Counted from the first letter of the stretch, positions 1 through 64,000 are shown. The stretch is DNA of 64,000 nt from an uncultured bacterium (GCA_965368975.1 CBDUPA010000001.1:704001-768000); one strand, 5' to 3'. Notes: generated by a model not told the origin, from the sequence alone. Program-made: numbers and translations.

Positions 1-326
1 TGGCCACCGTACACCGGCACGACGTGGAAGCCCTTGAGGTGGCGGGCGTAGGTCTGCATTGCCTCGGCCACCTGGATCGCCAGCTCGCGCGTCGGGGCCA
101 GCACGAGCACCTGCGGCTTGCGCAGCTCGAGGTCGAGGCGGCTGAGCAGCGGCAGGGCGAAGGCGGCGGTCTTGCCGGTGCCCGTCTGCGCCTGACCGAG
201 AAGGTCGCGGCCGGCGAGCAGGGGCGGGATCGCCTCGGCCTGGATCGAGGAGGGGGCTTCATAGCCGACTTCGTCGATGGCTTGGAGGACTGCAGGCGCG
301 AGGCCGAGTTCAGAGAATTCCGTCAT
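1..326 (-). CDS. deaD: DEAD-box RNA helicase (DeaD/CsdA-like), N-terminal part, runs off the window edge
   Basis: Not in the ORF track. Manual translation from ATG 326 gives [34 protein letters not shown] (Q motif), AQTGTGKT (motif I), [10 protein letters not shown] (Ia) and VPVYGG. Confidence 0.85.
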
Positions 327-592
327 GTTCAGGAGGGCTCCATGTCTTGAGAGCTCTGTGCGGGGGAGGTCCGATCGATGGGCTCGATATCGCTCAGAGT
401 GAGGTGGGTTGGTCCAGTTAAGACACGGCAGCCGATCCCGTGGCGACAGGGCAGGACGTCTCAGGTTCGAATGCGTGCTGCTGTGGGTGACGGGTGCTGT
501 TGGGTGGCCGACTGGCGGGAACGCTGTTCACACAGCGCCCGGAGATCTTAGCATGGAGCCATGGCAAGATACTTCTCGTGAGGAGACTCTGG

Positions 593-2374
593 ATGCAACT
601 ACGACGTGCGGCACTCGCCCTGATCGCTCTGCTGCTACCCGGCTGCAGCCGGGAACCGACGCTCGAACAGCTTCTCGACGACGACGCTGACCCGTCCGCG
701 GCACGGGTCGCCGCCGCCGAGCGCGACGCCCTGCGCGGCCTTTACGCTGGCGTTGCGCCGTCTGAGGTCAAGCTGGTGCTGGGAGACGAGTGGTTGACGG
801 CGCAGGGGGTGCGCGTCCAGGACGGCCACGTGGTGGCGCTGGCGCTCGTGGGGGCGTTCCCCAGGGAGCACCTGGCCGCTCTACCGCACCTGCAGTCGCT
901 GCACGTCGCACGCGCCGAGCTGGACGACTTCCGGCAGCTGGGACCGTTACCCGAACTGGCAACCCTGGCGGTCGACTTCTCGCGCCTGTCCAGTCTGGAC
1001 GGCCTCGCCGAGTGTTGCCCACGCTTGCGTGAACTCGACATCTCGCAGGGCACGGTGCGCGATCTGGCTCCGCTCGCCGGGCTCGACAGCTTGGAGCACC
1101 TGCGCCTGGCCTACCTCGACCTGCCCGACTTGACGAGTGCACCGCCATTGCCGTCGCTGCACCGGCTGGTGATTACTGGCGGGCCACTGGCGTCGCTCGA
1201 AGGTCTCGACGCTTTCGATGCCCTGCACGAGTTGCTGCTCTTCGGCTGTCAGCAGCTGACCCGCCTGGACTCGCTGCCGCCGCTGTCCGAGTTGCGCCAG
1301 CTCGAATTGCAGCAGACGAAGGTGGCCTACCTCGGTGCCCTGCCCGAGCTGCCTGCCCTCGAACGCATCGAGACGTCGGACAACGCGCTGCTGCGCCTCC
1401 AGCTGCCAGGCGCACCGGGTGCCTTGCCGGCGCTGCGTGAGCTGGAGTTGCACGAGGCAGAGTTGGTGTCTGTCGAGCTGGGGCCGCTACCCAGCCTCGA
1501 GAGTGTTGACCTGCGCGGCGAAGGCTCGCTGTTTGACAGCGGTCGTCTGCGGCGCCTGGTGATCGCCACGCAGCCGCGCCTGACGAGCCTCGATGCGCGT
1601 CGCAACCACCTCCAGGACCTTGCCGGACTGGCGCCGCAGCCAGTGCTGGCTCACGTGCGCCTCGACCACAACCCGCTCGCCGTGCTGGAAGTCTTCGAGG
1701 ACGGGTTCCCAGCCTTGCGTCATGTATCGGTGCGCCGCACGCGCGTTGCTGAGCTACCGGGGGCTCTCCAAGCCGCGGGCGTCGTGATGTCGCACGATGA
1801 AGCCGAGGTCGAGGCCAACGCCTGGGAGGCGGTGCTGCGCCAGGCGTTCGAGGCGCGGAAGGGTTCTTTCGTCGAGAGCCTGCCGGTTACCGCTGGATCC
1901 GCGCAGCGCCTCCAGGCCCGCTGCACCTACGCCGCCAGCACTTTCTCGACGCCGCGCCTCAATTGCAGCGGCAGCATCGAACAGCTCTCCGGCCTGGTCT
2001 ACCTAGAGCTGGTCAGCGTCGATCCGCTGAGCCCGGCCGCCGGCGGCCCCAACACCTGGCCCGTGCGCGCCAGCGTCCGCACCCGCAAGGGGCGGGTGCG
2101 CCTGTACGTCAAGTACGAAGCGGATTTCCGCGGCCGGGCCGAAGCATTGGCGGGCTACCGCGACCCTGAGCAGCCGTGGTTCCAACTCGGCGAGGCTGGC
2201 AATGCGGCAGAGGAGCCGGGTTCCGTCTCCGGCTATGCCTTTGCCGAGGCGACTCCCGGCCAGCCCGGCTCGACTTCCGGCGAGGCGCACCTGCTGGTCG
2301 ATCGGCTGGTGGTCTGGATCGAAGGCGAAGACGCAGAGGGTGTCGAGTACGTGCTGGAGTCACCAAACCCATAG
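593..2374 (+). CDS. Leucine-rich-repeat lipoprotein
   Basis: AGGAG then ATG at 593; signal peptide with lipobox LLPG-C; many LxxLxxLxL repeats; non-LRR C-terminal domain. Confidence 0.8.
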   Translation: MQLRRAALALIALLLPGCSREPTLEQLLDDDADPSAARVAAAERDALRGLYAGVAPSEVKLVLGDEWLTAQGVRVQDGHVVALALVGAFPREHLAALPHLQSLHVARAELDDFRQLGPLPELATLAVDFSRLSSLDGLAECCPRLRELDISQGTVRDLAPLAGLDSLEHLRLAYLDLPDLTSAPPLPSLHRLVITGGPLASLEGLDAFDALHELLLFGCQQLTRLDSLPPLSELRQLELQQTKVAYLGALPELPALERIETSDNALLRLQLPGAPGALPALRELELHEAELVSVELGPLPSLESVDLRGEGSLFDSGRLRRLVIATQPRLTSLDARRNHLQDLAGLAPQPVLAHVRLDHNPLAVLEVFEDGFPALRHVSVRRTRVAELPGALQAAGVVMSHDEAEVEANAWEAVLRQAFEARKGSFVESLPVTAGSAQRLQARCTYAASTFSTPRLNCSGSIEQLSGLVYLELVSVDPLSPAAGGPNTWPVRASVRTRKGRVRLYVKYEADFRGRAEALAGYRDPEQPWFQLGEAGNAAEEPGSVSGYAFAEATPGQPGSTSGEAHLLVDRLVVWIEGEDAEGVEYVLESPNP

Positions 2375-2412
2375 GCTCACGCCCCGTGGGCACGGCCGGC
2401 TGGTACACCCTT

Positions 2413-2466
2413 CCCTTTGACAATCTACAAGAGCAGCGCTAGGCTCTCTTGTAGAACGTCAAGGGG
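2413..2466 (+). promoter_or_regulatory. Sigma70-like promoter of padR inside a long inverted repeat (probable PadR operator pair)
   Basis: TTGACA (2417-2422), 17 nt spacer, TAGGCT (2440-2445). Arms CCTTTGACAATCTACAAGAG and CTCTTGTAGAACGTCAAGGG are near-perfect reverse complements. Confidence 0.7.
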
Positions 2467-2501
2467 ACGTACTGACGACTGAAGAAAAGCCGGAGACTCC
2501 G

Positions 2502-2834
2502 ATGCCACAAGACCGATCCGACCTGCTCCAAGGCACCCTCGATCTGCTCATTCTGCGCACCCTCCTGCCCGGTGCTCTGCACGGCTGGGCGATTTCGCAG
2601 CGCATTCAGCAGGTTTCGGACGAAGTGCTGCAGGTGCAGCAGGGGTCACTGTACCCATCGTTGCACCGCCTGGAGCGCAAGGGTTGGATCCAGTCCGAGT
2701 GGGGGGCGTCGGAGAACAACCGTCGCGCCAAGTTCTACAGTCTCACCGAGGAAGGCCGTGCCCGGCTGGAGGATGAGACGGAGAATTGGATGCGTTTGTC
2801 GGCGGCGGTGAGCCGGGTCTTGGAGTTGGCATGA
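2502..2834 (+). CDS. PadR family transcriptional regulator (acidobacterial type)
   Basis: [11 protein letters not shown]...HGWAI...[14 protein letters not shown]...[10 protein letters not shown] motifs; ATGA-coupled to the following permease. Confidence 0.92.
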
Positions 2835-5467
2835 GCTGGTGGAACGACCTCGCGTACCGTTGGCGCTCGCTGACCGAGCGTCGACAGCAGGACACTGAAC
2901 TGGACGAAGAGCTACGCTTTCACCTCGAGATGGAGGTGGAGCGGCGGGTGGCGGCCGGAGCGACAGAGGCACAAGCTCGGCGCGCGGCGCGGCTAGCCTT
3001 CGGTGCACCGGAGAGCGTCAAGGAGGCGTGCCGCGACGCCTGGGGGACGCGCTTGCTCGACAACCTCGGGCGTGACCTGCGGGTGGCGGCGCGGCAGCTG
3101 CACAAGGGGTGGCGCTTCAGCACGGTGGCGGTGGCCAGCTTGGCGATTGGCATTGGTGCGGCGGCGGTGATGTTCAGTGTCGTCGATGCGGTGCTGCTGC
3201 AGCCCTTGCCCTTCGGTGAGCCCGAGCGGGTGGTGTCGTTCTGGGAGCTGACGCCGGGCGGCGAGCGCTTCTCGTCGTCGGACGCCAACGTGCTCGATTT
3301 CGGCCAGCGTGCGACGACGCTGAGCGGCCTGGCCGGGATCCGTTTCCCGGCGATCCGGCCGTCTCTGCGCCACGGCAGTGACCGTGTGCCGCTCGACGCC
3401 TTCGCGGTGACTCCGTCGTTCTTCGACGTGCTCGGCGTGCCGGCCCGCCTCGGACGCACCTTTGGTGCCGAGGAAGCGGTGGTGCAAGACCGACCGCGCA
3501 CCGTCGTGGTGTCGGAGGCTGCCTGGCGCCGTCACTTCGCGGCGGACACGGACGTCATCGGCCGTGAGATCGATCTCGACGGCGAGCTGTGGACGGTGAT
3601 CGGCGTGCTTCCTCGCGGCTTCCGCTTCGGTGTCGCGACGCCCGACCTCTACCTGCCGTCGCCCGCGGATGCGTCCTTCGACCGGGGAGATCATCGGCTG
3701 AGTACGGTGGCGCGGCTGGCGCCGGGCGTGAGCCTGGCCCAGGCCAACGCCGAGGTGGCGACGATCGCGGCACAGCTCGCTCGCGAGTATCCGGACAGCA
3801 ACGATGGCTGGAGCGCCGAAGTCGAGCCGGTGAGCGAGACCTTCCTCGGCCCCACGACACGGCGCGCCAATGTCGTTCTCCTGGGCGCCGTGGGTCTGCT
3901 GCTGCTCCTGGCCTGCGCCAACGTCTCGAACCTGCTGCTCGCTCGCGGCGCCGACCGCGCCGACGAGATCCGTCTACGCCTGGCGCTGGGTGCCAGCCGC
4001 TGGCGCGTCGCGGCGCAGTTGTTCACGGAGTCCGTGCTGCTGGCCCTGCTCGGTGCCTTCGGTGGTGGTCTGCTGGCGCTCGGGGCCGTACCACTGGTAC
4101 GCCGTCTCGACGTGCCGTTACCGCGCCTGGACGAGATGTCCGTCGACCTGCGGCTGCTCGCCTTCGTCGCGCTGCTGGCGCTGCTGTCGGTCCTGCTCTT
4201 CGGCTTGCTGCCGTCCCTGCGGCTGACGTCCAAGTCGGCGCGGCTCGGAGTTCGCACGGCCCGCCACGGCTCGAGTCGCCGCGACAGCCGTCTGCGCTCC
4301 GGGCTGGTAGCTGTGGAAGTCGCTCTCGCGGTCGTGCTCGCCGTCGGCTCCGGCCTCTTGGTGCACAGCTTCGAGCAGCTGCGCAGTGTCGATGTCGGCT
4401 TCGAGGCGGCCGGTCCGGGCGACGGTGGCGTCTTGCTCGCCCAGTTCGACTTGCCACCCGAGCGCTATCCCGAGAGCGGCGAGGCGACGCGTCGCTTCTA
4501 CGATAACCTGCTGCCGCAGCTGCAGGCGCTGCCCGCTGTGACGGCGGTCGGGGGCTCGATCGTCAGCCCATTTCGCGGCCCAACGCCTTCGAACGTGGTC
4601 AGCAGCGAGGCTGAGGTCGACGTTGATGCGTTTACGCGCGTCCAGTGGCGCAGCGTCACGCCGGACTACTTCCGTGCTCTGGGCATCGCGCTGCTGCGAG
4701 GCAGCAGTTTCTCAGCGACCGGTGATCCCCAGATGCACGCCGTCGTCAGCTCGCGCCTGGCCTCGCGCCTGTGGCCAGGGGAAGACCCGATCGGCCAGCG
4801 TGTGCGCTGGATCTCCCCCGAAGGACCGCTGTTCGAAGTGATTGGTGTCGCCAGCGAGGTGCAGGATCTCTTTCTGGGTCAGGACCCACCGGCCATGATC
4901 TACCTGCCGCAGCGCCTGATCGGCTGGCCGAATCTGACGGTGGCTCTGCGCACGCAGCAGGAACCGTCGTCCCTGGCTCCGGCGGTGCGGTCCGTCGTGC
5001 GCGAGATCGATCCTCTACTCGCGCCGCCTCCGTTCTCGACCCTGGACGAACATCGCCGCGAGGCCTTGGCCGAGCCGCTGCTGAGCCTGCAGCTGATGTC
5101 TGTCTTCGCCGCCATCGCCTTGATCCTGGCCGCGGTCGGTGTCTACGGCGTCGTTGCCTACGCGGTTAGCCGCCGCCGCCGTGAGCTCGGCGTGCGGGTC
5201 GCCCTGGGTGCGCAGCCGCGCCAACTGGTGAACCTGGTCCTGCGCGACGGCGCTCGCATGGTCGGGCTCGGCTTGGTCGGTGGTCTGCTGGCGTCGCTGG
5301 CGCTGGTCGGCACCCTACGAGCTTTGCTTTACCAGACATCGCCGTTCAATCCAACGGTGTTGCTGGGCGTCGTGGTGCTGCTCTTCCTGGTCGGCCTGAC
5401 AGCAACTTGGCTGCCGGCCCGCAGGGGTGCACGACAGGATCCCCTGCGGGCGCTTCGAGAGGAGTGA
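2831..5467 (+). CDS. ABC permease, MacB/FtsX duplicated orphan (ADOP) type with permease prefix domain
   Basis: [10 protein letters not shown] prefix, [57 protein letters not shown]; ATG at 2831 overlaps the padR stop. Confidence 0.92.
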
Positions 5468-5622
5468 GGTGGTCGGGACGCAGTTTGATCGAACTGACCA
5501 GAATGCGACCCGAGGCAACCCTCCCCGTCGGCTGCCGTATCATCGGGTACAGGTTCCCATCTCCGTGGAGAGCAGCCTGTGGAGCTGCGCTTGCCGTTCA
5601 AACTCACACGAAGGAGCTCCCT

Positions 5623-7071
5623 ATGGAACGCATTCTCGGCTGTCTCAGTTTGGCCTTCTTTCTGCTCTTCCTCTCCGTGCCCCACGCAGCGCGGGCACAG
5701 CCGCTCGCTCCAGCATCCACCGACGCACCTGCTGCCTTACCCAGTGACGATCAGATCGCGAGGATCCTGCAGCAGCGTGTCGAGCGCGACCAGCGCGGAG
5801 TCGGCATTGTGGTCGGTGTACTCGATGCCAAGGGCCCACGCTTTGTGGCTCATGGCGAAATGCGCCGCGGCGGCGGGGAAGTGCCGGACAGCAAGACGCT
5901 GTTCGAGATCGGCTCGATCTCCAAAGCCTTCACCGGTACGTTGCTGGCTAGCCTGGTCGCTACGGGTGAGGTGCGCTTCGCCGAGCCGGTCGCGGCGCTG
6001 CTGCCGGAGTCCGTGCAGGTGCCGGAGCATGGCGGCACGATCACGCTGGAAGCCCTGGCGACGCACGCTTCGGGTCTACCCCGCCTGCCCGACAACATGA
6101 CTCCCGCCAATGTCCTGAATCCCTATGCCGACTACAGCGTCGAGCAGCTGTATGCCTTCCTGAGTGGTCATCAACTGCGCCGCGACGTCGGCGTCGAAGT
6201 CGAATACTCGAATCTGGGCTTCGGTCTGCTTGGACATGCGCTGGCCCGGCGGGCGGGTGGCAGCTGGGAAGAGCTGGTGCGGGCGCGAATCACAGGTCCG
6301 CTGGGTATGACGGACACCATCATCACGCTAGCGCCGGCGCAGCGGCAGCGCTTTGCCACCCCGCACCGGGGAGACCTCGAACCCACTCCCGCCTGGGACA
6401 TCCCGACCCTCGCCGGAGCCGGTGCTCTGCGCTCTACGGCCGCGGACATGCTGCTCTTGGCGGCCGCGCATCTGGGGCTCGGAGAAGCAGGGGAAACACA
6501 GGAGGCGGTGCGGGCAGCGCTACAGGAAGCGCGCAGGCCGCGCCGGAGCATGGGGGTACCTGGGATGGAGATCGGTCTCGGCTGGGTCACGCGCACGGGC
6601 GGGAGCAGCACTATCGTGTGGCACAACGGCGGTACCGGCGGTTCGCGCTCGTTCTTCGGCGTCGATGTCGAGGCGGGACGCGCGGTCGTGGTGCTGACCA
6701 ACAGCGAGCACAGTGCCGACGACATCGGCTTCCATCTGCTCGATCCAAGCTACGAGCTAGCGACCTTCGGGCCACCGCCGAAGGAGATCGACGTGGCAGT
6801 GCAGGACTTGGAGCGCTACGTCGGTCGCTACCAGCTGGCGCCGGGTTTCTTCGTCGAGATCACGCGCGAAGGCGCACAGCTGTTCGCCCAGGCGACCGGG
6901 CAGCCGCGGTTCCCGGTCTTCGCTTCGGCGCCGAAGGAGTTCTTCTTCAAGGTAGTCGAAGCGCGCCTCGTCTTCGAGGTCGAGGGCGGCGACTCGGCCA
7001 GCAACTTGACCCTCTACCAGGGCGGGCAGGTGATCCCGGGACCGCGAGTGACCGACAGCTCGATGCCCTGA
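5623..7071 (+). CDS. Secreted serine hydrolase (beta-lactamase class C-like) with C-terminal DUF3471-like domain
   Basis: AAGGAG then ATG at 5623; signal peptide; FEIGSISK (SxxK), YSN, WHNGGTGG; C-terminal LERYVGRYQL...AQATGQP domain. Confidence 0.88.
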   Translation: MERILGCLSLAFFLLFLSVPHAARAQPLAPASTDAPAALPSDDQIARILQQRVERDQRGVGIVVGVLDAKGPRFVAHGEMRRGGGEVPDSKTLFEIGSISKAFTGTLLASLVATGEVRFAEPVAALLPESVQVPEHGGTITLEALATHASGLPRLPDNMTPANVLNPYADYSVEQLYAFLSGHQLRRDVGVEVEYSNLGFGLLGHALARRAGGSWEELVRARITGPLGMTDTIITLAPAQRQRFATPHRGDLEPTPAWDIPTLAGAGALRSTAADMLLLAAAHLGLGEAGETQEAVRAALQEARRPRRSMGVPGMEIGLGWVTRTGGSSTIVWHNGGTGGSRSFFGVDVEAGRAVVVLTNSEHSADDIGFHLLDPSYELATFGPPPKEIDVAVQDLERYVGRYQLAPGFFVEITREGAQLFAQATGQPRFPVFASAPKEFFFKVVEARLVFEVEGGDSASNLTLYQGGQVIPGPRVTDSSMP

Positions 7072-7078
7072 AGTGCAG

Positions 7079-8803
7079 CTACGTGACGGCGCGGCCGCCG
7101 GCCAGGCGCAGGTGTGGCCGCGCCGGTTCCGTGGCTCTTGGAGCCGGAGACTCGCGGTCCGGCTCTCCGCGCTTCGGATCAGCGGTGGCCGTCTCGGTGC
7201 GAGTTTCGAGCATTGCCGAGATGCGCTCGAAGGTGATACCCATGCGCTCGGCCAGCACCGTGGCCAGCGAGGTATCCGCGACACCGGGCACGAACTGGTA
7301 GGTGGAGCGCTGGTCGACGATTTCGACCTGCAGGAAGTGTAGGTTCCGGATCGGTGGTGCGGCTTGCAGCCCGCGGGCGTAGTCGAGGAAGTGTGTGGTG
7401 ATGAAGGTCACGGACCGGACTTTCTCGAGCAAGCGTAGGACGAGCGAGAAGACCTCGCTGCCTTCCGACGGGTTGGTGCCAGAGCACAGCTCGTCGAGCA
7501 GCACCATCGATGTCCCCTGCATGGTCTCGAAGAGTGTCCGAATGCGTTCGAGCTCGCGTCCCAGGCGGCCTTCGGAATGCTCGATCGCCTCGTGCTCGAT
7601 CAGCGACACGAAGAGATTGCGCACCGGCAGCAGACGGGCCTTCGACGCGGCGACGTAGAAGCCGTTCTGTCCGAACAGTTGTGCCAGGCCGAGTGCCTGG
7701 AGTAAGCGCGTCTTGCCACCGGAGTTGGGACCGGTGATCAGGGTTGCCGAGCGCGCCTTCTCGGAGTGAATCTGGCAGGGGACCGGCGGTGACGGGCCGC
7801 TGAGCAGCAAAGGATTGAACAGGTTCTCCAGTTCCAGGCTGTCTGCCGCGACTCCGGCTCCAACCAGTAGCTCCGGCAGGCACACGTCGAGCCCGGCGGC
7901 GACGGCACGCTCGGCGAATTGATGCTGCGTCAGGTAGACCTCGAGCTGTCCCATCAGCTGGGCCAGGCCCAGCAGGGCCGGGGCCACGGTATCGAACACC
8001 GACTGCAAGAGCCGGTTGCTCATCTCGCCACTGGTCAGTTCGAAGCCGTGTAGGAGCAGCGCGGAAAGGCGCTGCAGCAGGTGCTTCCAGGGCCCCAGGA
8101 AGAACCGATTACGACGGTTGTAATGGATCTCGCGCAGGTCGAGATGCTTGATGCGGCCGTCAGCTCCGACGCGCAACTCGACGCTCAAGGTTGCGCGGTG
8201 CTGGTGGTAATCGAGCAGGCTGGCCAGGGTCTGGTAGGGCTCGGAGGCCTGGATCTCCTGGCCTACCGAGTGCAGCCGCGCCAGGCCGCTGTGTGCGTTC
8301 TCGAAGTCGGTGACCATCGAGTCGATGCACTGCTTGGCCAGGTTCAGCAGGTCGATGCGGAAGGTATTGATGTCCAGGCGCGCCATCCGCCCCGGCATCT
8401 TGAACATGTGGATCAGCTGGTGCAAGCGCTTGTACAGCGCGGTGGTCTTGGTCAGCAGGTCCGGGGATGTCGCCAGCTCGCGCAGAATTCCCTGGCGCAG
8501 TTGCGTCGTCTCCAGATCCTGGACCAGGGTCGTGTGGATGCGGAAGAGAAAAGCGTGGTTGGTGCCATAGCGTTGGCCGTCGATCTCCAGTCCCAGGCCC
8601 TGGCGTACCCAAGGATCGAGGAAGAGGTCGGGAGCGAACTGCTCCGGTGGGCACGGCGGGACTTGGTTCGAACTGGCCAGGGCCTCGTCGATCATCGGGG
8701 CTTCGCCCTTGCCGGTGAAGGCCAGGCCGAGCACCTCCTCGAGCTGCCGGTCGTCGACGTCGAGGCGGGCCTGGGCATGCAGCAGGTCCGGGACCGGAAT
8801 CAT
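7079..8803 (-). CDS. MutS-related ATPase (MutS domain V only)
   Basis: ITGPNSGGKT Walker A, LLDELCSGTNP.EG and FITTHF; AGGAGG before ATG 8803; no mismatch-binding domain recognised. Confidence 0.82.
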   Translation of the reverse strand: MIPVPDLLHAQARLDVDDRQLEEVLGLAFTGKGEAPMIDEALASSNQVPPCPPEQFAPDLFLDPWVRQGLGLEIDGQRYGTNHAFLFRIHTTLVQDLETTQLRQGILRELATSPDLLTKTTALYKRLHQLIHMFKMPGRMARLDINTFRIDLLNLAKQCIDSMVTDFENAHSGLARLHSVGQEIQASEPYQTLASLLDYHQHRATLSVELRVGADGRIKHLDLREIHYNRRNRFFLGPWKHLLQRLSALLLHGFELTSGEMSNRLLQSVFDTVAPALLGLAQLMGQLEVYLTQHQFAERAVAAGLDVCLPELLVGAGVAADSLELENLFNPLLLSGPSPPVPCQIHSEKARSATLITGPNSGGKTRLLQALGLAQLFGQNGFYVAASKARLLPVRNLFVSLIEHEAIEHSEGRLGRELERIRTLFETMQGTSMVLLDELCSGTNPSEGSEVFSLVLRLLEKVRSVTFITTHFLDYARGLQAAPPIRNLHFLQVEIVDQRSTYQFVPGVADTSLATVLAERMGITFERISAMLETRTETATADPKRGEPDRESPAPRATEPARPHLRLAGGRAVT

Positions 8804-8956
8804 CTTGCCTCCTCTCGCTGGGGTTGGAGCTCGTGTAGCGATCCGTTGCGGATCTGGGGGGGTAGAGCTGAAGCCCACAACGCCCCCAGGCTTTCGGGTA
8901 TTCCGCTCTACGCTGAAGTCTTCGACCAGCGGAGGAAGGCGGCGAACCCGGAGTCG

Positions 8957-9409
8957 TCAGGCGAGAGCCTTGCGCAGTGCCAGGATGTAGCCCAGGTGGA
9001 GGCCTTCGTGGAAGTTGTTGAAACTGATCGCCTCTTCCACTGTGCTCAGCTTGAAGCCCTGCGAAGTTTCGTACAGTGAGTAGCCGCTGAACTTGCCCGC
9101 GGCGAGATCCTCGGCAGTCCGCTTGGGAGCTTCGAGGCTGTACTCCATGATTGCCCGGAACGACTCCGCGTCCCCGTCGCTCGGCAGTGTGCCCTTGCGG
9201 TAGCGATCGATTAGTTCCTGGGGCACGAACGGTTCGACGCCGCTGAGGCCGTACGTCAACACTTGCTGCGTTGCCACCAGGTGCGCTCCGTTCCAGGCCA
9301 CGTGGTTGACGAAGCCGTCCGGGATGCGGAACAGGTCGTCCTCGGGGATCGAGTCGAGCAACTGGCCGAGAACCTGGCGAATGAACGAGAGCTGGTCGAT
9401 GGCGAGCAT
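8957..9409 (-). CDS. DinB family protein
   Basis: IPDGFVNHVAWN.AH...FNNFHEGLHLGYI pattern. Confidence 0.85.
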   Translation of the reverse strand: MLAIDQLSFIRQVLGQLLDSIPEDDLFRIPDGFVNHVAWNGAHLVATQQVLTYGLSGVEPFVPQELIDRYRKGTLPSDGDAESFRAIMEYSLEAPKRTAEDLAAGKFSGYSLYETSQGFKLSTVEEAISFNNFHEGLHLGYILALRKALA

Positions 9410-9497
9410 GTGAGATCTCCTGGGTCTTTGTGAACGGCTGTAGCTGCCGCGACCCTATACCGGTACAATGACTCCAACAAGTCAAAGGAGGTTCCAC

Positions 9498-9956
9498 ATG
9501 GGCAGAAGTATCGCTGGCGCTGTGGTCGGCTATATCGTCTTGGCGCTGATCATCATGGGGTGTTATACCGCCGCGTTCCTCGGCCTCGGCCCGAGTTTCG
9601 CCTTCCAGTCTGATGGCTCGACCAACGTGACGATGGGCTGGCTGATGCTCATGGTCGTCGTCAGCCTGCTTGCCGCAGTGGCTGGTGGCTATGTGGCGGC
9701 CATGGTTGGTGGCGGCAGCGGAGCGCGGGCGGTCCAATTCCTGCTCGTGCTGGTGCTGGTGCTCGGCGTGATTTCAGCCGTGGCGGAGATGGGCAAGGAA
9801 GTGCCGGCGGATCTCAACCCATCACAGTTGAGCAACATCGAGGCGGCCCAGTACGCCGTCCAGCCGACCTGGTTCGCCTTCACTGTGCCGGTGTTGGGCA
9901 TGGTCGGCGTCTGGTTCGGTGGGCTGCTGTACCGGCGCAGGTTGGGGCCGGCGTGA
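9498..9956 (+). CDS. Four-TM membrane protein of unknown function
   Basis: AGGAGG then ATG at 9498; four hydrophobic segments. Confidence 0.7.
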   Translation: MGRSIAGAVVGYIVLALIIMGCYTAAFLGLGPSFAFQSDGSTNVTMGWLMLMVVVSLLAAVAGGYVAAMVGGGSGARAVQFLLVLVLVLGVISAVAEMGKEVPADLNPSQLSNIEAAQYAVQPTWFAFTVPVLGMVGVWFGGLLYRRRLGPA

Positions 9957-10107
9957 CTGAGACCGCCCATGACCGAGACCCCAGGGAGTGACGCCCGGCG
10001 AGCACTCAGGCGGTATTTCTCGTTCTGCGGTGTCCCCCGTCTTCGAGATCTTGCGTGGACTCCACTAGAGAGGCGCAATTCGGCGCTCGATCTAGCCAGG
10101 AGGCTGC

Positions 10108-11187
10108 GTGATGAAGAACTTTCTCGGTGGGTGGTTACACGGAACAACCGGGCGATTGTCGTGGGTGCTGCTGGTGCTGCTCGTCTCGACCGTCGCCCTG
10201 GCCCCGGAGGTCAGAGCCGACTGCTACTCGCGCAACGGATGCGGTGGTAGCGGGCAGTCGGCGTGCACTGTCTTGCAGTGTTTCCCTTCCTGCACGGGCG
10301 ACCTGCAGGAGATCAGGGGTCGGTGCGTCGACTGTTATGGCAGGCACAACTGTGGCAGCGCTGGGCAGGCAGCGTGTCCGCCCACCAAGTGCATCCTGCC
10401 GTGCCGCAACGACGCCAACCTATATCTGGACTTCCGCACGGGTAAGTGCGCCTCTGTGCCACGGGGATCGTCGGCGCTCGGGGCCAGCCTCGGCTCTGTG
10501 GGCGCCCTTCTCGACGATGCGACGCAGAACTGCATTGCGACGGCGAATGTTCTGCTCCCTGCCCTCCCTGTTTCTCGAACGCTCGATCAGCTGGACTCGA
10601 TCAAGTCGACGGCACTGTTTGCGGGCCAGACCGCGGGCAGATGCTCTCAGCAGTTCGACTACGGCTACGTTTGTGGTGCCGGCAGCTATGCCGCGACCTA
10701 TTTCAAGATGATTGCTCGTGACTCCAACCTGGCGAACCAGGTGATTCAGCGTACGAAGGACGCTTGGAACAACGAGTGCTCGAACTTCATCGATCCGGTC
10801 CAGCGCGGCTACTGCGCGGCCATCGTGGCGGCCGGCGGCGAGGCGATCCAGGCGGGGCGGTGCGTCGCCGAAATCGTGGAGGAGCTCTTCGAGCGAGCTG
10901 GCATGAGCAGCCCGCCCTCGCACGACATGCGATTGTTGGACTCGGTGTGCCAGGGGCTCGGTACTTTCACCTATGGCTTCACGGTCGATCAGCTCCTTGG
11001 CATCCTGCTGGCGGAGTTCACCGAAGGTGGCAGTGAGGTGGCAGCGACGATCAAGGACTTCGAGGATCTGGTCAAGTGGCTCAACCGCGTGCGTCAACTG
11101 CACTCCAAGTTCCATGCGGCCGCGAACTTCCTGCAGAAGCAGGAGAACCTGCGGACGATCCCAGCCTGCCAAGGCATCTTCTTTTGA
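10108..11187 (+). CDS. Secreted cysteine-rich hypothetical protein
   Basis: Signal peptide; duplicated DCY..xxCG..GQ.AC...C..(S/P)C module; helical C-terminus. Confidence 0.7.
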   Translation: MMKNFLGGWLHGTTGRLSWVLLVLLVSTVALAPEVRADCYSRNGCGGSGQSACTVLQCFPSCTGDLQEIRGRCVDCYGRHNCGSAGQAACPPTKCILPCRNDANLYLDFRTGKCASVPRGSSALGASLGSVGALLDDATQNCIATANVLLPALPVSRTLDQLDSIKSTALFAGQTAGRCSQQFDYGYVCGAGSYAATYFKMIARDSNLANQVIQRTKDAWNNECSNFIDPVQRGYCAAIVAAGGEAIQAGRCVAEIVEELFERAGMSSPPSHDMRLLDSVCQGLGTFTYGFTVDQLLGILLAEFTEGGSEVAATIKDFEDLVKWLNRVRQLHSKFHAAANFLQKQENLRTIPACQGIFF

Positions 11188-11308
11188 GGCTCCCTCCTGT
11201 GTACATGCGAGCCTAGTTTTCGCGCAAGTCTGGCAATGTCAAAGAGCTAGAATGAAACGTTTGCCGAGAGATGCAGACAAGAACTTAAGACCATGGCGAC
11301 AGGCGAAG

Positions 11309-11341
11309 AGCCCGCCATCCCGAGGCTCGGGATGGCGGGCT
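11309..11341. terminator. Probable bidirectional hairpin terminator
   Basis: AGCCCGCCATCCCGAG / CTCGGGATGGCGGGCT perfect inverted repeat between convergent genes. Confidence 0.75.
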
Positions 11342-11366
11342 TTGGCGAAGAGAATTGGCTTCGAGT

Positions 11367-13430
11367 TCAGCTCTTGTCGCTGCTCGAACCAGGGTGACAC
11401 TGCAGGGTGTAGATCTGCTGACCGATCCCGAGAAGCACCTGGATGGCTTGGATCAGCTCGATGTGCTCCTTGGACGGTGGGTTGGGGGGCAGCGTGTTGA
11501 GGTTCTTGAGAATTTCCTCGAGCTCTCGCAGTGCGACGGCGGCAACCGGCCATGCAGCACAGAACCCCCGGTCGCTGTGTTCACCAGCGGTCAAGGCCGT
11601 GCTGGGAGGTACCGGTTTGACGGGGAAGGACGTGCCGCCCGGGTTCGTCACCGTGGGGGGATTGATGTTGTTCAGTTGGATGATGTACTCGCCCTTGGCT
11701 GGCAGGTCGGCCTCGTACTTGGTATTGATCGCGAAGCCCTCGCCCTTGAGAACGCCACCGAGGCCTCCCACGAATCCGTCTAGAACGGGTTTGAGTTTCG
11801 GTAGCTTCTGCCCGATCAGGGTGAAGATGGACTGCAGAGCCGGGAAGAGTTCGGCAATGACCTGCAGGATGAAGTGAGCCGTCGAGCCGCTCGGGGTTCC
11901 GGTCGAGCTTTGCGTGTCTGTTGGGTACATGGTGGAGTCTCCTGATTCAATGGGTGTGGGAAGAAAGCGGAGGGTTTCCGCGCTGGAACTCTGGGTCTGG
12001 AAATAGCCGTTGCCTGTACCAATGGCGCCGTCCACCATGGCGAGGACGTTGCTGTCCGTAGTGTTGGCCTGGATGGTCTGCAGGTAGCTGCGAACCTTGA
12101 GCCAGAAAGCCACCGCATCCGCGGAGGGAGCCGTGGTGACCGTGCCTGGATGCGGCGTGGCCCGGAAGTCGAGGTTCTTGCCCTTGTTGCTGGAGAGCAG
12201 AGCATTGCCGGCACCCAGGAGGCCGTCGATGGTGACGATGACGTCGTGCTGGTTGGAGTTCACCTTCAGCAGGTTGAGCAGGTTGTTGGCAATGGCCCAG
12301 AAGTGGTCGTAGCCAGTGGTGTAAGCGGCGATGTCGATGTCGCCGTTCTTCGGCGCTTTGCCCAGGGCCTTGGCCAGGGTCGCCAGTTGCTGGTTGAAGC
12401 TGGCATCGAGGTACTGATCGAGGGTCGAGATCACCGTGGCGTTCTGGCCGGTGAGGGTCTTGGCCTGCGTGAGCAGACTCTCCAGGGATTGGGTCAGGTT
12501 TTGCGTCTGTTGCTTGACGAAGGTCTCGGCGTCTTGGACGGCGGTCTGGATGCCCGAGATGTCGAGCAGCTTTTCGAACAGGTGCTTGATTTCATCGCGG
12601 AAGGACCGTGGGATCACGGCGTCGAGGATCGGCTTGACCACCTTCTTGAACACGCAGGCGATAGCCTTGAAGGCCCACTCGACCGGCTTCAAGGCATCAT
12701 GGATGGCGTGAAGAATGGGCTTTAGGAAAGAGATCTTCTTGAACGCGTCATCCACCTTGCCGGCGATGTCGACGACGTCACTGAAGTGCGAGGTGAAGTC
12801 GTGGAAGCCGGTCTGGGCGGACTGGATATCGCTCTTGACGGTGCCGATCGCCGAGGTCACCGGTGAGACCACTTTCTGTAGGTCGGTGGCCATGCCGGTG
12901 TAGACGCCGATGACTTTGTCGAGTTCCTGGCTGAAGTCGCCCTCGACCAGCAGAGCGACACCTTGGGCGAGTTGTACGGAATCGTCGATGATCATCAACT
13001 GCCGGACCCAGGTGCCCATCTGGGCCTCGAGTTCGGTGACCACCTTGTTGACGTCGTTGACCGGGGTTTGGAACTCCGAGGCCGTCTTGCGGATCGGTGA
13101 CAGTGCGTCGTCCAGGTCACCGAGGGCGTCCACCGCATCACCGATGCCGCTCTGCAGTGCTTTGATCGGTTCGACCATGATGTCCAGGAACTCCAGGAAC
13201 TCGATGTCGCTCAGCACCTCGACGAGATCCTTGATATCGCCGAGCAAGGAGTCCAGGTCCGACAGATCCGTCTTGGCCTTTACGGGGACGCCGAGCGCGG
13301 TCTCGAGGTTCTGCAGATCGGTGTTCAGGTCTTGTGTCAGTGGCGCGACGGCTTGGGCTCCCTTCTGTAGGGTGTTGAGGTCGCCGACCAAGTCGAGGAT
13401 CGGTTGTAGGGGATCTTGGTAGCTGGCCAT
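11367..13430 (-). CDS. All-alpha helical hypothetical protein B (687 aa), paralog of the upstream gene
   Basis: AAGGAG(CC)TGAC-ATG at 13430, 1 nt after the upstream stop; heptad-rich; C-terminal amphipathic hairpin repeats. Confidence 0.75.
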   Translation of the reverse strand: MASYQDPLQPILDLVGDLNTLQKGAQAVAPLTQDLNTDLQNLETALGVPVKAKTDLSDLDSLLGDIKDLVEVLSDIEFLEFLDIMVEPIKALQSGIGDAVDALGDLDDALSPIRKTASEFQTPVNDVNKVVTELEAQMGTWVRQLMIIDDSVQLAQGVALLVEGDFSQELDKVIGVYTGMATDLQKVVSPVTSAIGTVKSDIQSAQTGFHDFTSHFSDVVDIAGKVDDAFKKISFLKPILHAIHDALKPVEWAFKAIACVFKKVVKPILDAVIPRSFRDEIKHLFEKLLDISGIQTAVQDAETFVKQQTQNLTQSLESLLTQAKTLTGQNATVISTLDQYLDASFNQQLATLAKALGKAPKNGDIDIAAYTTGYDHFWAIANNLLNLLKVNSNQHDVIVTIDGLLGAGNALLSSNKGKNLDFRATPHPGTVTTAPSADAVAFWLKVRSYLQTIQANTTDSNVLAMVDGAIGTGNGYFQTQSSSAETLRFLPTPIESGDSTMYPTDTQSSTGTPSGSTAHFILQVIAELFPALQSIFTLIGQKLPKLKPVLDGFVGGLGGVLKGEGFAINTKYEADLPAKGEYIIQLNNINPPTVTNPGGTSFPVKPVPPSTALTAGEHSDRGFCAAWPVAAVALRELEEILKNLNTLPPNPPSKEHIELIQAIQVLLGIGQQIYTLQCHPGSSSDKS

Positions 13431-13431
13431 G

Positions 13432-15162
13432 TCAGGCTCCTTCGCTCGTGTAAGGGTCGGTGTAGGCGCCGCTGTCGCGGGCCGCCGTAACCGCCGCTGC
13501 CAGTTCGGCGAGCGAGTCGGCATCGGCCCAGGTACCCATGCCGGCGGCGGCCAGGCTGCCCGCGAAGGTCTGTGCACCGATCAGCGCCGACCAGCGGTCG
13601 CGGCCGGCTTCGAGCCAGGCGTTGCCGCCGCAGGCGAGCACTTCGACGGCGTGCCGCAGGGAACTGGCCGTCCAGTCCCGCACCGGTCCCGGTTCGCCGC
13701 GTAGCAGCCGTTCGATCGCTGGCCGTGCCTGGCTGCCGCCCACCGCATTGGCCAGTTTCTCCAGGGTCGACTGCGCGCTCTTGGACAGCTGGATGCTCTG
13801 GGTCACCGAGGTCGCGCCGGAGAGCAGGGCGGAGGTGGCGGCGGAGAAGTCCTTGATTCCGGCTTGCAGGTCATTGGTGTCCTGCTGCAGTGCGGTCAGC
13901 GTGCCATCGACGTTGTCGAGCAGCTTGCCGATCGGCAGCAGCGCCGCGATCGCCTGGTCGATGTCGGCCTTGGTGGAGGGATTGGCCGGGTTCAACTGCT
14001 GGTGACTCCCTACCAGCAAGTTCAACTCGCCGAGCAAGCCTTGCAGCGGCTTGACCAGCTGGCCGACCAGGTCGAAGCGGGACTTGGCGCCGTCGACCGC
14101 CTGCAGGAGGCTGTCGGCCTGGGTCAACAGATCGCGGGTCTGACCGAGCGAACTGTTCTTGGCGCCCAGAGAGTGCAGCACCTGCGTGACGGCTGGTAGC
14201 GCCTTCTCGGCGTTGCCGACCGCAGTCGTCATCGTGGCCAGGACCGGCTCGATGTCAGCCAGCAACTTGGTGTACACCAGAGCCGCCTGCTGGATCTGGG
14301 TCGTTAGCTTGCCGCCTTCTTGTTGATTGGCCTTCTCGGCCAGCTTGAAGTAGCCGGGCACGGCGCTGTAGGTGGGTTGCCAGGACTTTGTGTTCTGCTG
14401 CGCCACCGACTGCAGTTGCGTGGAGAGCTGCTGGGTCGGGTTGTTGAGCTGGCCCAACAAGGTATTGACCACGGTCACCTCGTGGTCGAGGTCGGAGGCC
14501 TGCGTCTGCAGCGATGTGATCTGTGCCTGGATGCTCTGCAGTTTGCTGGCGACGTCGACGAAGTCGAAGACCTCTTCCAGGATCTCGACCTTGGCCAGTA
14601 ACTGCACGACCTCGATCACGTCGCCCAAAATGTCCGAGAAGCCGGTGAGGTCTTGTTGCAGCGACGCTCCGGTCGCCGGAGCCAGCTGTTGGACCTTCGC
14701 CGCCTGGGTCTCGAGCTGTGCCGTCTTGGGCTGCAGGTCGTCGACCGCCGTCGCCAGCCCCTGAAGGGCCGTTTCCAGCTTGCCGAAGTCGGGCAAAGCA
14801 ATGGAGGCACTGATGTTGGCGTGCACCGCCCCGTCTCCGGGGCCGAAGGAGAAGCTAACGGTCGTCTTGGTCTTCTTGAATGTGAGGGTGTAATTGCGGG
14901 CAATGGCGAAGGCGAGCAAGGCAGCCAGGGGCAGCAGGTGGCGCAGGTCGAGCGCCTTCTCCAGCAAGGCCAGGGTCAGATCGCTACCATCGCCGTCCGC
15001 GGCGACGACTTCCTCGGCTCGAGAGTCGTCGAGCACCTGGTTCCAGGCGTCGATCTGATCCTGGGGTAGGACATCGAGTGCGAACGGCGAGTTGTCCTCG
15101 AGGTTGGAGAAGAGTTCTTGGGCCTGTTCGATTCCAGACCAAGAGATGATGAGGTTGGGCAT
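13432..15162 (-). CDS. All-alpha helical/coiled-coil hypothetical protein A (576 aa)
   Basis: AGGAGG before ATG 15162; long Q/L/A-rich heptad helices. Confidence 0.75.
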   Translation of the reverse strand: MPNLIISWSGIEQAQELFSNLEDNSPFALDVLPQDQIDAWNQVLDDSRAEEVVAADGDGSDLTLALLEKALDLRHLLPLAALLAFAIARNYTLTFKKTKTTVSFSFGPGDGAVHANISASIALPDFGKLETALQGLATAVDDLQPKTAQLETQAAKVQQLAPATGASLQQDLTGFSDILGDVIEVVQLLAKVEILEEVFDFVDVASKLQSIQAQITSLQTQASDLDHEVTVVNTLLGQLNNPTQQLSTQLQSVAQQNTKSWQPTYSAVPGYFKLAEKANQQEGGKLTTQIQQAALVYTKLLADIEPVLATMTTAVGNAEKALPAVTQVLHSLGAKNSSLGQTRDLLTQADSLLQAVDGAKSRFDLVGQLVKPLQGLLGELNLLVGSHQQLNPANPSTKADIDQAIAALLPIGKLLDNVDGTLTALQQDTNDLQAGIKDFSAATSALLSGATSVTQSIQLSKSAQSTLEKLANAVGGSQARPAIERLLRGEPGPVRDWTASSLRHAVEVLACGGNAWLEAGRDRWSALIGAQTFAGSLAAAGMGTWADADSLAELAAAVTAARDSGAYTDPYTSEGA

Positions 15163-15378
15163 GGTTTGCCTCCTGTTCTCGACTCCGCTGGCGGGGTTGC
15201 CGCGGAGCACGGTCGGCGTTACCTAAGTGAACAGAAAGCGTGGCCAGAAGGGGCCATGGATGCTCGCCTTGGTGGGAAGAAAGCTCGTCCTGGTGTTAGC
15301 CTGAGTTCCTCCGGCGCGCGAGAGCTTGCGAAGTTTCTGGCGCGCCATTCACTTCTCTCAGCACTAGGAGTTCTCTCG

Positions 15379-15684
15379 ATGCCGACCACCATGCGTGCCG
15401 CCCAAGTCGCCGAAGTCGGTGCCGACTTTGAACTCATCGACCGTCCGATCCCCGAACCCGCAGCGGGCCAGGTGCGGGTGAAGGTCGAAGCGCATGGCAT
15501 CTGCAACAGCGACGCCTTTGTACAGTTCGCCGCCTTCCCGGGCCTCGAACTGCCGCTGAAGTTCAGTGCTCTCCCTTGTACCAAGCCGGTGGCCGAGACC
15601 TATCCGTTGTCCAAGGTCAACGAGGCGTTCGAGCGCATGATCACCAATCAAGCGCGTTTCCGGGTCGTCTTGACGATGGACTGA
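15379..15684 (+). pseudogene. Internally deleted zinc-dependent alcohol dehydrogenase remnant
   Basis: ADH N-terminus (MRAAQV...PEP..GQVRVKV..GICNSD) fused in frame to the ADH C-terminus (ETYPL..VNEAFERM....ARFRVVL); only 101 aa. Confidence 0.75.
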
Positions 15685-15707
15685 GTCGCGCCAGCGGCGC
15701 GCCCTGT

Positions 15708-16262
15708 TCAGGAAGGGTTCGACAGCCGTGCATACAGCCAGCGCATCGCGACGCGGCGATCGCGCTGCACGCTGGCTTCGTTGCTGCCGAGGGCTTCGGC
15801 CGCTTCGCTCAGGGTGAGGCGGCCGAAGTAGAGAAGTTCCAGCAGCTTGGCCTGACGCGGCTGGATGTCTTGCAGGCTCTCGAGCGCGTGGTGAACGGCC
15901 AGAATCTTGGCGGCCAGTGGCACGCGGTCGAGCGTTCCCGGGCTGACGGCCGCCGGGATGGGCAGATGGCGATCGCGACGGGCGGCCTGCACCAGGGTGT
16001 GACGCAGCGACTGCGTGGCGACCTCGAAGAAGCGACCGCGGTCTTCGGTTTCGAGTGGCGCGCCGCGCAGCCCTGGGGAGCTACTGTGAGCCAGGAACAC
16101 AGCAGTGCTGGGGTGGCGCGGATCTCGGTTTCTGGTGAGCAGTTCGGAGGCGATGAACTGCAATTCTTCTTCGGCATCGCTCAGGGCCTTATCGAGCAGC
16201 CGGGAATCGACCCGGCGCCAGCGGCTGAGTAGGTCGGTCACCAGTTCGAAGGAGGCACTCAC
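15708..16262 (-). CDS. Divergent ECF sigma factor (TIGR02999-like)
   Basis: VTDLL.RW start, RGRFF...LRHTLV.AARR, and region 4 PRQAKLLELLYFG.LT..EAAEALG...V.RD...A.RWL; overlaps the kinase stop by 4 nt. Confidence 0.7.
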   Translation of the reverse strand: MSASFELVTDLLSRWRRVDSRLLDKALSDAEEELQFIASELLTRNRDPRHPSTAVFLAHSSSPGLRGAPLETEDRGRFFEVATQSLRHTLVQAARRDRHLPIPAAVSPGTLDRVPLAAKILAVHHALESLQDIQPRQAKLLELLYFGRLTLSEAAEALGSNEASVQRDRRVAMRWLYARLSNPS

Positions 16263-19200
16263 GAGTCTTGCTCTTCATGGTCCGGGCCAGCGAGGGGCTG
16301 GGCGAGCGGTTGCAGATGCAGTGCTTGGTGCAGCCGCGAGCGCTGGACGCTGGCCGTCGATGCTTCGAGGGTCGAGATCCAGGCAGCGACGTCCTCGGGA
16401 CTGGCGGGCGTCACTGCCAGGGCCGCGAGCAGGGCGTCACGCATCTCTTCGGCGTCGACGTAGCGGTCCTCGGGACTCGGCTGGAAAGCTCGCTCGAAGA
16501 CCGGTGCCAACCGCTGCTGCAGGTCGGGATGACGCGGCAGGTGGAGTTCTGGCGGGCCTGCGGCGAGGTGCGCCTCGGTGGCACCCCTGGGGAAGGCGCG
16601 GCGCAGGGTGAGGGTCTCGTAGAGGACGGCGGCCGCAGAGAAGAGGTCGCTCTGTTGCACGGCAGGTTGACGCGCTGCCTGTTCCGGCGCCATGTAGGCG
16701 GGAGTGCCGCGGATCTTGTCGCCCTGGGTCTGGTACAGGCGGAACTCCGCCTTGGCGATGCCGAAGTCCGCCAGCTTGAGGTCGCCCTGCCGGCTGGTGA
16801 GGATGTTCGCCGGCTTGACGTCGCGGTGGATCAGGCCCAGGGGGCGTCCCTGGCGGTCGGTGCCGCGATGAGCGTAGGCCAGGGCGCCGAGCAGCGCCGA
16901 GGCGATGGCGGCGACCACTGGAAGCGGCACGTCCCGAGGCATGCGCCCGGTGGGGGAGAGCACCGGCGAGCGGCGGCGGCGCGCGCCCGAACGGTGCAGC
17001 AGGCTGGCTAGTGTCGGTCCGTCCATGTACTCCATGGCCAGGAAGTAGTTGTCGTCGTGGTCCTCGATGTCGTAGATCTGCACGATGTTCGGGTGGCGCA
17101 GCTGGGCGGCGATGCGCGCTTCGTCGAGGAACATGTCGATGCAGTCGGCTTCCTGCGCCAGGTGTGGCAGCAGACGCTTGATCGCCACCTCGCGTTCGAA
17201 GCCGCCGGGCCCCAGCTTCTCGGCCAGCAGGACCTCCGCCATGCCGCCGGTGCCGAGGCGATGGCGCAGGCGGTACGGGCCCATGCGCTCGTGCTGCCAG
17301 GTGCGTTCGAAGGCGATGGCCAGCTGCGATGCGACGGCCTCCAGGAACACGCGGTTCTCCGCGGTGAGCGGCGCGCCACTCTGCTTGCGACCCACCCCGA
17401 CAAAGCCCTCCAGCCGGCTAGCGGTGCGGATCGGCACCGCCAGGACCAAGCCGAGATGCCAGAGTTCTTCCTGGGCTTCCACGTCGAAAACGACATCCGT
17501 GAAGCCTGCGATGCCGCCGCTGTCCTGCTCCAGGGCCATGGACAGGACGCCGTCGCCGTCGACCCTGTTCGCTTCTTCGCGCGCGGGCTCCGGCGACGAA
17601 CTGTCGACGGTTTCGGGAACATCGCTGAGCGCGCGCACGAAGGCCTTCTGATCTGCGCTGCGCGTCCAGACTTCGGCACGCTCCAGCTTCAGGCGCTGCA
17701 CGGTCTCGACGGCGTCGGCGAAGACTTGCTTCTGGTTCGCCTTGCGCACCGAGCTGGCCAGATTGCGCAGGAGTTGTACCTCGCGTGCCTGTTCCATTGG
17801 TTGGCGCTCGAACCAGCGGTCGATCAGGCTGCGCACGCGGCGGTAGAGTGGGTGAAAGACGAGGAAAAAGAGGCCTGTGACCATCGCCGCCGCCACCGGC
17901 GAGGCCAACCAGCCAGCGCTGCTCAGCCAGGCGGGTACGCCGACCACCAGCAAGACGAAGAGGGTGCCTAACAGCAAGGTTGTCATGCTGTAGCCGACGA
18001 CCGCGGCGGTGAAGCGGTCGACTTCGAAGGCGTTGTGGCGCACGATCGAGTAGGCGGTGATGACGGCGAAGACGATCACCGGGAACGAGCTGAGCGCCCA
18101 GTGGAACGTAGCGTCGACGATCTGGGTCGCGTTCAAGGCCGATGGGAGGACCAGGCCCAGGATCATCGCCACCAACAGGGCCCGGCTGCGCGCGATGGCA
18201 CTGGGTTTCGCGCGTTGGCGCGCGCGACGCAGCTGCAGCACGGCGAGGGCGAGTGAGCCGATCGCGGTCAGAGCGGCGTAGATGTTGCCGGCCTGGATCG
18301 TCGAGCCGAGAGCGCCGCGCAGGGCCGGCAGCAGGTAGCTGCCGACTTCGAGCATGATCGCGGTCAGCGAAGGCAAGTAGAAGGCCGTGATCCAAGGGCG
18401 CGCGAGTAGCCGCTGGGGATAGCAAGCGAAGAGGTGCAGGCCGGTGGCCGCGGCCAGGTAGATGCCGATACTCTCGACGATCAGCCCTTCGGTCGGTCGT
18501 GCCAGCAGGGCCAGGTAGCCGAGCAGGTGGAGTCCGAGACTGCTACAGAAGGCGAGAAAGTAGCCGGCGGCGCGGTGATCCGGGCGCAGCGCGAAGGAGG
18601 CGATGCCGATCAGCAGCAGCAAGGTGCCGGTGCCCACACGCGTCCACAGCACGATCCTTTGTGGGGTCGAGAAGGCTCGCACGGTGGCGGTCACGGCACG
18701 CTCTTCGTCGCCACGGCGGATGCGCAGGGTGAGGGGGCCGGGTTCGATGGCCAGTAGGGCCGAGCGGATGCGCGCGGGATCGCCGTCGACCTCAGTCCCC
18801 TGGACTTCACGGATCAGGTCGCCGACGTGAAGTTGCGGCCAGAGCTCGTAGGCCGCGACGATGCGGCCGCTCACCGAGCCGAAGGTGAACTGCGGATCGA
18901 CCCCGCGCAGCAGCGTCGCAGCACCGACAGCCGCCGCCGTTACCAGGGCCAGGGCGAGCAGGACGAGAAGGCCGAAGGCCCAGGCTCCCGGCTGTTGACG
19001 CAGCCGTCGTAGCGGCGAGGTCGTCGGGATCGGCGTTCCTGTGCGGGCAGTGCTGCCGCCAGTGCTGACGGAGGTGGCCAGCGGCGCCGTGGTGCGAACT
19101 GCCTGCGGATGCGATGCGAGAGGAGTGACCGGCAGGCTGCTGTCGCTCTCCCTTGGGATGCCGTTGCCGTTGGCGTAGGAGGGGGGCTCGTCGGCGAGTG

Positions 19201-19375
19201 CGTCGAAGAAACTGTCGAGTTCCGCGTCGCCGGGGCGCGCGGCAGCTTCGAGAGCCTGTCGCAGGGCCGTGTCGCTACCGCAGGTCTCGGTCAACCACGC
19301 GCTGCGCGCCTCTGCGGGCAGCGCGAGAACTTGCCCCATCAGCCTGTGGAAGCGCTTCTCGGATGCGAGATCCAT
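16259..19375 (-). CDS. Multi-TM Ser/Thr protein kinase (PDZ-like, multi-TM, GAF-like, C-terminal kinase)
   Basis: LGTGGMAEV, VAIK, HRDVKPANIL, DFGIAK, GTPAYMAPE; several TM helices; LHVGDLIREVQG PDZ-like segment; GAF-like LAVPI...LEGFVGVG.K.SG. Confidence 0.88.
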   Translation of the reverse strand: MDLASEKRFHRLMGQVLALPAEARSAWLTETCGSDTALRQALEAAARPGDAELDSFFDALADEPPSYANGNGIPRESDSSLPVTPLASHPQAVRTTAPLATSVSTGGSTARTGTPIPTTSPLRRLRQQPGAWAFGLLVLLALALVTAAAVGAATLLRGVDPQFTFGSVSGRIVAAYELWPQLHVGDLIREVQGTEVDGDPARIRSALLAIEPGPLTLRIRRGDEERAVTATVRAFSTPQRIVLWTRVGTGTLLLLIGIASFALRPDHRAAGYFLAFCSSLGLHLLGYLALLARPTEGLIVESIGIYLAAATGLHLFACYPQRLLARPWITAFYLPSLTAIMLEVGSYLLPALRGALGSTIQAGNIYAALTAIGSLALAVLQLRRARQRAKPSAIARSRALLVAMILGLVLPSALNATQIVDATFHWALSSFPVIVFAVITAYSIVRHNAFEVDRFTAAVVGYSMTTLLLGTLFVLLVVGVPAWLSSAGWLASPVAAAMVTGLFFLVFHPLYRRVRSLIDRWFERQPMEQAREVQLLRNLASSVRKANQKQVFADAVETVQRLKLERAEVWTRSADQKAFVRALSDVPETVDSSSPEPAREEANRVDGDGVLSMALEQDSGGIAGFTDVVFDVEAQEELWHLGLVLAVPIRTASRLEGFVGVGRKQSGAPLTAENRVFLEAVASQLAIAFERTWQHERMGPYRLRHRLGTGGMAEVLLAEKLGPGGFEREVAIKRLLPHLAQEADCIDMFLDEARIAAQLRHPNIVQIYDIEDHDDNYFLAMEYMDGPTLASLLHRSGARRRRSPVLSPTGRMPRDVPLPVVAAIASALLGALAYAHRGTDRQGRPLGLIHRDVKPANILTSRQGDLKLADFGIAKAEFRLYQTQGDKIRGTPAYMAPEQAARQPAVQQSDLFSAAAVLYETLTLRRAFPRGATEAHLAAGPPELHLPRHPDLQQRLAPVFERAFQPSPEDRYVDAEEMRDALLAALAVTPASPEDVAAWISTLEASTASVQRSRLHQALHLQPLAQPLAGPDHEEQDS

Positions 19376-19464
19376 GCGGCGTCACCCCTCTCTATCGCAG
19401 CCGCGTCTCGGAAGGCAGGGGCTCCGGCGGCTCCGCGGATGGGGTCGCCGGAGGTGCTGCGGGC

Positions 19465-19932
19465 TCAGTGCTCGTGGTCGAGATACGAAGCCTTGAATTC
19501 ACCGATCAGCTTGCGCAACATCTCGACATTCTCAAGATCGGTGGTCTGCTTGGACTTCATGGCGTAGACCATGATCTGGTGCAACAAGGTGAGGTGACGG
19601 ACGTACTTGGCTTCGGCCTTCTCGTCTCCGGCCGGCGCTGGCTTGATGCGCTGCGCCAGGAAGTAGTCGGTTACCGTGTCGGTCAGGTTGTCCGCATGGA
19701 CTTCCTTGTTGTTGACCCAACGAACCAGTTGGTTCCACGTTGGTTTTTCTTGTGCACCAATTCTCGTGACCTGCTTCATCGATTTTTCGATGGTGTCGAC
19801 GTCTTCCAGCATCTGGGTGAAGCGGGTCTCGTCGCCGTAGATTCCGCACGGAATCTGGCAGTGGCCGAAGGCTGGCAGGGCTGGAGTGAGGAGCAGAGCG
19901 AGTAGCAGCAGAGCCGAAAGCAAGTGTCGCAT
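19465..19932 (-). CDS. sodN: Nickel superoxide dismutase precursor
   Basis: Ni-hook HCQIPCGIY right after a hydrophobic signal peptide; NQLVRWVNNKE.HA motif. Confidence 0.9.
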   Translation of the reverse strand: MRHLLSALLLLALLLTPALPAFGHCQIPCGIYGDETRFTQMLEDVDTIEKSMKQVTRIGAQEKPTWNQLVRWVNNKEVHADNLTDTVTDYFLAQRIKPAPAGDEKAEAKYVRHLTLLHQIMVYAMKSKQTTDLENVEMLRKLIGEFKASYLDHEH

Positions 19933-20099
19933 GAGAGCGTCTCCTTGTCGTGGTAGAACGTGGTTACTGAGAGACTTCCTCGAAGTAGCACGATGATACC
20001 GGGTGCTTGCACTCAGTCAAGAGTTCCAGTCGAACCCTTAGAGGTTGACCCGTCGAGGTGATCAACACACACATCACGCCGCCAATCGGAGGTATCCCG

Positions 20100-20786
20100 A
20101 TGAAGTTCCGCCCCGAAACCGATTTTCTGAGGGCCATCCGCCTCGCCGTACTCGTCCTGACTGTCACCTGTCTCACGGCCAGTTGTGCCCAGGCCCAGCG
20201 CCAGAGCGTTGCTATCGTTCTCTATCCTGGCGTCGAGCTGCTCGACTTCGCCGGCCCGGGTGAGGTGTTCTCAGCCGCTGGCTTCCGGGTGTTCACCGTT
20301 GCCGTGTCCGACCAGCCGCTGGTCAGCCAGGGCTTCGTGCGCATCATGCCGCAGTTCGCTATGGCCGACAGTCCACAGCCCGACATCACCGTCATTCCCG
20401 GCGGGGATGTCGGTGCGCTGCTCGACAGTCCAGAGGCCATGGCCTGGCTCGACAAGGCGGCCAAGGACGGTCAGCACGTGCTGTCGGTATGCAACGGCGC
20501 CCTGGTGCTTGCCAAGCTGGGCTTGCTCGACGGCCTCGAAGCCACCACGCATCACGGCTCCTTCAGTTCGCTGCGCAGCATGGCGCCCAACACGACGGTA
20601 CACGAGGATCGACGCTTCGTTGACAACGGCAAGATCATCACCTCGGCCGGCGTCTCCGCGGGGATCGATGGTTCTCTGCACTTGGTGTCCCGCCTGCTGG
20701 GGGAGGGCGCGGCACGACGCACGGCACGCTACATGGAGTACGACTGGCGTCCGGAGGAGTTCGCTGTAGCGGGAGCTTCCGACTAG
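20100..20786 (+). CDS. DJ-1/PfpI family protein
   Basis: GVELLDFAGPGEVF, VIPGG, SVCNGA, GLLDGLEATTH, IITSAGVSAGID. Confidence 0.9.
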   Translation: MKFRPETDFLRAIRLAVLVLTVTCLTASCAQAQRQSVAIVLYPGVELLDFAGPGEVFSAAGFRVFTVAVSDQPLVSQGFVRIMPQFAMADSPQPDITVIPGGDVGALLDSPEAMAWLDKAAKDGQHVLSVCNGALVLAKLGLLDGLEATTHHGSFSSLRSMAPNTTVHEDRRFVDNGKIITSAGVSAGIDGSLHLVSRLLGEGAARRTARYMEYDWRPEEFAVAGASD

Positions 20787-21102
20787 GAGATGACGCGGTG
20801 CAAGCTGAGTTCCCGAATCTTCATCCCTGGTCTCGATATCGACCTCTACCCGAAGAACAGTGGCGGTTCTGGCCTTGCTGGCCAGTCCCTTGTAGTTTGG
20901 CTGCGCTGATCAGGCACCGCGCGGCCGCGCCTTGATCCCCGGTCTCGACGGTCTCGATCTGCAGATAATCGAGCTACTGATCCCCGAAGCTCGGTTATCC
21001 CACGTCGCCGAGTTGCTACAGGCGCGCGTGGCTGGCTTGACTAAGAGCCCGGGGTAGGTTCTCAGGGCACCAACACCGACGAGCTTGAACTCCTGGCTCT
21101 TA

Positions 21103-22827
21103 CTAGATCTCGGCCCGAGCGACCCTATGACGTACTTCCCTTACCAGAATCTCGTCTCGGCTGACTCGGAAGGCATCGTAGTCATCATCCAGCATTGCCT
21201 GTTGAGCAGCTTCGCCGATGAAGTGGCTTGACAGTATCTGCCGGCAGCGATCTTTTGGCATTAGGTCTACGACATACTGACTTGGCCGTTTCCTGCTGAT
21301 CGCTCTGTTTGTTCTGGCGGTGATCAAGGTTCTGTTGACGATCGTGTTGAGTTCTTTAGATGCTGAGATAGATTGATCTTCACGGAGATGTGCCTTGGGG
21401 AAGATGTGGTGATCTTCGAGTTCGTGAAACTCGACGGTGTCTCCGTTTGAGAAATCACGTGCGCCCCGGAGCGCAACGAGGTTCATTATTCCCTTGTAAG
21501 GACTGCTAGTGCGGTCTCGATAGAGGAAAGAGAAGGACTGATTCTGGAGAATTCTCTGTTGAATCTCCCTGAACGCAGTTGGTACGAAGGTCGGGTCAGT
21601 GAACCGCCGTAGCAAGTCTATGCTGTCTCTATATGTGACGGTCTCGACGGACCCTGTGTACCGCTCGCCGAAGACACTTCCCCAATACCAAGCTTGTAGG
21701 TCTTCATAGGCGCCAGCGTCTCCATCTTCTCTCTCCAGCCAGTCCAAGGCCACGGCTAGGACTGGCAAGAGGGTGGTGTAGGGCTGCCACTTCTGATCGA
21801 AGACTCCGAAGCCTCCTTCCTGCGTGCTTGTCAGTCTCTGCAGAGCCTTTTCGAGAGAGCGCACAGCCCTCCGCCAGTCATCCTCGAAATTCTCTGGTCG
21901 CAGGTTGATGAGAGTCTTAGTTCTGACTTCCAGTCTGCGCAGGAGACCGATGGTTCTCAGTACAAAAACCCCATACTGATCGGGTTTACCTCCAGAGAAA
22001 TCGGCCAAGCGCGCATGATCTTCCATTGCCTCCTGCCAGAGAGAGTGCATGTCGATGTTGAACCGATAAAGCCGGGCTGTTAGCAGGTCGTAGACACCGA
22101 GTCGTACTCCTGTGCTGTTGAGCTTCTCGAAAATGACACAGACTTCTGCAATCGAGTCTTCGCGATTCTCATCAATCTTCGGAAGTTCAATGAAAGGAAT
22201 GTTCGAACCCAGTAGGTTCTCTTCAACTGCGACTCTCCATAATGGGCGGAGCACCTTTCGATAGTGCTCCCGCTCCTCTGACTGTCGCGTGTCCTCCAGC
22301 CAATCGGTATATGCGTCTTTCCAGGCGTGCCACTGGCTAACTTGCGTAAGCGGGAGAATTCGCTGCTGGAACTGAGTATTCCTGTCGGAAAGTAAACCAA
22401 TCTGATCGGCTCGGACGCTCTCGATTAACCGCTCGTCTTCATCGTTGACCAGCGAGTCGAGGTTCAGGAAGAAGCGATATGGATAGGAAGTATTCTTGAC
22501 CGGTATAGCAGGGCCATGTAAAGCATAGAAGAGGCTCGTCAATCTTTGCTGTCCATCTAGAATCAACCATTCGGGCCTCAGCTGGTCGGGATGGAGTTCG
22601 ACTCCCTGCAGCGCCCGGAAGCAAAACGGTGCATGGTCTGGATGGACACGGAGTAGTAAGAAGCTACCGATGAAATAGCCTCTGAAGAGGCTACGCAGTA
22701 GATCTGCTATGTCCTCCCGGCCCCAAACAAAATTACGCTGGAACTGCGGCAGCGCGATCTGTCCTTTGGATGCGTCTTCGACCAGTGCGATAAGTGCTTT
22801 CTTATCTGTAATGAGTTCCATTTCCAT
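21103..22827 (-). CDS. GmrSD-like restriction endonuclease (DUF262 plus C-terminal HNH/DUF1524-like domain)
   Basis: PQFQRNFVW, LDGQQRLTSL, IFEKLN; C-terminal EDHHIFPK...N...TN; visibly lower GC than its flanks. Confidence 0.8.
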   Translation of the reverse strand: MEMELITDKKALIALVEDASKGQIALPQFQRNFVWGREDIADLLRSLFRGYFIGSFLLLRVHPDHAPFCFRALQGVELHPDQLRPEWLILDGQQRLTSLFYALHGPAIPVKNTSYPYRFFLNLDSLVNDEDERLIESVRADQIGLLSDRNTQFQQRILPLTQVSQWHAWKDAYTDWLEDTRQSEEREHYRKVLRPLWRVAVEENLLGSNIPFIELPKIDENREDSIAEVCVIFEKLNSTGVRLGVYDLLTARLYRFNIDMHSLWQEAMEDHARLADFSGGKPDQYGVFVLRTIGLLRRLEVRTKTLINLRPENFEDDWRRAVRSLEKALQRLTSTQEGGFGVFDQKWQPYTTLLPVLAVALDWLEREDGDAGAYEDLQAWYWGSVFGERYTGSVETVTYRDSIDLLRRFTDPTFVPTAFREIQQRILQNQSFSFLYRDRTSSPYKGIMNLVALRGARDFSNGDTVEFHELEDHHIFPKAHLREDQSISASKELNTIVNRTLITARTNRAISRKRPSQYVVDLMPKDRCRQILSSHFIGEAAQQAMLDDDYDAFRVSRDEILVREVRHRVARAEI

Positions 22828-22935
22828 GTAACATTTCTCCGCGCGAAAAATTCGGCAATCCAAGATTTCGTGGATGGGTTAATCCGGCGAGCTTTCGATT
22901 AGTAGATAGGCCCTTTGGATGCTCTGTCAACCGCT

Positions 22936-23187
22936 TTAGGCGGCAGAGCTTTGCCGGTGCTTCGAGAAGCCCCAGAGGCTGATCAGCACCCAGGCACTCT
23001 CGATGATGAACGCGGGCCAGTTGAAGTCGAAGTAGAGCGAAACGAGGATCAAGCCTGCACCGAGCGCGTTGCCGAGCGAAAAGACCGGGCTCCGGGTTGA
23101 TAGGCGGTCGGCGTGGGCCGCCCAGTAGAGGCCCAAGACGATAGCGACGCCGAGCATGCCGACGGCGTCTGGGAGGGTGAAGGTCAC
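22936..23187 (-). CDS. Small membrane protein (CBU_0592-like)
   Basis: 83 aa, three TM segments, N.LGA.LIL.SL...FN....IE..W..IS..G pattern. Confidence 0.7.
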   Translation of the reverse strand: MTFTLPDAVGMLGVAIVLGLYWAAHADRLSTRSPVFSLGNALGAGLILVSLYFDFNWPAFIIESAWVLISLWGFSKHRQSSAA

Positions 23188-23196
23188 GCTGTTACG

Positions 23197-23754
23197 TCAC
23201 ATCGACGCGTCGCGCACGATCTTCCAGCCGTCGGCGCGGCGCTCGAAGACCAGCAAGGTCAGACCGCTGGCGGTTTCCTTGTCGGCCTGCTCGGGATAGC
23301 TCAGCGTCCAGGTGGCCACGAGCGACGCCGCCGCCGGTGGGCTACAGCCACCGGCGCCGTGGATGTCGAGCTGGATCGGCTCCAGGGTCAGAATGCCTTG
23401 CGCCGCACGGTCCGGGTAGCGACGCTGGTACCGTTCCAGTACCTGCTGGCGTCCGCGTGTCAGTCCGGACGGCGAGACGAACATCGTGTTCTCGGTGTAG
23501 TCGGCGCAGAAGGTCTCGAGATCGCCTCGGTTCCACGCCGCCATCTGGCGCTCCAGCACAGCGAGAATCTCCTCCTGCGCCTGCTCGCGTTGCTGGCTCG
23601 CCAGCACGTCGCTGCGTGCTGCTAGCGCCCCCTCGGGCAGGGGGCTGTCGCCGCGTCCGGGCTCTCCCTGGTCGGTCTGGGTGTCGGTCAGGGCATGGCC
23701 CTGTGGCGCTGCCAGGGGCAGCAGGATCAGTAGCAAAAACAGCGCTTGTCGCAT
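23197..23754 (-). CDS. NTF2-like / DUF4440 (YybH-like) secreted protein
   Basis: GAGGA before ATG 23754; signal peptide; AAWNRGDLE.F..DY...RGRQQVL.RY...SG.T.LVF....GWKIV.D.S. Confidence 0.82.
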   Translation of the reverse strand: MRQALFLLLILLPLAAPQGHALTDTQTDQGEPGRGDSPLPEGALAARSDVLASQQREQAQEEILAVLERQMAAWNRGDLETFCADYTENTMFVSPSGLTRGRQQVLERYQRRYPDRAAQGILTLEPIQLDIHGAGGCSPPAAASLVATWTLSYPEQADKETASGLTLLVFERRADGWKIVRDASM

Positions 23755-23993
23755 GGCAGGTTCCTCCTCGGGCTGGGATGGCGAGCGTGATTGTGCCACA
23801 TCCCTGGGGGCTCGACGCACACGGTGGTCTCTCTGCTCGTCGCCGTGGAGTTCTGCTCCCAGCCTGCCGGGCGACTTGCAATTCAAGGCTCGGCCGCCGT
23901 AAAGTCAGCGTTCGGCTAGGCATACGGGCCCGGCTCCCGCCTCCGTTTTCCAGCTGACCCGAGATAACCCCTTGAACCTCCGGAGCAACGACG

Positions 23994-24557
23994 ATGAACG
24001 AGCGTTTCAATGCCAAGCTGATCAGTGGTGGACACAAAGGGACCGAAGCTGAGTTCGGCAAGAACGCCGAGCTGTGGCATATCCCCGAGGTCACCCTCTC
24101 CTATGAAGGCCACGTCATGGAACGTCCGGTCAATGTCGAGGTCCTGAGCGACGACGACCTGCGCGAGGGGCACGTCAGCATGGAGATCGTCTTCAAGCGC
24201 TTGGGGCGCCGCTTCGCGCACCGGCAGCAGATCCGGCGTGTCATCCAGTCGATGTTTCACGTTGTGACCCGCGGCCACCACCTGTTCGCGGTCGGCTGGA
24301 TCCAGCCCGATGGCACCGTCAAGGGGGGTACCGGCTGGGGCGTCGAGCTGGCCAAGTTCTTCAACCGTCCGCTCAGCGTCTTCGACCAGGGCAAGGAGCG
24401 TTGGTTCAATTGGAGTGGCAAGGACTGGCAGGAAGCCGACGCGATGCTTCCCGACAAGCCCTTCTCGGCCACCGGTACCCGCAACCTCACCGAAGCCGGC
24501 CGCACCGCCGTCCGCGAGCTCTTCGAGCGCAGCTACGGAGCACCGTCAGAGGGCTGA
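23994..24557 (+). CDS. Conserved hypothetical protein, SLOG/Rossmann-like
   Basis: SGGHKG.E..F N-terminal glycine motif and VKGGTGWGVE motif. Confidence 0.6.
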   Translation: MNERFNAKLISGGHKGTEAEFGKNAELWHIPEVTLSYEGHVMERPVNVEVLSDDDLREGHVSMEIVFKRLGRRFAHRQQIRRVIQSMFHVVTRGHHLFAVGWIQPDGTVKGGTGWGVELAKFFNRPLSVFDQGKERWFNWSGKDWQEADAMLPDKPFSATGTRNLTEAGRTAVRELFERSYGAPSEG

Positions 24558-24583
24558 GAGAAGACGCGTCAAGCAGGGACGCT

Positions 24584-24610
24584 TGAAACATCCTGCGGTG
24601 CTCTGACGTC
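24584..24610 (+). promoter_or_regulatory. ECF-type promoter candidate upstream of the second permease
   Basis: TGAAAC-N17-CGTC, matching the AAC/CGT ECF promoter pattern. Confidence 0.45.
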
Positions 24611-24680
24611 TTCTAGTTCAAGACACGCCCCCGAGGCTGAACCGAACTTCTAGACGCCAACTCCACCGCGAGGTGATCCC

Positions 24681-27137
24681 ATGTTTCCCGACTTCCGTCA
24701 GGCCTTCCGCAAGCTCCGCCGCTCGCCCTTCTTCACTAGCATTGCCGTCCTGACCCTGGCCCTCGGCATTGGCGCCAACGCGGCGGTATTCAGTGTCGTC
24801 TACGGCGTGCTCCTCAAGCCGCTGCCCTTCGACGAGCCCGAGCGCCTGGTTGGCATTTGGTACGAGGCGCCTGGCTTGGGCTTCGAGCAGGTGAACCAGT
24901 CGCCGGCAACGTACTTCACGCACCGGGACGATACCGAGATGCTGGAAGATCTCGGCTTGTGGGACAACAGCCAGGTTTCGGTCACTGGGCTCGAGAAGCC
25001 GATGGAGATCGAGGCGATGTTGGTGACGGACGGCACGCTGCCGATCTTGCGCGTGCGACCGGAGCTCGGGCGCTTGTTCAGTGCCGAAGACGATCTGCCG
25101 GACGCGCCCGAGACGGTGATGCTGAGCCACGGCTTTTGGAAACAGCAGTTCGGTGGTGACGCGTCGGTGGTGGGGCAGACGCTGCGGATCGACGGCCGTC
25201 CGCGCGAGATCATCGGGGTGTTGCCCGCGGGATTCCGGGTCATCGACTTCGACGCGGCGGTGTATCTACCGATGGGTTTCGAGAAAGCACAGGCGCGCAT
25301 GGGCAACTTCAGCTACCAGGGACTTGGGCGGCTGGTGCCAGGAGCGACGCTGGCACAGCTCGAAGCCGAGATGAACCGCTTGATCCCGGTGATGACGGAT
25401 CGCTATCCGGGCGGCATCACGCTGAGCATGCTGCAGGAGGCGCGCTTCGCGGCCTACCCGCGCTCGCTCAAGCAGGATGTGGTCGGCGATGTCGGGTCGG
25501 CGCTGTGGGTCCTGCTCGGCACGGTCGGATTGGTGTTGCTGATCGCCTGCGCCAACGTCGCCAACCTTTTCTTGGTGCGCGCTGATGGCCGACAGCTAGA
25601 AGTAGCGGTACGCACGGCGATGGGTGCCAGCCGAATGTCGGTGGTGCGCTCGTTCCTGGCCGAGAGCGTGCTGTTGGGCCTTCTCGGTGGTATTGCCGGT
25701 CTGGCGCTGGCCTTTGCCGGACTGCGCTTGCTGGTGGCTCTCGGACCGCGCAGCTTGCCGCGACTGCAGGAGATCTCGATCGACCCGACCGTGATCTTGT
25801 TCACGGCTGGTGTCTCGCTGCTGGCGGGTGTCCTCTTTGGCTTGGTCCCGGGGCTGCGTAGCAGTGCTCTGGGCGGGCTCGCAGTGACTCTCAAAGAGGG
25901 AGGATATCGCGGCTCGGAGGGTCGCCAGCGGCGCCGCGCCCGTCACGTGCTGGTGGTCAGCCAGGTGGCGTTGGCTCTGGTGTTGCTGGTCGGCTCCGGC
26001 CTCATGATCCGCAGCTTCCAAGCGCTGCAGCAGGTCGACCCCGGCTTCCGCGACCCGGCCGACGTGCTGACGCTGCGCGTGTCGCTGCCACGTGCCGAGG
26101 TCGAGACGGTGGAGCAGGTGATCCAGACCTTCCAACAGATGTACCAGAACCTGGCAGCGATTCCCGGCGTCAGCGCGCTGGGAATGAGTAGCTCGATCAC
26201 CATGGACGGTTGGGACAACAACGACGCGCTGTACGTGGAGGACGCGCCGACACCCGAGGGACAGTTACCGCCGATCCGGCGCGACAAGCGGGTAGCGGGC
26301 GACTACGTGGCGACCATGGGCAACCGCCTGTTGGCCGGGCGGGCGATCGACTGGAACGACTCGCTCCGGCGCAACAAGGTCGTGATGCTCACTGAGGATC
26401 TGGCCACCACCTACTGGGACTCTCCCGCCGAGGCGATCGGCAAGCGGGTGAGTAATGACTCCAGCGGTGACTGGTACGAGGTCGTCGGCGTGGTGGGTGA
26501 TATCCGCGACAACGGTGTGTCTCAGCCAACGGTGCCCACGGTCTACTGGCCGATGGTGGTGGTGGATCCGCGGGACGGCGAGGTCAACGCGCGACGCGCG
26601 ATGGCCTTCGCGCTGCGCCACCAGCGTCCCGACGAAGCGGGCCTGGTACGCGACGTCCAGGACGTCGTGTGGTCGATCAATCCCAATCTGCCGCTGGCCA
26701 ACCTACAGGGGCTCGACGAGATTCTGGGGCGCTCGATGGCACGCACCTCGTTCGTCCTTGTGATGCTGGCGATCGCCGCGGTGGTGGCATTGCTGCTCGG
26801 CAGCGTCGGCATCTATGGTGTCACTTCGTACTCGGTGACACAGCGTACCCGCGAGATCGGCGTCCGGTTGGCGTTGGGCGCGGGGCGCGGCGACGTCAGC
26901 GGCATGGTTCTGCGCCAAGCCGCGACATTGGCGGCGATCGGTGTCGGCGTGGGGCTGGCAGCTGCGTTCGGGCTGACGCGGCTGATGACGTCTCTGTTGC
27001 ACGGCGTCGAAGCGGTCGATCCGCCGACCTACGTGGCCGTCGCGCTGGCGTTGGTTCTGTTCGCGCTGCTGGCCAGCTGGCTACCGGCGCGGCGAGCGGC
27101 GCGCACGGATCCTATGGTCGCCCTTCGCTGGGAGTAG
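24681..27137 (+). CDS. ABC permease, ADOP type
   Basis: [68 protein letters not shown]. Confidence 0.93.
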
Positions 27138-29421
27138 GATCGCTGGGCCTCTGGGTGGTAGCTAGCAGTTCCTCGACTTCGAGAACGTCCTGGTCTTCGG
27201 GCGGCCGGTGCCGGACCAGGACGTTCCGACTCTCTTGTAAGAGGACGCGCGCGCCGTCGATGTCCCCTTGCTCCAGCAGCAGAGCGCCGAGATCCTTGCG
27301 CGCCAGCGCCGTGTCCAGGTGATCGTCGCCCAACTCCGCGCGGCGGATCTCTAGTGCATCAATGTAGTGACGCCCCGCGGCCTGGAGTTGACCCCGCAGG
27401 TGGTGCAGGCCTCCGAGGCTGCTGAGGACCGCTGCCGCCTTGCGGCTGCGTTCGCCATAGATGTCGCGACGGATCGCGAGGGCTTGCAGCAGCAGTGGCT
27501 CGGCGACGTCCAGCTTGCCCTGGTGGATGAGTACGGTGCCCAGGCTGCGCAGGCTGGTGGCGACGTTGGCGTCATGCTCGCCGAACTGTGCCAGACGCTG
27601 CGTCAGAACCTCGCGGTAGATCGTCTCGGCCTCGTCGAAAGCGCCGCGTTTGAGCAGGATAGCCGCCAGGTTGCTCCGTGGCTTGGCCAGATCCCGGGTC
27701 AGGCCCAGCCGCTGGCGCATGGAAATGGCCTCGCGGAAACGGAGCTCGGCCAGGTCGAGTCGGCCGGTCCAGTAGTCGAGGTAGGCCAGATTGTTGAGCG
27801 CCGAGGCCAGATCCGGCTGGTCGCGGTCGCTCAGGGCTCGGTACTGGGCCACGGAGCTTTCGAACAGCTCTCGGGCCTCGTCGTACGCGCCGAGTCGGGC
27901 GTAGACCTCGCCCAGGCGCAACTGCAGCTTGGCGCGGGCTTCCGGGTCTTCGAGCAACTGGCGTTCTAGCCGCAAGCGCCCCTTGTCGACCAGCTCGCGC
28001 ACCGTCGGTTCGCGCCCGTTCGGCTCCTCCGTGCCGGGGCGATCCGGGGAGGCGGCCTGGAACAAGCTGACCAGGAAGTCGGTGACGCCTTCGGCCCGCT
28101 GCCGCGCTCGTTCGGTGTTGTCCAGCTGACGATCGAGCGCCACGGTGAAGGCGCTGGCCAGCACCAGCGCCAACAGCAGGCCGGCAGCGGGAAGACGGTG
28201 GCGGCGCAGAAAGCGGCTGGCGACGTAGAGGGGGCCGCCGGCGCGCGCCTCGACCGGCCGTAGCCGCAGGTGGCGGCGAAGGTCCGCGGCCAGCTGCTCG
28301 ATCGTGGCGTAGCGTTGCGACGGGTTTTCCGCGAGCGCTTTCAGGACGATGGCGTCGACATCGCCTGCCAGGGCCCGGCGCAGACCACGCACGGAACCGC
28401 GGCGCGAATCCGCCACCACCTCCGGCCGCAGCTGGCGGGTGCTGGCGTCGGAGTAGGTGAAAGTGAGGTGCCGGCTGGTGGCTCGGCTGGGCGGCACGAT
28501 GGGTTGGATTCCTGGCTGCGCTGGAGGAGTGTCGACCGGTGTCGTCTCGCCATCGGCGAGGGCGGCATGGTGGGGCAGCCGGCCGGTGAGCAAAAGGTAG
28601 AGGATGACGCCCAAGGAGTAGATATCACTGGTTGTCCCGATGGGCTCGTGCCGCCGCTGCTCCGGACTGGCGTAGTGCAACGTCATGGCGCTTTGGTGCG
28701 GATCGCCAGTGGCATCCGTGGTGTCCGTGCGCAGCAACTTTGCGATGCCAAAGTCGAGCAGCTTGGGCGTTCCGTGCGCATCCACCAGGATGTTACTGGG
28801 CTTGAGGTCGCGATGCACGATCAGGTTCTGGTGCGCCAGTTGCAGCGCTGAGCACACGGGCAACAGCAGTTCCAGGCGCTGACGGACACTGAGCCGGTGC
28901 TGGTCGCAGTAGTGGTCCAGCCGCTCGCCTTCGACGTACTCCATGGCGAAGTAGGGCACACCGTCGGCGGTCGTTCCGCCGTCCAGCAGGCGCGCGATGT
29001 TGGGATGCTCGAGGCGGGCCAGGATCTGACGCTCGACGTGGAAGCGGCGCAGCAACGACTCGCTGGCGCCACCACGCTGGACGAGCTTGAGCGCTACTTG
29101 CTGTTCGAACTCTTCCTGGCGCTCGGCCAGGAAGACGATGCCCATGCCGCCGCGTCCCAGGTTCTTGACCAGCTGATACGGACCGACTCGCTGGCCGAGC
29201 TCGAAGTCTTCCAGTTCCGGAGTCGGACGCAAGCCCGCCAGGACCGGTTGCTCGATGAAGTCGTCGAGCTGATCCTCGTAGGCCAGGAAGGACTCGACCT
29301 CGCGCAGGAGATCCGGATCCCCACCACACAGGTCGGCCAGCCAGCTGCGGCGATCTGGGTACGCTGGATCCATGGTCTGCTCGAGGATCCTCTGAATGTG
29401 TTGCCAGCGCTCGGGGCTCAC
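27112..29421 (-). CDS. Membrane Ser/Thr kinase with C-terminal TPR domain
   Basis: AGGAG then GTG at 29421; [30 protein letters not shown]; one TM; ASALNNLA-type TPRs. Confidence 0.92.
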
Positions 29422-29503
29422 GGCTGCTCTCCTGATTCTCGTGGTTCTTCCAGAGAAGCGCAGAAGCGCCACCAACCAGACCACGTCGCCGCCCGCCCGA
29501 AGT

Positions 29504-30097
29504 TCACGGACCGTCCAGGGCGCGCAGCAACCACAGGCGGGCCGAGCGCCAGGCGCGCTTGACGGTCATCGCTGAGATGTCGAGTGTCGCCGCGGTTTCC
29601 TCGATGGTCAGGCCGCCGAAGTAGCGCAGCTCGACGATGCGAGCTTGCCGTGGATCGACCTTGGCCAGCCCTCGCAGTGCCGTGTCCAGGGCTACCAGGT
29701 CGATGTCGATTTGTCCCAAGGCCGACGTCCAGGCGCCGGACGTCGGCGAGTCGAGCTGTTCGTCGAAGGGTAGCGTCGGGACGCCGCCACCTTTCTTCAG
29801 TGCCTTGCGCCTACGTGCGTGATCCACCAACACCCTGCGCATGATCTCGGCCATGCCGGCGAAGAACTGGGCACGGCTTTCCCAGTGCACGGACTGGCGA
29901 CTGGCTACGCGTAGATAGACCTCGTTGACCAGCGCTGTCGGCTGCAGGGTGTGTCCCGGATTCTCTTTGGACAGATGGATACGCGCCAGCCGGCGCAGGT
30001 CATCGAAAACCAATGGGATCAGTCGCTCGAGGGCTTCCGGGTCGCCATCGCTCCAAGCGTCGAGAAGCGCCGTGACGTCCCACTGAGGTTCAGGCAT
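29504..30097 (-). CDS. ECF sigma factor, TIGR02999/kinase-associated type
   Basis: VTALLDAWSDGD, HTLQPTALVNEVYL, PRQARIVELRYFGGLTIEETA, VKRAWRSARLWL. Confidence 0.92.
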   Translation of the reverse strand: MPEPQWDVTALLDAWSDGDPEALERLIPLVFDDLRRLARIHLSKENPGHTLQPTALVNEVYLRVASRQSVHWESRAQFFAGMAEIMRRVLVDHARRRKALKKGGGVPTLPFDEQLDSPTSGAWTSALGQIDIDLVALDTALRGLAKVDPRQARIVELRYFGGLTIEETAATLDISAMTVKRAWRSARLWLLRALDGP

Positions 30098-30238
30098 GCA
30101 GGGATTCTAGCCGATGCCCAACCCTTCGGTGAGTGCCTAACCGTCGGGTTAGTGGATTCGGTGATCTGTGCGGGACCCAGGACAGTCGCGGAAGGGTAAG
30201 TATTTCTTGGGCCGGGTTTTATGGGTTCTCCGAAGAGT

Positions 30239-30254
30239 TGGCACACGGTCTGCA
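30239..30254 (+). promoter_or_regulatory. Sigma54 (-24/-12) promoter candidate
   Basis: TGGCACACGGTCTGCA: GG-N10-GC spacing with a TGGCAC -24 element and AT-rich DNA upstream; 130 nt before ATG 30384. Confidence 0.65.
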
Positions 30255-30383
30255 ATACCTCTCCAGTCAGACCACGAAGACCATCCACCGGTGGACCGGT
30301 CACCTTCATGTTCCCAGCAACGGCGAGTCCAGGACTCCCGTTCGCAGTGACAGCGAGCCCAAGGGCTCGCAAGGAGACCTGTC

Positions 30384-31442
30384 ATGTTTACATTCGCTCA
30401 GCAGTTCACTCTCTCATTACAACTTCCGAAGGGTGCTCGGTGGATCCGGTTGGTGTTGGCCGGCGCGCTACTCCTCGCGCCGGCGGTCAATGCTCAGCCT
30501 ACGTGCGACGCCTGGCCCGTGACGGTGGGTGAGACTGTGCGTCACGCCGGTGGCGGCGTCGGGGACAGCGCTTGCTTCCTTCTCGACGTGCCGCTGGAGA
30601 GCCTCTTGGCCGTCGATGCCTTGACGCCGGTCGACGGCGCCCGTGTGCGTCTGCACCTGCAGTCGGCTGCCGGGCACCGTCAGCTGCGGGCCAGCGGTGA
30701 CAGCCAGCTACAACTCGCGGCCGCGGGTCAGTACCGGCTGCGCGTCGAGGCCGAAGATCCCCGGAAGCCACTGCCCAGCTTCCGCTTGCTCGTCCGCGCT
30801 TTACCCTCGGTGTCTCCCGCTTCGCAGTTCATTCCGGCACCTTCCGGCGCTCACGGTGAGCTAGATACGGAACTCGAGATCGACCCGAATCTCTTGCTCT
30901 CGGGGTTGGACCTACCCAGCACGGGAACGGACGACGGGGAGCTGGACACCGAGCTGGAAATCGACCCCAACCTCGGGGAGTTGGACACCGAGCTGGAGAT
31001 CGACCCCAACCTGCTGCGCGTGGAGCTGACATCGACGCTGACATCCCTGCTGACGCGCCTGTGTGGCCAAGCCGAACTCGACGATCACGGTGACGACGTG
31101 CTGTGTGCCACGCCGCTGACGGACGGCGTCGAGGCGCACGGCGAGATCGCCAATGCGTACAGCGATGATCGCGATGTCTACCGCTTCCGAGTCGAGGAGC
31201 TGGCGACCGTAGCGTTGCAGGTGGCGGGGCAGGCGGAGTTCTGTGCTGACTTGGTCGACGCGGCCGGTCAGCACCTGGACGCGCGGTGGAGTCGGGACGC
31301 GGAGCGGCTGCGCGGCGTCGTCACGCTGGTTGCCGGTAGCTATGAGCTGCGTGTCGAGGGGTGCGGCGGGACGGGGGGGAACTATCGTGTTTCGCTAGAA
31401 GACCAAGAGACTCTTGGCGGCTCTGCCGTACCGGCTTTCTGA
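30384..31442 (+). CDS. Secreted protein with PPC-like beta domains flanking three GELDTELEIDPNL repeats
   Basis: AAGGAG then ATG; signal peptide ending AVNA; DDHGD..CATPL...GEI....DRDVYRF PPC-like domain. Confidence 0.78.
   Translation: MFTFAQQFTLSLQLPKGARWIRLVLAGALLLAPAVNAQPTCDAWPVTVGETVRHAGGGVGDSACFLLDVPLESLLAVDALTPVDGARVRLHLQSAAGHRQLRASGDSQLQLAAAGQYRLRVEAEDPRKPLPSFRLLVRALPSVSPASQFIPAPSGAHGELDTELEIDPNLLLSGLDLPSTGTDDGELDTELEIDPNLGELDTELEIDPNLLRVELTSTLTSLLTRLCGQAELDDHGDDVLCATPLTDGVEAHGEIANAYSDDRDVYRFRVEELATVALQVAGQAEFCADLVDAAGQHLDARWSRDAERLRGVVTLVAGSYELRVEGCGGTGGNYRVSLEDQETLGGSAVPAF
30855..31013 (+). repeat. Three 39-nt coding repeats (30855-30893, 30936-30974, 30975-31013) encoding an identical 13-mer
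   Basis: Direct reading: 9 synonymous and 0 non-synonymous differences between copies 1 and 2; 3 synonymous differences between copies 2 and 3. Confidence 0.95.
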
Positions 31443-31480
31443 ACCTCTCGAACGACCCTTTCCATACTCCGATCGAGTGT

Positions 31481-31506
31481 GAGCCCGTGCAGGGAAGTAC
31501 GGGCTC
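31481..31506. terminator. Hairpin between convergent genes
   Basis: GAGCCCGTGC-AGGGAA-GTACGGGCTC stem-loop. Confidence 0.5.
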
Positions 31507-31536
31507 GCTTGCGTTCGGGACGATTGTGCGAGGCAA

Positions 31537-33819
31537 TCAGAAGACGAGGATGGAGCGCAGTTTCGGATTTGCTGCCCGCAAGAAGGTGTAACCCACGCCC
31601 GCCGAGCCGAGCATCAAGCCGGGTACGGCGAAGCGCGGGGAGACCCCGGAGGGCCACTGGTTGTCTCCGGCGTACCGCTCGGCCAGGCAACGCAGTGCCC
31701 CCTCGGCCAGATGGCGGTAGCGAAGTTCACCGAGAACCTCCGCAGCCACCAATAGCGTTTCGACCAGGCCGCAGAGTCCATGGCACAGGGTCGTGTCCAG
31801 GTTGGGGCGTCTCAGCCGTGCGCGCAGCGTCTCGGCGGCCGTGGTAACTCCGGCACGGGCCGCAGGCAGATAGTACTCGGCCCCTTCGGGGTTGAGCTGC
31901 AAGGCGCGGAGCCGTGCCAGCGCGATTCCCGGTGCACCGTGGCACCAGGCAACCCTGTACCGAGGTGGAGTGGACTCCCTATTGGCTTCCGGGGAGGGTA
32001 CTCCTGGGCTGCGCAAGTCGGGCCAGTTGCCGACAGCGGCACTGAACTGTCGATCTTCGTAGGCGAAAGCTCCCCGCGCTCCTTCGAGGAAGCGTATCTC
32101 ACCGGTTTCGCGGTAGAGGTGCAGCAGGGCGAGCCCGACACCGGCATTGCCGTGGGAAAGCCCGAGCTGTGCTGGTCCGTCCTCGTCGTGAACGGCTGCA
32201 TAGCGGCCAGGCCAGATCCAGCACCCGTCTGCGGTCTCCGCACTCTCGCACAGCTGATCGCCCAGGGCGAGCGCAGCGCGCCGCAGGCGCTTGAAACCAG
32301 TGGCGTTATAGAGCTCCAGGAGCATTGGAATCGTGCCGCTGTCTCCGCTGATGAAGTCCACTGGTCGGTCTGCTTCTGGTGCGATGGCCTCTTCGAGGCT
32401 AAAAGCATCCAAGTGCTGATCGACCTGTGCAGTGAGGTTGTCGTCCCCGAGTCGGTTTGCACAGTGCCGAGTTGCCCAGAGATGTCCGGCGAGCCCGCCA
32501 AACGGACTCAGATCCTGAGCGCCTGGCTCGGCTCGTTCTGCCTGCCAGAGCGTCTGTTGGAGCAGGCCTAGCAAAGTATCTCGAAGCCGTTCCTCGCGGG
32601 TCGCCAGGAAGAGTTCCGCAAGGAAGAGCGCAACGCCGGAAGTGCCATCGTGCATTTCGGCCGGAAGTGTGCAGACCGCGGCATATCCTCCCCAACCATC
32701 GAGCTTCGAGGGAGAGCAACGGCTGAGCCAATTGCAGCGTCCTTGATACCAGTTGGCTTCTTGGCAAAGGTCGAGACCAATGCCGAGGGCACACTGAGAG
32801 AGGCTTGCTGGAGAGGGCTTTCTGTGGGGTTCGTGTCTACGAGATGCGCGGCGGATTCCTGGTAAGGGGTAGCAAGCCTGAGATCGTGGCGCCCGGTACG
32901 GCTTTGCCGGGTCCAGGCCGGCAGTGCGGAAAGCGGTATCAACGGTTTCTTCCTTGGGCTGGCCAGTTGTGAAGGCCTCTACGAGAGCTGAGGCGATCAA
33001 CTCGCATCGGTGTTCGCCGAAGCTCTCACCGCCGAGTGGCCCTTCGGCGACAGCCAGTCCGGGGGCCAGGGGCAAGGTGAAGCAGGGAGTTGCTTCATGA
33101 AGGCCATGTTCCACAGCCCGATAAAGTTCAGCGATAGCAAGAGCCACCGTGGCCCAACAGCCGGACTGCAGGTACAGAACGCCGGCATCGGCGCGTCCAT
33201 AAGCCGAGGGATCATCGGGTACCTTCGCCTTGAAGCTAATGCCGAGCGGGTCGAGTGTCTGGCAGAGCTGCTCTAGCCAGGTCGTGGCGCAGTCGGGATT
33301 CAGGTTCCAGTACAGGCGAAGTAGCCAGGGTGATTCTGAACTCGGTGAATCGGTGGTACCCAGAATGGAGTAGAAACCTGGGAGCCTGTTTGGGGCATCG
33401 CCTGGGATTCGAACCGAGATGGCGTCTCCTGGCTTCAGAGTTTCCTCGACATGACGGACATCGCTCAAAGGGCTGTGGAAGCGAATACCACCACGTTCAA
33501 CGATGCACCGCGCATCCGGGAGGATTTCTCTCAGTCTCCATCCGCTCTGCCAGCAGAACCTTCCTTCCTCGACCCGGAGAAGGTGCTGCCGAAAGAGTGC
33601 GGCCGAGTTGATCTCAGCAAGCGGGGCCATGACCGGAAGCTGCCGTGACCGCATGTAGACATGTTGGTAGAGGTGCCGAGTCAGAGATTCGACCAAGGAA
33701 CTGGACGGGGAACGGTGCAAGGTCTCGCCACACAGTCGGTAGCTGTTGCTGTCGATCAGGTCGATGGTTTCGACCGTGGTGCGAAGGTCGGTCGACCACT
33801 GTCGAGGGCCGAGAAACAT
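31537..33819 (-). CDS. HopA1-like lyase (LanY-like) fused to LanC-like lanthionine cyclase
   Basis: N-half: LRLYWNL, Y.RADAGVLY, PLAPGLAVAE.P..GESFGEHRC (HopA1-like). C-half: DG.SGVALFL, D.ISG..G, GLSHG..G, WPDLR, WCHGAPG, LCHG..G, GLMLG.AGVG (LanC with Zn ligands). Confidence 0.85.
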   Translation of the reverse strand: MFLGPRQWSTDLRTTVETIDLIDSNSYRLCGETLHRSPSSSLVESLTRHLYQHVYMRSRQLPVMAPLAEINSAALFRQHLLRVEEGRFCWQSGWRLREILPDARCIVERGGIRFHSPLSDVRHVEETLKPGDAISVRIPGDAPNRLPGFYSILGTTDSPSSESPWLLRLYWNLNPDCATTWLEQLCQTLDPLGISFKAKVPDDPSAYGRADAGVLYLQSGCWATVALAIAELYRAVEHGLHEATPCFTLPLAPGLAVAEGPLGGESFGEHRCELIASALVEAFTTGQPKEETVDTAFRTAGLDPAKPYRAPRSQACYPLPGIRRASRRHEPHRKPSPASLSQCALGIGLDLCQEANWYQGRCNWLSRCSPSKLDGWGGYAAVCTLPAEMHDGTSGVALFLAELFLATREERLRDTLLGLLQQTLWQAERAEPGAQDLSPFGGLAGHLWATRHCANRLGDDNLTAQVDQHLDAFSLEEAIAPEADRPVDFISGDSGTIPMLLELYNATGFKRLRRAALALGDQLCESAETADGCWIWPGRYAAVHDEDGPAQLGLSHGNAGVGLALLHLYRETGEIRFLEGARGAFAYEDRQFSAAVGNWPDLRSPGVPSPEANRESTPPRYRVAWCHGAPGIALARLRALQLNPEGAEYYLPAARAGVTTAAETLRARLRRPNLDTTLCHGLCGLVETLLVAAEVLGELRYRHLAEGALRCLAERYAGDNQWPSGVSPRFAVPGLMLGSAGVGYTFLRAANPKLRSILVF

Positions 33820-33823
33820 GAAG

Positions 33824-34954
33824 TCAGGCAGGGGGCGAGTCCTCCGCTGAGACAGGGGATTCCAGATCGTAGAGGTGGTGCGCCGCGTCGTCGGGATCCT
33901 TTAAGATATTCACTCCTAGCTGCGAGAGGAGAACCATGAGCGTGGTGTAGCCGGAGGCCCTGCGGCCGACCTCCTGTGCTGTTCCGAGTAACTGCACGCC
34001 AGAAAAGGCGACGGACCGCTGCAGGAGGTTTGCCGTTGCCTCCGTGGGTAACAGGGCGGCTTCCAGGTAGGCGTGCCAGAAGCCTTGGATCCATGGACGC
34101 ACCATTCTGAGTGGCATGCGAGCCGCCTGAGAGCGCTCAGCCGACTCGATGTCGGCTTCCATGGGCATGCTGGTGACCCAGAACCGCAAGAACTCGCGAA
34201 GGACGGCTCCGAGATCCCAAGCTGGATCCCCGAAGCGGGCCATCTCCCAATCCACGAGTCGCAGGGGCTGTTCGGTGTCGGCTATCCACAAGACGTTGTC
34301 GGATCGAATATCGCCGTGGATCAGCGTTTCATCCTGCCATCTGGATCGCCAGATCTCGAGAGGCTCCAGTAGCTCCACTTCTCCTTGAATGATGCGCAAC
34401 AAGTCCAACTGAGCTGGTCTCAGCTCGTTGCGGCGGGCCAGGTTTACTTTGGGAAACCAGAAGAGTCCGGGCGCACCCATGGGCAGCTTGGGTACGAAGC
34501 CGCCGAGGTCGAGCCTGCGGCGCCTCAGACCCCGGTGGACTCGGCCCAGGCTGCGGCCCAGGGCCTTGGCGATGGAGAGGCCTTGGGCAGACTCTTCGGT
34601 GCACGCCTGCAACCACGGTCGTGCGTTCCTGATCAGCTCTGCTGCCAGAACAGGATCAGGCGAGTCAGTCTTCTTTATCGCTGGTAACAGGGGCAGGAGG
34701 TCTCGGTGACCTGGAACTGCACCAAGGCATTGGTGCAGCCTTGCCTCGTACGCCAAAGGCGGGCCTTGCTCCGGTCTGCCAGAAGGTTTCTTGATCAGGT
34801 AGCCAGGTTGATTGGGAAACTCGACTCTCAAGCTTTGATTGAGCCGGAGAATCCAGGTGACACCCAGGCCATCGATCAGGTCTTTTTCGCGCAAGAAAGG
34901 ACACAACTCGAGGAGTTCTTTGCCCAGTTCTGACGGAGCTTCGAGGGGCTTCAC
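33824..34954 (-). CDS. Aminoglycoside-phosphotransferase-fold kinase (LanK-like)
   Basis: LIHGDIRSDNVL and LVDWEMARFGDPAWDLG; 4 nt from the HopA1-LanC gene. Confidence 0.85.
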   Translation of the reverse strand: MKPLEAPSELGKELLELCPFLREKDLIDGLGVTWILRLNQSLRVEFPNQPGYLIKKPSGRPEQGPPLAYEARLHQCLGAVPGHRDLLPLLPAIKKTDSPDPVLAAELIRNARPWLQACTEESAQGLSIAKALGRSLGRVHRGLRRRRLDLGGFVPKLPMGAPGLFWFPKVNLARRNELRPAQLDLLRIIQGEVELLEPLEIWRSRWQDETLIHGDIRSDNVLWIADTEQPLRLVDWEMARFGDPAWDLGAVLREFLRFWVTSMPMEADIESAERSQAARMPLRMVRPWIQGFWHAYLEAALLPTEATANLLQRSVAFSGVQLLGTAQEVGRRASGYTTLMVLLSQLGVNILKDPDDAAHHLYDLESPVSAEDSPPA

Positions 34955-34975
34955 GCTTGCGGCCCGTTCCAGGTT

Positions 34976-35179
34976 TCAGGTGGCCGGCGAAGACGGCGAG
35001 CACCACTGAGGGTGACTATTTTGAAGCGTGCGTAAGGGGGGAAACCACACACAGTCTGGTGACGGCGAAGATCTGTCGTCTTCGGACTCGACTTCGGCTT
35101 GGGCCAAATAGGTGTCCGTAAGGTGACCCTTCAAGAAGTGGCTCGCGCGAGGGGACTGGCGGTGCTGTTTTTTGCGCAT
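34976..35179 (-). CDS. Putative RiPP (lanthipeptide) precursor peptide, 67 aa
   Basis: AGGAGA-acgt-ATG; fills the gap between the receptor kinase (9 nt) and the LanK-like gene (21 nt); C-terminal 31 aa contain 7 Ser, 2 Thr and 2 Cys. Confidence 0.65.
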   Translation of the reverse strand: MRKKQHRQSPRASHFLKGHLTDTYLAQAEVESEDDRSSPSPDCVWFPPLRTLQNSHPQWCSPSSPAT

Positions 35180-35188
35180 ACGTTCTCC

Positions 35189-38100
35189 TCATAGGTTTCT
35201 GCATCCAACTGCTGGTGATCCCGCCGAGCGTACATATGTGGCGAGCTCATGATCGTCTACCAGAGTTTGGAACTGTTCGTCGGACCATTCGGCGTCGAGA
35301 AGCCGATGCACAATGGGTAACGCTTCTTCAATTCGCCCCAGCTCCAGCAGGGACTGAGCTCGAGTATCGAGAATCCGGCACTTCTCGGCTGGCAGTGCTT
35401 CCGCTAACTCGAGTGCTTTCTGCCAGCTGTTGCGAGCCAGATCCTCTTCGTCGCGTTGCTTCTGAATGCGACCAAGTTCGAGGTAGGTTCGAGCTGTCGC
35501 TTCCGTGTTTTGTGGATTCTCAGGCATATCCTGGAGAAGACGCAGGACCGTTCTTCCTTCTAGGAGAGCCAAATCCCATTTGCTCGCACTCTTATAGTGA
35601 TCCTGGAGAGCCGCATGCGACACAACTAGCCATAGTTGCAGGTGGGTGTAGGTCGGATGTTCATCTGCCACTTGTTTGAAGGTTTCACTGGCGCGGTGCA
35701 GGTAGGCCAGAGCTATCTCGGGCTGGTCCTCAAGTGCCGTGGCAAGGCCAACCCAGGTCTGTGCCAACGCTACAGGCCAAGTGTCCCGCAATGGGTCGAG
35801 TACGATCAGTTGTTGATAGAGGCGCTCGGCCTCTCGTAGTCTGTGGAGCGCGCTCGGCTTGTCAGCTGTAGCCAGATAGAGGTTTCCGAGATCGAGTTCG
35901 GTTATGGCCTGTGCTCTGAGCCAGGTGAGCTGTGTTGGATTGCCTTCCATCAGATTTCCGAGCCTTGTTCGTAACCTTTCAAGAGCACGTATTCCTTGTT
36001 GGAAATCGGACCGAGCCTGGTGGAGTGTTCCGAATAGTTGCAAGGTATCAACAAGCAGAGTTTCGGTTCGCCAGTTCGAAGTTGGCTCGAGTACAAGGTC
36101 TTCTGCAATCTGGAGCGCCTCCTCAGCATACTCCAAGCCCTGCTCGAAGTCTCCGATTCGGCAGTACAAGTGAGCGGTCTCCTGAAGATTCTGGCCTAGC
36201 AACAGGCGCCACTCGGTCGGCGCATCCTCCCTTCCTGCCAGTTGCCGCGCCAGCAGGCGAGAAGAGGCGAGACTGTCGAGTCCTTCCTGGGTTTTTTCCT
36301 GTCGAATCAGAACGGACGCAAGTCTAAGTCTTGCCCGGCTCAGGGCTCCTTGGACTCGGGCTTGGCTCGGATCTTTCTCATGTAGGGCCGCTAGGATGCG
36401 GACGGCTTTCTCATGTGCAGCTTGAGCCTGGTTGACATCCAGCCGCTCTTCTAAGACCCATCCGATGTTGAGATACGTGAGGGCGCGGCGAAGACTGTCC
36501 GCGGAGCTGAAGTCCGCCTGGGTTTGCGAGAAATGCTCCAAAGCTCTTTGAGCCACTTGATCCAGCAGGTCCAGGCGCCCCAGAGGTTCCAGATTTTCCT
36601 GCAGGTCGAAGAGCATGAAGTCGATCAACCCTTCCGCCTGCCGCCGCTGCTCTCCTTCGCGCTCCTTTGCCTGCATGGCCTGGAGCGCGAGGACAACGAC
36701 CACCACCAGGAAGATCGACGCCGTGACGGCAACTGCCTTGAGTCGTCGTCGGCGCCGGACCGCTTGCTGCGCAGCCCGCCTCGCTGCCCTTTCCGTTGCC
36801 CGTTCCGCCCGCCGTTGTTCCAGAGTGTACAGCTTCTCGGCAGCAATCAAGCCACTCGCCGGCCGCCGCTCCGGCCGGCCATCGACGAGCGTGCCAATGT
36901 CCTCGACCAGCAACTCCTCCTCGACATCCCGCTCCCAGCCGGAGGCCAAGGGCCGCTCGAAATCAGCCGCGACCAGTTGATAGAGCAGCACACCGAACGA
37001 GTAGAGATCCGCCTGGATCGTGGCCGGTCGGCCGGCAAGTAGCTCCGGTGCCATGTAGCCGAAGGTTCCCGCTCCGGAGTCCGTGGTCGGGGTTGCCGTC
37101 GCCGTGAAGCCGAGGGCAGTGAAATCTTGCCCTGCCAGCTGTTCTCGATCCGTCAGCAGTCCGATGCCAAAGTCGGTCAGGCGCGCGCGCGGGCGGCCAT
37201 CGCGGTCGCTGGTGATCAAGACGTTCTCGGGCTTGATGTCCTTGTGCAGCACGCCGACCGAGTGCGCCGCCGCCAGCGCCTCGGCGACTTCGGCGGCCAG
37301 TTCCAGGCGCACCTCGAGCGGTACTTGACTCAGGCCTCCTTGCTGCTCGGCCCAGCGCACCAGGCTGCCGCCCTCGGTGTACTCGGCCTCGACGAAGAAG
37401 GGAGCGCTGTCGAAATTCCAGTCCAGGATGCGCGCGATGTCGTCGCGCTGGCCCAGGGCTTCCTTGAGCAGGCGGAAGAGCGTCACCTCGCGCTTGAGCG
37501 CGCGCAGGCGCTCGGCCTCGAAGCAGAACTTGAAGACGCGCGCCTCGCCGGCTTTGTGGCGGGCCAGCCAGACCTCGCCGAAGCCACCTTCGCCGACGCG
37601 CTCTTCCAGCTTCCAGTGCGGTCGACCGGGAATGGGTTGACCACCGGCGGGGCGCCAGCCGAGCATGCGTTCTTCGCTGACGGACAGGGCCCGCCGGGCA
37701 TCGGTGCGTTCGGAGGGAGGTCGTAGGGCCGACAGCCCGTCGAGACCGACCTCGAACACGTCCAGAGGGGTTTCTCGGCCCCTGAGCAGGTAGCTGCCGT
37801 GCGCCAGCCAGCGAAGACTGCTCTTGCCGCCGTCTTCCGTGCCGTCGCGGGAGTCCGGATGGGCACGGCGCGCGAGGTCGAAGGCGGTACGGCTGAGCAG
37901 GATCTGGTTGCCAGCGGCGAGGTGTAAGAGCTGGCAGGCGGTTCCCTTCTCGCTACCTTCGACTTCCACCTCCGGTGCACCTTGCTGCCTCTCGGCAGAG
38001 GAGGGACGGTGCACCAGAACTTCCGCCGTGTGGATGGCGGCGCGGATCGGCAACTCGACCGCGAAGGTGGAGGCCACTTCGAGGATGGCCCGCTGGGTGG

Positions 38101-39361
38101 ACAAGGCGCAGGCGACAGCATCGGCGGGGCGTTCGAAGACGGCGAGCAGGCTGTCGGCTTTCTCGGCCACCGAGCCGCCGTACAGGGACACCAGGTCGCG
38201 CAGGCGCCGGTCGTACCGGCTCAGGAGGCTGGCCGCGGTGCCGTCGCCGTGGCGCTGGGGCAGGGCGGCGCGGTGGAGCAGTTCGACGTGGAGCAAGGTG
38301 CGAACGGCTGGAGTGCCGGTAGGAGGGGAGGGGAACCATTCGCCGGTCGCCTGCTCGCTCGTGGCGGGGTTGCCGTCGAGTTCGCCGTGGCTGGCGGAAG
38401 CCCGCCGCGTACCTGACGGCCGTGGCAGGGCAGAGGTGTCGGGCTGGAGGAGCACGCCAGGGCCAGTGCCGGCATCCGTGCCAGGGCCAGGGCCGCTTCG
38501 CAGTCGTTCCAGCGAAGCGGCCACCAGGCTGGCGTTGGCGGGGCGCTGGTGCGGGTCCTTGGCCAGCAGGGCCTCGACTAGCTGCAGCAGGTCGGCTGGC
38601 AGCCGCGGCTGCAATTGAGCTAGGGAAGTCGGAGGTTCTGCAGTGATGCGGCACAGGGTGTCGAGCAAGTTCGTCCCCTGGAAGGGGGGGCGACCGCTGA
38701 GCATCTGGTAGAGCAGGCTGCCGAGGGCGAAGAGGTCCGATCGGTGGTCGAGCGGACGGCCGCTGGCCTGCTCGGGAGACATTGCATGGACGGTGCCGAC
38801 CAGGGCTCCCGCTTCGGTCAGGGTCTGGGAGCCGATAGGGTCCTGGAGGAGCGGGTCTTGGGACGACGTGTCCCTGCGCCAGAGGCAGTGCACCAGGCCG
38901 AAGTCGAGGATCTTGGCATGTCCGGCGGCGGTCAGGCGGACGTTCTCGGGCTTCAGGTCTCGGTGGACGAAGCCGCGAGCGTGCGCCTCGGCCAGACCTT
39001 GGGCGATCTCCGTACCGAGACGTAACGTCTGGTCGAGGTCGAGGGGGCCGTCTGTCAGCAGATCGGCCAGGCTCGGCCCCTCGACGTACTCCATGACCAG
39101 GCAATCGCCGTCGTCGGTGGAAACGATGTCGAAGATCTGGACGATCGCCGGATGGTTGAGGCCCGCCACGGCCCGGGCTTCGCGCCGGAAGCGCTCACGT
39201 CGCCGCGGATCGACTTCCAGGTCTTCGCGGATGCGCTTGATGGCGACTTTCCGGTGCAGGCGCTCATCGCGCGCCAGGAAGACCTCTCCCATCCCTCCGA
39301 CGCCGAGCCTGGACTCGACGCGGTAGGAACCAAAGCTGAGTTCGACTGATGCTGTGGGCAT
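35189..39361 (-). CDS. Receptor kinase: Ser/Thr kinase, degenerate class III cyclase-like domain, second kinase, TM, TPR-like domain
   Basis: Kinase 1: GVGGMGEV/HRDLKPEN/DFG. Cyclase-like: GD..A.LL..YDR..RDL...GG...D..L.VFERP.DAV..AL...IR.AIH..EV. Kinase 2: GEGGFGEV/HKDIKPEN/DFG/GYMAPE. TM: VAVTASIFLVVVVVLAL. Confidence 0.88.
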   Translation of the reverse strand: MPTASVELSFGSYRVESRLGVGGMGEVFLARDERLHRKVAIKRIREDLEVDPRRRERFRREARAVAGLNHPAIVQIFDIVSTDDGDCLVMEYVEGPSLADLLTDGPLDLDQTLRLGTEIAQGLAEAHARGFVHRDLKPENVRLTAAGHAKILDFGLVHCLWRRDTSSQDPLLQDPIGSQTLTEAGALVGTVHAMSPEQASGRPLDHRSDLFALGSLLYQMLSGRPPFQGTNLLDTLCRITAEPPTSLAQLQPRLPADLLQLVEALLAKDPHQRPANASLVAASLERLRSGPGPGTDAGTGPGVLLQPDTSALPRPSGTRRASASHGELDGNPATSEQATGEWFPSPPTGTPAVRTLLHVELLHRAALPQRHGDGTAASLLSRYDRRLRDLVSLYGGSVAEKADSLLAVFERPADAVACALSTQRAILEVASTFAVELPIRAAIHTAEVLVHRPSSAERQQGAPEVEVEGSEKGTACQLLHLAAGNQILLSRTAFDLARRAHPDSRDGTEDGGKSSLRWLAHGSYLLRGRETPLDVFEVGLDGLSALRPPSERTDARRALSVSEERMLGWRPAGGQPIPGRPHWKLEERVGEGGFGEVWLARHKAGEARVFKFCFEAERLRALKREVTLFRLLKEALGQRDDIARILDWNFDSAPFFVEAEYTEGGSLVRWAEQQGGLSQVPLEVRLELAAEVAEALAAAHSVGVLHKDIKPENVLITSDRDGRPRARLTDFGIGLLTDREQLAGQDFTALGFTATATPTTDSGAGTFGYMAPELLAGRPATIQADLYSFGVLLYQLVAADFERPLASGWERDVEEELLVEDIGTLVDGRPERRPASGLIAAEKLYTLEQRRAERATERAARRAAQQAVRRRRRLKAVAVTASIFLVVVVVLALQAMQAKEREGEQRRQAEGLIDFMLFDLQENLEPLGRLDLLDQVAQRALEHFSQTQADFSSADSLRRALTYLNIGWVLEERLDVNQAQAAHEKAVRILAALHEKDPSQARVQGALSRARLRLASVLIRQEKTQEGLDSLASSRLLARQLAGREDAPTEWRLLLGQNLQETAHLYCRIGDFEQGLEYAEEALQIAEDLVLEPTSNWRTETLLVDTLQLFGTLHQARSDFQQGIRALERLRTRLGNLMEGNPTQLTWLRAQAITELDLGNLYLATADKPSALHRLREAERLYQQLIVLDPLRDTWPVALAQTWVGLATALEDQPEIALAYLHRASETFKQVADEHPTYTHLQLWLVVSHAALQDHYKSASKWDLALLEGRTVLRLLQDMPENPQNTEATARTYLELGRIQKQRDEEDLARNSWQKALELAEALPAEKCRILDTRAQSLLELGRIEEALPIVHRLLDAEWSDEQFQTLVDDHELATYVRSAGSPAVGCRNL

Positions 39362-39391
39362 AGGTCTCCAGGTAAGGGGACTGAGAGAAGG

Positions 39392-40048
39392 TCAACTCGT
39401 GACTTGCTTGTTTCTTTCCGGCTTGCCTTTCTCCAGAGTGTGCAGCAGCCAGAGACGCGCGCTGCGCCACTCTCGCTTGACAGTGCGCGGTGAGATCTCG
39501 AGGGTATGTGCGGTCTCTTCGACGGTGAGACCAGCAAAGTAGCGCAGTTCGACGATACGGCTCTGCCGAGGAGCCAGTTGTGTCAGCTCGTGCAGGGCTC
39601 GGTCGAGATCGAGCAAGTCGACGGTGCGGTGCCGATGGCCCCCTGCGCTCCAAGCCTCATCGATCGGAATGATGGTGCAGTCGCCGCCATGCCGCATCGC
39701 TTGGTTGCGGCGGGCGTGGTTGATCAGGAGCCGCCGCATGGTGGTGCCCATGTAGGCGAAGAATTGCGCTCGGCACTGCCAGCTCAGCTCGCGCCCCCCC
39801 GTCAAGCGCAGATACGCCTCGTTCACCAGGGCGGTCGGCTGTAGCGTGTGGCCCCGACGCTGACGCTGTAGGTGGAAGGCGGCGAGTTGACGCAGGTCGT
39901 TGAGCACCAGTGGAAATACGTGCGCCAAGGCAGAAGCGTCCCCCCGAGCCCAGGCGTCGAGAAGCTGGGTGACCTCTCCGGACGGTGGCTCGGTGAAGGC
40001 GCGGCCTTCTTCGTTCGGCGGAGACTCCTGAGGAATGCTACCTACCAT
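39392..40048 (-). CDS. ECF sigma factor, TIGR02999/kinase-associated type
   Basis: VTQLLDAWARGD, HTLQPTALVNEAYL, PRQSRIVELRYFAGLTVEETA, VKREWRSARLWL. Confidence 0.92.
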   Translation of the reverse strand: MVGSIPQESPPNEEGRAFTEPPSGEVTQLLDAWARGDASALAHVFPLVLNDLRQLAAFHLQRQRRGHTLQPTALVNEAYLRLTGGRELSWQCRAQFFAYMGTTMRRLLINHARRNQAMRHGGDCTIIPIDEAWSAGGHRHRTVDLLDLDRALHELTQLAPRQSRIVELRYFAGLTVEETAHTLEISPRTVKREWRSARLWLLHTLEKGKPERNKQVTS

Positions 40049-40154
40049 TGTCCTCTCCTATCGTCCCTTGAGTAGATGTCGCTGCCGGGTGAAGCGCAGT
40101 AGGGCAGAGGACTGGACCATTGTCTTCCCTAGCGGCAAGGAAACTGAGGCGTAG

Positions 40155-42062
40155 CTACTCGTCGAGCTGATCCTTGATACCGAGCCTGCGGATCATGCGG
40201 TGCAGCGAATTGACGTGGATGCCCAGCCGGTCGGCGGTGACGCCGTAGTCGCCGCCGGCTGCGCGGTAGGCGTCGAGGATCAGCTTGCGCTTGAACTCGA
40301 CCAGGGCGGCCTGGAACTCGGACGGCACCTCGGCCGTGCTCTCGCGCACTTCTTCCGGCAGATCCTCGGGTTCGACGACGTCGGTTTCGCCGAGCACCAA
40401 GGCGCGCTCGATGACGTTGCCCAGCTCGCGCACGTTGCCGGGCCAGTCGTAGGCTTGCAGGCAGCGCTCTGCGGCCTGCGAGACGGTGACACCGAGGCGG
40501 CCGAGGCGACGGCCCTGGACGGCCAGGAAGTGACTGCACAGGAGCGGGATGTCGTCGCGACGCTGGCGCAGGGGTGGTGGTTCCAGGGTGATCACCTTGA
40601 GGCGGTAGTAGAGGTCCTCGCGGAACTCGCCGGCACGGATGGCTGCTTCCAGGTCGCGGTTGGTGGCGGCGACGATGCGCACGTCGACGTCGATCGGCCG
40701 CGTCCCACCGACGCGCTCGAATTGCCGCTCCTGCACCACGCGCAGCAGCTTGGCCTGGATCGGCGGTGGAATCTCACCCACCTCGTCGAGAAAGAGAGTG
40801 CCGCCGCCGGCGGTCTCGAACTTGCCGGGCTTGCGCGCCACGGCGCCGGTGAAGGCACCTTTCTCGTGCCCGAAGAGTTCGCTTTCGAGCAGCGTCTCAG
40901 ACAGGGTGGCGCAGTTCACCGCCACGAAAGGACCGGCGGAGCGCGCGCTCGAACGGTGAATGGCCTGGGCGGTGAGTTCCTTGCCGGTCCCGCTCTCGCC
41001 GCGAAGCAACACGGTGGTGTCGGAGCGCGCGACCTTGCCGATGAGGTCGAGCAGCCGCCGCATGGCGGCGCTTGCGCCGATCAAGTCGTGCTGCAGCTGC
41101 TGCGCTTGCAGGCGCCGGTTCTCGGCTTCCAGCCGCTGTAGCTGCAGGCTGTTGGCGAGCGCCAGGGAGGCCACGGCTGACAAACCCTCGAGCAGGTCGA
41201 GGTGGTGAGCGTCGAAGGCACCGGCGACGTGAGTCTCGCCGGTCAGCACGGCCAGCACGGACTCGCCCGCGGGATCGAGGAGGGGAGCCGCGACCCGTGT
41301 GCCGAGGGTGGAGTCGGTGAGTTGCGTGCAGCGCTCGTGCACGGCTTTTTCGACGATTGTCTCCACGAGGGTCCGATTTGCCGCGATTCCATCGGCGGCG
41401 ATTCCATCCCGGCTGGCTGGGCCGGGCTCCACCTGCCGCGAACGCTGCGCCAGCACTTGCGGCTGCTCGTCACCAGGCTGCCACCAGAGCACCTGGGTGC
41501 GCTGTGCGGGTAGGGCCTCGAGCAGTGCGGCGACCACGCGCTCGCCGCACTGCTCCGGCAGCAGTGGCCCCTGCAGTTCGGTGCTCCAGCGCAGCAGGGT
41601 CTGCAGGTCGCGGGCGATCCGCGCCTGGACGGGGAGTTCGGCGTCCAGGTGAGCCGGATCGAGCAGCAAGATCTCGGTGGCTCTGCGCGCGAAGGTACTG
41701 CGGCCGGTGGTCCTTCTGCTGCCGGCAAGTCTTGCGCTCTCGCGTGGCTCGATGCCGCGCGTGTCGGTATCGTTGAGCAGGAAGAGCAAGACACTGCCGC
41801 CGAGAGTCAGCAGGTCGCTGTGTACCAGCTGGTGTTGTCGCACCGGCCGGCCATTGACGAAGACCCCGTGCCGGCTTCCGAGGTCCTGGAGGGTATAGCC
41901 GCCATCGCTGCCCGGCAGCAACTCGCAGTGTCGGCGCGAGATCTCCAGGCTCTCCAGGCGCAAATCACAGTCAGCACTGCGACCGATCGTGAACGGCTTC
42001 GTGAGCAGCGGAAAGGTCTGACCCGCGGCGGGGCCACTGATAGCTACCAGGCGTGGTTTCAA
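40155..42062 (-). CDS. FHA-GAF sigma54-dependent enhancer-binding protein
   Basis: FHA: IGR...SRRH...DLGSRHG.FVNG. AAA+: [39 protein letters not shown]-terminal HTH. Confidence 0.92.
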
Positions 42063-42150
42063 CGTGGGCGGATTCTACCATGCGGTGCGCTCCTGGCTGG
42101 GACTGCTGAGTTCCCCGCAGCGGTAGCGGATGGCCTGGTTCTCGTTGGGC

Positions 42151-44388
42151 TTACTCCTGTTCGGCCTCTTCCAACTGGACCCGTGCCCGACCGACCCGCA
42201 CCAGCTCGCGGCCGGTGCGGATCAGGAAGGTGCCGGGAAGGGCTGCCACGCCGTAGACGGTGTCGTCGGTTGGCAGCAGATTCTCAGCCACGACGGTGAC
42301 CTCGTCGCCATCGTGCCGCAGCACGGTGGTGGCGCCCTTGCGGGTGAAGAAGTACACGCGGTCGCCAGCGGCAACAGGGGAGGCCCAGCAGGCCTCGGCC
42401 AGCCGGTGGCGCCAGCGCAACGCGCCGGTGTCTCGATCGGCGCAGCTGACGACGCCGGCCTTGTTGACGAAGAGAACGCAGTCGCCGTGCACCAGCGGTG
42501 AGCCGAAGCCCGAAGTGATGCCGTCGCCGCGCCACTGGATGCGTGAGTCATCGTTCGCTGCCTCTGGTAGCGTGCCGCGCCGCAGCGCGAAGTTGTGGGC
42601 CGCGCTGCTGCTGGCGACGATCACGAGCTTGCCGTCGATGGTCGCGGACGCCGCCGTGTTGCCTTCCAGACCGTCGAGGCGCCAGCGCACGTCGCCCGTT
42701 GTCGCATCGACGGCTTCGACATGGCCGTTGGCGGAGGAAAGCAGTTCCGCCCCGGTTGGCCCCGGGGCGACGGCCGGCGTCGTCCAGGCGACGCGCGCTG
42801 GCCGCTCGACCTTCCAGTGCGTCGCGCCGGTCTGCCGATCGAGCGCGATCAAGTAGGACGGACCTTCGTGGGTTGCCTGGACGATCACGGACGTTCCTGC
42901 CAGGACAGGCGAGCTGGCGATGCCGTGGTTGCCCTGGAACGGTCCGTAGTCGTCGGTCAGCGAGCGCCGCCACAGGCTCTCGCCCTGGTGGTCGACGGCG
43001 ATGAGGTCGCCGCTCTCCCAGAAAGCATAGACGCGCCGCGCGTCGACCACCGGCGTCGGCGCCGCGCGCGACACCATGTCGCTGGACTGGATCTTCTGGC
43101 TCGCCGCGTAGCGGTACTGCCAGTTCACGTCGCCGGTGCTCAGGTCCAGGCAGGTCAGGACCAGCGTTTCCTTGAACTCGCCCTCGACGCTGGTCACAAA
43201 CACCTGGTCCCCCCACACGACCGGGCTCGACTGGCCGTACCCGGGCAACTCGACTTGCCAGGCCAGCTCGCTCGGCGACCAGCTGACGGGCATGTCGGCG
43301 GAGTGGGCGTGGCTGTTGCCGAAGCCGCGAAAGCCGGGCCAAGCGGCGACGGCGTCTTTACCCAGGGTGCTCAGCGGCACGACCTCGATGTCGGCCCGGT
43401 GCCCCCCGCGGTGGGCACCCCCGACGAAGAGTACCTGGTTGCCGTCGACCAGCAGGCGGTGGAAGAAACGCGGATGTTCCAGGGTGTGGACGCCGGCATG
43501 CCAGGTACCCGTCGGGTCGAGCACGTGGACATTGCCGTCGGCGGTCGAGGTGTAGAGGTGACTGCCGGCGCCGAAGGCGGAAGCACCGAAACCCTTGAGC
43601 CCTTCCGTGGCCGGCAAGTCCGGGCCCTGCGACCAGCTTCCGGCGTCAGGGTCGAAGACATCGACCCGGCGGCTGGTGCCGTCGTCGTGCAGGCCTCCGA
43701 TAGCGTACAGACGCCCGGCCGCCGAGGCGGCTGCCAGAGCGCGGCGCTGGAACGGCTGCTCGAGACGTTCCCAGGCCGGTTCGGCAGCGCTCGGGTCGAG
43801 GCGCCACAGCTCGTCGTGCCACGCGGGATCGAGCTCGGCTCCGCGCAGCTGCCAGCCGCCGACGACGTAGATGTGACCGTCGAGCACCACGGCGTCGTGT
43901 GACGAGCGCGGCGCGGGCAGCGGCGGCAGGGCATGCCAGGTGCCGGCTGCGTCGCCGTTGGCAGTCTCGCCTGCTGGCCGGAAGCACTGGACATCGTCGA
44001 CCGAGAACAGGTCTTCGTCTTCCTCTTGACCGTTGCGTGCGGTCATGCCGCCGAGCCGGCACACTGCGTCGCTGACCGCGACCAGCGCCAGCCCTTGCAG
44101 GCCGGGTACCGGGCCGAGATCCTGCCAGCCGCCGTCGGGGCGTCGCAGGTCGAGGCGCCGGAAGTGGTGGGACAGGTTGTTGGTCGAGTGCTGGTGGGAG
44201 CGGCCGACGTGGCCTCCATAGACGTAGAGGTGATCCCCGAGGACGGCGGCGCCGAAACTGGCGACCGCTTCGGGCATCTCGGGCAGTGGCATCTCGGGCA
44301 GGGGCGTATCCGCCCTCGCTGGCACAGCTCCGAAGGCGAGCAGGCAGCAGGCGAGCAGCAGAGAGACGGTGGTATTGCGTAGGTTCAT
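42151..44388 (-). CDS. Secreted Kelch-repeat plus PQQ-like beta-propeller protein
   Basis: Signal peptide; Kelch YVYGG/YVVGG/YAIGG repeats; WPGFRG...GQSSPVVWG...ASPV PQQ/BamB-like propeller. Confidence 0.85.
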   Translation of the reverse strand: MNLRNTTVSLLLACCLLAFGAVPARADTPLPEMPLPEMPEAVASFGAAVLGDHLYVYGGHVGRSHQHSTNNLSHHFRRLDLRRPDGGWQDLGPVPGLQGLALVAVSDAVCRLGGMTARNGQEEDEDLFSVDDVQCFRPAGETANGDAAGTWHALPPLPAPRSSHDAVVLDGHIYVVGGWQLRGAELDPAWHDELWRLDPSAAEPAWERLEQPFQRRALAAASAAGRLYAIGGLHDDGTSRRVDVFDPDAGSWSQGPDLPATEGLKGFGASAFGAGSHLYTSTADGNVHVLDPTGTWHAGVHTLEHPRFFHRLLVDGNQVLFVGGAHRGGHRADIEVVPLSTLGKDAVAAWPGFRGFGNSHAHSADMPVSWSPSELAWQVELPGYGQSSPVVWGDQVFVTSVEGEFKETLVLTCLDLSTGDVNWQYRYAASQKIQSSDMVSRAAPTPVVDARRVYAFWESGDLIAVDHQGESLWRRSLTDDYGPFQGNHGIASSPVLAGTSVIVQATHEGPSYLIALDRQTGATHWKVERPARVAWTTPAVAPGPTGAELLSSANGHVEAVDATTGDVRWRLDGLEGNTAASATIDGKLVIVASSSAAHNFALRRGTLPEAANDDSRIQWRGDGITSGFGSPLVHGDCVLFVNKAGVVSCADRDTGALRWRHRLAEACWASPVAAGDRVYFFTRKGATTVLRHDGDEVTVVAENLLPTDDTVYGVAALPGTFLIRTGRELVRVGRARVQLEEAEQE

Positions 44389-44398
44389 CTGCATCTCC

Positions 44399-46687
44399 TC
44401 AGAAGTGCACGCGCAGCTGCGCGCCGAAGTTGCGGCCGGGGCTGGTGTAGCGGTCGAGCGTCGCGGAGGTCTGCGCCTGGCCGCGCACGTACGGCCACTG
44501 CCAGTAGGCCTCGTCCGTCAGGTTCCAGCCGCTGAGCTGGAGTGACAGGCGGTCGTGAAGCGCGATCCACAGTGCCAGGTCGACGACTTCGTAGCCTGGG
44601 GCGCGGAATTGCGTCGAGTCGGTGGGCAGGTCGCTGGCAGCCTTGGCCGCGACCTGCGTCGCCGTCAGCTCGGCGCCCCAGCGCTCGCGGGCGGCGTAGC
44701 GCAGGCCGAGCACCAGGCGCGGCGGCGCGATCGATGTGAGGGGTTGGTCCGCCAGCTCGTCGTCACCTTCGATCCAGGTGTAAGCCGCGCGCAGATTCCA
44801 GCCGCTGCCCAGGTCTGTCTCGGCGGCGAGTTCGAGGCCGCGGATGCGCACGTCCTGCAGGTTCTGCGGCTGGAACTCGACCAGGAAGAGCCGTGGGTTG
44901 AAGCCCAGGAAGACGGTCTCGATGAAGTCCTGATAGCGGTTGTCGAAGCTGGTCAGGCTGAAGCTGCCGCGCTGGCCACCTGCTTTGCCGTCCTTGTTGC
45001 TGATGGTGAACGTTGCGCGCACGCCTAGCTCGTAGTTGTCGCTGGTTTCGGGCCGCAGGTCCGGGTTGGGCAGGGTGTGGTAGCCACCGGCCTGGTTGGT
45101 GAAGCCGTTGTTGATCGAGCTCATTGGCGGTGCTCGGAATCCGCGCGCGACCTGGCCGAAGACGGAAACTTCGTCACTCAGCGCCAGCACCGCGCCGAGA
45201 CGCGGAGACACCGCTTCCTCGATGTAGTCCACCGGTGCGAGTGTGCCCGGGTTGCCGGAAAGATAGATCGAGTCCTGCTGGTCGGCGTCTAGATTGTAGC
45301 GGTCGAGACGCAGGCCGGGGACCAGCTTCAGGCGGCCGTTCCACAGGTCGAACTCACCCTGGACGAAGACGCCCAGCTCCTCGACCTCCGAGCGCGGGAA
45401 GTACTTGCTCGGCAGCGCCAGCGACTGCGCGATCGCCTCTCCGCTGGCGAGCAGGAACTCGCTGCGGTCGCGCAACTGGTCGAAGCTGTCGCGCTGCAGG
45501 CTGAGGCCGTAGGTCAGCACTTGCCGGCCGTCGCCGCACAGGTCTTTGCGCAGGTCGATCTCGAGCCCCAGAGTTTCCTGCTCGAAGGTCAGCAAGCCTT
45601 CGCGGTGTAGGCCGGCCGTGACGCCAGCGATGTCACGCTCACGCAGCTCGTCGGTGACCTGCCCGGTGTTGCTCTGCTGGGTGTAGGCGCGCCAGAGCAG
45701 CGAATCGGCCAGCGTCGTCTGCAGCACCAAGCTGTGCTCTACGCTGCCGCGCCAGCGCTCCTGCCGGTCCTCGGCGGCGAGAGCGAGGATGGTGTCCGGC
45801 TGGGCGGGCCCCTGCGCCGGCGCCAGGCTGCTGAGCACGTCCGTGTCGGTGCTGCCCTCGAACCATTCGAGAGCGAATTCGAGCTGGTTGCTGGGGCTCA
45901 GGCTGTGGCCCAGCTTGGCCAGGAGGTTGTCTTGCTGGCGGTCGATCGGATTGGGACGTGTGCGGGTGAAGTCCGAGTTGCCGATGTCGCCCTGGTTGTC
46001 CTGCTCGTGGCCGTCACGGTGACTGTAGAACAGCAGACCTTGCCAGGTGTCATGCCCAAACGCGATGGTGGCGGCTTCGGAGATCTCGTCGGCGCGGCCG
46101 TCGTAGCCACCGCGCAGGCCCAGGTACAAGGGGCCGCCGTCGAGATAGGAGCGCGGTGAGCGGGTCGTCAGGCTGACGACGCCGCCGAGCGCGTCGCTGC
46201 CGTAGAGCGCCGAGCCGGCACTGCGCACGATCTCGACTCGCGACAGTGTGTCGAGGTCGAGGGTGTACTGCGGGACACCGAACGGGCCGAAGTCGAATTG
46301 CTCGGCCGTCGGGATGCCGTCGATGCGTGTCTGCACTCGATTGCCGCCAATGCCGCGGATGTTGAAGCCGTTGCTACCGAGGCGGGTGAGATCACCGTCG
46401 ACATAGATGCCCGGCAGATAGCGCACCAGGTCGCTGAGCTGCCTGTGGCCCAGTTCTTCGATCTCAGCGGCTCCCACCACGTCGACCTGTCCCGGTGTGT
46501 CCTTGACCGCGCGTTCCGAGCGCGTCGCTGTTACAGTGATGGTCTCAAGTAGCGTGATATCGTCCCAATTCTGGGAAGGCGGTTGCGGGGTTGCCGCGGT
46601 CGAAGGGACGGTCAAGCCGAGACCCAAGGCCACGGCCAATGTCCACCGCGTGAGTCCGCCCGGACTCACATTCATGGCACAGTTCAT
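44399..46687 (-). CDS. TonB-dependent receptor, heme/hemoglobin-like
   Basis: TonB box ETITVTATR; plug NIRGIGGNRV..IDG and GSALYGSDALGGV; FRAP and NPDL motifs; terminal Phe; GGAGG before ATG 46687. Confidence 0.88.
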   Translation of the reverse strand: MNCAMNVSPGGLTRWTLAVALGLGLTVPSTAATPQPPSQNWDDITLLETITVTATRSERAVKDTPGQVDVVGAAEIEELGHRQLSDLVRYLPGIYVDGDLTRLGSNGFNIRGIGGNRVQTRIDGIPTAEQFDFGPFGVPQYTLDLDTLSRVEIVRSAGSALYGSDALGGVVSLTTRSPRSYLDGGPLYLGLRGGYDGRADEISEAATIAFGHDTWQGLLFYSHRDGHEQDNQGDIGNSDFTRTRPNPIDRQQDNLLAKLGHSLSPSNQLEFALEWFEGSTDTDVLSSLAPAQGPAQPDTILALAAEDRQERWRGSVEHSLVLQTTLADSLLWRAYTQQSNTGQVTDELRERDIAGVTAGLHREGLLTFEQETLGLEIDLRKDLCGDGRQVLTYGLSLQRDSFDQLRDRSEFLLASGEAIAQSLALPSKYFPRSEVEELGVFVQGEFDLWNGRLKLVPGLRLDRYNLDADQQDSIYLSGNPGTLAPVDYIEEAVSPRLGAVLALSDEVSVFGQVARGFRAPPMSSINNGFTNQAGGYHTLPNPDLRPETSDNYELGVRATFTISNKDGKAGGQRGSFSLTSFDNRYQDFIETVFLGFNPRLFLVEFQPQNLQDVRIRGLELAAETDLGSGWNLRAAYTWIEGDDELADQPLTSIAPPRLVLGLRYAARERWGAELTATQVAAKAASDLPTDSTQFRAPGYEVVDLALWIALHDRLSLQLSGWNLTDEAYWQWPYVRGQAQTSATLDRYTSPGRNFGAQLRVHF

Positions 46688-46856
46688 GGATGCTTCCTCC
46701 ATGGATCGCCGCGCCGGTTGCCGCCGGCACGGTGGTTGTTTCCTAGGGGCGATGGTCCGCCAGCTTTCGCGAGTCGACGGGCCATCGCCTGTTTCCGTTT
46801 GAGTCGGCCCTAGCTTGTCTCTCCGGAACTCCCAGCAGAGAGGTGACGAGAGGTTG

Positions 46857-46875
46857 TTGAGACAATGTCTCATTA
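46857..46875. promoter_or_regulatory. Fur-box-like palindrome
   Basis: TTGAGACAATGTCTCATTA (TGAGAC-AAT-GTCTCA), upstream of the TonB receptor. Confidence 0.7.
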
Positions 46876-47011
46876 TGGCCTGGGCAAATACTGGACCATA
46901 ATGGTCCCCTTGTCAAATGCCCGCTCCAAGGGGTAGTCGGTTTACAATCGACGCGATCCTCTGCTCGCTATCTTGATCTGTACCGCTCCGCTTCATCGAC
47001 CAGGAGTTCCT

Positions 47012-48451
47012 GTGCCTAGGAAGACCGCGCCCCTGACTCCCGAGCTGCGGGCCAACCACCGCTCGCTGTCCTCGACTTCCGAACACTTCGTCGACTTCAT
47101 CGTCGAACAGCCGGCGTGGCATCGCATCATCACGGACATCTTCGATGTCGTGCCGGAACTCGAGCCGCACGAGGTGCAGACTTGGCCGACGTTCGTGGAT
47201 CGCGAGGTCTACGACGGGATGGGGCGCGTGGCAGTGCGCATCTTCGACCTGGTCAAGAGCCTGCCCGAGCGCCTGTGTGGCAGCGATCCGACGAAGGTCG
47301 CCGAGTTGTGGCGGCTACCGAGCGTCGAGGCGGCCGAGAAGATCCTGCAGGAGCCGGTGGGCTGGAGCGCGGCGACGGCACGGGTTGACTTCATGCTAGG
47401 TCCAGACGGCTGGCAAGCCCTGGAGCTGAACGTCTCGCCGTCGCTCGGTGGCGTCCAGCTGTACGCCATTTGGGACCTGTGCCTGGAGCAGCCGACGATC
47501 CAGGAATTCGTGGCCCAAGAGGTAGCGCGCGGCGGCGGCGAGCTCGAGGCGGTGCAGACGTTGGTCGAATTCCAGCAGTACCTGGTGCGCGACACGCTCG
47601 ACTTCCTGCAGGACGTGGGCGGTTCTGGCTCGCCGAGGGACGTCAACATGGGCTGGTGCGTGCCGGAGTCGGTGGACATCGAGGCGGCGGAAGAAAACCT
47701 GAATCACTTCTACGCCGAGCTGCTGGAGACCGTCGACCCAGCGCTGTCGGGCAAGTACGTCCTGTTCACGGACTACGCGCAGCTGGAGGAGAAGGACGAC
47801 GGTCTTTACTGCCGGGGCCAGCGCCTGCACATGATGCAGTGCTTCCCGAGCTACGATCTACCGGACGTGCTCTACCGGGCCTTCAAGGCGCGCAAGCTGA
47901 GCCTCTATGGCGCACCGATGCAGAACCTGCTCAGCGATCGTCGTTGCCTGTGCTTGTTGTCCGAGCACGCGTCGAATCGCGAACTGTTCAGCGCCGAAGA
48001 GCGGGCGTTCATCCAGCGTCACGTGCCGTGGACGCGGCTGGTGCGACCGGGGCGGACACGCTGGCATGGACGCTTCGCGCGCACCGAGAAGCTGCTTCTC
48101 GAGCAGCGCGACAAACTGCTGGTCAAGCCCTGCCTGGCGCACGGCGGCGACGGCGTCACCGCGGGCTTCGCACGCACGGACCGTCAGTGGCAGCGGTTGA
48201 TCGAGCACGCGCTGGCAGCACCGGACGACGCCACGCAGGAGATGATCGTGCAGGAGTTCGTGCCCTCGAAGCTCTACCTGTACCAGGTCGGCGAGCAAGG
48301 CTTTGCGCCGCACCGCATGGTGTGGGGCTGCTTCGTCTTCGGCGAGCAACCGGCGGGGCCCTACGTGCGCGTGATTCCGGAGTCCTTGCACCAGGGTGTG
48401 GTCAACGTGCAGAAGGGGGCCTTGCAGTCGCCGGTGGTGCTGGTCGGCTGA
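47012..48451 (+). CDS. Circularly permuted ATP-grasp amide ligase 1 (glutathionylspermidine synthase/CP-ATPgrasp-like)
   Basis: AGGAG then GTG at 47012; RVDF...LELNVS..LGG, SDRR.L.LLSE, HVPWTR, LLVKP...GG.GV..G, IVQEFV, VVNV..G. Confidence 0.72.
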   Translation: MPRKTAPLTPELRANHRSLSSTSEHFVDFIVEQPAWHRIITDIFDVVPELEPHEVQTWPTFVDREVYDGMGRVAVRIFDLVKSLPERLCGSDPTKVAELWRLPSVEAAEKILQEPVGWSAATARVDFMLGPDGWQALELNVSPSLGGVQLYAIWDLCLEQPTIQEFVAQEVARGGGELEAVQTLVEFQQYLVRDTLDFLQDVGGSGSPRDVNMGWCVPESVDIEAAEENLNHFYAELLETVDPALSGKYVLFTDYAQLEEKDDGLYCRGQRLHMMQCFPSYDLPDVLYRAFKARKLSLYGAPMQNLLSDRRCLCLLSEHASNRELFSAEERAFIQRHVPWTRLVRPGRTRWHGRFARTEKLLLEQRDKLLVKPCLAHGGDGVTAGFARTDRQWQRLIEHALAAPDDATQEMIVQEFVPSKLYLYQVGEQGFAPHRMVWGCFVFGEQPAGPYVRVIPESLHQGVVNVQKGALQSPVVLVG

Positions 48452-48498
48452 ACTCAGCGTTCGATTTTGATTTGATCCAAGGAGGAGGAACTGTACCC

Positions 48499-49959
48499 AT
48501 GTCCGACGTCTCTCTGCTCGATCTGCCTGACGACATCCGCGCCAGTCATCGGGACCTGTCGCCCGTCGCTGAACGCTATCTCGGCTTCCTGGCGCAGCAT
48601 CCCGAGTGGCACAAGCCGGTCGACGAGCTGATCGATCTGCCACACGAGCAGAAGATCTATCCGCTGGAGACCTGGCCGACGTTCATCAGCCGCGAGCGCT
48701 ACGGCGAGATGGGGCAAGCGAGCGCGCGCTTCCTGGACCTGCTGCGTAGCCTGCCGGAGCGCTTCGCCGGCAACGGAGAGGATCGCGTCGAGCGGTTGGT
48801 CGAACAGTGGGATCTGCCCGACGAGCAGACGGCACGGCAGATCCTCGATCCACCCGATGGCTATGCCGACTGCACCGCGCGCATGGATCTGATCCGCGCC
48901 GCCGACGACAGCTGGAAGTTCCTGGAGGCCAACGTCTCGGCGTCGCTGGGTGGTAGCGAGATGGAGCAGCTCGGCAAGCTCTACCAGGAGCAGCCGCTGG
49001 TGCGGGAGTTCGTGCAGCAAGAAGGCCTGGAGCTAGGCCTGATCGACACCCTGTCGCGCTTCGACGATCACCTGCTGTCCCACGCTCACCGCTACCTGGA
49101 CCGCTCGGGTGACGAGGACCCGAACGAGTTCAATCTGGCGATGACCGGCTTGCTGGCGCGCAGCGTGCCGAATATCGAGGAAGTGCTGCCCCAGCTGCAG
49201 GAAGACCTGAAGCGCCAGCTCGAGCGATTCGGGCCGGATCTTCATGGCAGCCACTTCTTCTGCCTGCAGGAAGAGCAAGTCGAAGAGCGCGACGGGCGCC
49301 TCTACGCGGAAGGCAAGCGCCTGCACATGGTGATCCGCTTTCCGACGTACGATATGCCGCAGAGCTTCGACCGGGCCTACCGCGCCCGGCGGCTCTACCT
49401 GGTGGGTGGGCCGTCGAACAACTTGCTCAGTGATCGGCGCAACTTCGCGCTCCTATCCGAGGCTGCCGACGTGTCCGATGGAGCTGAAGACGGGGGCCGC
49501 TTCAGCGACGACGAGCGCGCCTTCATTTCCCGCCACGTGCCCTGGAGCCGCAAGGTGTGCCGCGGTAGGACGACCTGGCGCGGCGAGACGGTCGACCTGC
49601 CGGAGCTGTTCGAGCGTGAGCGCGAGAAGCTCTTGATCAAGCCCTTTATCGGCTTCGGTGGCGAGGAAGTGCACGCCGGTTGGAGCACCGAGCCAGTGCG
49701 CTGGCGAGAGTTGCTCGAGGCGGCGCTGGAGAGCGGAAACGTGCTGGTGCAGGAGTTCGTGCCGTCGCGGCGCTATGTTTTCCAGCATGGTGACGCTGAA
49801 CAGGGGACGGGAGCCGGCACCTACCGCATGGTCTGGGGATCGTTCGTCTTCGGCAACCAGCCCGGCGGCATGGTGCTGCGCATGGTGCCGGAGGTGATCG
49901 ATGACGGGGTGGTGAACGTCACCAAAGGGGCCTTGCGGGGTCTGGCATTCCTGGTCTGA
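48499..49959 (+). CDS. Circularly permuted ATP-grasp amide ligase 2 (paralog of ligase 1)
   Basis: GGAGGAGG then ATG at 48499; same motifs (RMDL..FLEANVSASLGG, SDRR, HVPWSR, LIKP..G.GG..V, LVQEFV). Confidence 0.72.
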   Translation: MSDVSLLDLPDDIRASHRDLSPVAERYLGFLAQHPEWHKPVDELIDLPHEQKIYPLETWPTFISRERYGEMGQASARFLDLLRSLPERFAGNGEDRVERLVEQWDLPDEQTARQILDPPDGYADCTARMDLIRAADDSWKFLEANVSASLGGSEMEQLGKLYQEQPLVREFVQQEGLELGLIDTLSRFDDHLLSHAHRYLDRSGDEDPNEFNLAMTGLLARSVPNIEEVLPQLQEDLKRQLERFGPDLHGSHFFCLQEEQVEERDGRLYAEGKRLHMVIRFPTYDMPQSFDRAYRARRLYLVGGPSNNLLSDRRNFALLSEAADVSDGAEDGGRFSDDERAFISRHVPWSRKVCRGRTTWRGETVDLPELFEREREKLLIKPFIGFGGEEVHAGWSTEPVRWRELLEAALESGNVLVQEFVPSRRYVFQHGDAEQGTGAGTYRMVWGSFVFGNQPGGMVLRMVPEVIDDGVVNVTKGALRGLAFLV

Positions 49960-50136
49960 GGTCTTTCGCCCCGGCGGGCTGCGCAGTCGCGTTGCTGGCG
50001 CCTCCGAGGCTGTGCTAGGGTTCCGTCGTTTCCTTGAAGTGATGTCGCCCCCCTCACTGCAAATCCGCCGGAGCTACCCGCTGGCTGGTCTCGCGAATCG
50101 CTGGGTTCGTGCCCGCCGGCATAGGAGAGTCCACGC

Positions 50137-51771
50137 ATGCGCCCAATCCGTGAAGTCGCCCGTGACCTCGGCATCGCCGACGAGCATTTCATCCCTTATG
50201 GCCACGACAAGGCCAAGATTCATCAGGACGCCCTGGCGGCAGCGGGGGATCGCCGCGGTAAGCTGATCCTGGTGTCGGCCCTGACGCCGACCTCGGCCGG
50301 CGAAGGCAAGACGACGACCTCGATCGCCCTGGCGCAGGGACTGGCGCACGTCGGTCAAGGCGTGTGCCTGGCGCTGCGCGAGCCGTCGCTGGGACCGACC
50401 TTCGGCATGAAGGGCGGCGCGACGGGTGCGGGCAAGGCTTCGGTGACACCGTCGCACGACATCAACCTGCACTTCACCGGCGACTTTCACGCCATTTCGT
50501 CGGCGCACAACCTGCTGGCGGCGGCGATCGACAACCACCTGCACCAGGGCAACAAGCTGGGCATCGATCCGCGCCGCGTCGAGTGGCCGCGCGTGGTCGA
50601 CATGAACGACCGCGCGCTGCGCTCGATCATCCTCGGCCTGGGTGGTCCGATCCAGGGTGTGCCGCGCGAAGGCAGTTTCGACATCACCACGGCCTCTGAA
50701 GTGATGGCGGTGCTGTGCCTGGCCGACTCGCTGGACGACCTGCGGGCGCGCTTGTCGCGCCTGATCGTGGCGCAGACCTACGGCAAGGAGACGGTGACGG
50801 CGGCGGACCTGAACGCTGTCGGTGCCATGATGGTGCTGCTCAAGGATGCGGTGCACCCGAACCTGGTGCAGACGCTCGAAGGCGTGCCGGCACTGATCCA
50901 CGGCGGTCCGTTCGCCAACATCGCCCACGGCTGCAACTCGATCGTGGCGACGCGCACGGCAATGGCGCACGCCGACTGGACGGTGACCGAGGCCGGCTTC
51001 GGCTTCGACCTGGGTGGCGAGAAGTTCCTCGATATCAAGTGCCAGGCGGCCGGTCTCGATCCGGCGGCGGTGGTGCTGGTGGCGACGATCAAGGCGCTCA
51101 AGCGTCACGGCGGCGTGGCGGACAAGAACCTCGGGCAGCCGGACGCGGCGGCGGTGGAGCGCGGCCTGCCGAACCTGCAGAAGCATCTCGAGAACGCGCG
51201 CCTGTTCGGCAAGCAGGCAGTGGTGGCCCTCAATCACTTCACCGGTAGCGATACCGACGAGGAGGTCGACGTGGTGCGGCGCGCCTGCGCCGAGTGGGGG
51301 GCCTCGTTCGCGGTGTGCAAGGGCGTAGCCGAAGGAGGCCCTGGTGCCGTCGAACTGGCCGAAGCCGTAATGGCCGCTGCCGAGGCCGGCGCGTCGAGTC
51401 CGCTACAGCCGCTCTACGACTGGAGCGAGCCGCTGCAGGACAAGATGGAGAAGATCGCCACGCACATCTACGGTGCCGAAGGCGTCGAGTACACCAGCGA
51501 AGGCCGGCGCGACTTCAAGAAGATCGAGCGTATGGGCTTTGCCGGGCTTCCCCTGTGCGTGGTCAAGACGCCGATGTCGTTCTCCGACAACGCCAAGCTG
51601 GCTGGCCGCCCCGAGGGCTTCAAGGTGACCGTACGTGGTGCTGTGTTGGCCGCCGGCGCCGGCTTCGTGGTGCCGTTGCTCGGCTCTGTCTTGCGCATGC
51701 CGGGGTTGCCGAAGGTACCGCAGTTGGAGCACATGGACTTGGTCGATGGCCGTGTCGAGGGGATGAAGTAA
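50137..51771 (+). CDS. fhs: Formate--tetrahydrofolate ligase
   Basis: PT.AGEGKTTT, REPSLGPTFGMKGGATG.G, INLHFTGDFHAI, HGGPFANIAHGCNS, TEAGFG.DLG.EKF. Confidence 0.97.
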   Translation: MRPIREVARDLGIADEHFIPYGHDKAKIHQDALAAAGDRRGKLILVSALTPTSAGEGKTTTSIALAQGLAHVGQGVCLALREPSLGPTFGMKGGATGAGKASVTPSHDINLHFTGDFHAISSAHNLLAAAIDNHLHQGNKLGIDPRRVEWPRVVDMNDRALRSIILGLGGPIQGVPREGSFDITTASEVMAVLCLADSLDDLRARLSRLIVAQTYGKETVTAADLNAVGAMMVLLKDAVHPNLVQTLEGVPALIHGGPFANIAHGCNSIVATRTAMAHADWTVTEAGFGFDLGGEKFLDIKCQAAGLDPAAVVLVATIKALKRHGGVADKNLGQPDAAAVERGLPNLQKHLENARLFGKQAVVALNHFTGSDTDEEVDVVRRACAEWGASFAVCKGVAEGGPGAVELAEAVMAAAEAGASSPLQPLYDWSEPLQDKMEKIATHIYGAEGVEYTSEGRRDFKKIERMGFAGLPLCVVKTPMSFSDNAKLAGRPEGFKVTVRGAVLAAGAGFVVPLLGSVLRMPGLPKVPQLEHMDLVDGRVEGMK

Positions 51772-51799
51772 GTGCGGCCTCTTTCCTCCGTCGGAGACT

Positions 51800-51817
51800 T
51801 TGTGACAAAATGCACAA
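51800..51817. promoter_or_regulatory. Rex/CRP-like operator upstream of the nqr operon
   Basis: TTGTGA-CAAAAT-GCACAA near-palindrome in an AT-rich patch. Confidence 0.5.
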
Positions 51818-52068
51818 GCGGCTGCGGGGGGAGATACTGAGCCGCGCGACCACGACACAGCGAGCGCTTCGCACCTTTCCATAATTCATCACAGCCACAG
51901 CTTCGACACGGAGTTCCATCGAGTCCTTGCCGTCCGCACTTTCCGCGCGCCCACGATAGCTGCGCGCGCTTTCCCCTGGCGGCCCCACCTATGCAAGGAC
52001 ACCTCGGAAGCTGGCACGGGATGGAGAAGGATGAGGACGCATCTTCTGACCTGAAATAGGAACGGAAC

Positions 52069-53490
52069 GTGGGTACGTACAAGATCAACAAAGGATTGGA
52101 CCTGCCGATCCTCGGCGAGCCGAGGCAGGCAATCGAAGACGGTCCGCAGTTGCGCCATGTCGCCCTTCTGGGCGGTGATTACATGGGCATGAAGCCGACG
52201 ATGCACGTCGCCGAAGGCGATGTCGTCAGACGCGGGCAACTGGTCTTCGAAGACAAGAAAACCCCTGGCGTGCGCTTCACGGCGCCGGCTTCCGGCAAGG
52301 TAGTCGCGGTACACCGCGGTGCCCGTCGAGCCTTCCAGTCGCTGGTCATCGAACTCGATGAAGCCGAGCGCGCTGCCTTTGCTCCAGGAGCCCTCAAGGA
52401 CGACGCTGAACAGGTCGAGTTCGAGAGCTTCGCGGCGGTCAAGGACACGGCGCCGGAGCAACTGAAGCGCGAGCAGGTACGCGAGCTCTTGCTCGAATCG
52501 GGCCTGTGGACCGCGCTGCGAGCGCGCCCCTTCGGTCGCGTTGCCGACCCGCAGGCCAACGATGGCAACGGGCCACACTCGATCTTCGTCACCGCCATGG
52601 ACACGGAACCGCTGGCACCCAGCGTTGACGTCGTCCTGGCTGGCAAGGCCGAAGACTTCCACCGTGGCGTCGAGGTGCTGAGTCACCTCACCGACGGCCA
52701 CGTTCACGTCTGCCGGGCCGCCGACAGCTCGGTGCCGGTGTCTCCGGCTCCGGGCATTCTGGCCGAGGTCTTCGATGGACCACATCCGGCGGGTACGCCG
52801 GGCGTACACATCCACTTCGTGGACCCGGTGCACCGCGGCAAGACGGTGTGGCACGTCGGCTATCAGGACGCGGTAGCGATCGGTCGCTTGTTCGCCACCG
52901 GCCGCCTGGACGTCGAGCGGGTGATCGCGCTCGCCGGTCCGCCGCTGTCGAATCCGCGCTTGGTGCGCACGCGCATCGGCGCCTCGACGACCGAACTGTT
53001 GGCCGGCGAGGACGTGACCCATGGTGACGAACACCGAGTGATCTCGGGTTCGGTGCTCTCTGGTACCCAGGCGCAGGGTGAGGATCTCGGCTATCTCGGC
53101 CGCTACCACAACCAGGTCTCGGTGCTGCAAGAGGATCGCAGTCGTACCCTCTTTGGCTGGATGGGCCCGGGTGGCGACAAGTTCTCGCTCGTACGCGCCT
53201 TTCTCTCGGCTGTGACGCCGCAGCGCAAGTACGCGTTCACCACCACGACGCACGGTGATCCGCGTGCCATCGTGCCGATCGGTCTGTACGAGAAGGTGAT
53301 GCCGATGGACATCCTGCCCACCTTCTTGCTGCGGGCCCTGGTCATGGGTGACCTAGAGCAAGCCGAGGCTCTCGGCTGCCTGGAACTGACGGAAGAAGAC
53401 CTCGCCCTGTGCACCTTTGTGTGCCCGGGCAAGAACGAATTCGGCCCCTACCTGCGCGAGGTGCTGACCACCATCGAGAAGGAAGGGTGA
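52069..53490 (+). CDS. nqrA: Na+-translocating NADH:quinone reductase subunit A
   Basis: [48 protein letters not shown]. Confidence 0.96.
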
Positions 53491-53500
53491 GGAGGAACGG

Positions 53501-54724
53501 ATGAAAGCTCTGCGATCCTTCCTGGACAAGCAAGGCAAGATGTTCGAGCCCGGGGGCAAGCTGGAGAAGCTCCATCCCCTGTGGGAAGCCCAGGACTCAT
53601 TTCTCTACACCCCGGGGAAAGTGACCAAGGGTGCCTCGCATGTACGCGACGCTCTCGATCTCAAACGCATGATGGGCATGGTGGTGGTGGCGCTGATCCC
53701 GGCGGTACTGATGGCCATGTACAACACGGGCTACCAGGCCCACCTGGCGATCGCTGGCGGCGCCGCGGCACTCGACAACTGGCAGACGGCCGCCATGGGC
53801 TGGCTGGGTATGGCCTTCGACCCGAAGGACGTCCTCGCCTGCTTCATTCACGGTGCGCTCTACTACCTACCGGTGGTAATCGTGACGCTGGCGGTGGGTG
53901 GTAATTGCGAGGCTCTCTTCTCCATCGTGCGCAAGCACGACATCAACGAGGGTTTCCTGGTCACCTGGATGCTCTTCCCGCTGATCCTGCCGCCGACCAT
54001 TCCGCTGTGGCAGGTGGCGATCGGCATCGCTTTCGGTGTCATCGTCGGCAAAGAGATCTTCGGCGGCACTGGCATGAATATCCTCAACCCGGCTCTCACC
54101 GCGCGCGCCTTCCTGTTCTTCGCCTACCCGGCGGAGATCAGTGGCGACAATGTGTGGGTCGCCGCCCAGACCTCGCCCGACGGCTACTCGGGGGCCACCT
54201 GGCTGGCACGCTCGGCCGAGAGCGGCAAGGCAGTGCTGGAGCAGAGTGCCAGTTGGATGGATGCCTTCATCGGCCTGGTGCCGGGTTCGATGGGCGAGAC
54301 CTCGGCGCTTGGCTGCCTGATCGGCGCCGCGGTGCTGATTGCCTGTGGCGTCGGCTCCTGGCGCATCATGGCGGGCGTCGTGATCGGCAGTGCCGTCACG
54401 GCCGTGTTGCTCAACCTGCTGCCGTCGAACACCAACGCCTTCCTCGACGTGCCCTTCTACTGGCACTTCGTGCTCGGCGGCTGGGCCTTTGGCACGGTGT
54501 TCATGGCCACCGAACCGGTCACCGCATCGCACTCGATCCGCGGTATGTGGATCTACGGGCTGCTGATCGGTGTCTTCGCGATCCTCATCCGAGTGGTCAA
54601 TCCGGCCTACCCGGAGGGGATGATGCTGGCCATCCTGTTCATGAACCTGTTCGCCGCGCTGATCGACTACTACGTCGTGAAGGCGAACATCGATCGCCGG
54701 AGGGCGCGATATGCAGCAGCGTAA
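53501..54724 (+). CDS. nqrB: Na+-NQR subunit B
   Basis: [35 protein letters not shown] site, [14 protein letters not shown]. Confidence 0.96.
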
Positions 54725-55493
54725 CACCGTCTACACCATCGCCTTCGCCGCTGGCGTCTGCCTGGTGTGCTCGATCTTGGTGGCTTCCGCGGCAGTCTCG
54801 CTGCGGCCGGCCCAGGAAACCAACAAGGCGCTCGACAAGCAGCGCAATGTGTTGGTGGCCGCCGGTCTGGCCAGCGATGACGAGAAGCTGACTCCGGAAG
54901 AAATCGAGTCGCGCTTCGCCACCTTCAAGCCGCTGGTGGTCAACCTGGAAACCGACAGCGCCGAACCCGACGTCGATCCGTTCTCGATCGATCCGCGCAA
55001 GATGGTCTCGGACCCGCGCAACAGCCACGACGTGCCGTCGAACCTGGCGCAGCTCAAGCGCGTCGCGGACAAAGAAGTCATCTACCAGCTACTGGGTGAG
55101 GATGGAGAGGTCGAGATGCTCGTGTTGCCGATCCATGGCAAGGGCCTGTGGTCGACGCTCTACGGCTTCATCGCGCTCAGTGGAGACCTGGAGCGCGTGG
55201 AAGGCCTGACCTTCTACGAGCACAAGGAGACCCCCGGTCTCGGCGGCGAAGTCGACAACCCGCGCTGGAAATCTCTGTGGCCGGGCCGTCAGGTCTTCGG
55301 CCCGGATGGCGGCATCGAGATCGAAGTGATCAAGGGCAGCGCCGGACCGCCAGAAGAGAACCCGTATCAGGTCGACGGCCTCTCGGGCGCCACCATCACC
55401 TCGCGCGGCGTCACCGCCATGCTCGAGTTCTGGCTGGGTGACGAAGGTTTCGGCCCCTACCTGGAGACGTACCGACAGAGGAGCTCGAGCTGA
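54711..55493 (+). CDS. nqrC: Na+-NQR subunit C
   Basis: [35 protein letters not shown]. Confidence 0.96.
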
Positions 55494-56119
55494 TGGCCCA
55501 GAGCAAGACCGACGTCCTATTGGACCCCCTGTTCAACAACAACCCGATCGCGCTGCAGGTGCTCGGCATCTGTTCCGCGCTGGCGGTGACCACGAAAATG
55601 GAAACTTCTGTGGTCATGTGCGCCGCGCTGGTCTTCGTGCTGACGGGCTCCAACCTGGCGGTGAGCCTGCTGCGTAACGGCATTCCGAACAACATCCGCA
55701 TCATCGTGCAGTTGACCATCATCGCCTCGCTGGTGATCGTCGTCGATCAAGTACTGACCGCCTACGTCTACGACATCAGCAAGCAGCTGAGCGTCTTTGT
55801 CGGTCTGATCATCACGAACTGCATCGTCATGGGGCGCGCCGAGGCGTTCGCCATGCAGAACGGCCCTGGCATGAGCTTGCTGGATGGCCTGGGCAATGGC
55901 TTCGGCTACAGCATGATCCTGCTCGGCACCGCGGTGCTGCGCGAGCTGTTTGGCTCCGGCAAGCTGTTCGGTTACAACATCTTGACGCCGGTCACCGAGG
56001 GCGGTTGGTATCCCACCAATGGCCTGATGGTGCTGTCACCGGCTGCCTTCTTCATCATCGGCTTCTTCATCTGGGCGCTGCGCGCCTGGAAGCCCGAGCA
56101 GGTCGAACCGGAGGGTTGA
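55493..56119 (+). CDS. nqrD: Na+-NQR subunit D
   Basis: [35 protein letters not shown]. Confidence 0.96.
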
Positions 56120-56123
56120 GGTC

Positions 56124-56738
56124 ATGGAAGAGTATCTGAATCTCGCGATCAAGGCGATTTTCGTCGAGAACATGGCCCTGGCGTTCTTCCTGGGCATGTG
56201 TTCTTTTCTCGCCTGCTCCAAGAAGGTCGAGACCGCGGTAGGCCTCGGCTGGGCTGTGGTCTTCGTGCTGTCGGTGACCGTGCCGGCCAACAACCTGATC
56301 TACAACTACCTGCTCAAGGAAGGCGCCATGAGCTGGATCCATCCCAGCTTGGCCAGCGTCGACCTCTCCTTCCTGGGCTTCCTGTGCTACATCGGCACGA
56401 TTGCCGCCATGGTGCAGCTGGTCGAGATGTTTCTCGATCGCTTCGTACCCGGCCTGTACAACGCGCTCGGCGTCTTCTTGCCGCTGATCGCCGTCAACTG
56501 CGCCATCCTGGGTGCTTCGCTGTTCATGGTCGAGCGCGACTACACCTTCACGCAGAGTGTCGCCTTCGGTATCGGCAACGGTATCGGCTGGCTGCTGGCC
56601 ATCGTCGCGCTGGCGGCGATCCGCGAACGCATGCGCTACAGCAACGTGCCGATAGGTCTACGGGGCCTGGGCATGGCGTTTGTCCTCACCGGCCTGATGG
56701 CCATCGGTTTCATGGCCTTCGCGGGCATCCAGCTCTAA
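56124..56738 (+). CDS. nqrE: Na+-NQR subunit E
   Basis: [35 protein letters not shown]. Confidence 0.96.
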
Positions 56739-56765
56739 CCGGGCGCCGAGAAAGGAACGACTACC

Positions 56766-57989
56766 ATGACGACCATCGCAATGGGCGTGCTCATGTTCAC
56801 TGTGGTCATCCTGTCGCTGGTGAGCATCTTGATGTTCGCCAAGAAGCGCTTGGTGGCCAGTGGTGACGTGACCATCGTCATCAACGACGACGAAGACAAG
56901 GCGATCCAGGTGGCCTCTGGGGCCAACCTGCTCAACACCCTGTCGGAGAACAAGATCTTCATTCCCTCCGCCTGCGGCGGCAAGGGCAGTTGCGGCGTCT
57001 GCAAGGTCAACGTGACCGAGGGCGGCGGTGCCATGCTGCCGACGGAAAAGGGCCACATCAGCCGTGGTGAAGAGCGCGAAGGCTGCCGCCTGTCGTGCCA
57101 GGTGAAGGTCAAGGGCGACATGCGGATCGAAGTACCGCCCGAGGTCTTCTCGGTGAAGAAGTGGAAGTGCAAGGTGCGCTCGAACGACAACGTGGCGACC
57201 TTCATCAAGGAGCTGGTGCTGGAGTTGCCGGCGGGCGAGGACGTGCCGTTCCGTGCCGGTGGCTACATCCAGATCGAGTGTCCGCCGCACCACATTCTGT
57301 ACAAGGACTTCGACGTTGCCGAGGAGTACCGGGAGGACTGGGACAAGTTCAACCTGTGGCGCTTCGAGTCCAAGGTCGACGAGGTGGTCAACCGCGCCTA
57401 CTCGATGGCCAACTATCCGGAAGAGCGCGGCATGATCATGCTCAACGTGCGTGTGGCCAGTCCGCCGCCGCGCATGCCGGACGTGCCGCCGGGCATCATG
57501 TCCTCGTATATCTTCAGTCTCAAGCCGGGCGACGAGGTCACCATTTCGGGGCCGTTCGGCGAGTTCTTCGCCAAGGACACCGACAACGAGATGGTGTTCA
57601 TCGGTGGCGGCGCTGGCATGGCGCCAATGCGCTCCCACATCTTCGACCAGTTCCGGCGCCTGCACAGCCAGCGCAAGGTGAGCTTCTGGTACGGAGCGCG
57701 CTCGCTGCGTGAGGCCTTCTACCAGGAAGACTTTGACTCGATTGCGGCTGAGAATGACAACTTCGAGTGGCACTTGGCGCTGTCCGAACCGCTGGAAGAA
57801 GACAACTGGAGCGGCTACGTCGGCTTTATTCACCAGGTGCTGTACGACAACTACCTCAAGGACCATCCGGCCCCCGAGGACGTCGAGTACTACCTGTGTG
57901 GTCCGCCGCTGATGCTGGACGCGTGCATGAAGATGCTCGACAGCTTGGGCGTCGAGCCCGAGAACATCGCCTTCGACGACTTCGGTTGA
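56766..57989 (+). CDS. nqrF: Na+-NQR subunit F
   Basis: SACGG.GSCG.C 2Fe-2S motif, [33 protein letters not shown]. Confidence 0.97.
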
Positions 57990-58000
57990 CACGAGGTTCG

Positions 58001-59122
58001 ATGCGTACATCGAAGTTCCGTCCGCGTTCTGGTAGTCAGGTGAATCCTGCTTCCAGGGCACCAGCAAGGGTGGCCGCAATCGCGGTCACCCTCTTGCCTT
58101 TGTGTCTAGCCTGTACTCTGCTGGTCACGTTGGCCTGTGATCGAGCACCGGTCCTGGCTTCGTACTCCTTCGAGGGACCCACGATGGGGACCCGCTACGT
58201 CGTCAAGGTCGTGACGGTGGAGCGCGAGGCAGGATGGCAAGAGCGGTTGGCCGAGAGCATCACGGCTCGCCTGGCCGAGGTCAATCAGAAGATGTCGACC
58301 TGGTTGACGGATTCTGAGATCTCTCGCTTCAACGACAAGGCGAGCGTCGAGCCGTTCCTGTTCTCGGCCGAGACTTTCGATGTGCTGCAAGCCGCGCAGG
58401 AGGTCAGCACCGCGAGCGATGGTGCCTTCGACATCACGGTTGGTCCACTGGTCGATGCCTGGGGCTTCGGTGCCGCTGGCGAGATGCCAACGCCGCCGTC
58501 CATCGAGGTGCTGGCCGAACTCGAGACCCACGTTGGCTTCGACAAGCTGCAGCTGGACGTGGTGAGCAAGAGCGCGGCCAAGCAAGATCCGGACCTGCGC
58601 CTCGACCTGTCCGCGATCGCCAAGGGCTATGCCGTCGACCAAGTGGCCGAGGCTCTGGCCGCGCAGGGCTTCGAAGACTACATGGTAGAGGTCGGCGGCG
58701 AAGTGCGCACGGCCGGCCAGAACCCGGACGGCGATTCTTGGCGCATCGGCATCGAGCAGCCGGAAGCCAATCCCGTGCGCCAGGTCGCGACCGTCGTGCC
58801 ATTGAGTGGCGTCGCGCTCGCGACCTCCGGCAACTACCGCAACTTCTGGGTCGCGGCAGATGGCCGCCGTATTTCCCACACCCTCGATCCCCGCACGGGG
58901 GCTCCCGTCGCGCACGCGGCCGCTTCGGTCAGTGTCGCGCACCCGAGTTGTATGATGGCGGATGCCTGGGCTACCGCGCTGATGGTGCTCGGCCCCGACC
59001 AGGGATACGATGTTGCTGTTACCCAGGACCTGGCGGTGCTCTTCCTGATCCACGGTGAAGACGGTGGCGAGCTAGAGCAACGTCTCACCCCTGCTTTCGA
59101 GGCCCTGCTTCAGGCGCTCTAG
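58001..59122 (+). CDS. apbE: FAD:protein FMN transferase
   Basis: TMGT, FDITVGPLV..WGF, DLSAIAKGYAVD, EVGGE, ATSGNYRN, SH..DPRTG, ADAWATALMVLG. Confidence 0.93.
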   Translation: MRTSKFRPRSGSQVNPASRAPARVAAIAVTLLPLCLACTLLVTLACDRAPVLASYSFEGPTMGTRYVVKVVTVEREAGWQERLAESITARLAEVNQKMSTWLTDSEISRFNDKASVEPFLFSAETFDVLQAAQEVSTASDGAFDITVGPLVDAWGFGAAGEMPTPPSIEVLAELETHVGFDKLQLDVVSKSAAKQDPDLRLDLSAIAKGYAVDQVAEALAAQGFEDYMVEVGGEVRTAGQNPDGDSWRIGIEQPEANPVRQVATVVPLSGVALATSGNYRNFWVAADGRRISHTLDPRTGAPVAHAAASVSVAHPSCMMADAWATALMVLGPDQGYDVAVTQDLAVLFLIHGEDGGELEQRLTPAFEALLQAL

Positions 59123-59202
59123 GTCCTGTCGCCCCGTTTGCCGAAAACCCATGTCTCGATAGACCGCCCCGCGATCAGCTCTGCCAACGAAAGGAGCTTC
59201 CC

Positions 59203-59454
59203 ATGTTGGCCATGATTCTCGTCTCCGCTGGTGTTCTGGCCCTAGTGATGGTCGGAATGGCGATCGGCGTCATCCTGCAGAACAAAGAATTGCGCGGTTC
59301 CTGTGGCGGCGTTGCCTTCCTGGGGCCGGACGGCGATCCCCTGACCTGCAGCAACTGCAACTGCAAGCTACCCGAAGAGGTGGACGACGGTGAGCTCGGG
59401 GCTCCTGTCAAGGCGGTCCTCGAAGGCGACGGCGGCGAACGTTCCGCCGCCTGA
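59203..59454 (+). CDS. nqrM: Na+-NQR maturation factor NqrM
   Basis: One TM, MAIGV.....LRGSCGG and further Cys residues; located after apbE. Confidence 0.8.
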   Translation: MLAMILVSAGVLALVMVGMAIGVILQNKELRGSCGGVAFLGPDGDPLTCSNCNCKLPEEVDDGELGAPVKAVLEGDGGERSAA

Positions 59455-59491
59455 AGCCCCTCTCACCTGAAGCCCTCTCACCTGAAGCCCC
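59450..59491 (+). repeat. Short tandem repeat, about 2.7 x CCTGAAGCCC(C)TCTCA
   Basis: Direct reading between nqrM and trpS. Confidence 0.85.
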
Positions 59492-59512
59492 ATCGCAAGG
59501 AGTCAGAGCACG

Positions 59513-60523
59513 ATGCCGACGCAAGAGACGCAAACACGGGTCCTGTCTGGGATCCAGCCTTCCGGCGGCCTGCACCTGGGCAACTACCTGGGCGCCATCC
59601 AGCAGTGGGTGAAGGGACAGCACGAGAAGGAAAGCTTTTTCTGCATCGTCGACCTGCACGCCATCACGGTGCCGCAGGATCCGCAGGTTTTGCGCGCCAA
59701 CACGCGGGAACTGGCTGCCCAACTCCTGGCCTGCGGCTTGGACCCGAATGTGTGCACCCTCTTCCTGCAGAGCCACGTGCGCGCGCACGCCGAGTGCTCC
59801 TGGCTACTCCAGTGCGTCACGCCACTGGGCTGGCTCGAACGCATGACCCAGTTCAAGGCCAAGAGCAGCGAGCAGCAGAGCGTGCTCACCGGCCTGCTCA
59901 CCTATCCGGTGCTGCAAGCCGCCGACATTCTCTTGTACGACGCCGACGAAGTGCCTGTGGGGGAGGACCAGAAGCAGCATGTCGAGCTGACGCGCGACAT
60001 CGCCCAGCGCTTCAATCACCTGTTCGGGGATACCTTCAAGGTACCCAAGGCGATGATTCGTGAGGCGGGTGCCCGCATCATGGGACTCGACGATCCTTCG
60101 AACAAGATGAGCAAGAGTCACAGCGGCACGCGTGGCCACTGTATCCGCCTGCTCGACACGGACGACGAGATCCGCTATGCCTTCAAGCGTGCCGTGACCG
60201 ACTCGGGCCGCGAGATCGCTTTCAGCGACGATCCGGAGCGCGGCGGCGTCAACAATCTTCTGACCATCTACCAGCTGCTGACGCACAAGACGCAGGAAGA
60301 CGTGCTGGCAGACTTCGCTGACGCACGTGGCTACGGGGACCTGAAGAAGGCCGTGGCCGAAGTCGCGGTGAGCGCGATCACACCGATCCGCGCCGAATCG
60401 CAGCGCCTGCTCGAAGATCCCGCTGAACTCGACCGCCTGCTGGCGATCGGTGCCGAGCGTGCGCGCGCGATCGCCGAGCCGATCGTGGCCAGGGCCAAGG
60501 AACGCATCGGCTTCATCGTCTAG
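59513..60523 (+). CDS. trpS: Tryptophan--tRNA ligase
   Basis: SGIQPSG.LHLGNYLGA, YPVLQAADIL, VPVGEDQKQH.EL.RD, KMSKS. Confidence 0.97.
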   Translation: MPTQETQTRVLSGIQPSGGLHLGNYLGAIQQWVKGQHEKESFFCIVDLHAITVPQDPQVLRANTRELAAQLLACGLDPNVCTLFLQSHVRAHAECSWLLQCVTPLGWLERMTQFKAKSSEQQSVLTGLLTYPVLQAADILLYDADEVPVGEDQKQHVELTRDIAQRFNHLFGDTFKVPKAMIREAGARIMGLDDPSNKMSKSHSGTRGHCIRLLDTDDEIRYAFKRAVTDSGREIAFSDDPERGGVNNLLTIYQLLTHKTQEDVLADFADARGYGDLKKAVAEVAVSAITPIRAESQRLLEDPAELDRLLAIGAERARAIAEPIVARAKERIGFIV

Positions 60524-60531
60524 CCGCTGCA

Positions 60532-60598
60532 TTGCTGTTCGCGGCCCTCCGGCCGCGATGGGGTTACCTGTTGCTCTTCGCGACCCTCCGGCCGCGAT
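60532..60598. repeat. Two REP-like 28-bp palindromic direct repeats
   Basis: TTGCTGTTCGCGGCCCTCCGGCCGCGAT (60532-60559) and TTGCTCTTCGCGACCCTCCGGCCGCGAT (60571-60598), each forming a hairpin, between convergent genes. Confidence 0.75.
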
Positions 60599-60602
60599 TC
60601 GA

Positions 60603-61136
60603 TCACCTGGCGCGGCCCGTGAGGCGCCCTTCGTTGGTGAGCAGGCCGTGCTCGATCAGCCACGCTCGTCCATCCTCGGCATCCTGCTCGAACCAGGCGC
60701 GTGTCGACCCCAGGCGGAAGCTGTAGCCCCAGGCATCCATGTCGTGGCAGAGCCGGGCGCGACCGACGCCTGGCAACTCGTCGGCGAGAAGCACCTGCAG
60801 GTAGCAGACGCCGCATTCTTCTAGGTCGTCGCCGCCGGCGTCGGTGTGCAAGGAAGAACGTCGCTCGGCGTCGGCACACAGCAGGTGTCCTCCTTCGTGC
60901 AGTGCCGACTGCACCGGCGTGTCGGCGCGCACGAAGAGCGTGCCGCGAACGATGCCCGCTTCCGGGGCGCCCCAGTGGCTGCCCGGAATCTCGGCACCGT
61001 CCGCGACCTGCACGACCGCCACTCCGTAGCCAGCGAATAGCCGTTCGAGCGCGCCGGCCTCGAGGTCGCCGCAGAGGAACTGCCCTTGTAGCGAGGGTTC
61101 GCTGGACGGGCTGCTGACTGCGGCGGCTTCAGTCAT
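60603..61136 (-). CDS. Conserved hypothetical protein with HExxH motif
   Basis: IPGS.WG..EAG...DTPV.S.LHEGGH..C...HTDAG....EE..VCYLQ...MD.WGYSFRLGS; ATGA overlap with the upstream gene. Confidence 0.75.
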   Translation of the reverse strand: MTEAAAVSSPSSEPSLQGQFLCGDLEAGALERLFAGYGVAVVQVADGAEIPGSHWGAPEAGIVRGTLFVRADTPVQSALHEGGHLLCADAERRSSLHTDAGGDDLEECGVCYLQVLLADELPGVGRARLCHDMDAWGYSFRLGSTRAWFEQDAEDGRAWLIEHGLLTNEGRLTGRAR

Positions 61137-61645
61137 CGGAAGAGCGAGGTGCAGCTCTCGGACTGCAACAAGCTGCTGTCGACCACCGTCAGGCGAGTTG
61201 GGTTGGCCGCCGTTGGCTGGCACTGCCCGTTCTTGTCGCAGGTAGCCAACTGGTACCAGATGCCGCTCTCGCAGGACTTCTCGTCGTCGGTCTGGTGACA
61301 GCTGTTTTCTGTGTCCTGGCAGCAGCCCAGAGCAGTCTCATCGTCCTTGGGGCGATCAATCGCGATGGCTGCTACGGTCGGCTGTACCGGTTGGGCGGGT
61401 TGTTCCCACGGCTTGACCTGGGTCGGGTTCTCGCTGCTCGCCTGGCACTTGCCGTCGGCGCAGAAGCCAGTCTCGGCGAAGTAGTAGCGGTCATCGCCCG
61501 CTTCTTTCTTGCATTCGTCCTCGGTATCGACGCGCGTACAGCTGCCGCCGGTCTCGCAGCAGCCGGCTTGCGCGTGCGCGACGGCGGGGATCAGGAGTAC
61601 AGCGGCGGTCGCCAGCAAGAGCACGAATAGAATGTGAGTCTTCAT
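61133..61645 (-). CDS. Small secreted protein with duplicated six-cysteine module
   Basis: GAGGAG before ATG; signal peptide ending AHA; two GCC....SC...D.E..C...Y....C...G.CQ repeats. Confidence 0.75.
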   Translation of the reverse strand: MKTHILFVLLLATAAVLLIPAVAHAQAGCCETGGSCTRVDTEDECKKEAGDDRYYFAETGFCADGKCQASSENPTQVKPWEQPAQPVQPTVAAIAIDRPKDDETALGCCQDTENSCHQTDDEKSCESGIWYQLATCDKNGQCQPTAANPTRLTVVDSSLLQSESCTSLFR

Positions 61646-61767
61646 CAGGTTCTCCTCTCGAATCGATCAGCAGACGCCCGCTGACGTCAGCAGGCACGAA
61701 ACGCTAGATATTTGCCGTTGCAGTCTAGCACTTGCCTGCCGATCGAGCTCGGCCCTGCCCAGGAGCT

Positions 61768-64000
61768 TCAGTTGGTACTGTCGCTGGCAATACCGGGGAG
61801 TTTGGCGCTGTCGTCCGGCCGAGGAAGCACCGCGAGCTGTCTCTGCAATTGCCTGACACGGGCTGCATCGCCTAGCTGCGCGTGTTGATCTATCAAGAGT
61901 TCCAGGGTGAGGCGGACCTCTGGGTGATTGGCTGCAACATGCGCCTGGAAGAGTTGCAGGGCTTTCTGATTCAGCTCAGTCGCTTCCCGTAACTCACCCT
62001 GGGCGGCTGCGGTCTGCGCGAGTAGACGCAGTGTGGAAACCAGGTGGAAGTTGTCGGCACCGAGTGCGTGGCGCTTGATCGCGAGGGCTTCTTCCAGCGG
62101 CTCGCGAGCGTCAGCCCAGCGTTCCATACTGGTGTAGAGAGCTCCCAGATTATTCAGGCAGAGGCCAAGGATGGGGTGGTGTGACCCGTATCTCGTCCGC
62201 AAGATCTCGATGGCGCGCAGATACGCGGCTTCCGACTCATCGTGGCGTTCTTGCTGCTGGCGCAAGTGGCCGAGCTGTGCAAGTGTGGCGGCGACATCGT
62301 GATCGTCCGTATTGTCCAGCTGTTCGAAGAGCTGTAGGACCTCGAGCAACTCTTGGGCTGCTGTGTCGAACTGACCTTGTGCCCGGTATACGTTGGCCAG
62401 ATTTCGGCGGATCCGGAGGAGATGCCTTTCATCCCGTGGTTCCAGCAGCAGGAAGGTAGCCTTGGTTTGCTCCAGCATGTCTTTGCCCAGATCGAGTTCT
62501 TGGATCTGTACATAGAAGGATCCCAGCTGAAACTGCGACTCGCCGAGGTCCGGATCCCCTGGCGGGAGATGTTCTTGGTGCAGGGCCGCAGCGTGTTCGA
62601 GGTGGGAGCGGGCGGCCACGAACCTCCCCTGACGGTGCAGGGCACTGCCGAGCATACCCAAGCTGTTGCCGAGGTTTCTGAAATCTATAGGCTCACTGGC
62701 TGCGTACAGGTCGGCTGACTCACGCAGCAGGTTGGCAGCCGTGTCGCTGGCCCCGCTGTTCAAGTAGGCCCGCCCCATGGTCTTGAGCAACGTGGCGCGC
62801 AGTGCCGGTGTCTGCTGGAATCGACTCCGCAGACTGACGGTACCCCGGTCGAGCACCTGGCGCAGGAGGACGGGACCTTCGAGTCCGTGTTCGGACTGCA
62901 CGTCGCCCAGGGTGTCGAGCAGAAGGTCGCGAACCTCACGTGCTTCGGCCAGAGCCTGGCGGGCGTCGAGTGCTGCTCGACGGGCCCGATCTGCCTCGAT
63001 GGTGCGCGCGACGATGCCGCCGACGAGTGCTGTCAGAAGTAGCAGCGCCGCCGCGGCGGCTGCGCGATGGCGGCGCAGGAACTTGGCCAGGCGGTAGGAG
63101 GTCTTGGCAGGAACTGCTTGAACGGGATGGCCGCTCAGGTATCGTTGAAGATCCGCGGCCAGGTCGGCAGCGGAGCTGTAGCGGTGCTGGCGTTCCAAGA
63201 CGGTAGCCTTGAGAAAGACTGTGTCCAGGTCACCACGCAGACGGCGGTAGTGTTGCTGGGGTGTCGTTTTCAGAGTCCGTGCCAGTTCAGTCTGATCATG
63301 ACGAGGCAGGGCCTTCCAACGATGACTGGGGCAGGGAAGCGGTTGCGTCTTGAGTCGTTCCACCAACCCGAGTAGATCGAGCTTGTGGGAAGCCAGAGGC
63401 AGTGAACCAACCAGCAACAGGAACAAGAGAATCCCCAGGGCGTAAACGTCCGAGCGGATGTCTTGCTCCAGGGTACCGTCGTCGGCGAAGGACAAGCTTT
63501 CAGGGCTCAGGAATGCAGGGGTACCCACGACTCCGTTGCGGGTCAGGCGAGTCTCTTCTCCCCTGAGATCATGAGCGATACCGAAGTCGATGATCTTGAC
63601 GGACGGCTGGCCGTCCTGCTCCGTGACAAGGATGTTCGAGGGCTTGAGATCACGGTGCAGGATGCCCTTTTGATGCGCGTGATGGACGCCGGCGCAGACT
63701 TGCTGAAATAGCTCGAGTCGATCTCGAAGTCCCAGGTGGCGATCGCTGCAAAAGCTGTCCAACGGCTTGCCCTCGATCCGCTCCATGACGAAGTAGGGCC
63801 GGCCATCTGGCAGATCTCCGGCTTCGAAGACCTTGGCAATGTTGGGATGATCCAGTCGAGCCAGCGCGCGCCGCTCGAACTCGAAACGGTGTCGCAAGAC
63901 GCTGGCCCGGGCACGGGGCAAGATGATCTTGATCGCGACTTGGCGGCGGATGGGGGCCTCTTGCTCGGCGAGCATCACCATTCCCATGCCGCCTCGGCCC
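61768..64000 (-). CDS. Membrane Ser/Thr kinase with TPR domain (5' end outside the window)
   Basis: [36 protein letters not shown]; TM; CLNNLG-type TPRs. Confidence 0.92.
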   Translation of the reverse strand, partial: GRGGMGMVMLAEQEAPIRRQVAIKIILPRARASVLRHRFEFERRALARLDHPNIAKVFEAGDLPDGRPYFVMERIEGKPLDSFCSDRHLGLRDRLELFQQVCAGVHHAHQKGILHRDLKPSNILVTEQDGQPSVKIIDFGIAHDLRGEETRLTRNGVVGTPAFLSPESLSFADDGTLEQDIRSDVYALGILLFLLLVGSLPLASHKLDLLGLVERLKTQPLPCPSHRWKALPRHDQTELARTLKTTPQQHYRRLRGDLDTVFLKATVLERQHRYSSAADLAADLQRYLSGHPVQAVPAKTSYRLAKFLRRHRAAAAAALLLLTALVGGIVARTIEADRARRAALDARQALAEAREVRDLLLDTLGDVQSEHGLEGPVLLRQVLDRGTVSLRSRFQQTPALRATLLKTMGRAYLNSGASDTAANLLRESADLYAASEPIDFRNLGNSLGMLGSALHRQGRFVAARSHLEHAAALHQEHLPPGDPDLGESQFQLGSFYVQIQELDLGKDMLEQTKATFLLLEPRDERHLLRIRRNLANVYRAQGQFDTAAQELLEVLQLFEQLDNTDDHDVAATLAQLGHLRQQQERHDESEAAYLRAIEILRTRYGSHHPILGLCLNNLGALYTSMERWADAREPLEEALAIKRHALGADNFHLVSTLRLLAQTAAAQGELREATELNQKALQLFQAHVAANHPEVRLTLELLIDQHAQLGDAARVRQLQRQLAVLPRPDDSAKLPGIASDSTN

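Follow-up and report, generated by a model that had tools for sequence, protein, structure and literature searches.

Organization of the locus

Within the 64,000-nucleotide stretch of bacterial DNA analysed here (hereafter the window), a minus-strand operon raises the question of whether the sensor part of a receptor kinase and the lanthipeptide genes behind it were exchanged as a single cassette, as a sequence-only reading of the same DNA had proposed. The first gene of the operon encodes an ECF sigma factor and is followed by genes for the receptor kinase, a precursor peptide, LanK and a HopA1-lyase/LanC-cyclase fusion (LanY-LanC), the successive intergenic gaps being 30, 9, 21 and 4 nt (Table 1). 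No terminator-like site was found on the coding strand of the operon, no exporter or leader peptidase gene lies within it, and a search for mobile-element traces or flanking repeats returned none. The host is probably a member of the Acidobacteriota. Its genome comprises 59 contigs and has a metagenome-derived look.

Table 1. Features of the operon and of the receptor gene, in window coordinates.
Feature	Position	Strand	Support
ECF sigma factor, 218 aa	39392..40048	-	Pfam PF07638 Sigma70_ECF, E 6.6e-52
Receptor kinase gene, 1390 aa	35189..39361	-	
Receptor conserved part, aa 1-944	36530..39361	-	Pkinase E 4.7e-77, two stretches
Single membrane-spanning segment, aa 874-896	36674..36742	-	RRRRR on N-side
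Break (GC3 change-point support interval), codons 916-978	36428..36613	-	LLR 46.2
TPR sensor part, aa 945-1390 and stop codon	35189..36529	-	TPR_12 E 2.4e-13, other TPR families
Precursor peptide (LanA), 67 aa	34976..35179	-	leader motif HFLKGHLTDTYLAQAE, GGAG before ATG
LanK, APH-like kinase, 376 aa	33824..34954	-	Pfam APH, E 2.3e-13
LanY-LanC fusion, 760 aa	31537..33819	-	PF17914 E 2.2e-38; PF05147 E 4.6e-52

The receptor carries two Ser/Thr kinase domains and a single membrane segment and ends in a TPR domain. In its conserved part, kinase domain 1 (aa 13-280) and kinase domain 2 flank a middle domain without a Pfam name, and the membrane segment and a juxtamembrane helix come after the second of them. 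A location outside the cytoplasm is predicted for the TPR part, given RRRRR on the N-side of the membrane segment, the positive-inside rule and the ATP requirement of the kinases. The kinase module retrieved 2237 database matches, with more than 2000 relatives at 50-64% identity, and the source names of its relatives are Acidobacteriota/Thermoanaerobaculia. The TPR part retrieved 18 proteins at E <= 1e-3, the third best of which is 27% identical.

ECF sigma factors of the ECF43 type are recognized by a Ser/Thr-bearing motif that replaces the acidic DAED motif of region 2.2. Region 2.2 of the operon's sigma factor reads HTLQPTALVNEAYL (located by eye), with Thr at the canonical acidic positions. 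The sigma factor gene adjoins the Ser/Thr kinase gene, and no anti-sigma gene intervenes. A second ECF sigma/Ser/Thr kinase pair lies at 27112-30097, and GHTLQPTALVNE is present at the expected region 2.2 site of both sigma factors, as judged by eye.

LanA, LanK and LanY-LanC together are a class V-type lanthipeptide gene set. The precursor ATG does stand 9 nt past the receptor stop, as originally remarked; the intervening nucleotides are GGAGAACGT, with the Shine-Dalgarno-like GGAG 5 nt upstream of the ATG. The C-terminal 32 residues of the precursor include 7 Ser, 2 Thr and 2 Cys. Among called proteins, a phmmer search gave no homologue of the precursor. A motif of the form F[LFV]xGx[ILVM], picked post hoc, precedes LanK in 21 of 61 other loci, where 3.0 hits would be expected, and the leader motif is absent from an overlapping 62-aa ORF (35016-35204). 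Of 80 loci, drawn from many phyla, 64 have a LanK homologue directly ahead of the lyase-cyclase, and about 58 lyase-cyclase fusions, likewise from many phyla, occur among the matches listed. The fusion combines a HopA1-like phospho-Ser/Thr lyase (aa 143-309) with a zinc-type LanC cyclase (aa 386-755), in which C626/H627, C679/H680 and H556, presumably the zinc ligands by analogy with NisC, are each at least 90% conserved among 23 aligned homologues.

A break in base composition inside the receptor gene

The spot counts that had drawn attention to the receptor gene are exact, with G+C of 42/60 at 37501-37560 and 30/60 at 35461-35520. Over 300-nt windows, G+C ranges from 0.64 to 0.74 between 36550 and 39249 and from 0.52 to 0.59 between 35050 and 36549, and GC3 drops from 0.81 in codons 1-921 to 0.56 in codons 922-1390. 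Maximum likelihood puts the change point after codon 921, some 25 codons beyond the membrane segment, and its support interval is inside the 36.3-36.8 kb range where a GC3 step had been predicted; the maximum LLR of 300 within-gene codon shuffles was 7.8, versus 46.2 for the real gene. The step is not an amino-acid effect, because the genome's own codon use applied to the same amino acids gives an expected GC3 of 0.805 for the TPR part, where 0.551 is observed (z = -14.0); for codons 1-921 the expected and observed values are 0.798 and 0.806. Over 2635 mechanically called ORFs of at least 300 aa, genome GC3 has a median of 0.805 and a 5th percentile of 0.64, and 53 of 4039 450-codon windows genome-wide have a GC3 of 0.563 or less. 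Flanking genes have a GC3 of 0.77-0.84 and the ECF sigma factor gene one of 0.73-0.74 (z = -2.6). The TPR part of the neighbouring kinase (GC3 0.819) shows no such fall, and a paralogue from the same genome none that is comparable (sensor minus kinase, -0.031).

Downstream of the receptor, GC3 is 0.66-0.67 in the precursor gene (z -3.0), 0.70 in the LanK gene (z -6.0) and 0.66 in the lyase-cyclase gene (z -7.8/-6.5), and the low-GC3 tract runs unbroken from the break into this last gene. The lower bias thought to persist through the peptide and enzyme genes is thus real (0.66-0.70), but it is weaker there than in the TPR part, which has the lowest GC3 in the locus (0.55-0.57). Since the TPR part (252/446, 0.565) and the peptide and enzyme genes (812/1203, 0.675) differ in GC3 (Fisher P = 5e-5), the block is not compositionally uniform, and its origin as a single block from a single donor is conjectural.

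The contig could be a chimera in which an assembler linked different strains or organisms within the conserved kinase gene; this 59-contig genome looks metagenome-derived and the break adjoins a highly conserved stretch, where assemblers can switch strain. The junction is nevertheless not an assembly join, because an independently assembled 299-nt contig from a public run spans 36390-36688 with zero differences; other pieces match both sides at 100%, and the reading frame is intact over the junction. The run contains the same organism and may be the source sample, so the agreement rules out assembler error but not every strain mix, and we give an assembly artefact almost no credence.

Sensor and kinase parts among relatives

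In the one close relative that was found, the receptor (P0094) shares 87% identity with ours up to residue 944 but 33% beyond, with an identity change point at residues 942-945 (36527-36535) that falls inside the GC3 support interval. The closest lyase-cyclase (P0002) is 53% identical, without a sharp step. Each of these two proteins comes from an 8515-nt contig, and their placement on a shared contig is based solely on that equality. In this relative, sensor (33%) and lyase-cyclase (53%) are diverged and the kinase part (87%) is conserved, the comparison covering these two proteins.

To place this pair within the kinase family, we considered 51 pairs with a kinase-module identity of at least 0.80. 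Fourteen are congruent, with module identities of 0.86-0.92 and TPR identities of 0.82-0.87 (e.g., 0.92/0.87), while 25 are discordant and combine a conserved kinase module with an unlike sensor. Because congruent pairs keep their TPR identity so high, rate differences alone are insufficient to account for the TPR drop. Change points of the family pairs fall at window-numbered residues 852, 914, 945, 977-980 and 1012-1023 and mark no single fixed domain border. Given this variety of breakpoints and the number of discordant pairs, sensor replacement is recurrent in the family, which suggests that its receptors evolve through module exchange. Recombination near the membrane segment, as first proposed, agrees with the GC3 and P0094 identity breaks, which coincide just past that segment.

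The GC3 step is in part a family habit and not wholly a single event at this locus, since sensor GC3 is below kinase GC3 in 15 of 16 family members of other genomes (mean -0.093). This habit, like the barely alignable TPR sensors of the family (18 matches versus 2237 for the kinase module), would also be expected had there been no exchange and had the sensor and lanthipeptide genes evolved in place, through fast protein change and weaker synonymous-site pressure; reduced recombination in divergent stretches, and with it a loss of GC-biased conversion, is a possible cause. Such a history appears improbable to us. A module identity of about 0.9 normally goes with a TPR identity of 0.82-0.87, versus 0.33-0.37 here, and change points vary among pairs. 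A GC3 step of 0.25 within about 60 codons and a 53% lyase-cyclase beside an 87% kinase are both hard to reach via drift alone. Finally, at 31 other GC-rich loci the LanK and lyase-cyclase genes have the GC3 of the surrounding genes (mean difference -0.007, sd 0.056), and here they are about 0.13 below the kinase part.

Two adjacent but independent variable regions have to be weighed as well. The TPR sensor would then have been replaced alone and the lanthipeptide genes acquired or diverged separately; the receptor would respond to another cue and the peptide would be an antimicrobial or other product, even if the kinase and the ECF sigma factor may still control the operon. The GC3 difference between the two regions argues for this possibility, as do the lack of an exporter in the operon and the external stress cues of known kinase-dependent ECF sigma factors, polymyxin for PknT and amoeba for PknS (excerpted text of PMC8999054). 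So does the kinase family itself, in which half of the close pairs (25/51) are sensor-discordant: when downstream genes of homologous kinases were compared, as the sequence-only reading had suggested, the result weakened the idea of one cassette, no LanK or lyase-cyclase being found near the members with DNA examined (L105-L127, L097-L103). Sensor replacement consequently needs no linked peptide gene; the next gene is on the opposite strand in five of six members inspected. Two separate events would, however, have to abut exactly, as the low-GC3 tract is continuous and the precursor closely follows the receptor stop, and one relative has both parts strongly diverged but not the kinase part. 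Moreover, a receptor gene followed by a precursor gene is also seen in other phyla: of 80 other loci, 5 have a receptor kinase gene on the same strand ahead of the precursor, LanK and lyase-cyclase genes. The C-terminal domains of these receptors are different ones, namely FGE-sulfatase (L027, L030, L044) and WD40 (L018); in L063 the gene of a TPR protein stops 17 nt short of the precursor. All considered, we find independent origins unlikely, although they deserve to be kept in mind.

Exchange, with the receptor gene as a mosaic, is the best explanation overall, and we give this explanation as a whole a probability of about 0.6. It is very likely that the sensor part has a history separate from that of the kinase part, and the odds are even that the lanthipeptide genes belong to the same exchanged or co-diverging unit as the sensor. 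The proposal of one exchanged sensor and RiPP cassette accordingly survives in part: it gains from the divergence of both sensor and lyase-cyclase in one relative, and loses from the non-uniform GC3 and from sensors that swap without peptide genes. Under the exchange reading, the gene would combine a conserved cytoplasmic module for signalling (the pair of Hanks-type kinase domains, membrane segment and juxtamembrane helix) with a TPR module of separate history, the joint lying at about 36.53 kb, and the stretch of separate history would continue through the precursor, LanK and LanY-LanC genes for a total of about 5 kb. Most likely, diverged forms of this operon would have recombined homologously, crossing over once within the conserved juxtamembrane part of the coding sequence.

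A putative signalling circuit

ECF sigma factors encoded beside Ser/Thr kinases, e.g., those of the EcfP/PknT and EcfK/PknS pairs, are activated by phosphorylation (excerpted text of PMC8999054). We infer that a signal at the periplasmic TPR domain would activate the receptor kinases, that these would phosphorylate the co-encoded ECF sigma factor, and that the phosphorylated sigma factor would transcribe the operon, including its class V-type lanthipeptide genes. LanK would phosphorylate Ser/Thr residues of the precursor, a function taken from CaoK, which is the APH-like kinase that performs dehydration with the HopA1-like lyase CaoY (PMC9486802, in part). Elimination of the phosphate by the HopA1-like domain would follow, after which the LanC domain would use the two Cys to form at most two thioether rings.

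The leading candidate signal for the receptor is the operon's own exported lanthipeptide, although we consider this assignment less likely than not. Were the peptide the ligand, the operon would be a pherotype-like autoinduction cassette, lanthipeptides of this class would have a signalling role, and a ligand type would be named for one of many orphan TPR receptor kinases. The complete scheme is unlikely to hold in every part: a peptide quorum-sensing-like system of novel architecture in a diderm soil/sediment bacterium, in which the exported class V lanthipeptide is read by the periplasmic TPR domain, the kinase phosphorylates the ECF sigma factor, and sensor, peptide and enzymes are co-exchanged behind the membrane segment as pherotypes, within a large Acidobacteriota kinase-kinase-TM-TPR family that diversifies via sensor swaps. 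Even without a peptide ligand, about half of the close pairs join a conserved kinase module to an unrelated sensor, and these discordant pairs are natural chimeras that could guide receptor engineering. To our knowledge, the Acidobacteriota are a phylum with almost no known signalling chemistry.

Comparison with known systems

Co-variation of sensor, peptide and tailoring enzyme is the hallmark of pherotypes (agr, ComQXPA) and is known from Gram-positive histidine-kinase circuits. In staphylococcal agr, the processing enzyme, the peptide and the receptor's sensor half fall within one hypervariable block that gives way sharply to conserved flanks, much like the block proposed here; agr differs by its histidine kinase, thiolactone peptide and Gram-positive host, and at our locus one allele pair is known. 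Nisin resembles the proposed circuit in that a lanthipeptide serves as the external signal for a kinase (NisRK) that switches on its own operon, but NisRK is a two-component system of Firmicutes, and we know of no comparable sensor/peptide cassette exchange for it. RRNPP-type TPR receptors are cytoplasmic, bind imported peptide and act directly on DNA or a partner. The present receptor is not of that type, its TPR part following the membrane segment of a kinase and being, by inferred topology, periplasmic.

A close parallel is ComQXPA of Bacillus subtilis, in which adjacent genes on one strand encode a modifying enzyme, peptide and sensor part that vary strongly from strain to strain and a conserved cytoplasmic kinase part (PMC4008528, in part). 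There, a histidine kinase senses through a multi-helix membrane domain, a response regulator is the partner and the peptide is isoprenylated, in contrast to the Hanks-type double kinase with a predicted periplasmic TPR domain, the ECF sigma factor and the predicted lanthionine formation found here. With two Pkinase domains and an ECF sigma factor as partner gene, the locus is no histidine kinase/response regulator system of the ComQXPA/agr type. Its sensor lies at the 3' end of the receptor gene with the peptide next, and peptide signalling is a candidate function.

As in the ECF43-type pairs EcfP/PknT and EcfK/PknS (excerpted text of PMC8999054), the genes for the sigma factor and for a membrane Ser/Thr kinase are immediate neighbours that no anti-sigma gene separates. 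Unlike in these pairs, the kinase has two kinase domains and a TPR sensor, and the operon also carries a peptide pathway. This pathway shares the APH-like kinase and HopA1-like lyase of CaoK/CaoY (PMC9486802, in part) and the dedicated LanC cyclase of class Vb (PMC11186320, in part). It differs from these pathways in that lyase and cyclase are fused in one 760-aa protein, LanD, LanX and reductase genes are absent and the host is probably an acidobacterium, not an actinomycete. The cassette-like pattern known from agr and ComQXPA seems to recur here in a different chassis, in which a Hanks-type kinase is combined with an ECF sigma factor and a putative class V lanthipeptide.

Gene organization of the putative lanthipeptide operon

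Directly observed at the locus are a tight operon, its gene content and a receptor gene of mosaic structure. Five minus-strand genes lie head to tail with intergenic gaps of 30, 9, 21 and 4 nt, in a genome of 7.13 Mb and 65.4% G+C that holds about 88 Ser/Thr-kinase matches. The best protein matches of the receptor come from sources named Acidobacteriota/Thermoanaerobaculia. Promoter and terminator scans gave results at or below chance, no repeats around the cassette mark its ends, and no exporter gene lies within the operon.

Operon genes and neighbouring features (window positions)
Feature	Position	Strand	Evidence
ECF sigma factor	39392-40048	-	PF07638, E 6.6e-52
Receptor, 1390 aa	35189-39361	-	two Pkinase domains, single membrane segment aa 874-896, C-terminal TPR repeats
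Precursor ORF, 67 aa	34976-35179	-	GGAG, leader motif, Ser/Thr/Cys-containing C-terminus
LanK, APH-like kinase, 376 aa	33824-34954	-	
HopA1-like domain and LanC domain fusion, 760 aa	31537-33819	-	
352-aa protein	30384-31442	+	weak Pfam match alone: CsgH, E 0.0056, under its cutoff
Second ECF sigma factor	29504-30097	-	
Ser/Thr kinase-TPR protein	27112-29484	-	
FHA-GAF-sigma54 activator	40155-42062	-	

On the same strand, 1.4 kb past the end of the operon, lies a second sigma factor/kinase pair, which lacks peptide genes and has a normal GC3 in either half. Convergent with the operon lies the gene of a 352-aa protein whose start resembles a signal peptide and in which a GELDTELEIDPNL repeat occurs three times (DNA repeat D1, 30854-31028). 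The FHA-GAF-sigma54 activator, encoded immediately ahead of the ECF sigma gene, might be a further kinase target, since FHA domains read phospho-threonine. Elsewhere in the genome, contig C11 (154130-156028, minus strand) carries a second, weaker LanK-like/HopA1-like/LanC-like stretch at 26-43% identity with a TGA within one match, which may be a decayed second cluster, and contig C18 has a separate LanC-like match (2591-3742).

The precursor peptide and its biosynthetic pathway

Judged by its sequence features, the 67-aa precursor gene is genuine. A GGAG stands 5 nt ahead of its ATG, and the C-terminal 32 residues include 7 Ser, 2 Thr and 2 Cys. The segment HFLKGHLTDTYLAQAE fits a leader motif seen just upstream of LanK in other phyla, such as DFLGGDLSNQYLATAK in locus L025. 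Scanning 61 upstream regions for F[LFV]xGx[ILVM] gave 21 hits, spread over 21 regions, where the six reading frames of the loci would predict 3.0; the pattern was picked after inspection, which inflates the P value. A longer leader, G-T/S-x-V-W-V-x-R-x-A-x-L ... F-L-x-G-x-I, is common to precursors of the lyase-cyclase family (loci L019, L020, L024, L025, L031, L033, L036, L061 and L086, approximately 200-450 nt upstream of LanK); the window's precursor has its second part only. A phmmer search of 1.84 billion representatives returned one weak match to the precursor, a 1171-aa protein taken as spurious.

Class V lanthipeptide dehydration relies on an APH-like kinase and a HopA1-like lyase, and sub-class Vb is defined by a LanC cyclase (PMC9486802, PMC11186320). 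The peptide pathway is a member of this class (Vb-like), its lyase and cyclase being fused into one protein; across 23 homologues, the LanC part shows conserved Cys-His pairs and one conserved His. About 58 lyase/cyclase fusions occur among the matches listed, and 64 of 80 loci, from many phyla, have a LanK homologue ahead of the lyase-cyclase. Ser/Thr kinases are found within the examined flanks of the lyase-cyclase at 13 of the 80 loci, a count to be read as an observation and not as a test against the kinase density of those genomes. Five of these kinases are encoded upstream on the same strand (L017, L018, L027, L030 and L044), with a C-terminal FGE-sulfatase domain in L027, L030 and L044 and WD40 in L018. 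A hydrophobic-run scan, too crude to rely on, detected no membrane segment in the planctomycete kinases and one in L017. At locus L063, a TPR protein truncated by the contig edge ends 17 nt ahead of an ORF resembling a precursor.

A composition and identity break in the receptor gene

The sequence-only reading had counted 42/60 GC at 37501-37560, in the second kinase domain, and 30/60 at 35461-35520, in the TPR sensor part, and predicted a GC3 step near 36.3-36.8 kb. Both counts are exact and the step is there. Receptor GC3 falls from 0.81 in codons 1-921 to 0.56 in codons 922-1390, with a change point supported within codons 916-978 (window 36428-36613) and a log-likelihood ratio of 46.2 versus at most 7.8 in 300 codon shuffles. 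Given the genome's codon use and the same amino acids, the kinase part sits at expectation (z = +0.6) and the TPR part reaches 0.551 versus 0.805 expected (z = -14). As controls, GC3 is 0.819 in the TPR-coding part of the adjacent kinase gene and drops by only 0.031 in the paralogue on contig 6.

Only 53 of the genome's 4039 450-codon windows are equally low in GC3. The receptor's within-gene step ranks only 25th of 1374 genome-wide, or 10th of 945 once 120 codons are trimmed. In eight of the nine genes then ranked above it, the low stretch is N-terminal in a mechanically called ORF, a picture that over-extension upstream of the true start could equally give. Among the 25 strongest steps, a C-terminal drop is seen only in the receptor gene and in a gene on contig C10 (223759-227095, minus strand), where GC3 falls from 0.79-0.80 to 0.48 after codon 823. 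Its 1111-aa product, with a P-loop (GDPGSGKS) in the N-terminal half, may have another swapped C-terminal module.

The receptor has a sole close relative in the database, P0094 (1355 aa), whose identity is 87% through residue 944 and 33% beyond. The change point in identity is confined to residues 942-945 (window 36527-36535), within the GC3 interval, and provides a second, independent signal there. Among lyase-cyclases the closest is P0002, with 53% identity and no sharp step; we infer that P0094 and P0002 come from one contig solely from each stemming from an 8515-nt contig. Searches for a closer relative, first in 41 genomes of the order and afterwards in 201, gave at best 59% for the kinase module, 29-32% for the TPR part and 35% for the lyase-cyclase, and JGI metagenomes gave at best 57-68% plus one 45-residue piece at 80%. 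A public sediment-metagenome run contains 0.19 of the sampled words, as short 100%-identical pieces of the window's own organism, not the relative's, and a 299-nt public-run contig bridges 36390-36688 with zero differences.

Probable sensor replacement across the receptor family

The receptor belongs to a family (P0111-P0228, loci L097-L127; 2237 matches) with the order kinase, unnamed middle domain, kinase, membrane segment and TPR. Among 94 aligned proteins of at least 1250 aa, taken from the best 120 of the 2237 matches, we compared identity over the module (window residues 350-944) with identity over the sensor (from residue 945). The 51 pairs whose modules are at least 0.80 identical, which are non-independent and may mix orthologues and paralogues, comprise 14 congruent pairs (module/sensor 0.92/0.87, 0.91/0.87, 0.89/0.87, for example), 25 discordant ones (such as 0.97/0.51, 0.94/0.50 and 0.85/0.33) and 12 in between. 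About half of these close pairs thus combine a nearly identical kinase module with unrelated sensors; P0126, P0128 and P0129 provide examples of discordant pairs. The window's own pair (0.92/0.37) is among the most discordant.

Such discordance could reflect only fast evolution of the sensor. Across 16 family members from other genomes, sensor GC3 differs from that of the kinase part by -0.093 on average (+0.007 to -0.288) and is the lower of the two in 15, so that part of the window's step is a family habit. Congruent pairs exist, and the change points of discordant pairs are scattered (window-numbered residues 852, 914, 945, 977-980 and 1012-1023). Shifting breakpoints alongside congruent pairs therefore argue for sensor-module replacement as a probable recurrent event in this family rather than merely a fast clock.

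Do the lanthipeptide genes belong to the probable exchanged unit?

The sequence-only reading extended the exchange from the sensor to the peptide and enzyme genes as one cassette. Its observation that the less biased composition continues downstream was borne out, as the low-GC3 tract runs unbroken from the receptor break into the last gene, with 0.66-0.70 in the genes downstream of the receptor (z -3 to -8) and 0.77-0.84 in the flanking genes. At 31 other GC-rich loci the GC3 of these enzyme genes is close to that of their flanks (mean difference -0.007, sd 0.056), and here they are approximately 0.13 lower. A single cassette is also favoured by the precursor start only 9 nt past the receptor stop, and by a lyase-cyclase far more diverged in the relative than its kinase part. 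Against it, GC3 of the TPR part is significantly below that of the peptide and enzyme genes (0.565 vs 0.675, P = 5e-5), and no other receptor-family member whose surrounding DNA was examined has LanK or lyase-cyclase nearby; the next gene lies on the opposite strand in five of six members inspected. We put at about one in two the probability that the lanthipeptide genes are part of the same unit as the probably swapped sensor. In genome G002, an ECF sigma gene (L099, 4483-5040, minus strand), its product 53% identical to the window's, follows a receptor kinase of the family at approximately 3 kb rather than preceding it.

Proposed mechanism and comparison with known systems

By analogy with known families, LanK and the lyase and cyclase domains would yield a peptide carrying up to two rings, the kinases would phosphorylate the co-encoded ECF sigma factor, and the latter would drive the operon. 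In the EcfP/PknT system, a kinase phosphorylates its co-encoded ECF sigma factor (PMC8999054). In both window sigma factors, read by eye and unaligned, Thr replaces the acidic region-2.2 motif. That the exported peptide is the TPR ligand is speculative. A complex prediction pairing aa 897-1390, the TPR part, with the 67-aa precursor scored 0.02 versus a mark of 0.34 and weighs neither for nor against binding; it used the unmodified precursor, of uncertain fold itself, whereas a true ligand would carry the modifications.

A literature search found no paper that connects a lanthipeptide with an ECF sigma factor, Ser/Thr kinase and TPR, and by that search the link appears not to be in print. Two known systems come nearest to the pattern of the window's locus. 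One is the staphylococcal agr system. The other is ComQXPA (PMC4008528). Unlike in both systems, the window's receptor is not a histidine kinase, and the locus therefore falls outside the ComQXPA and agr families.
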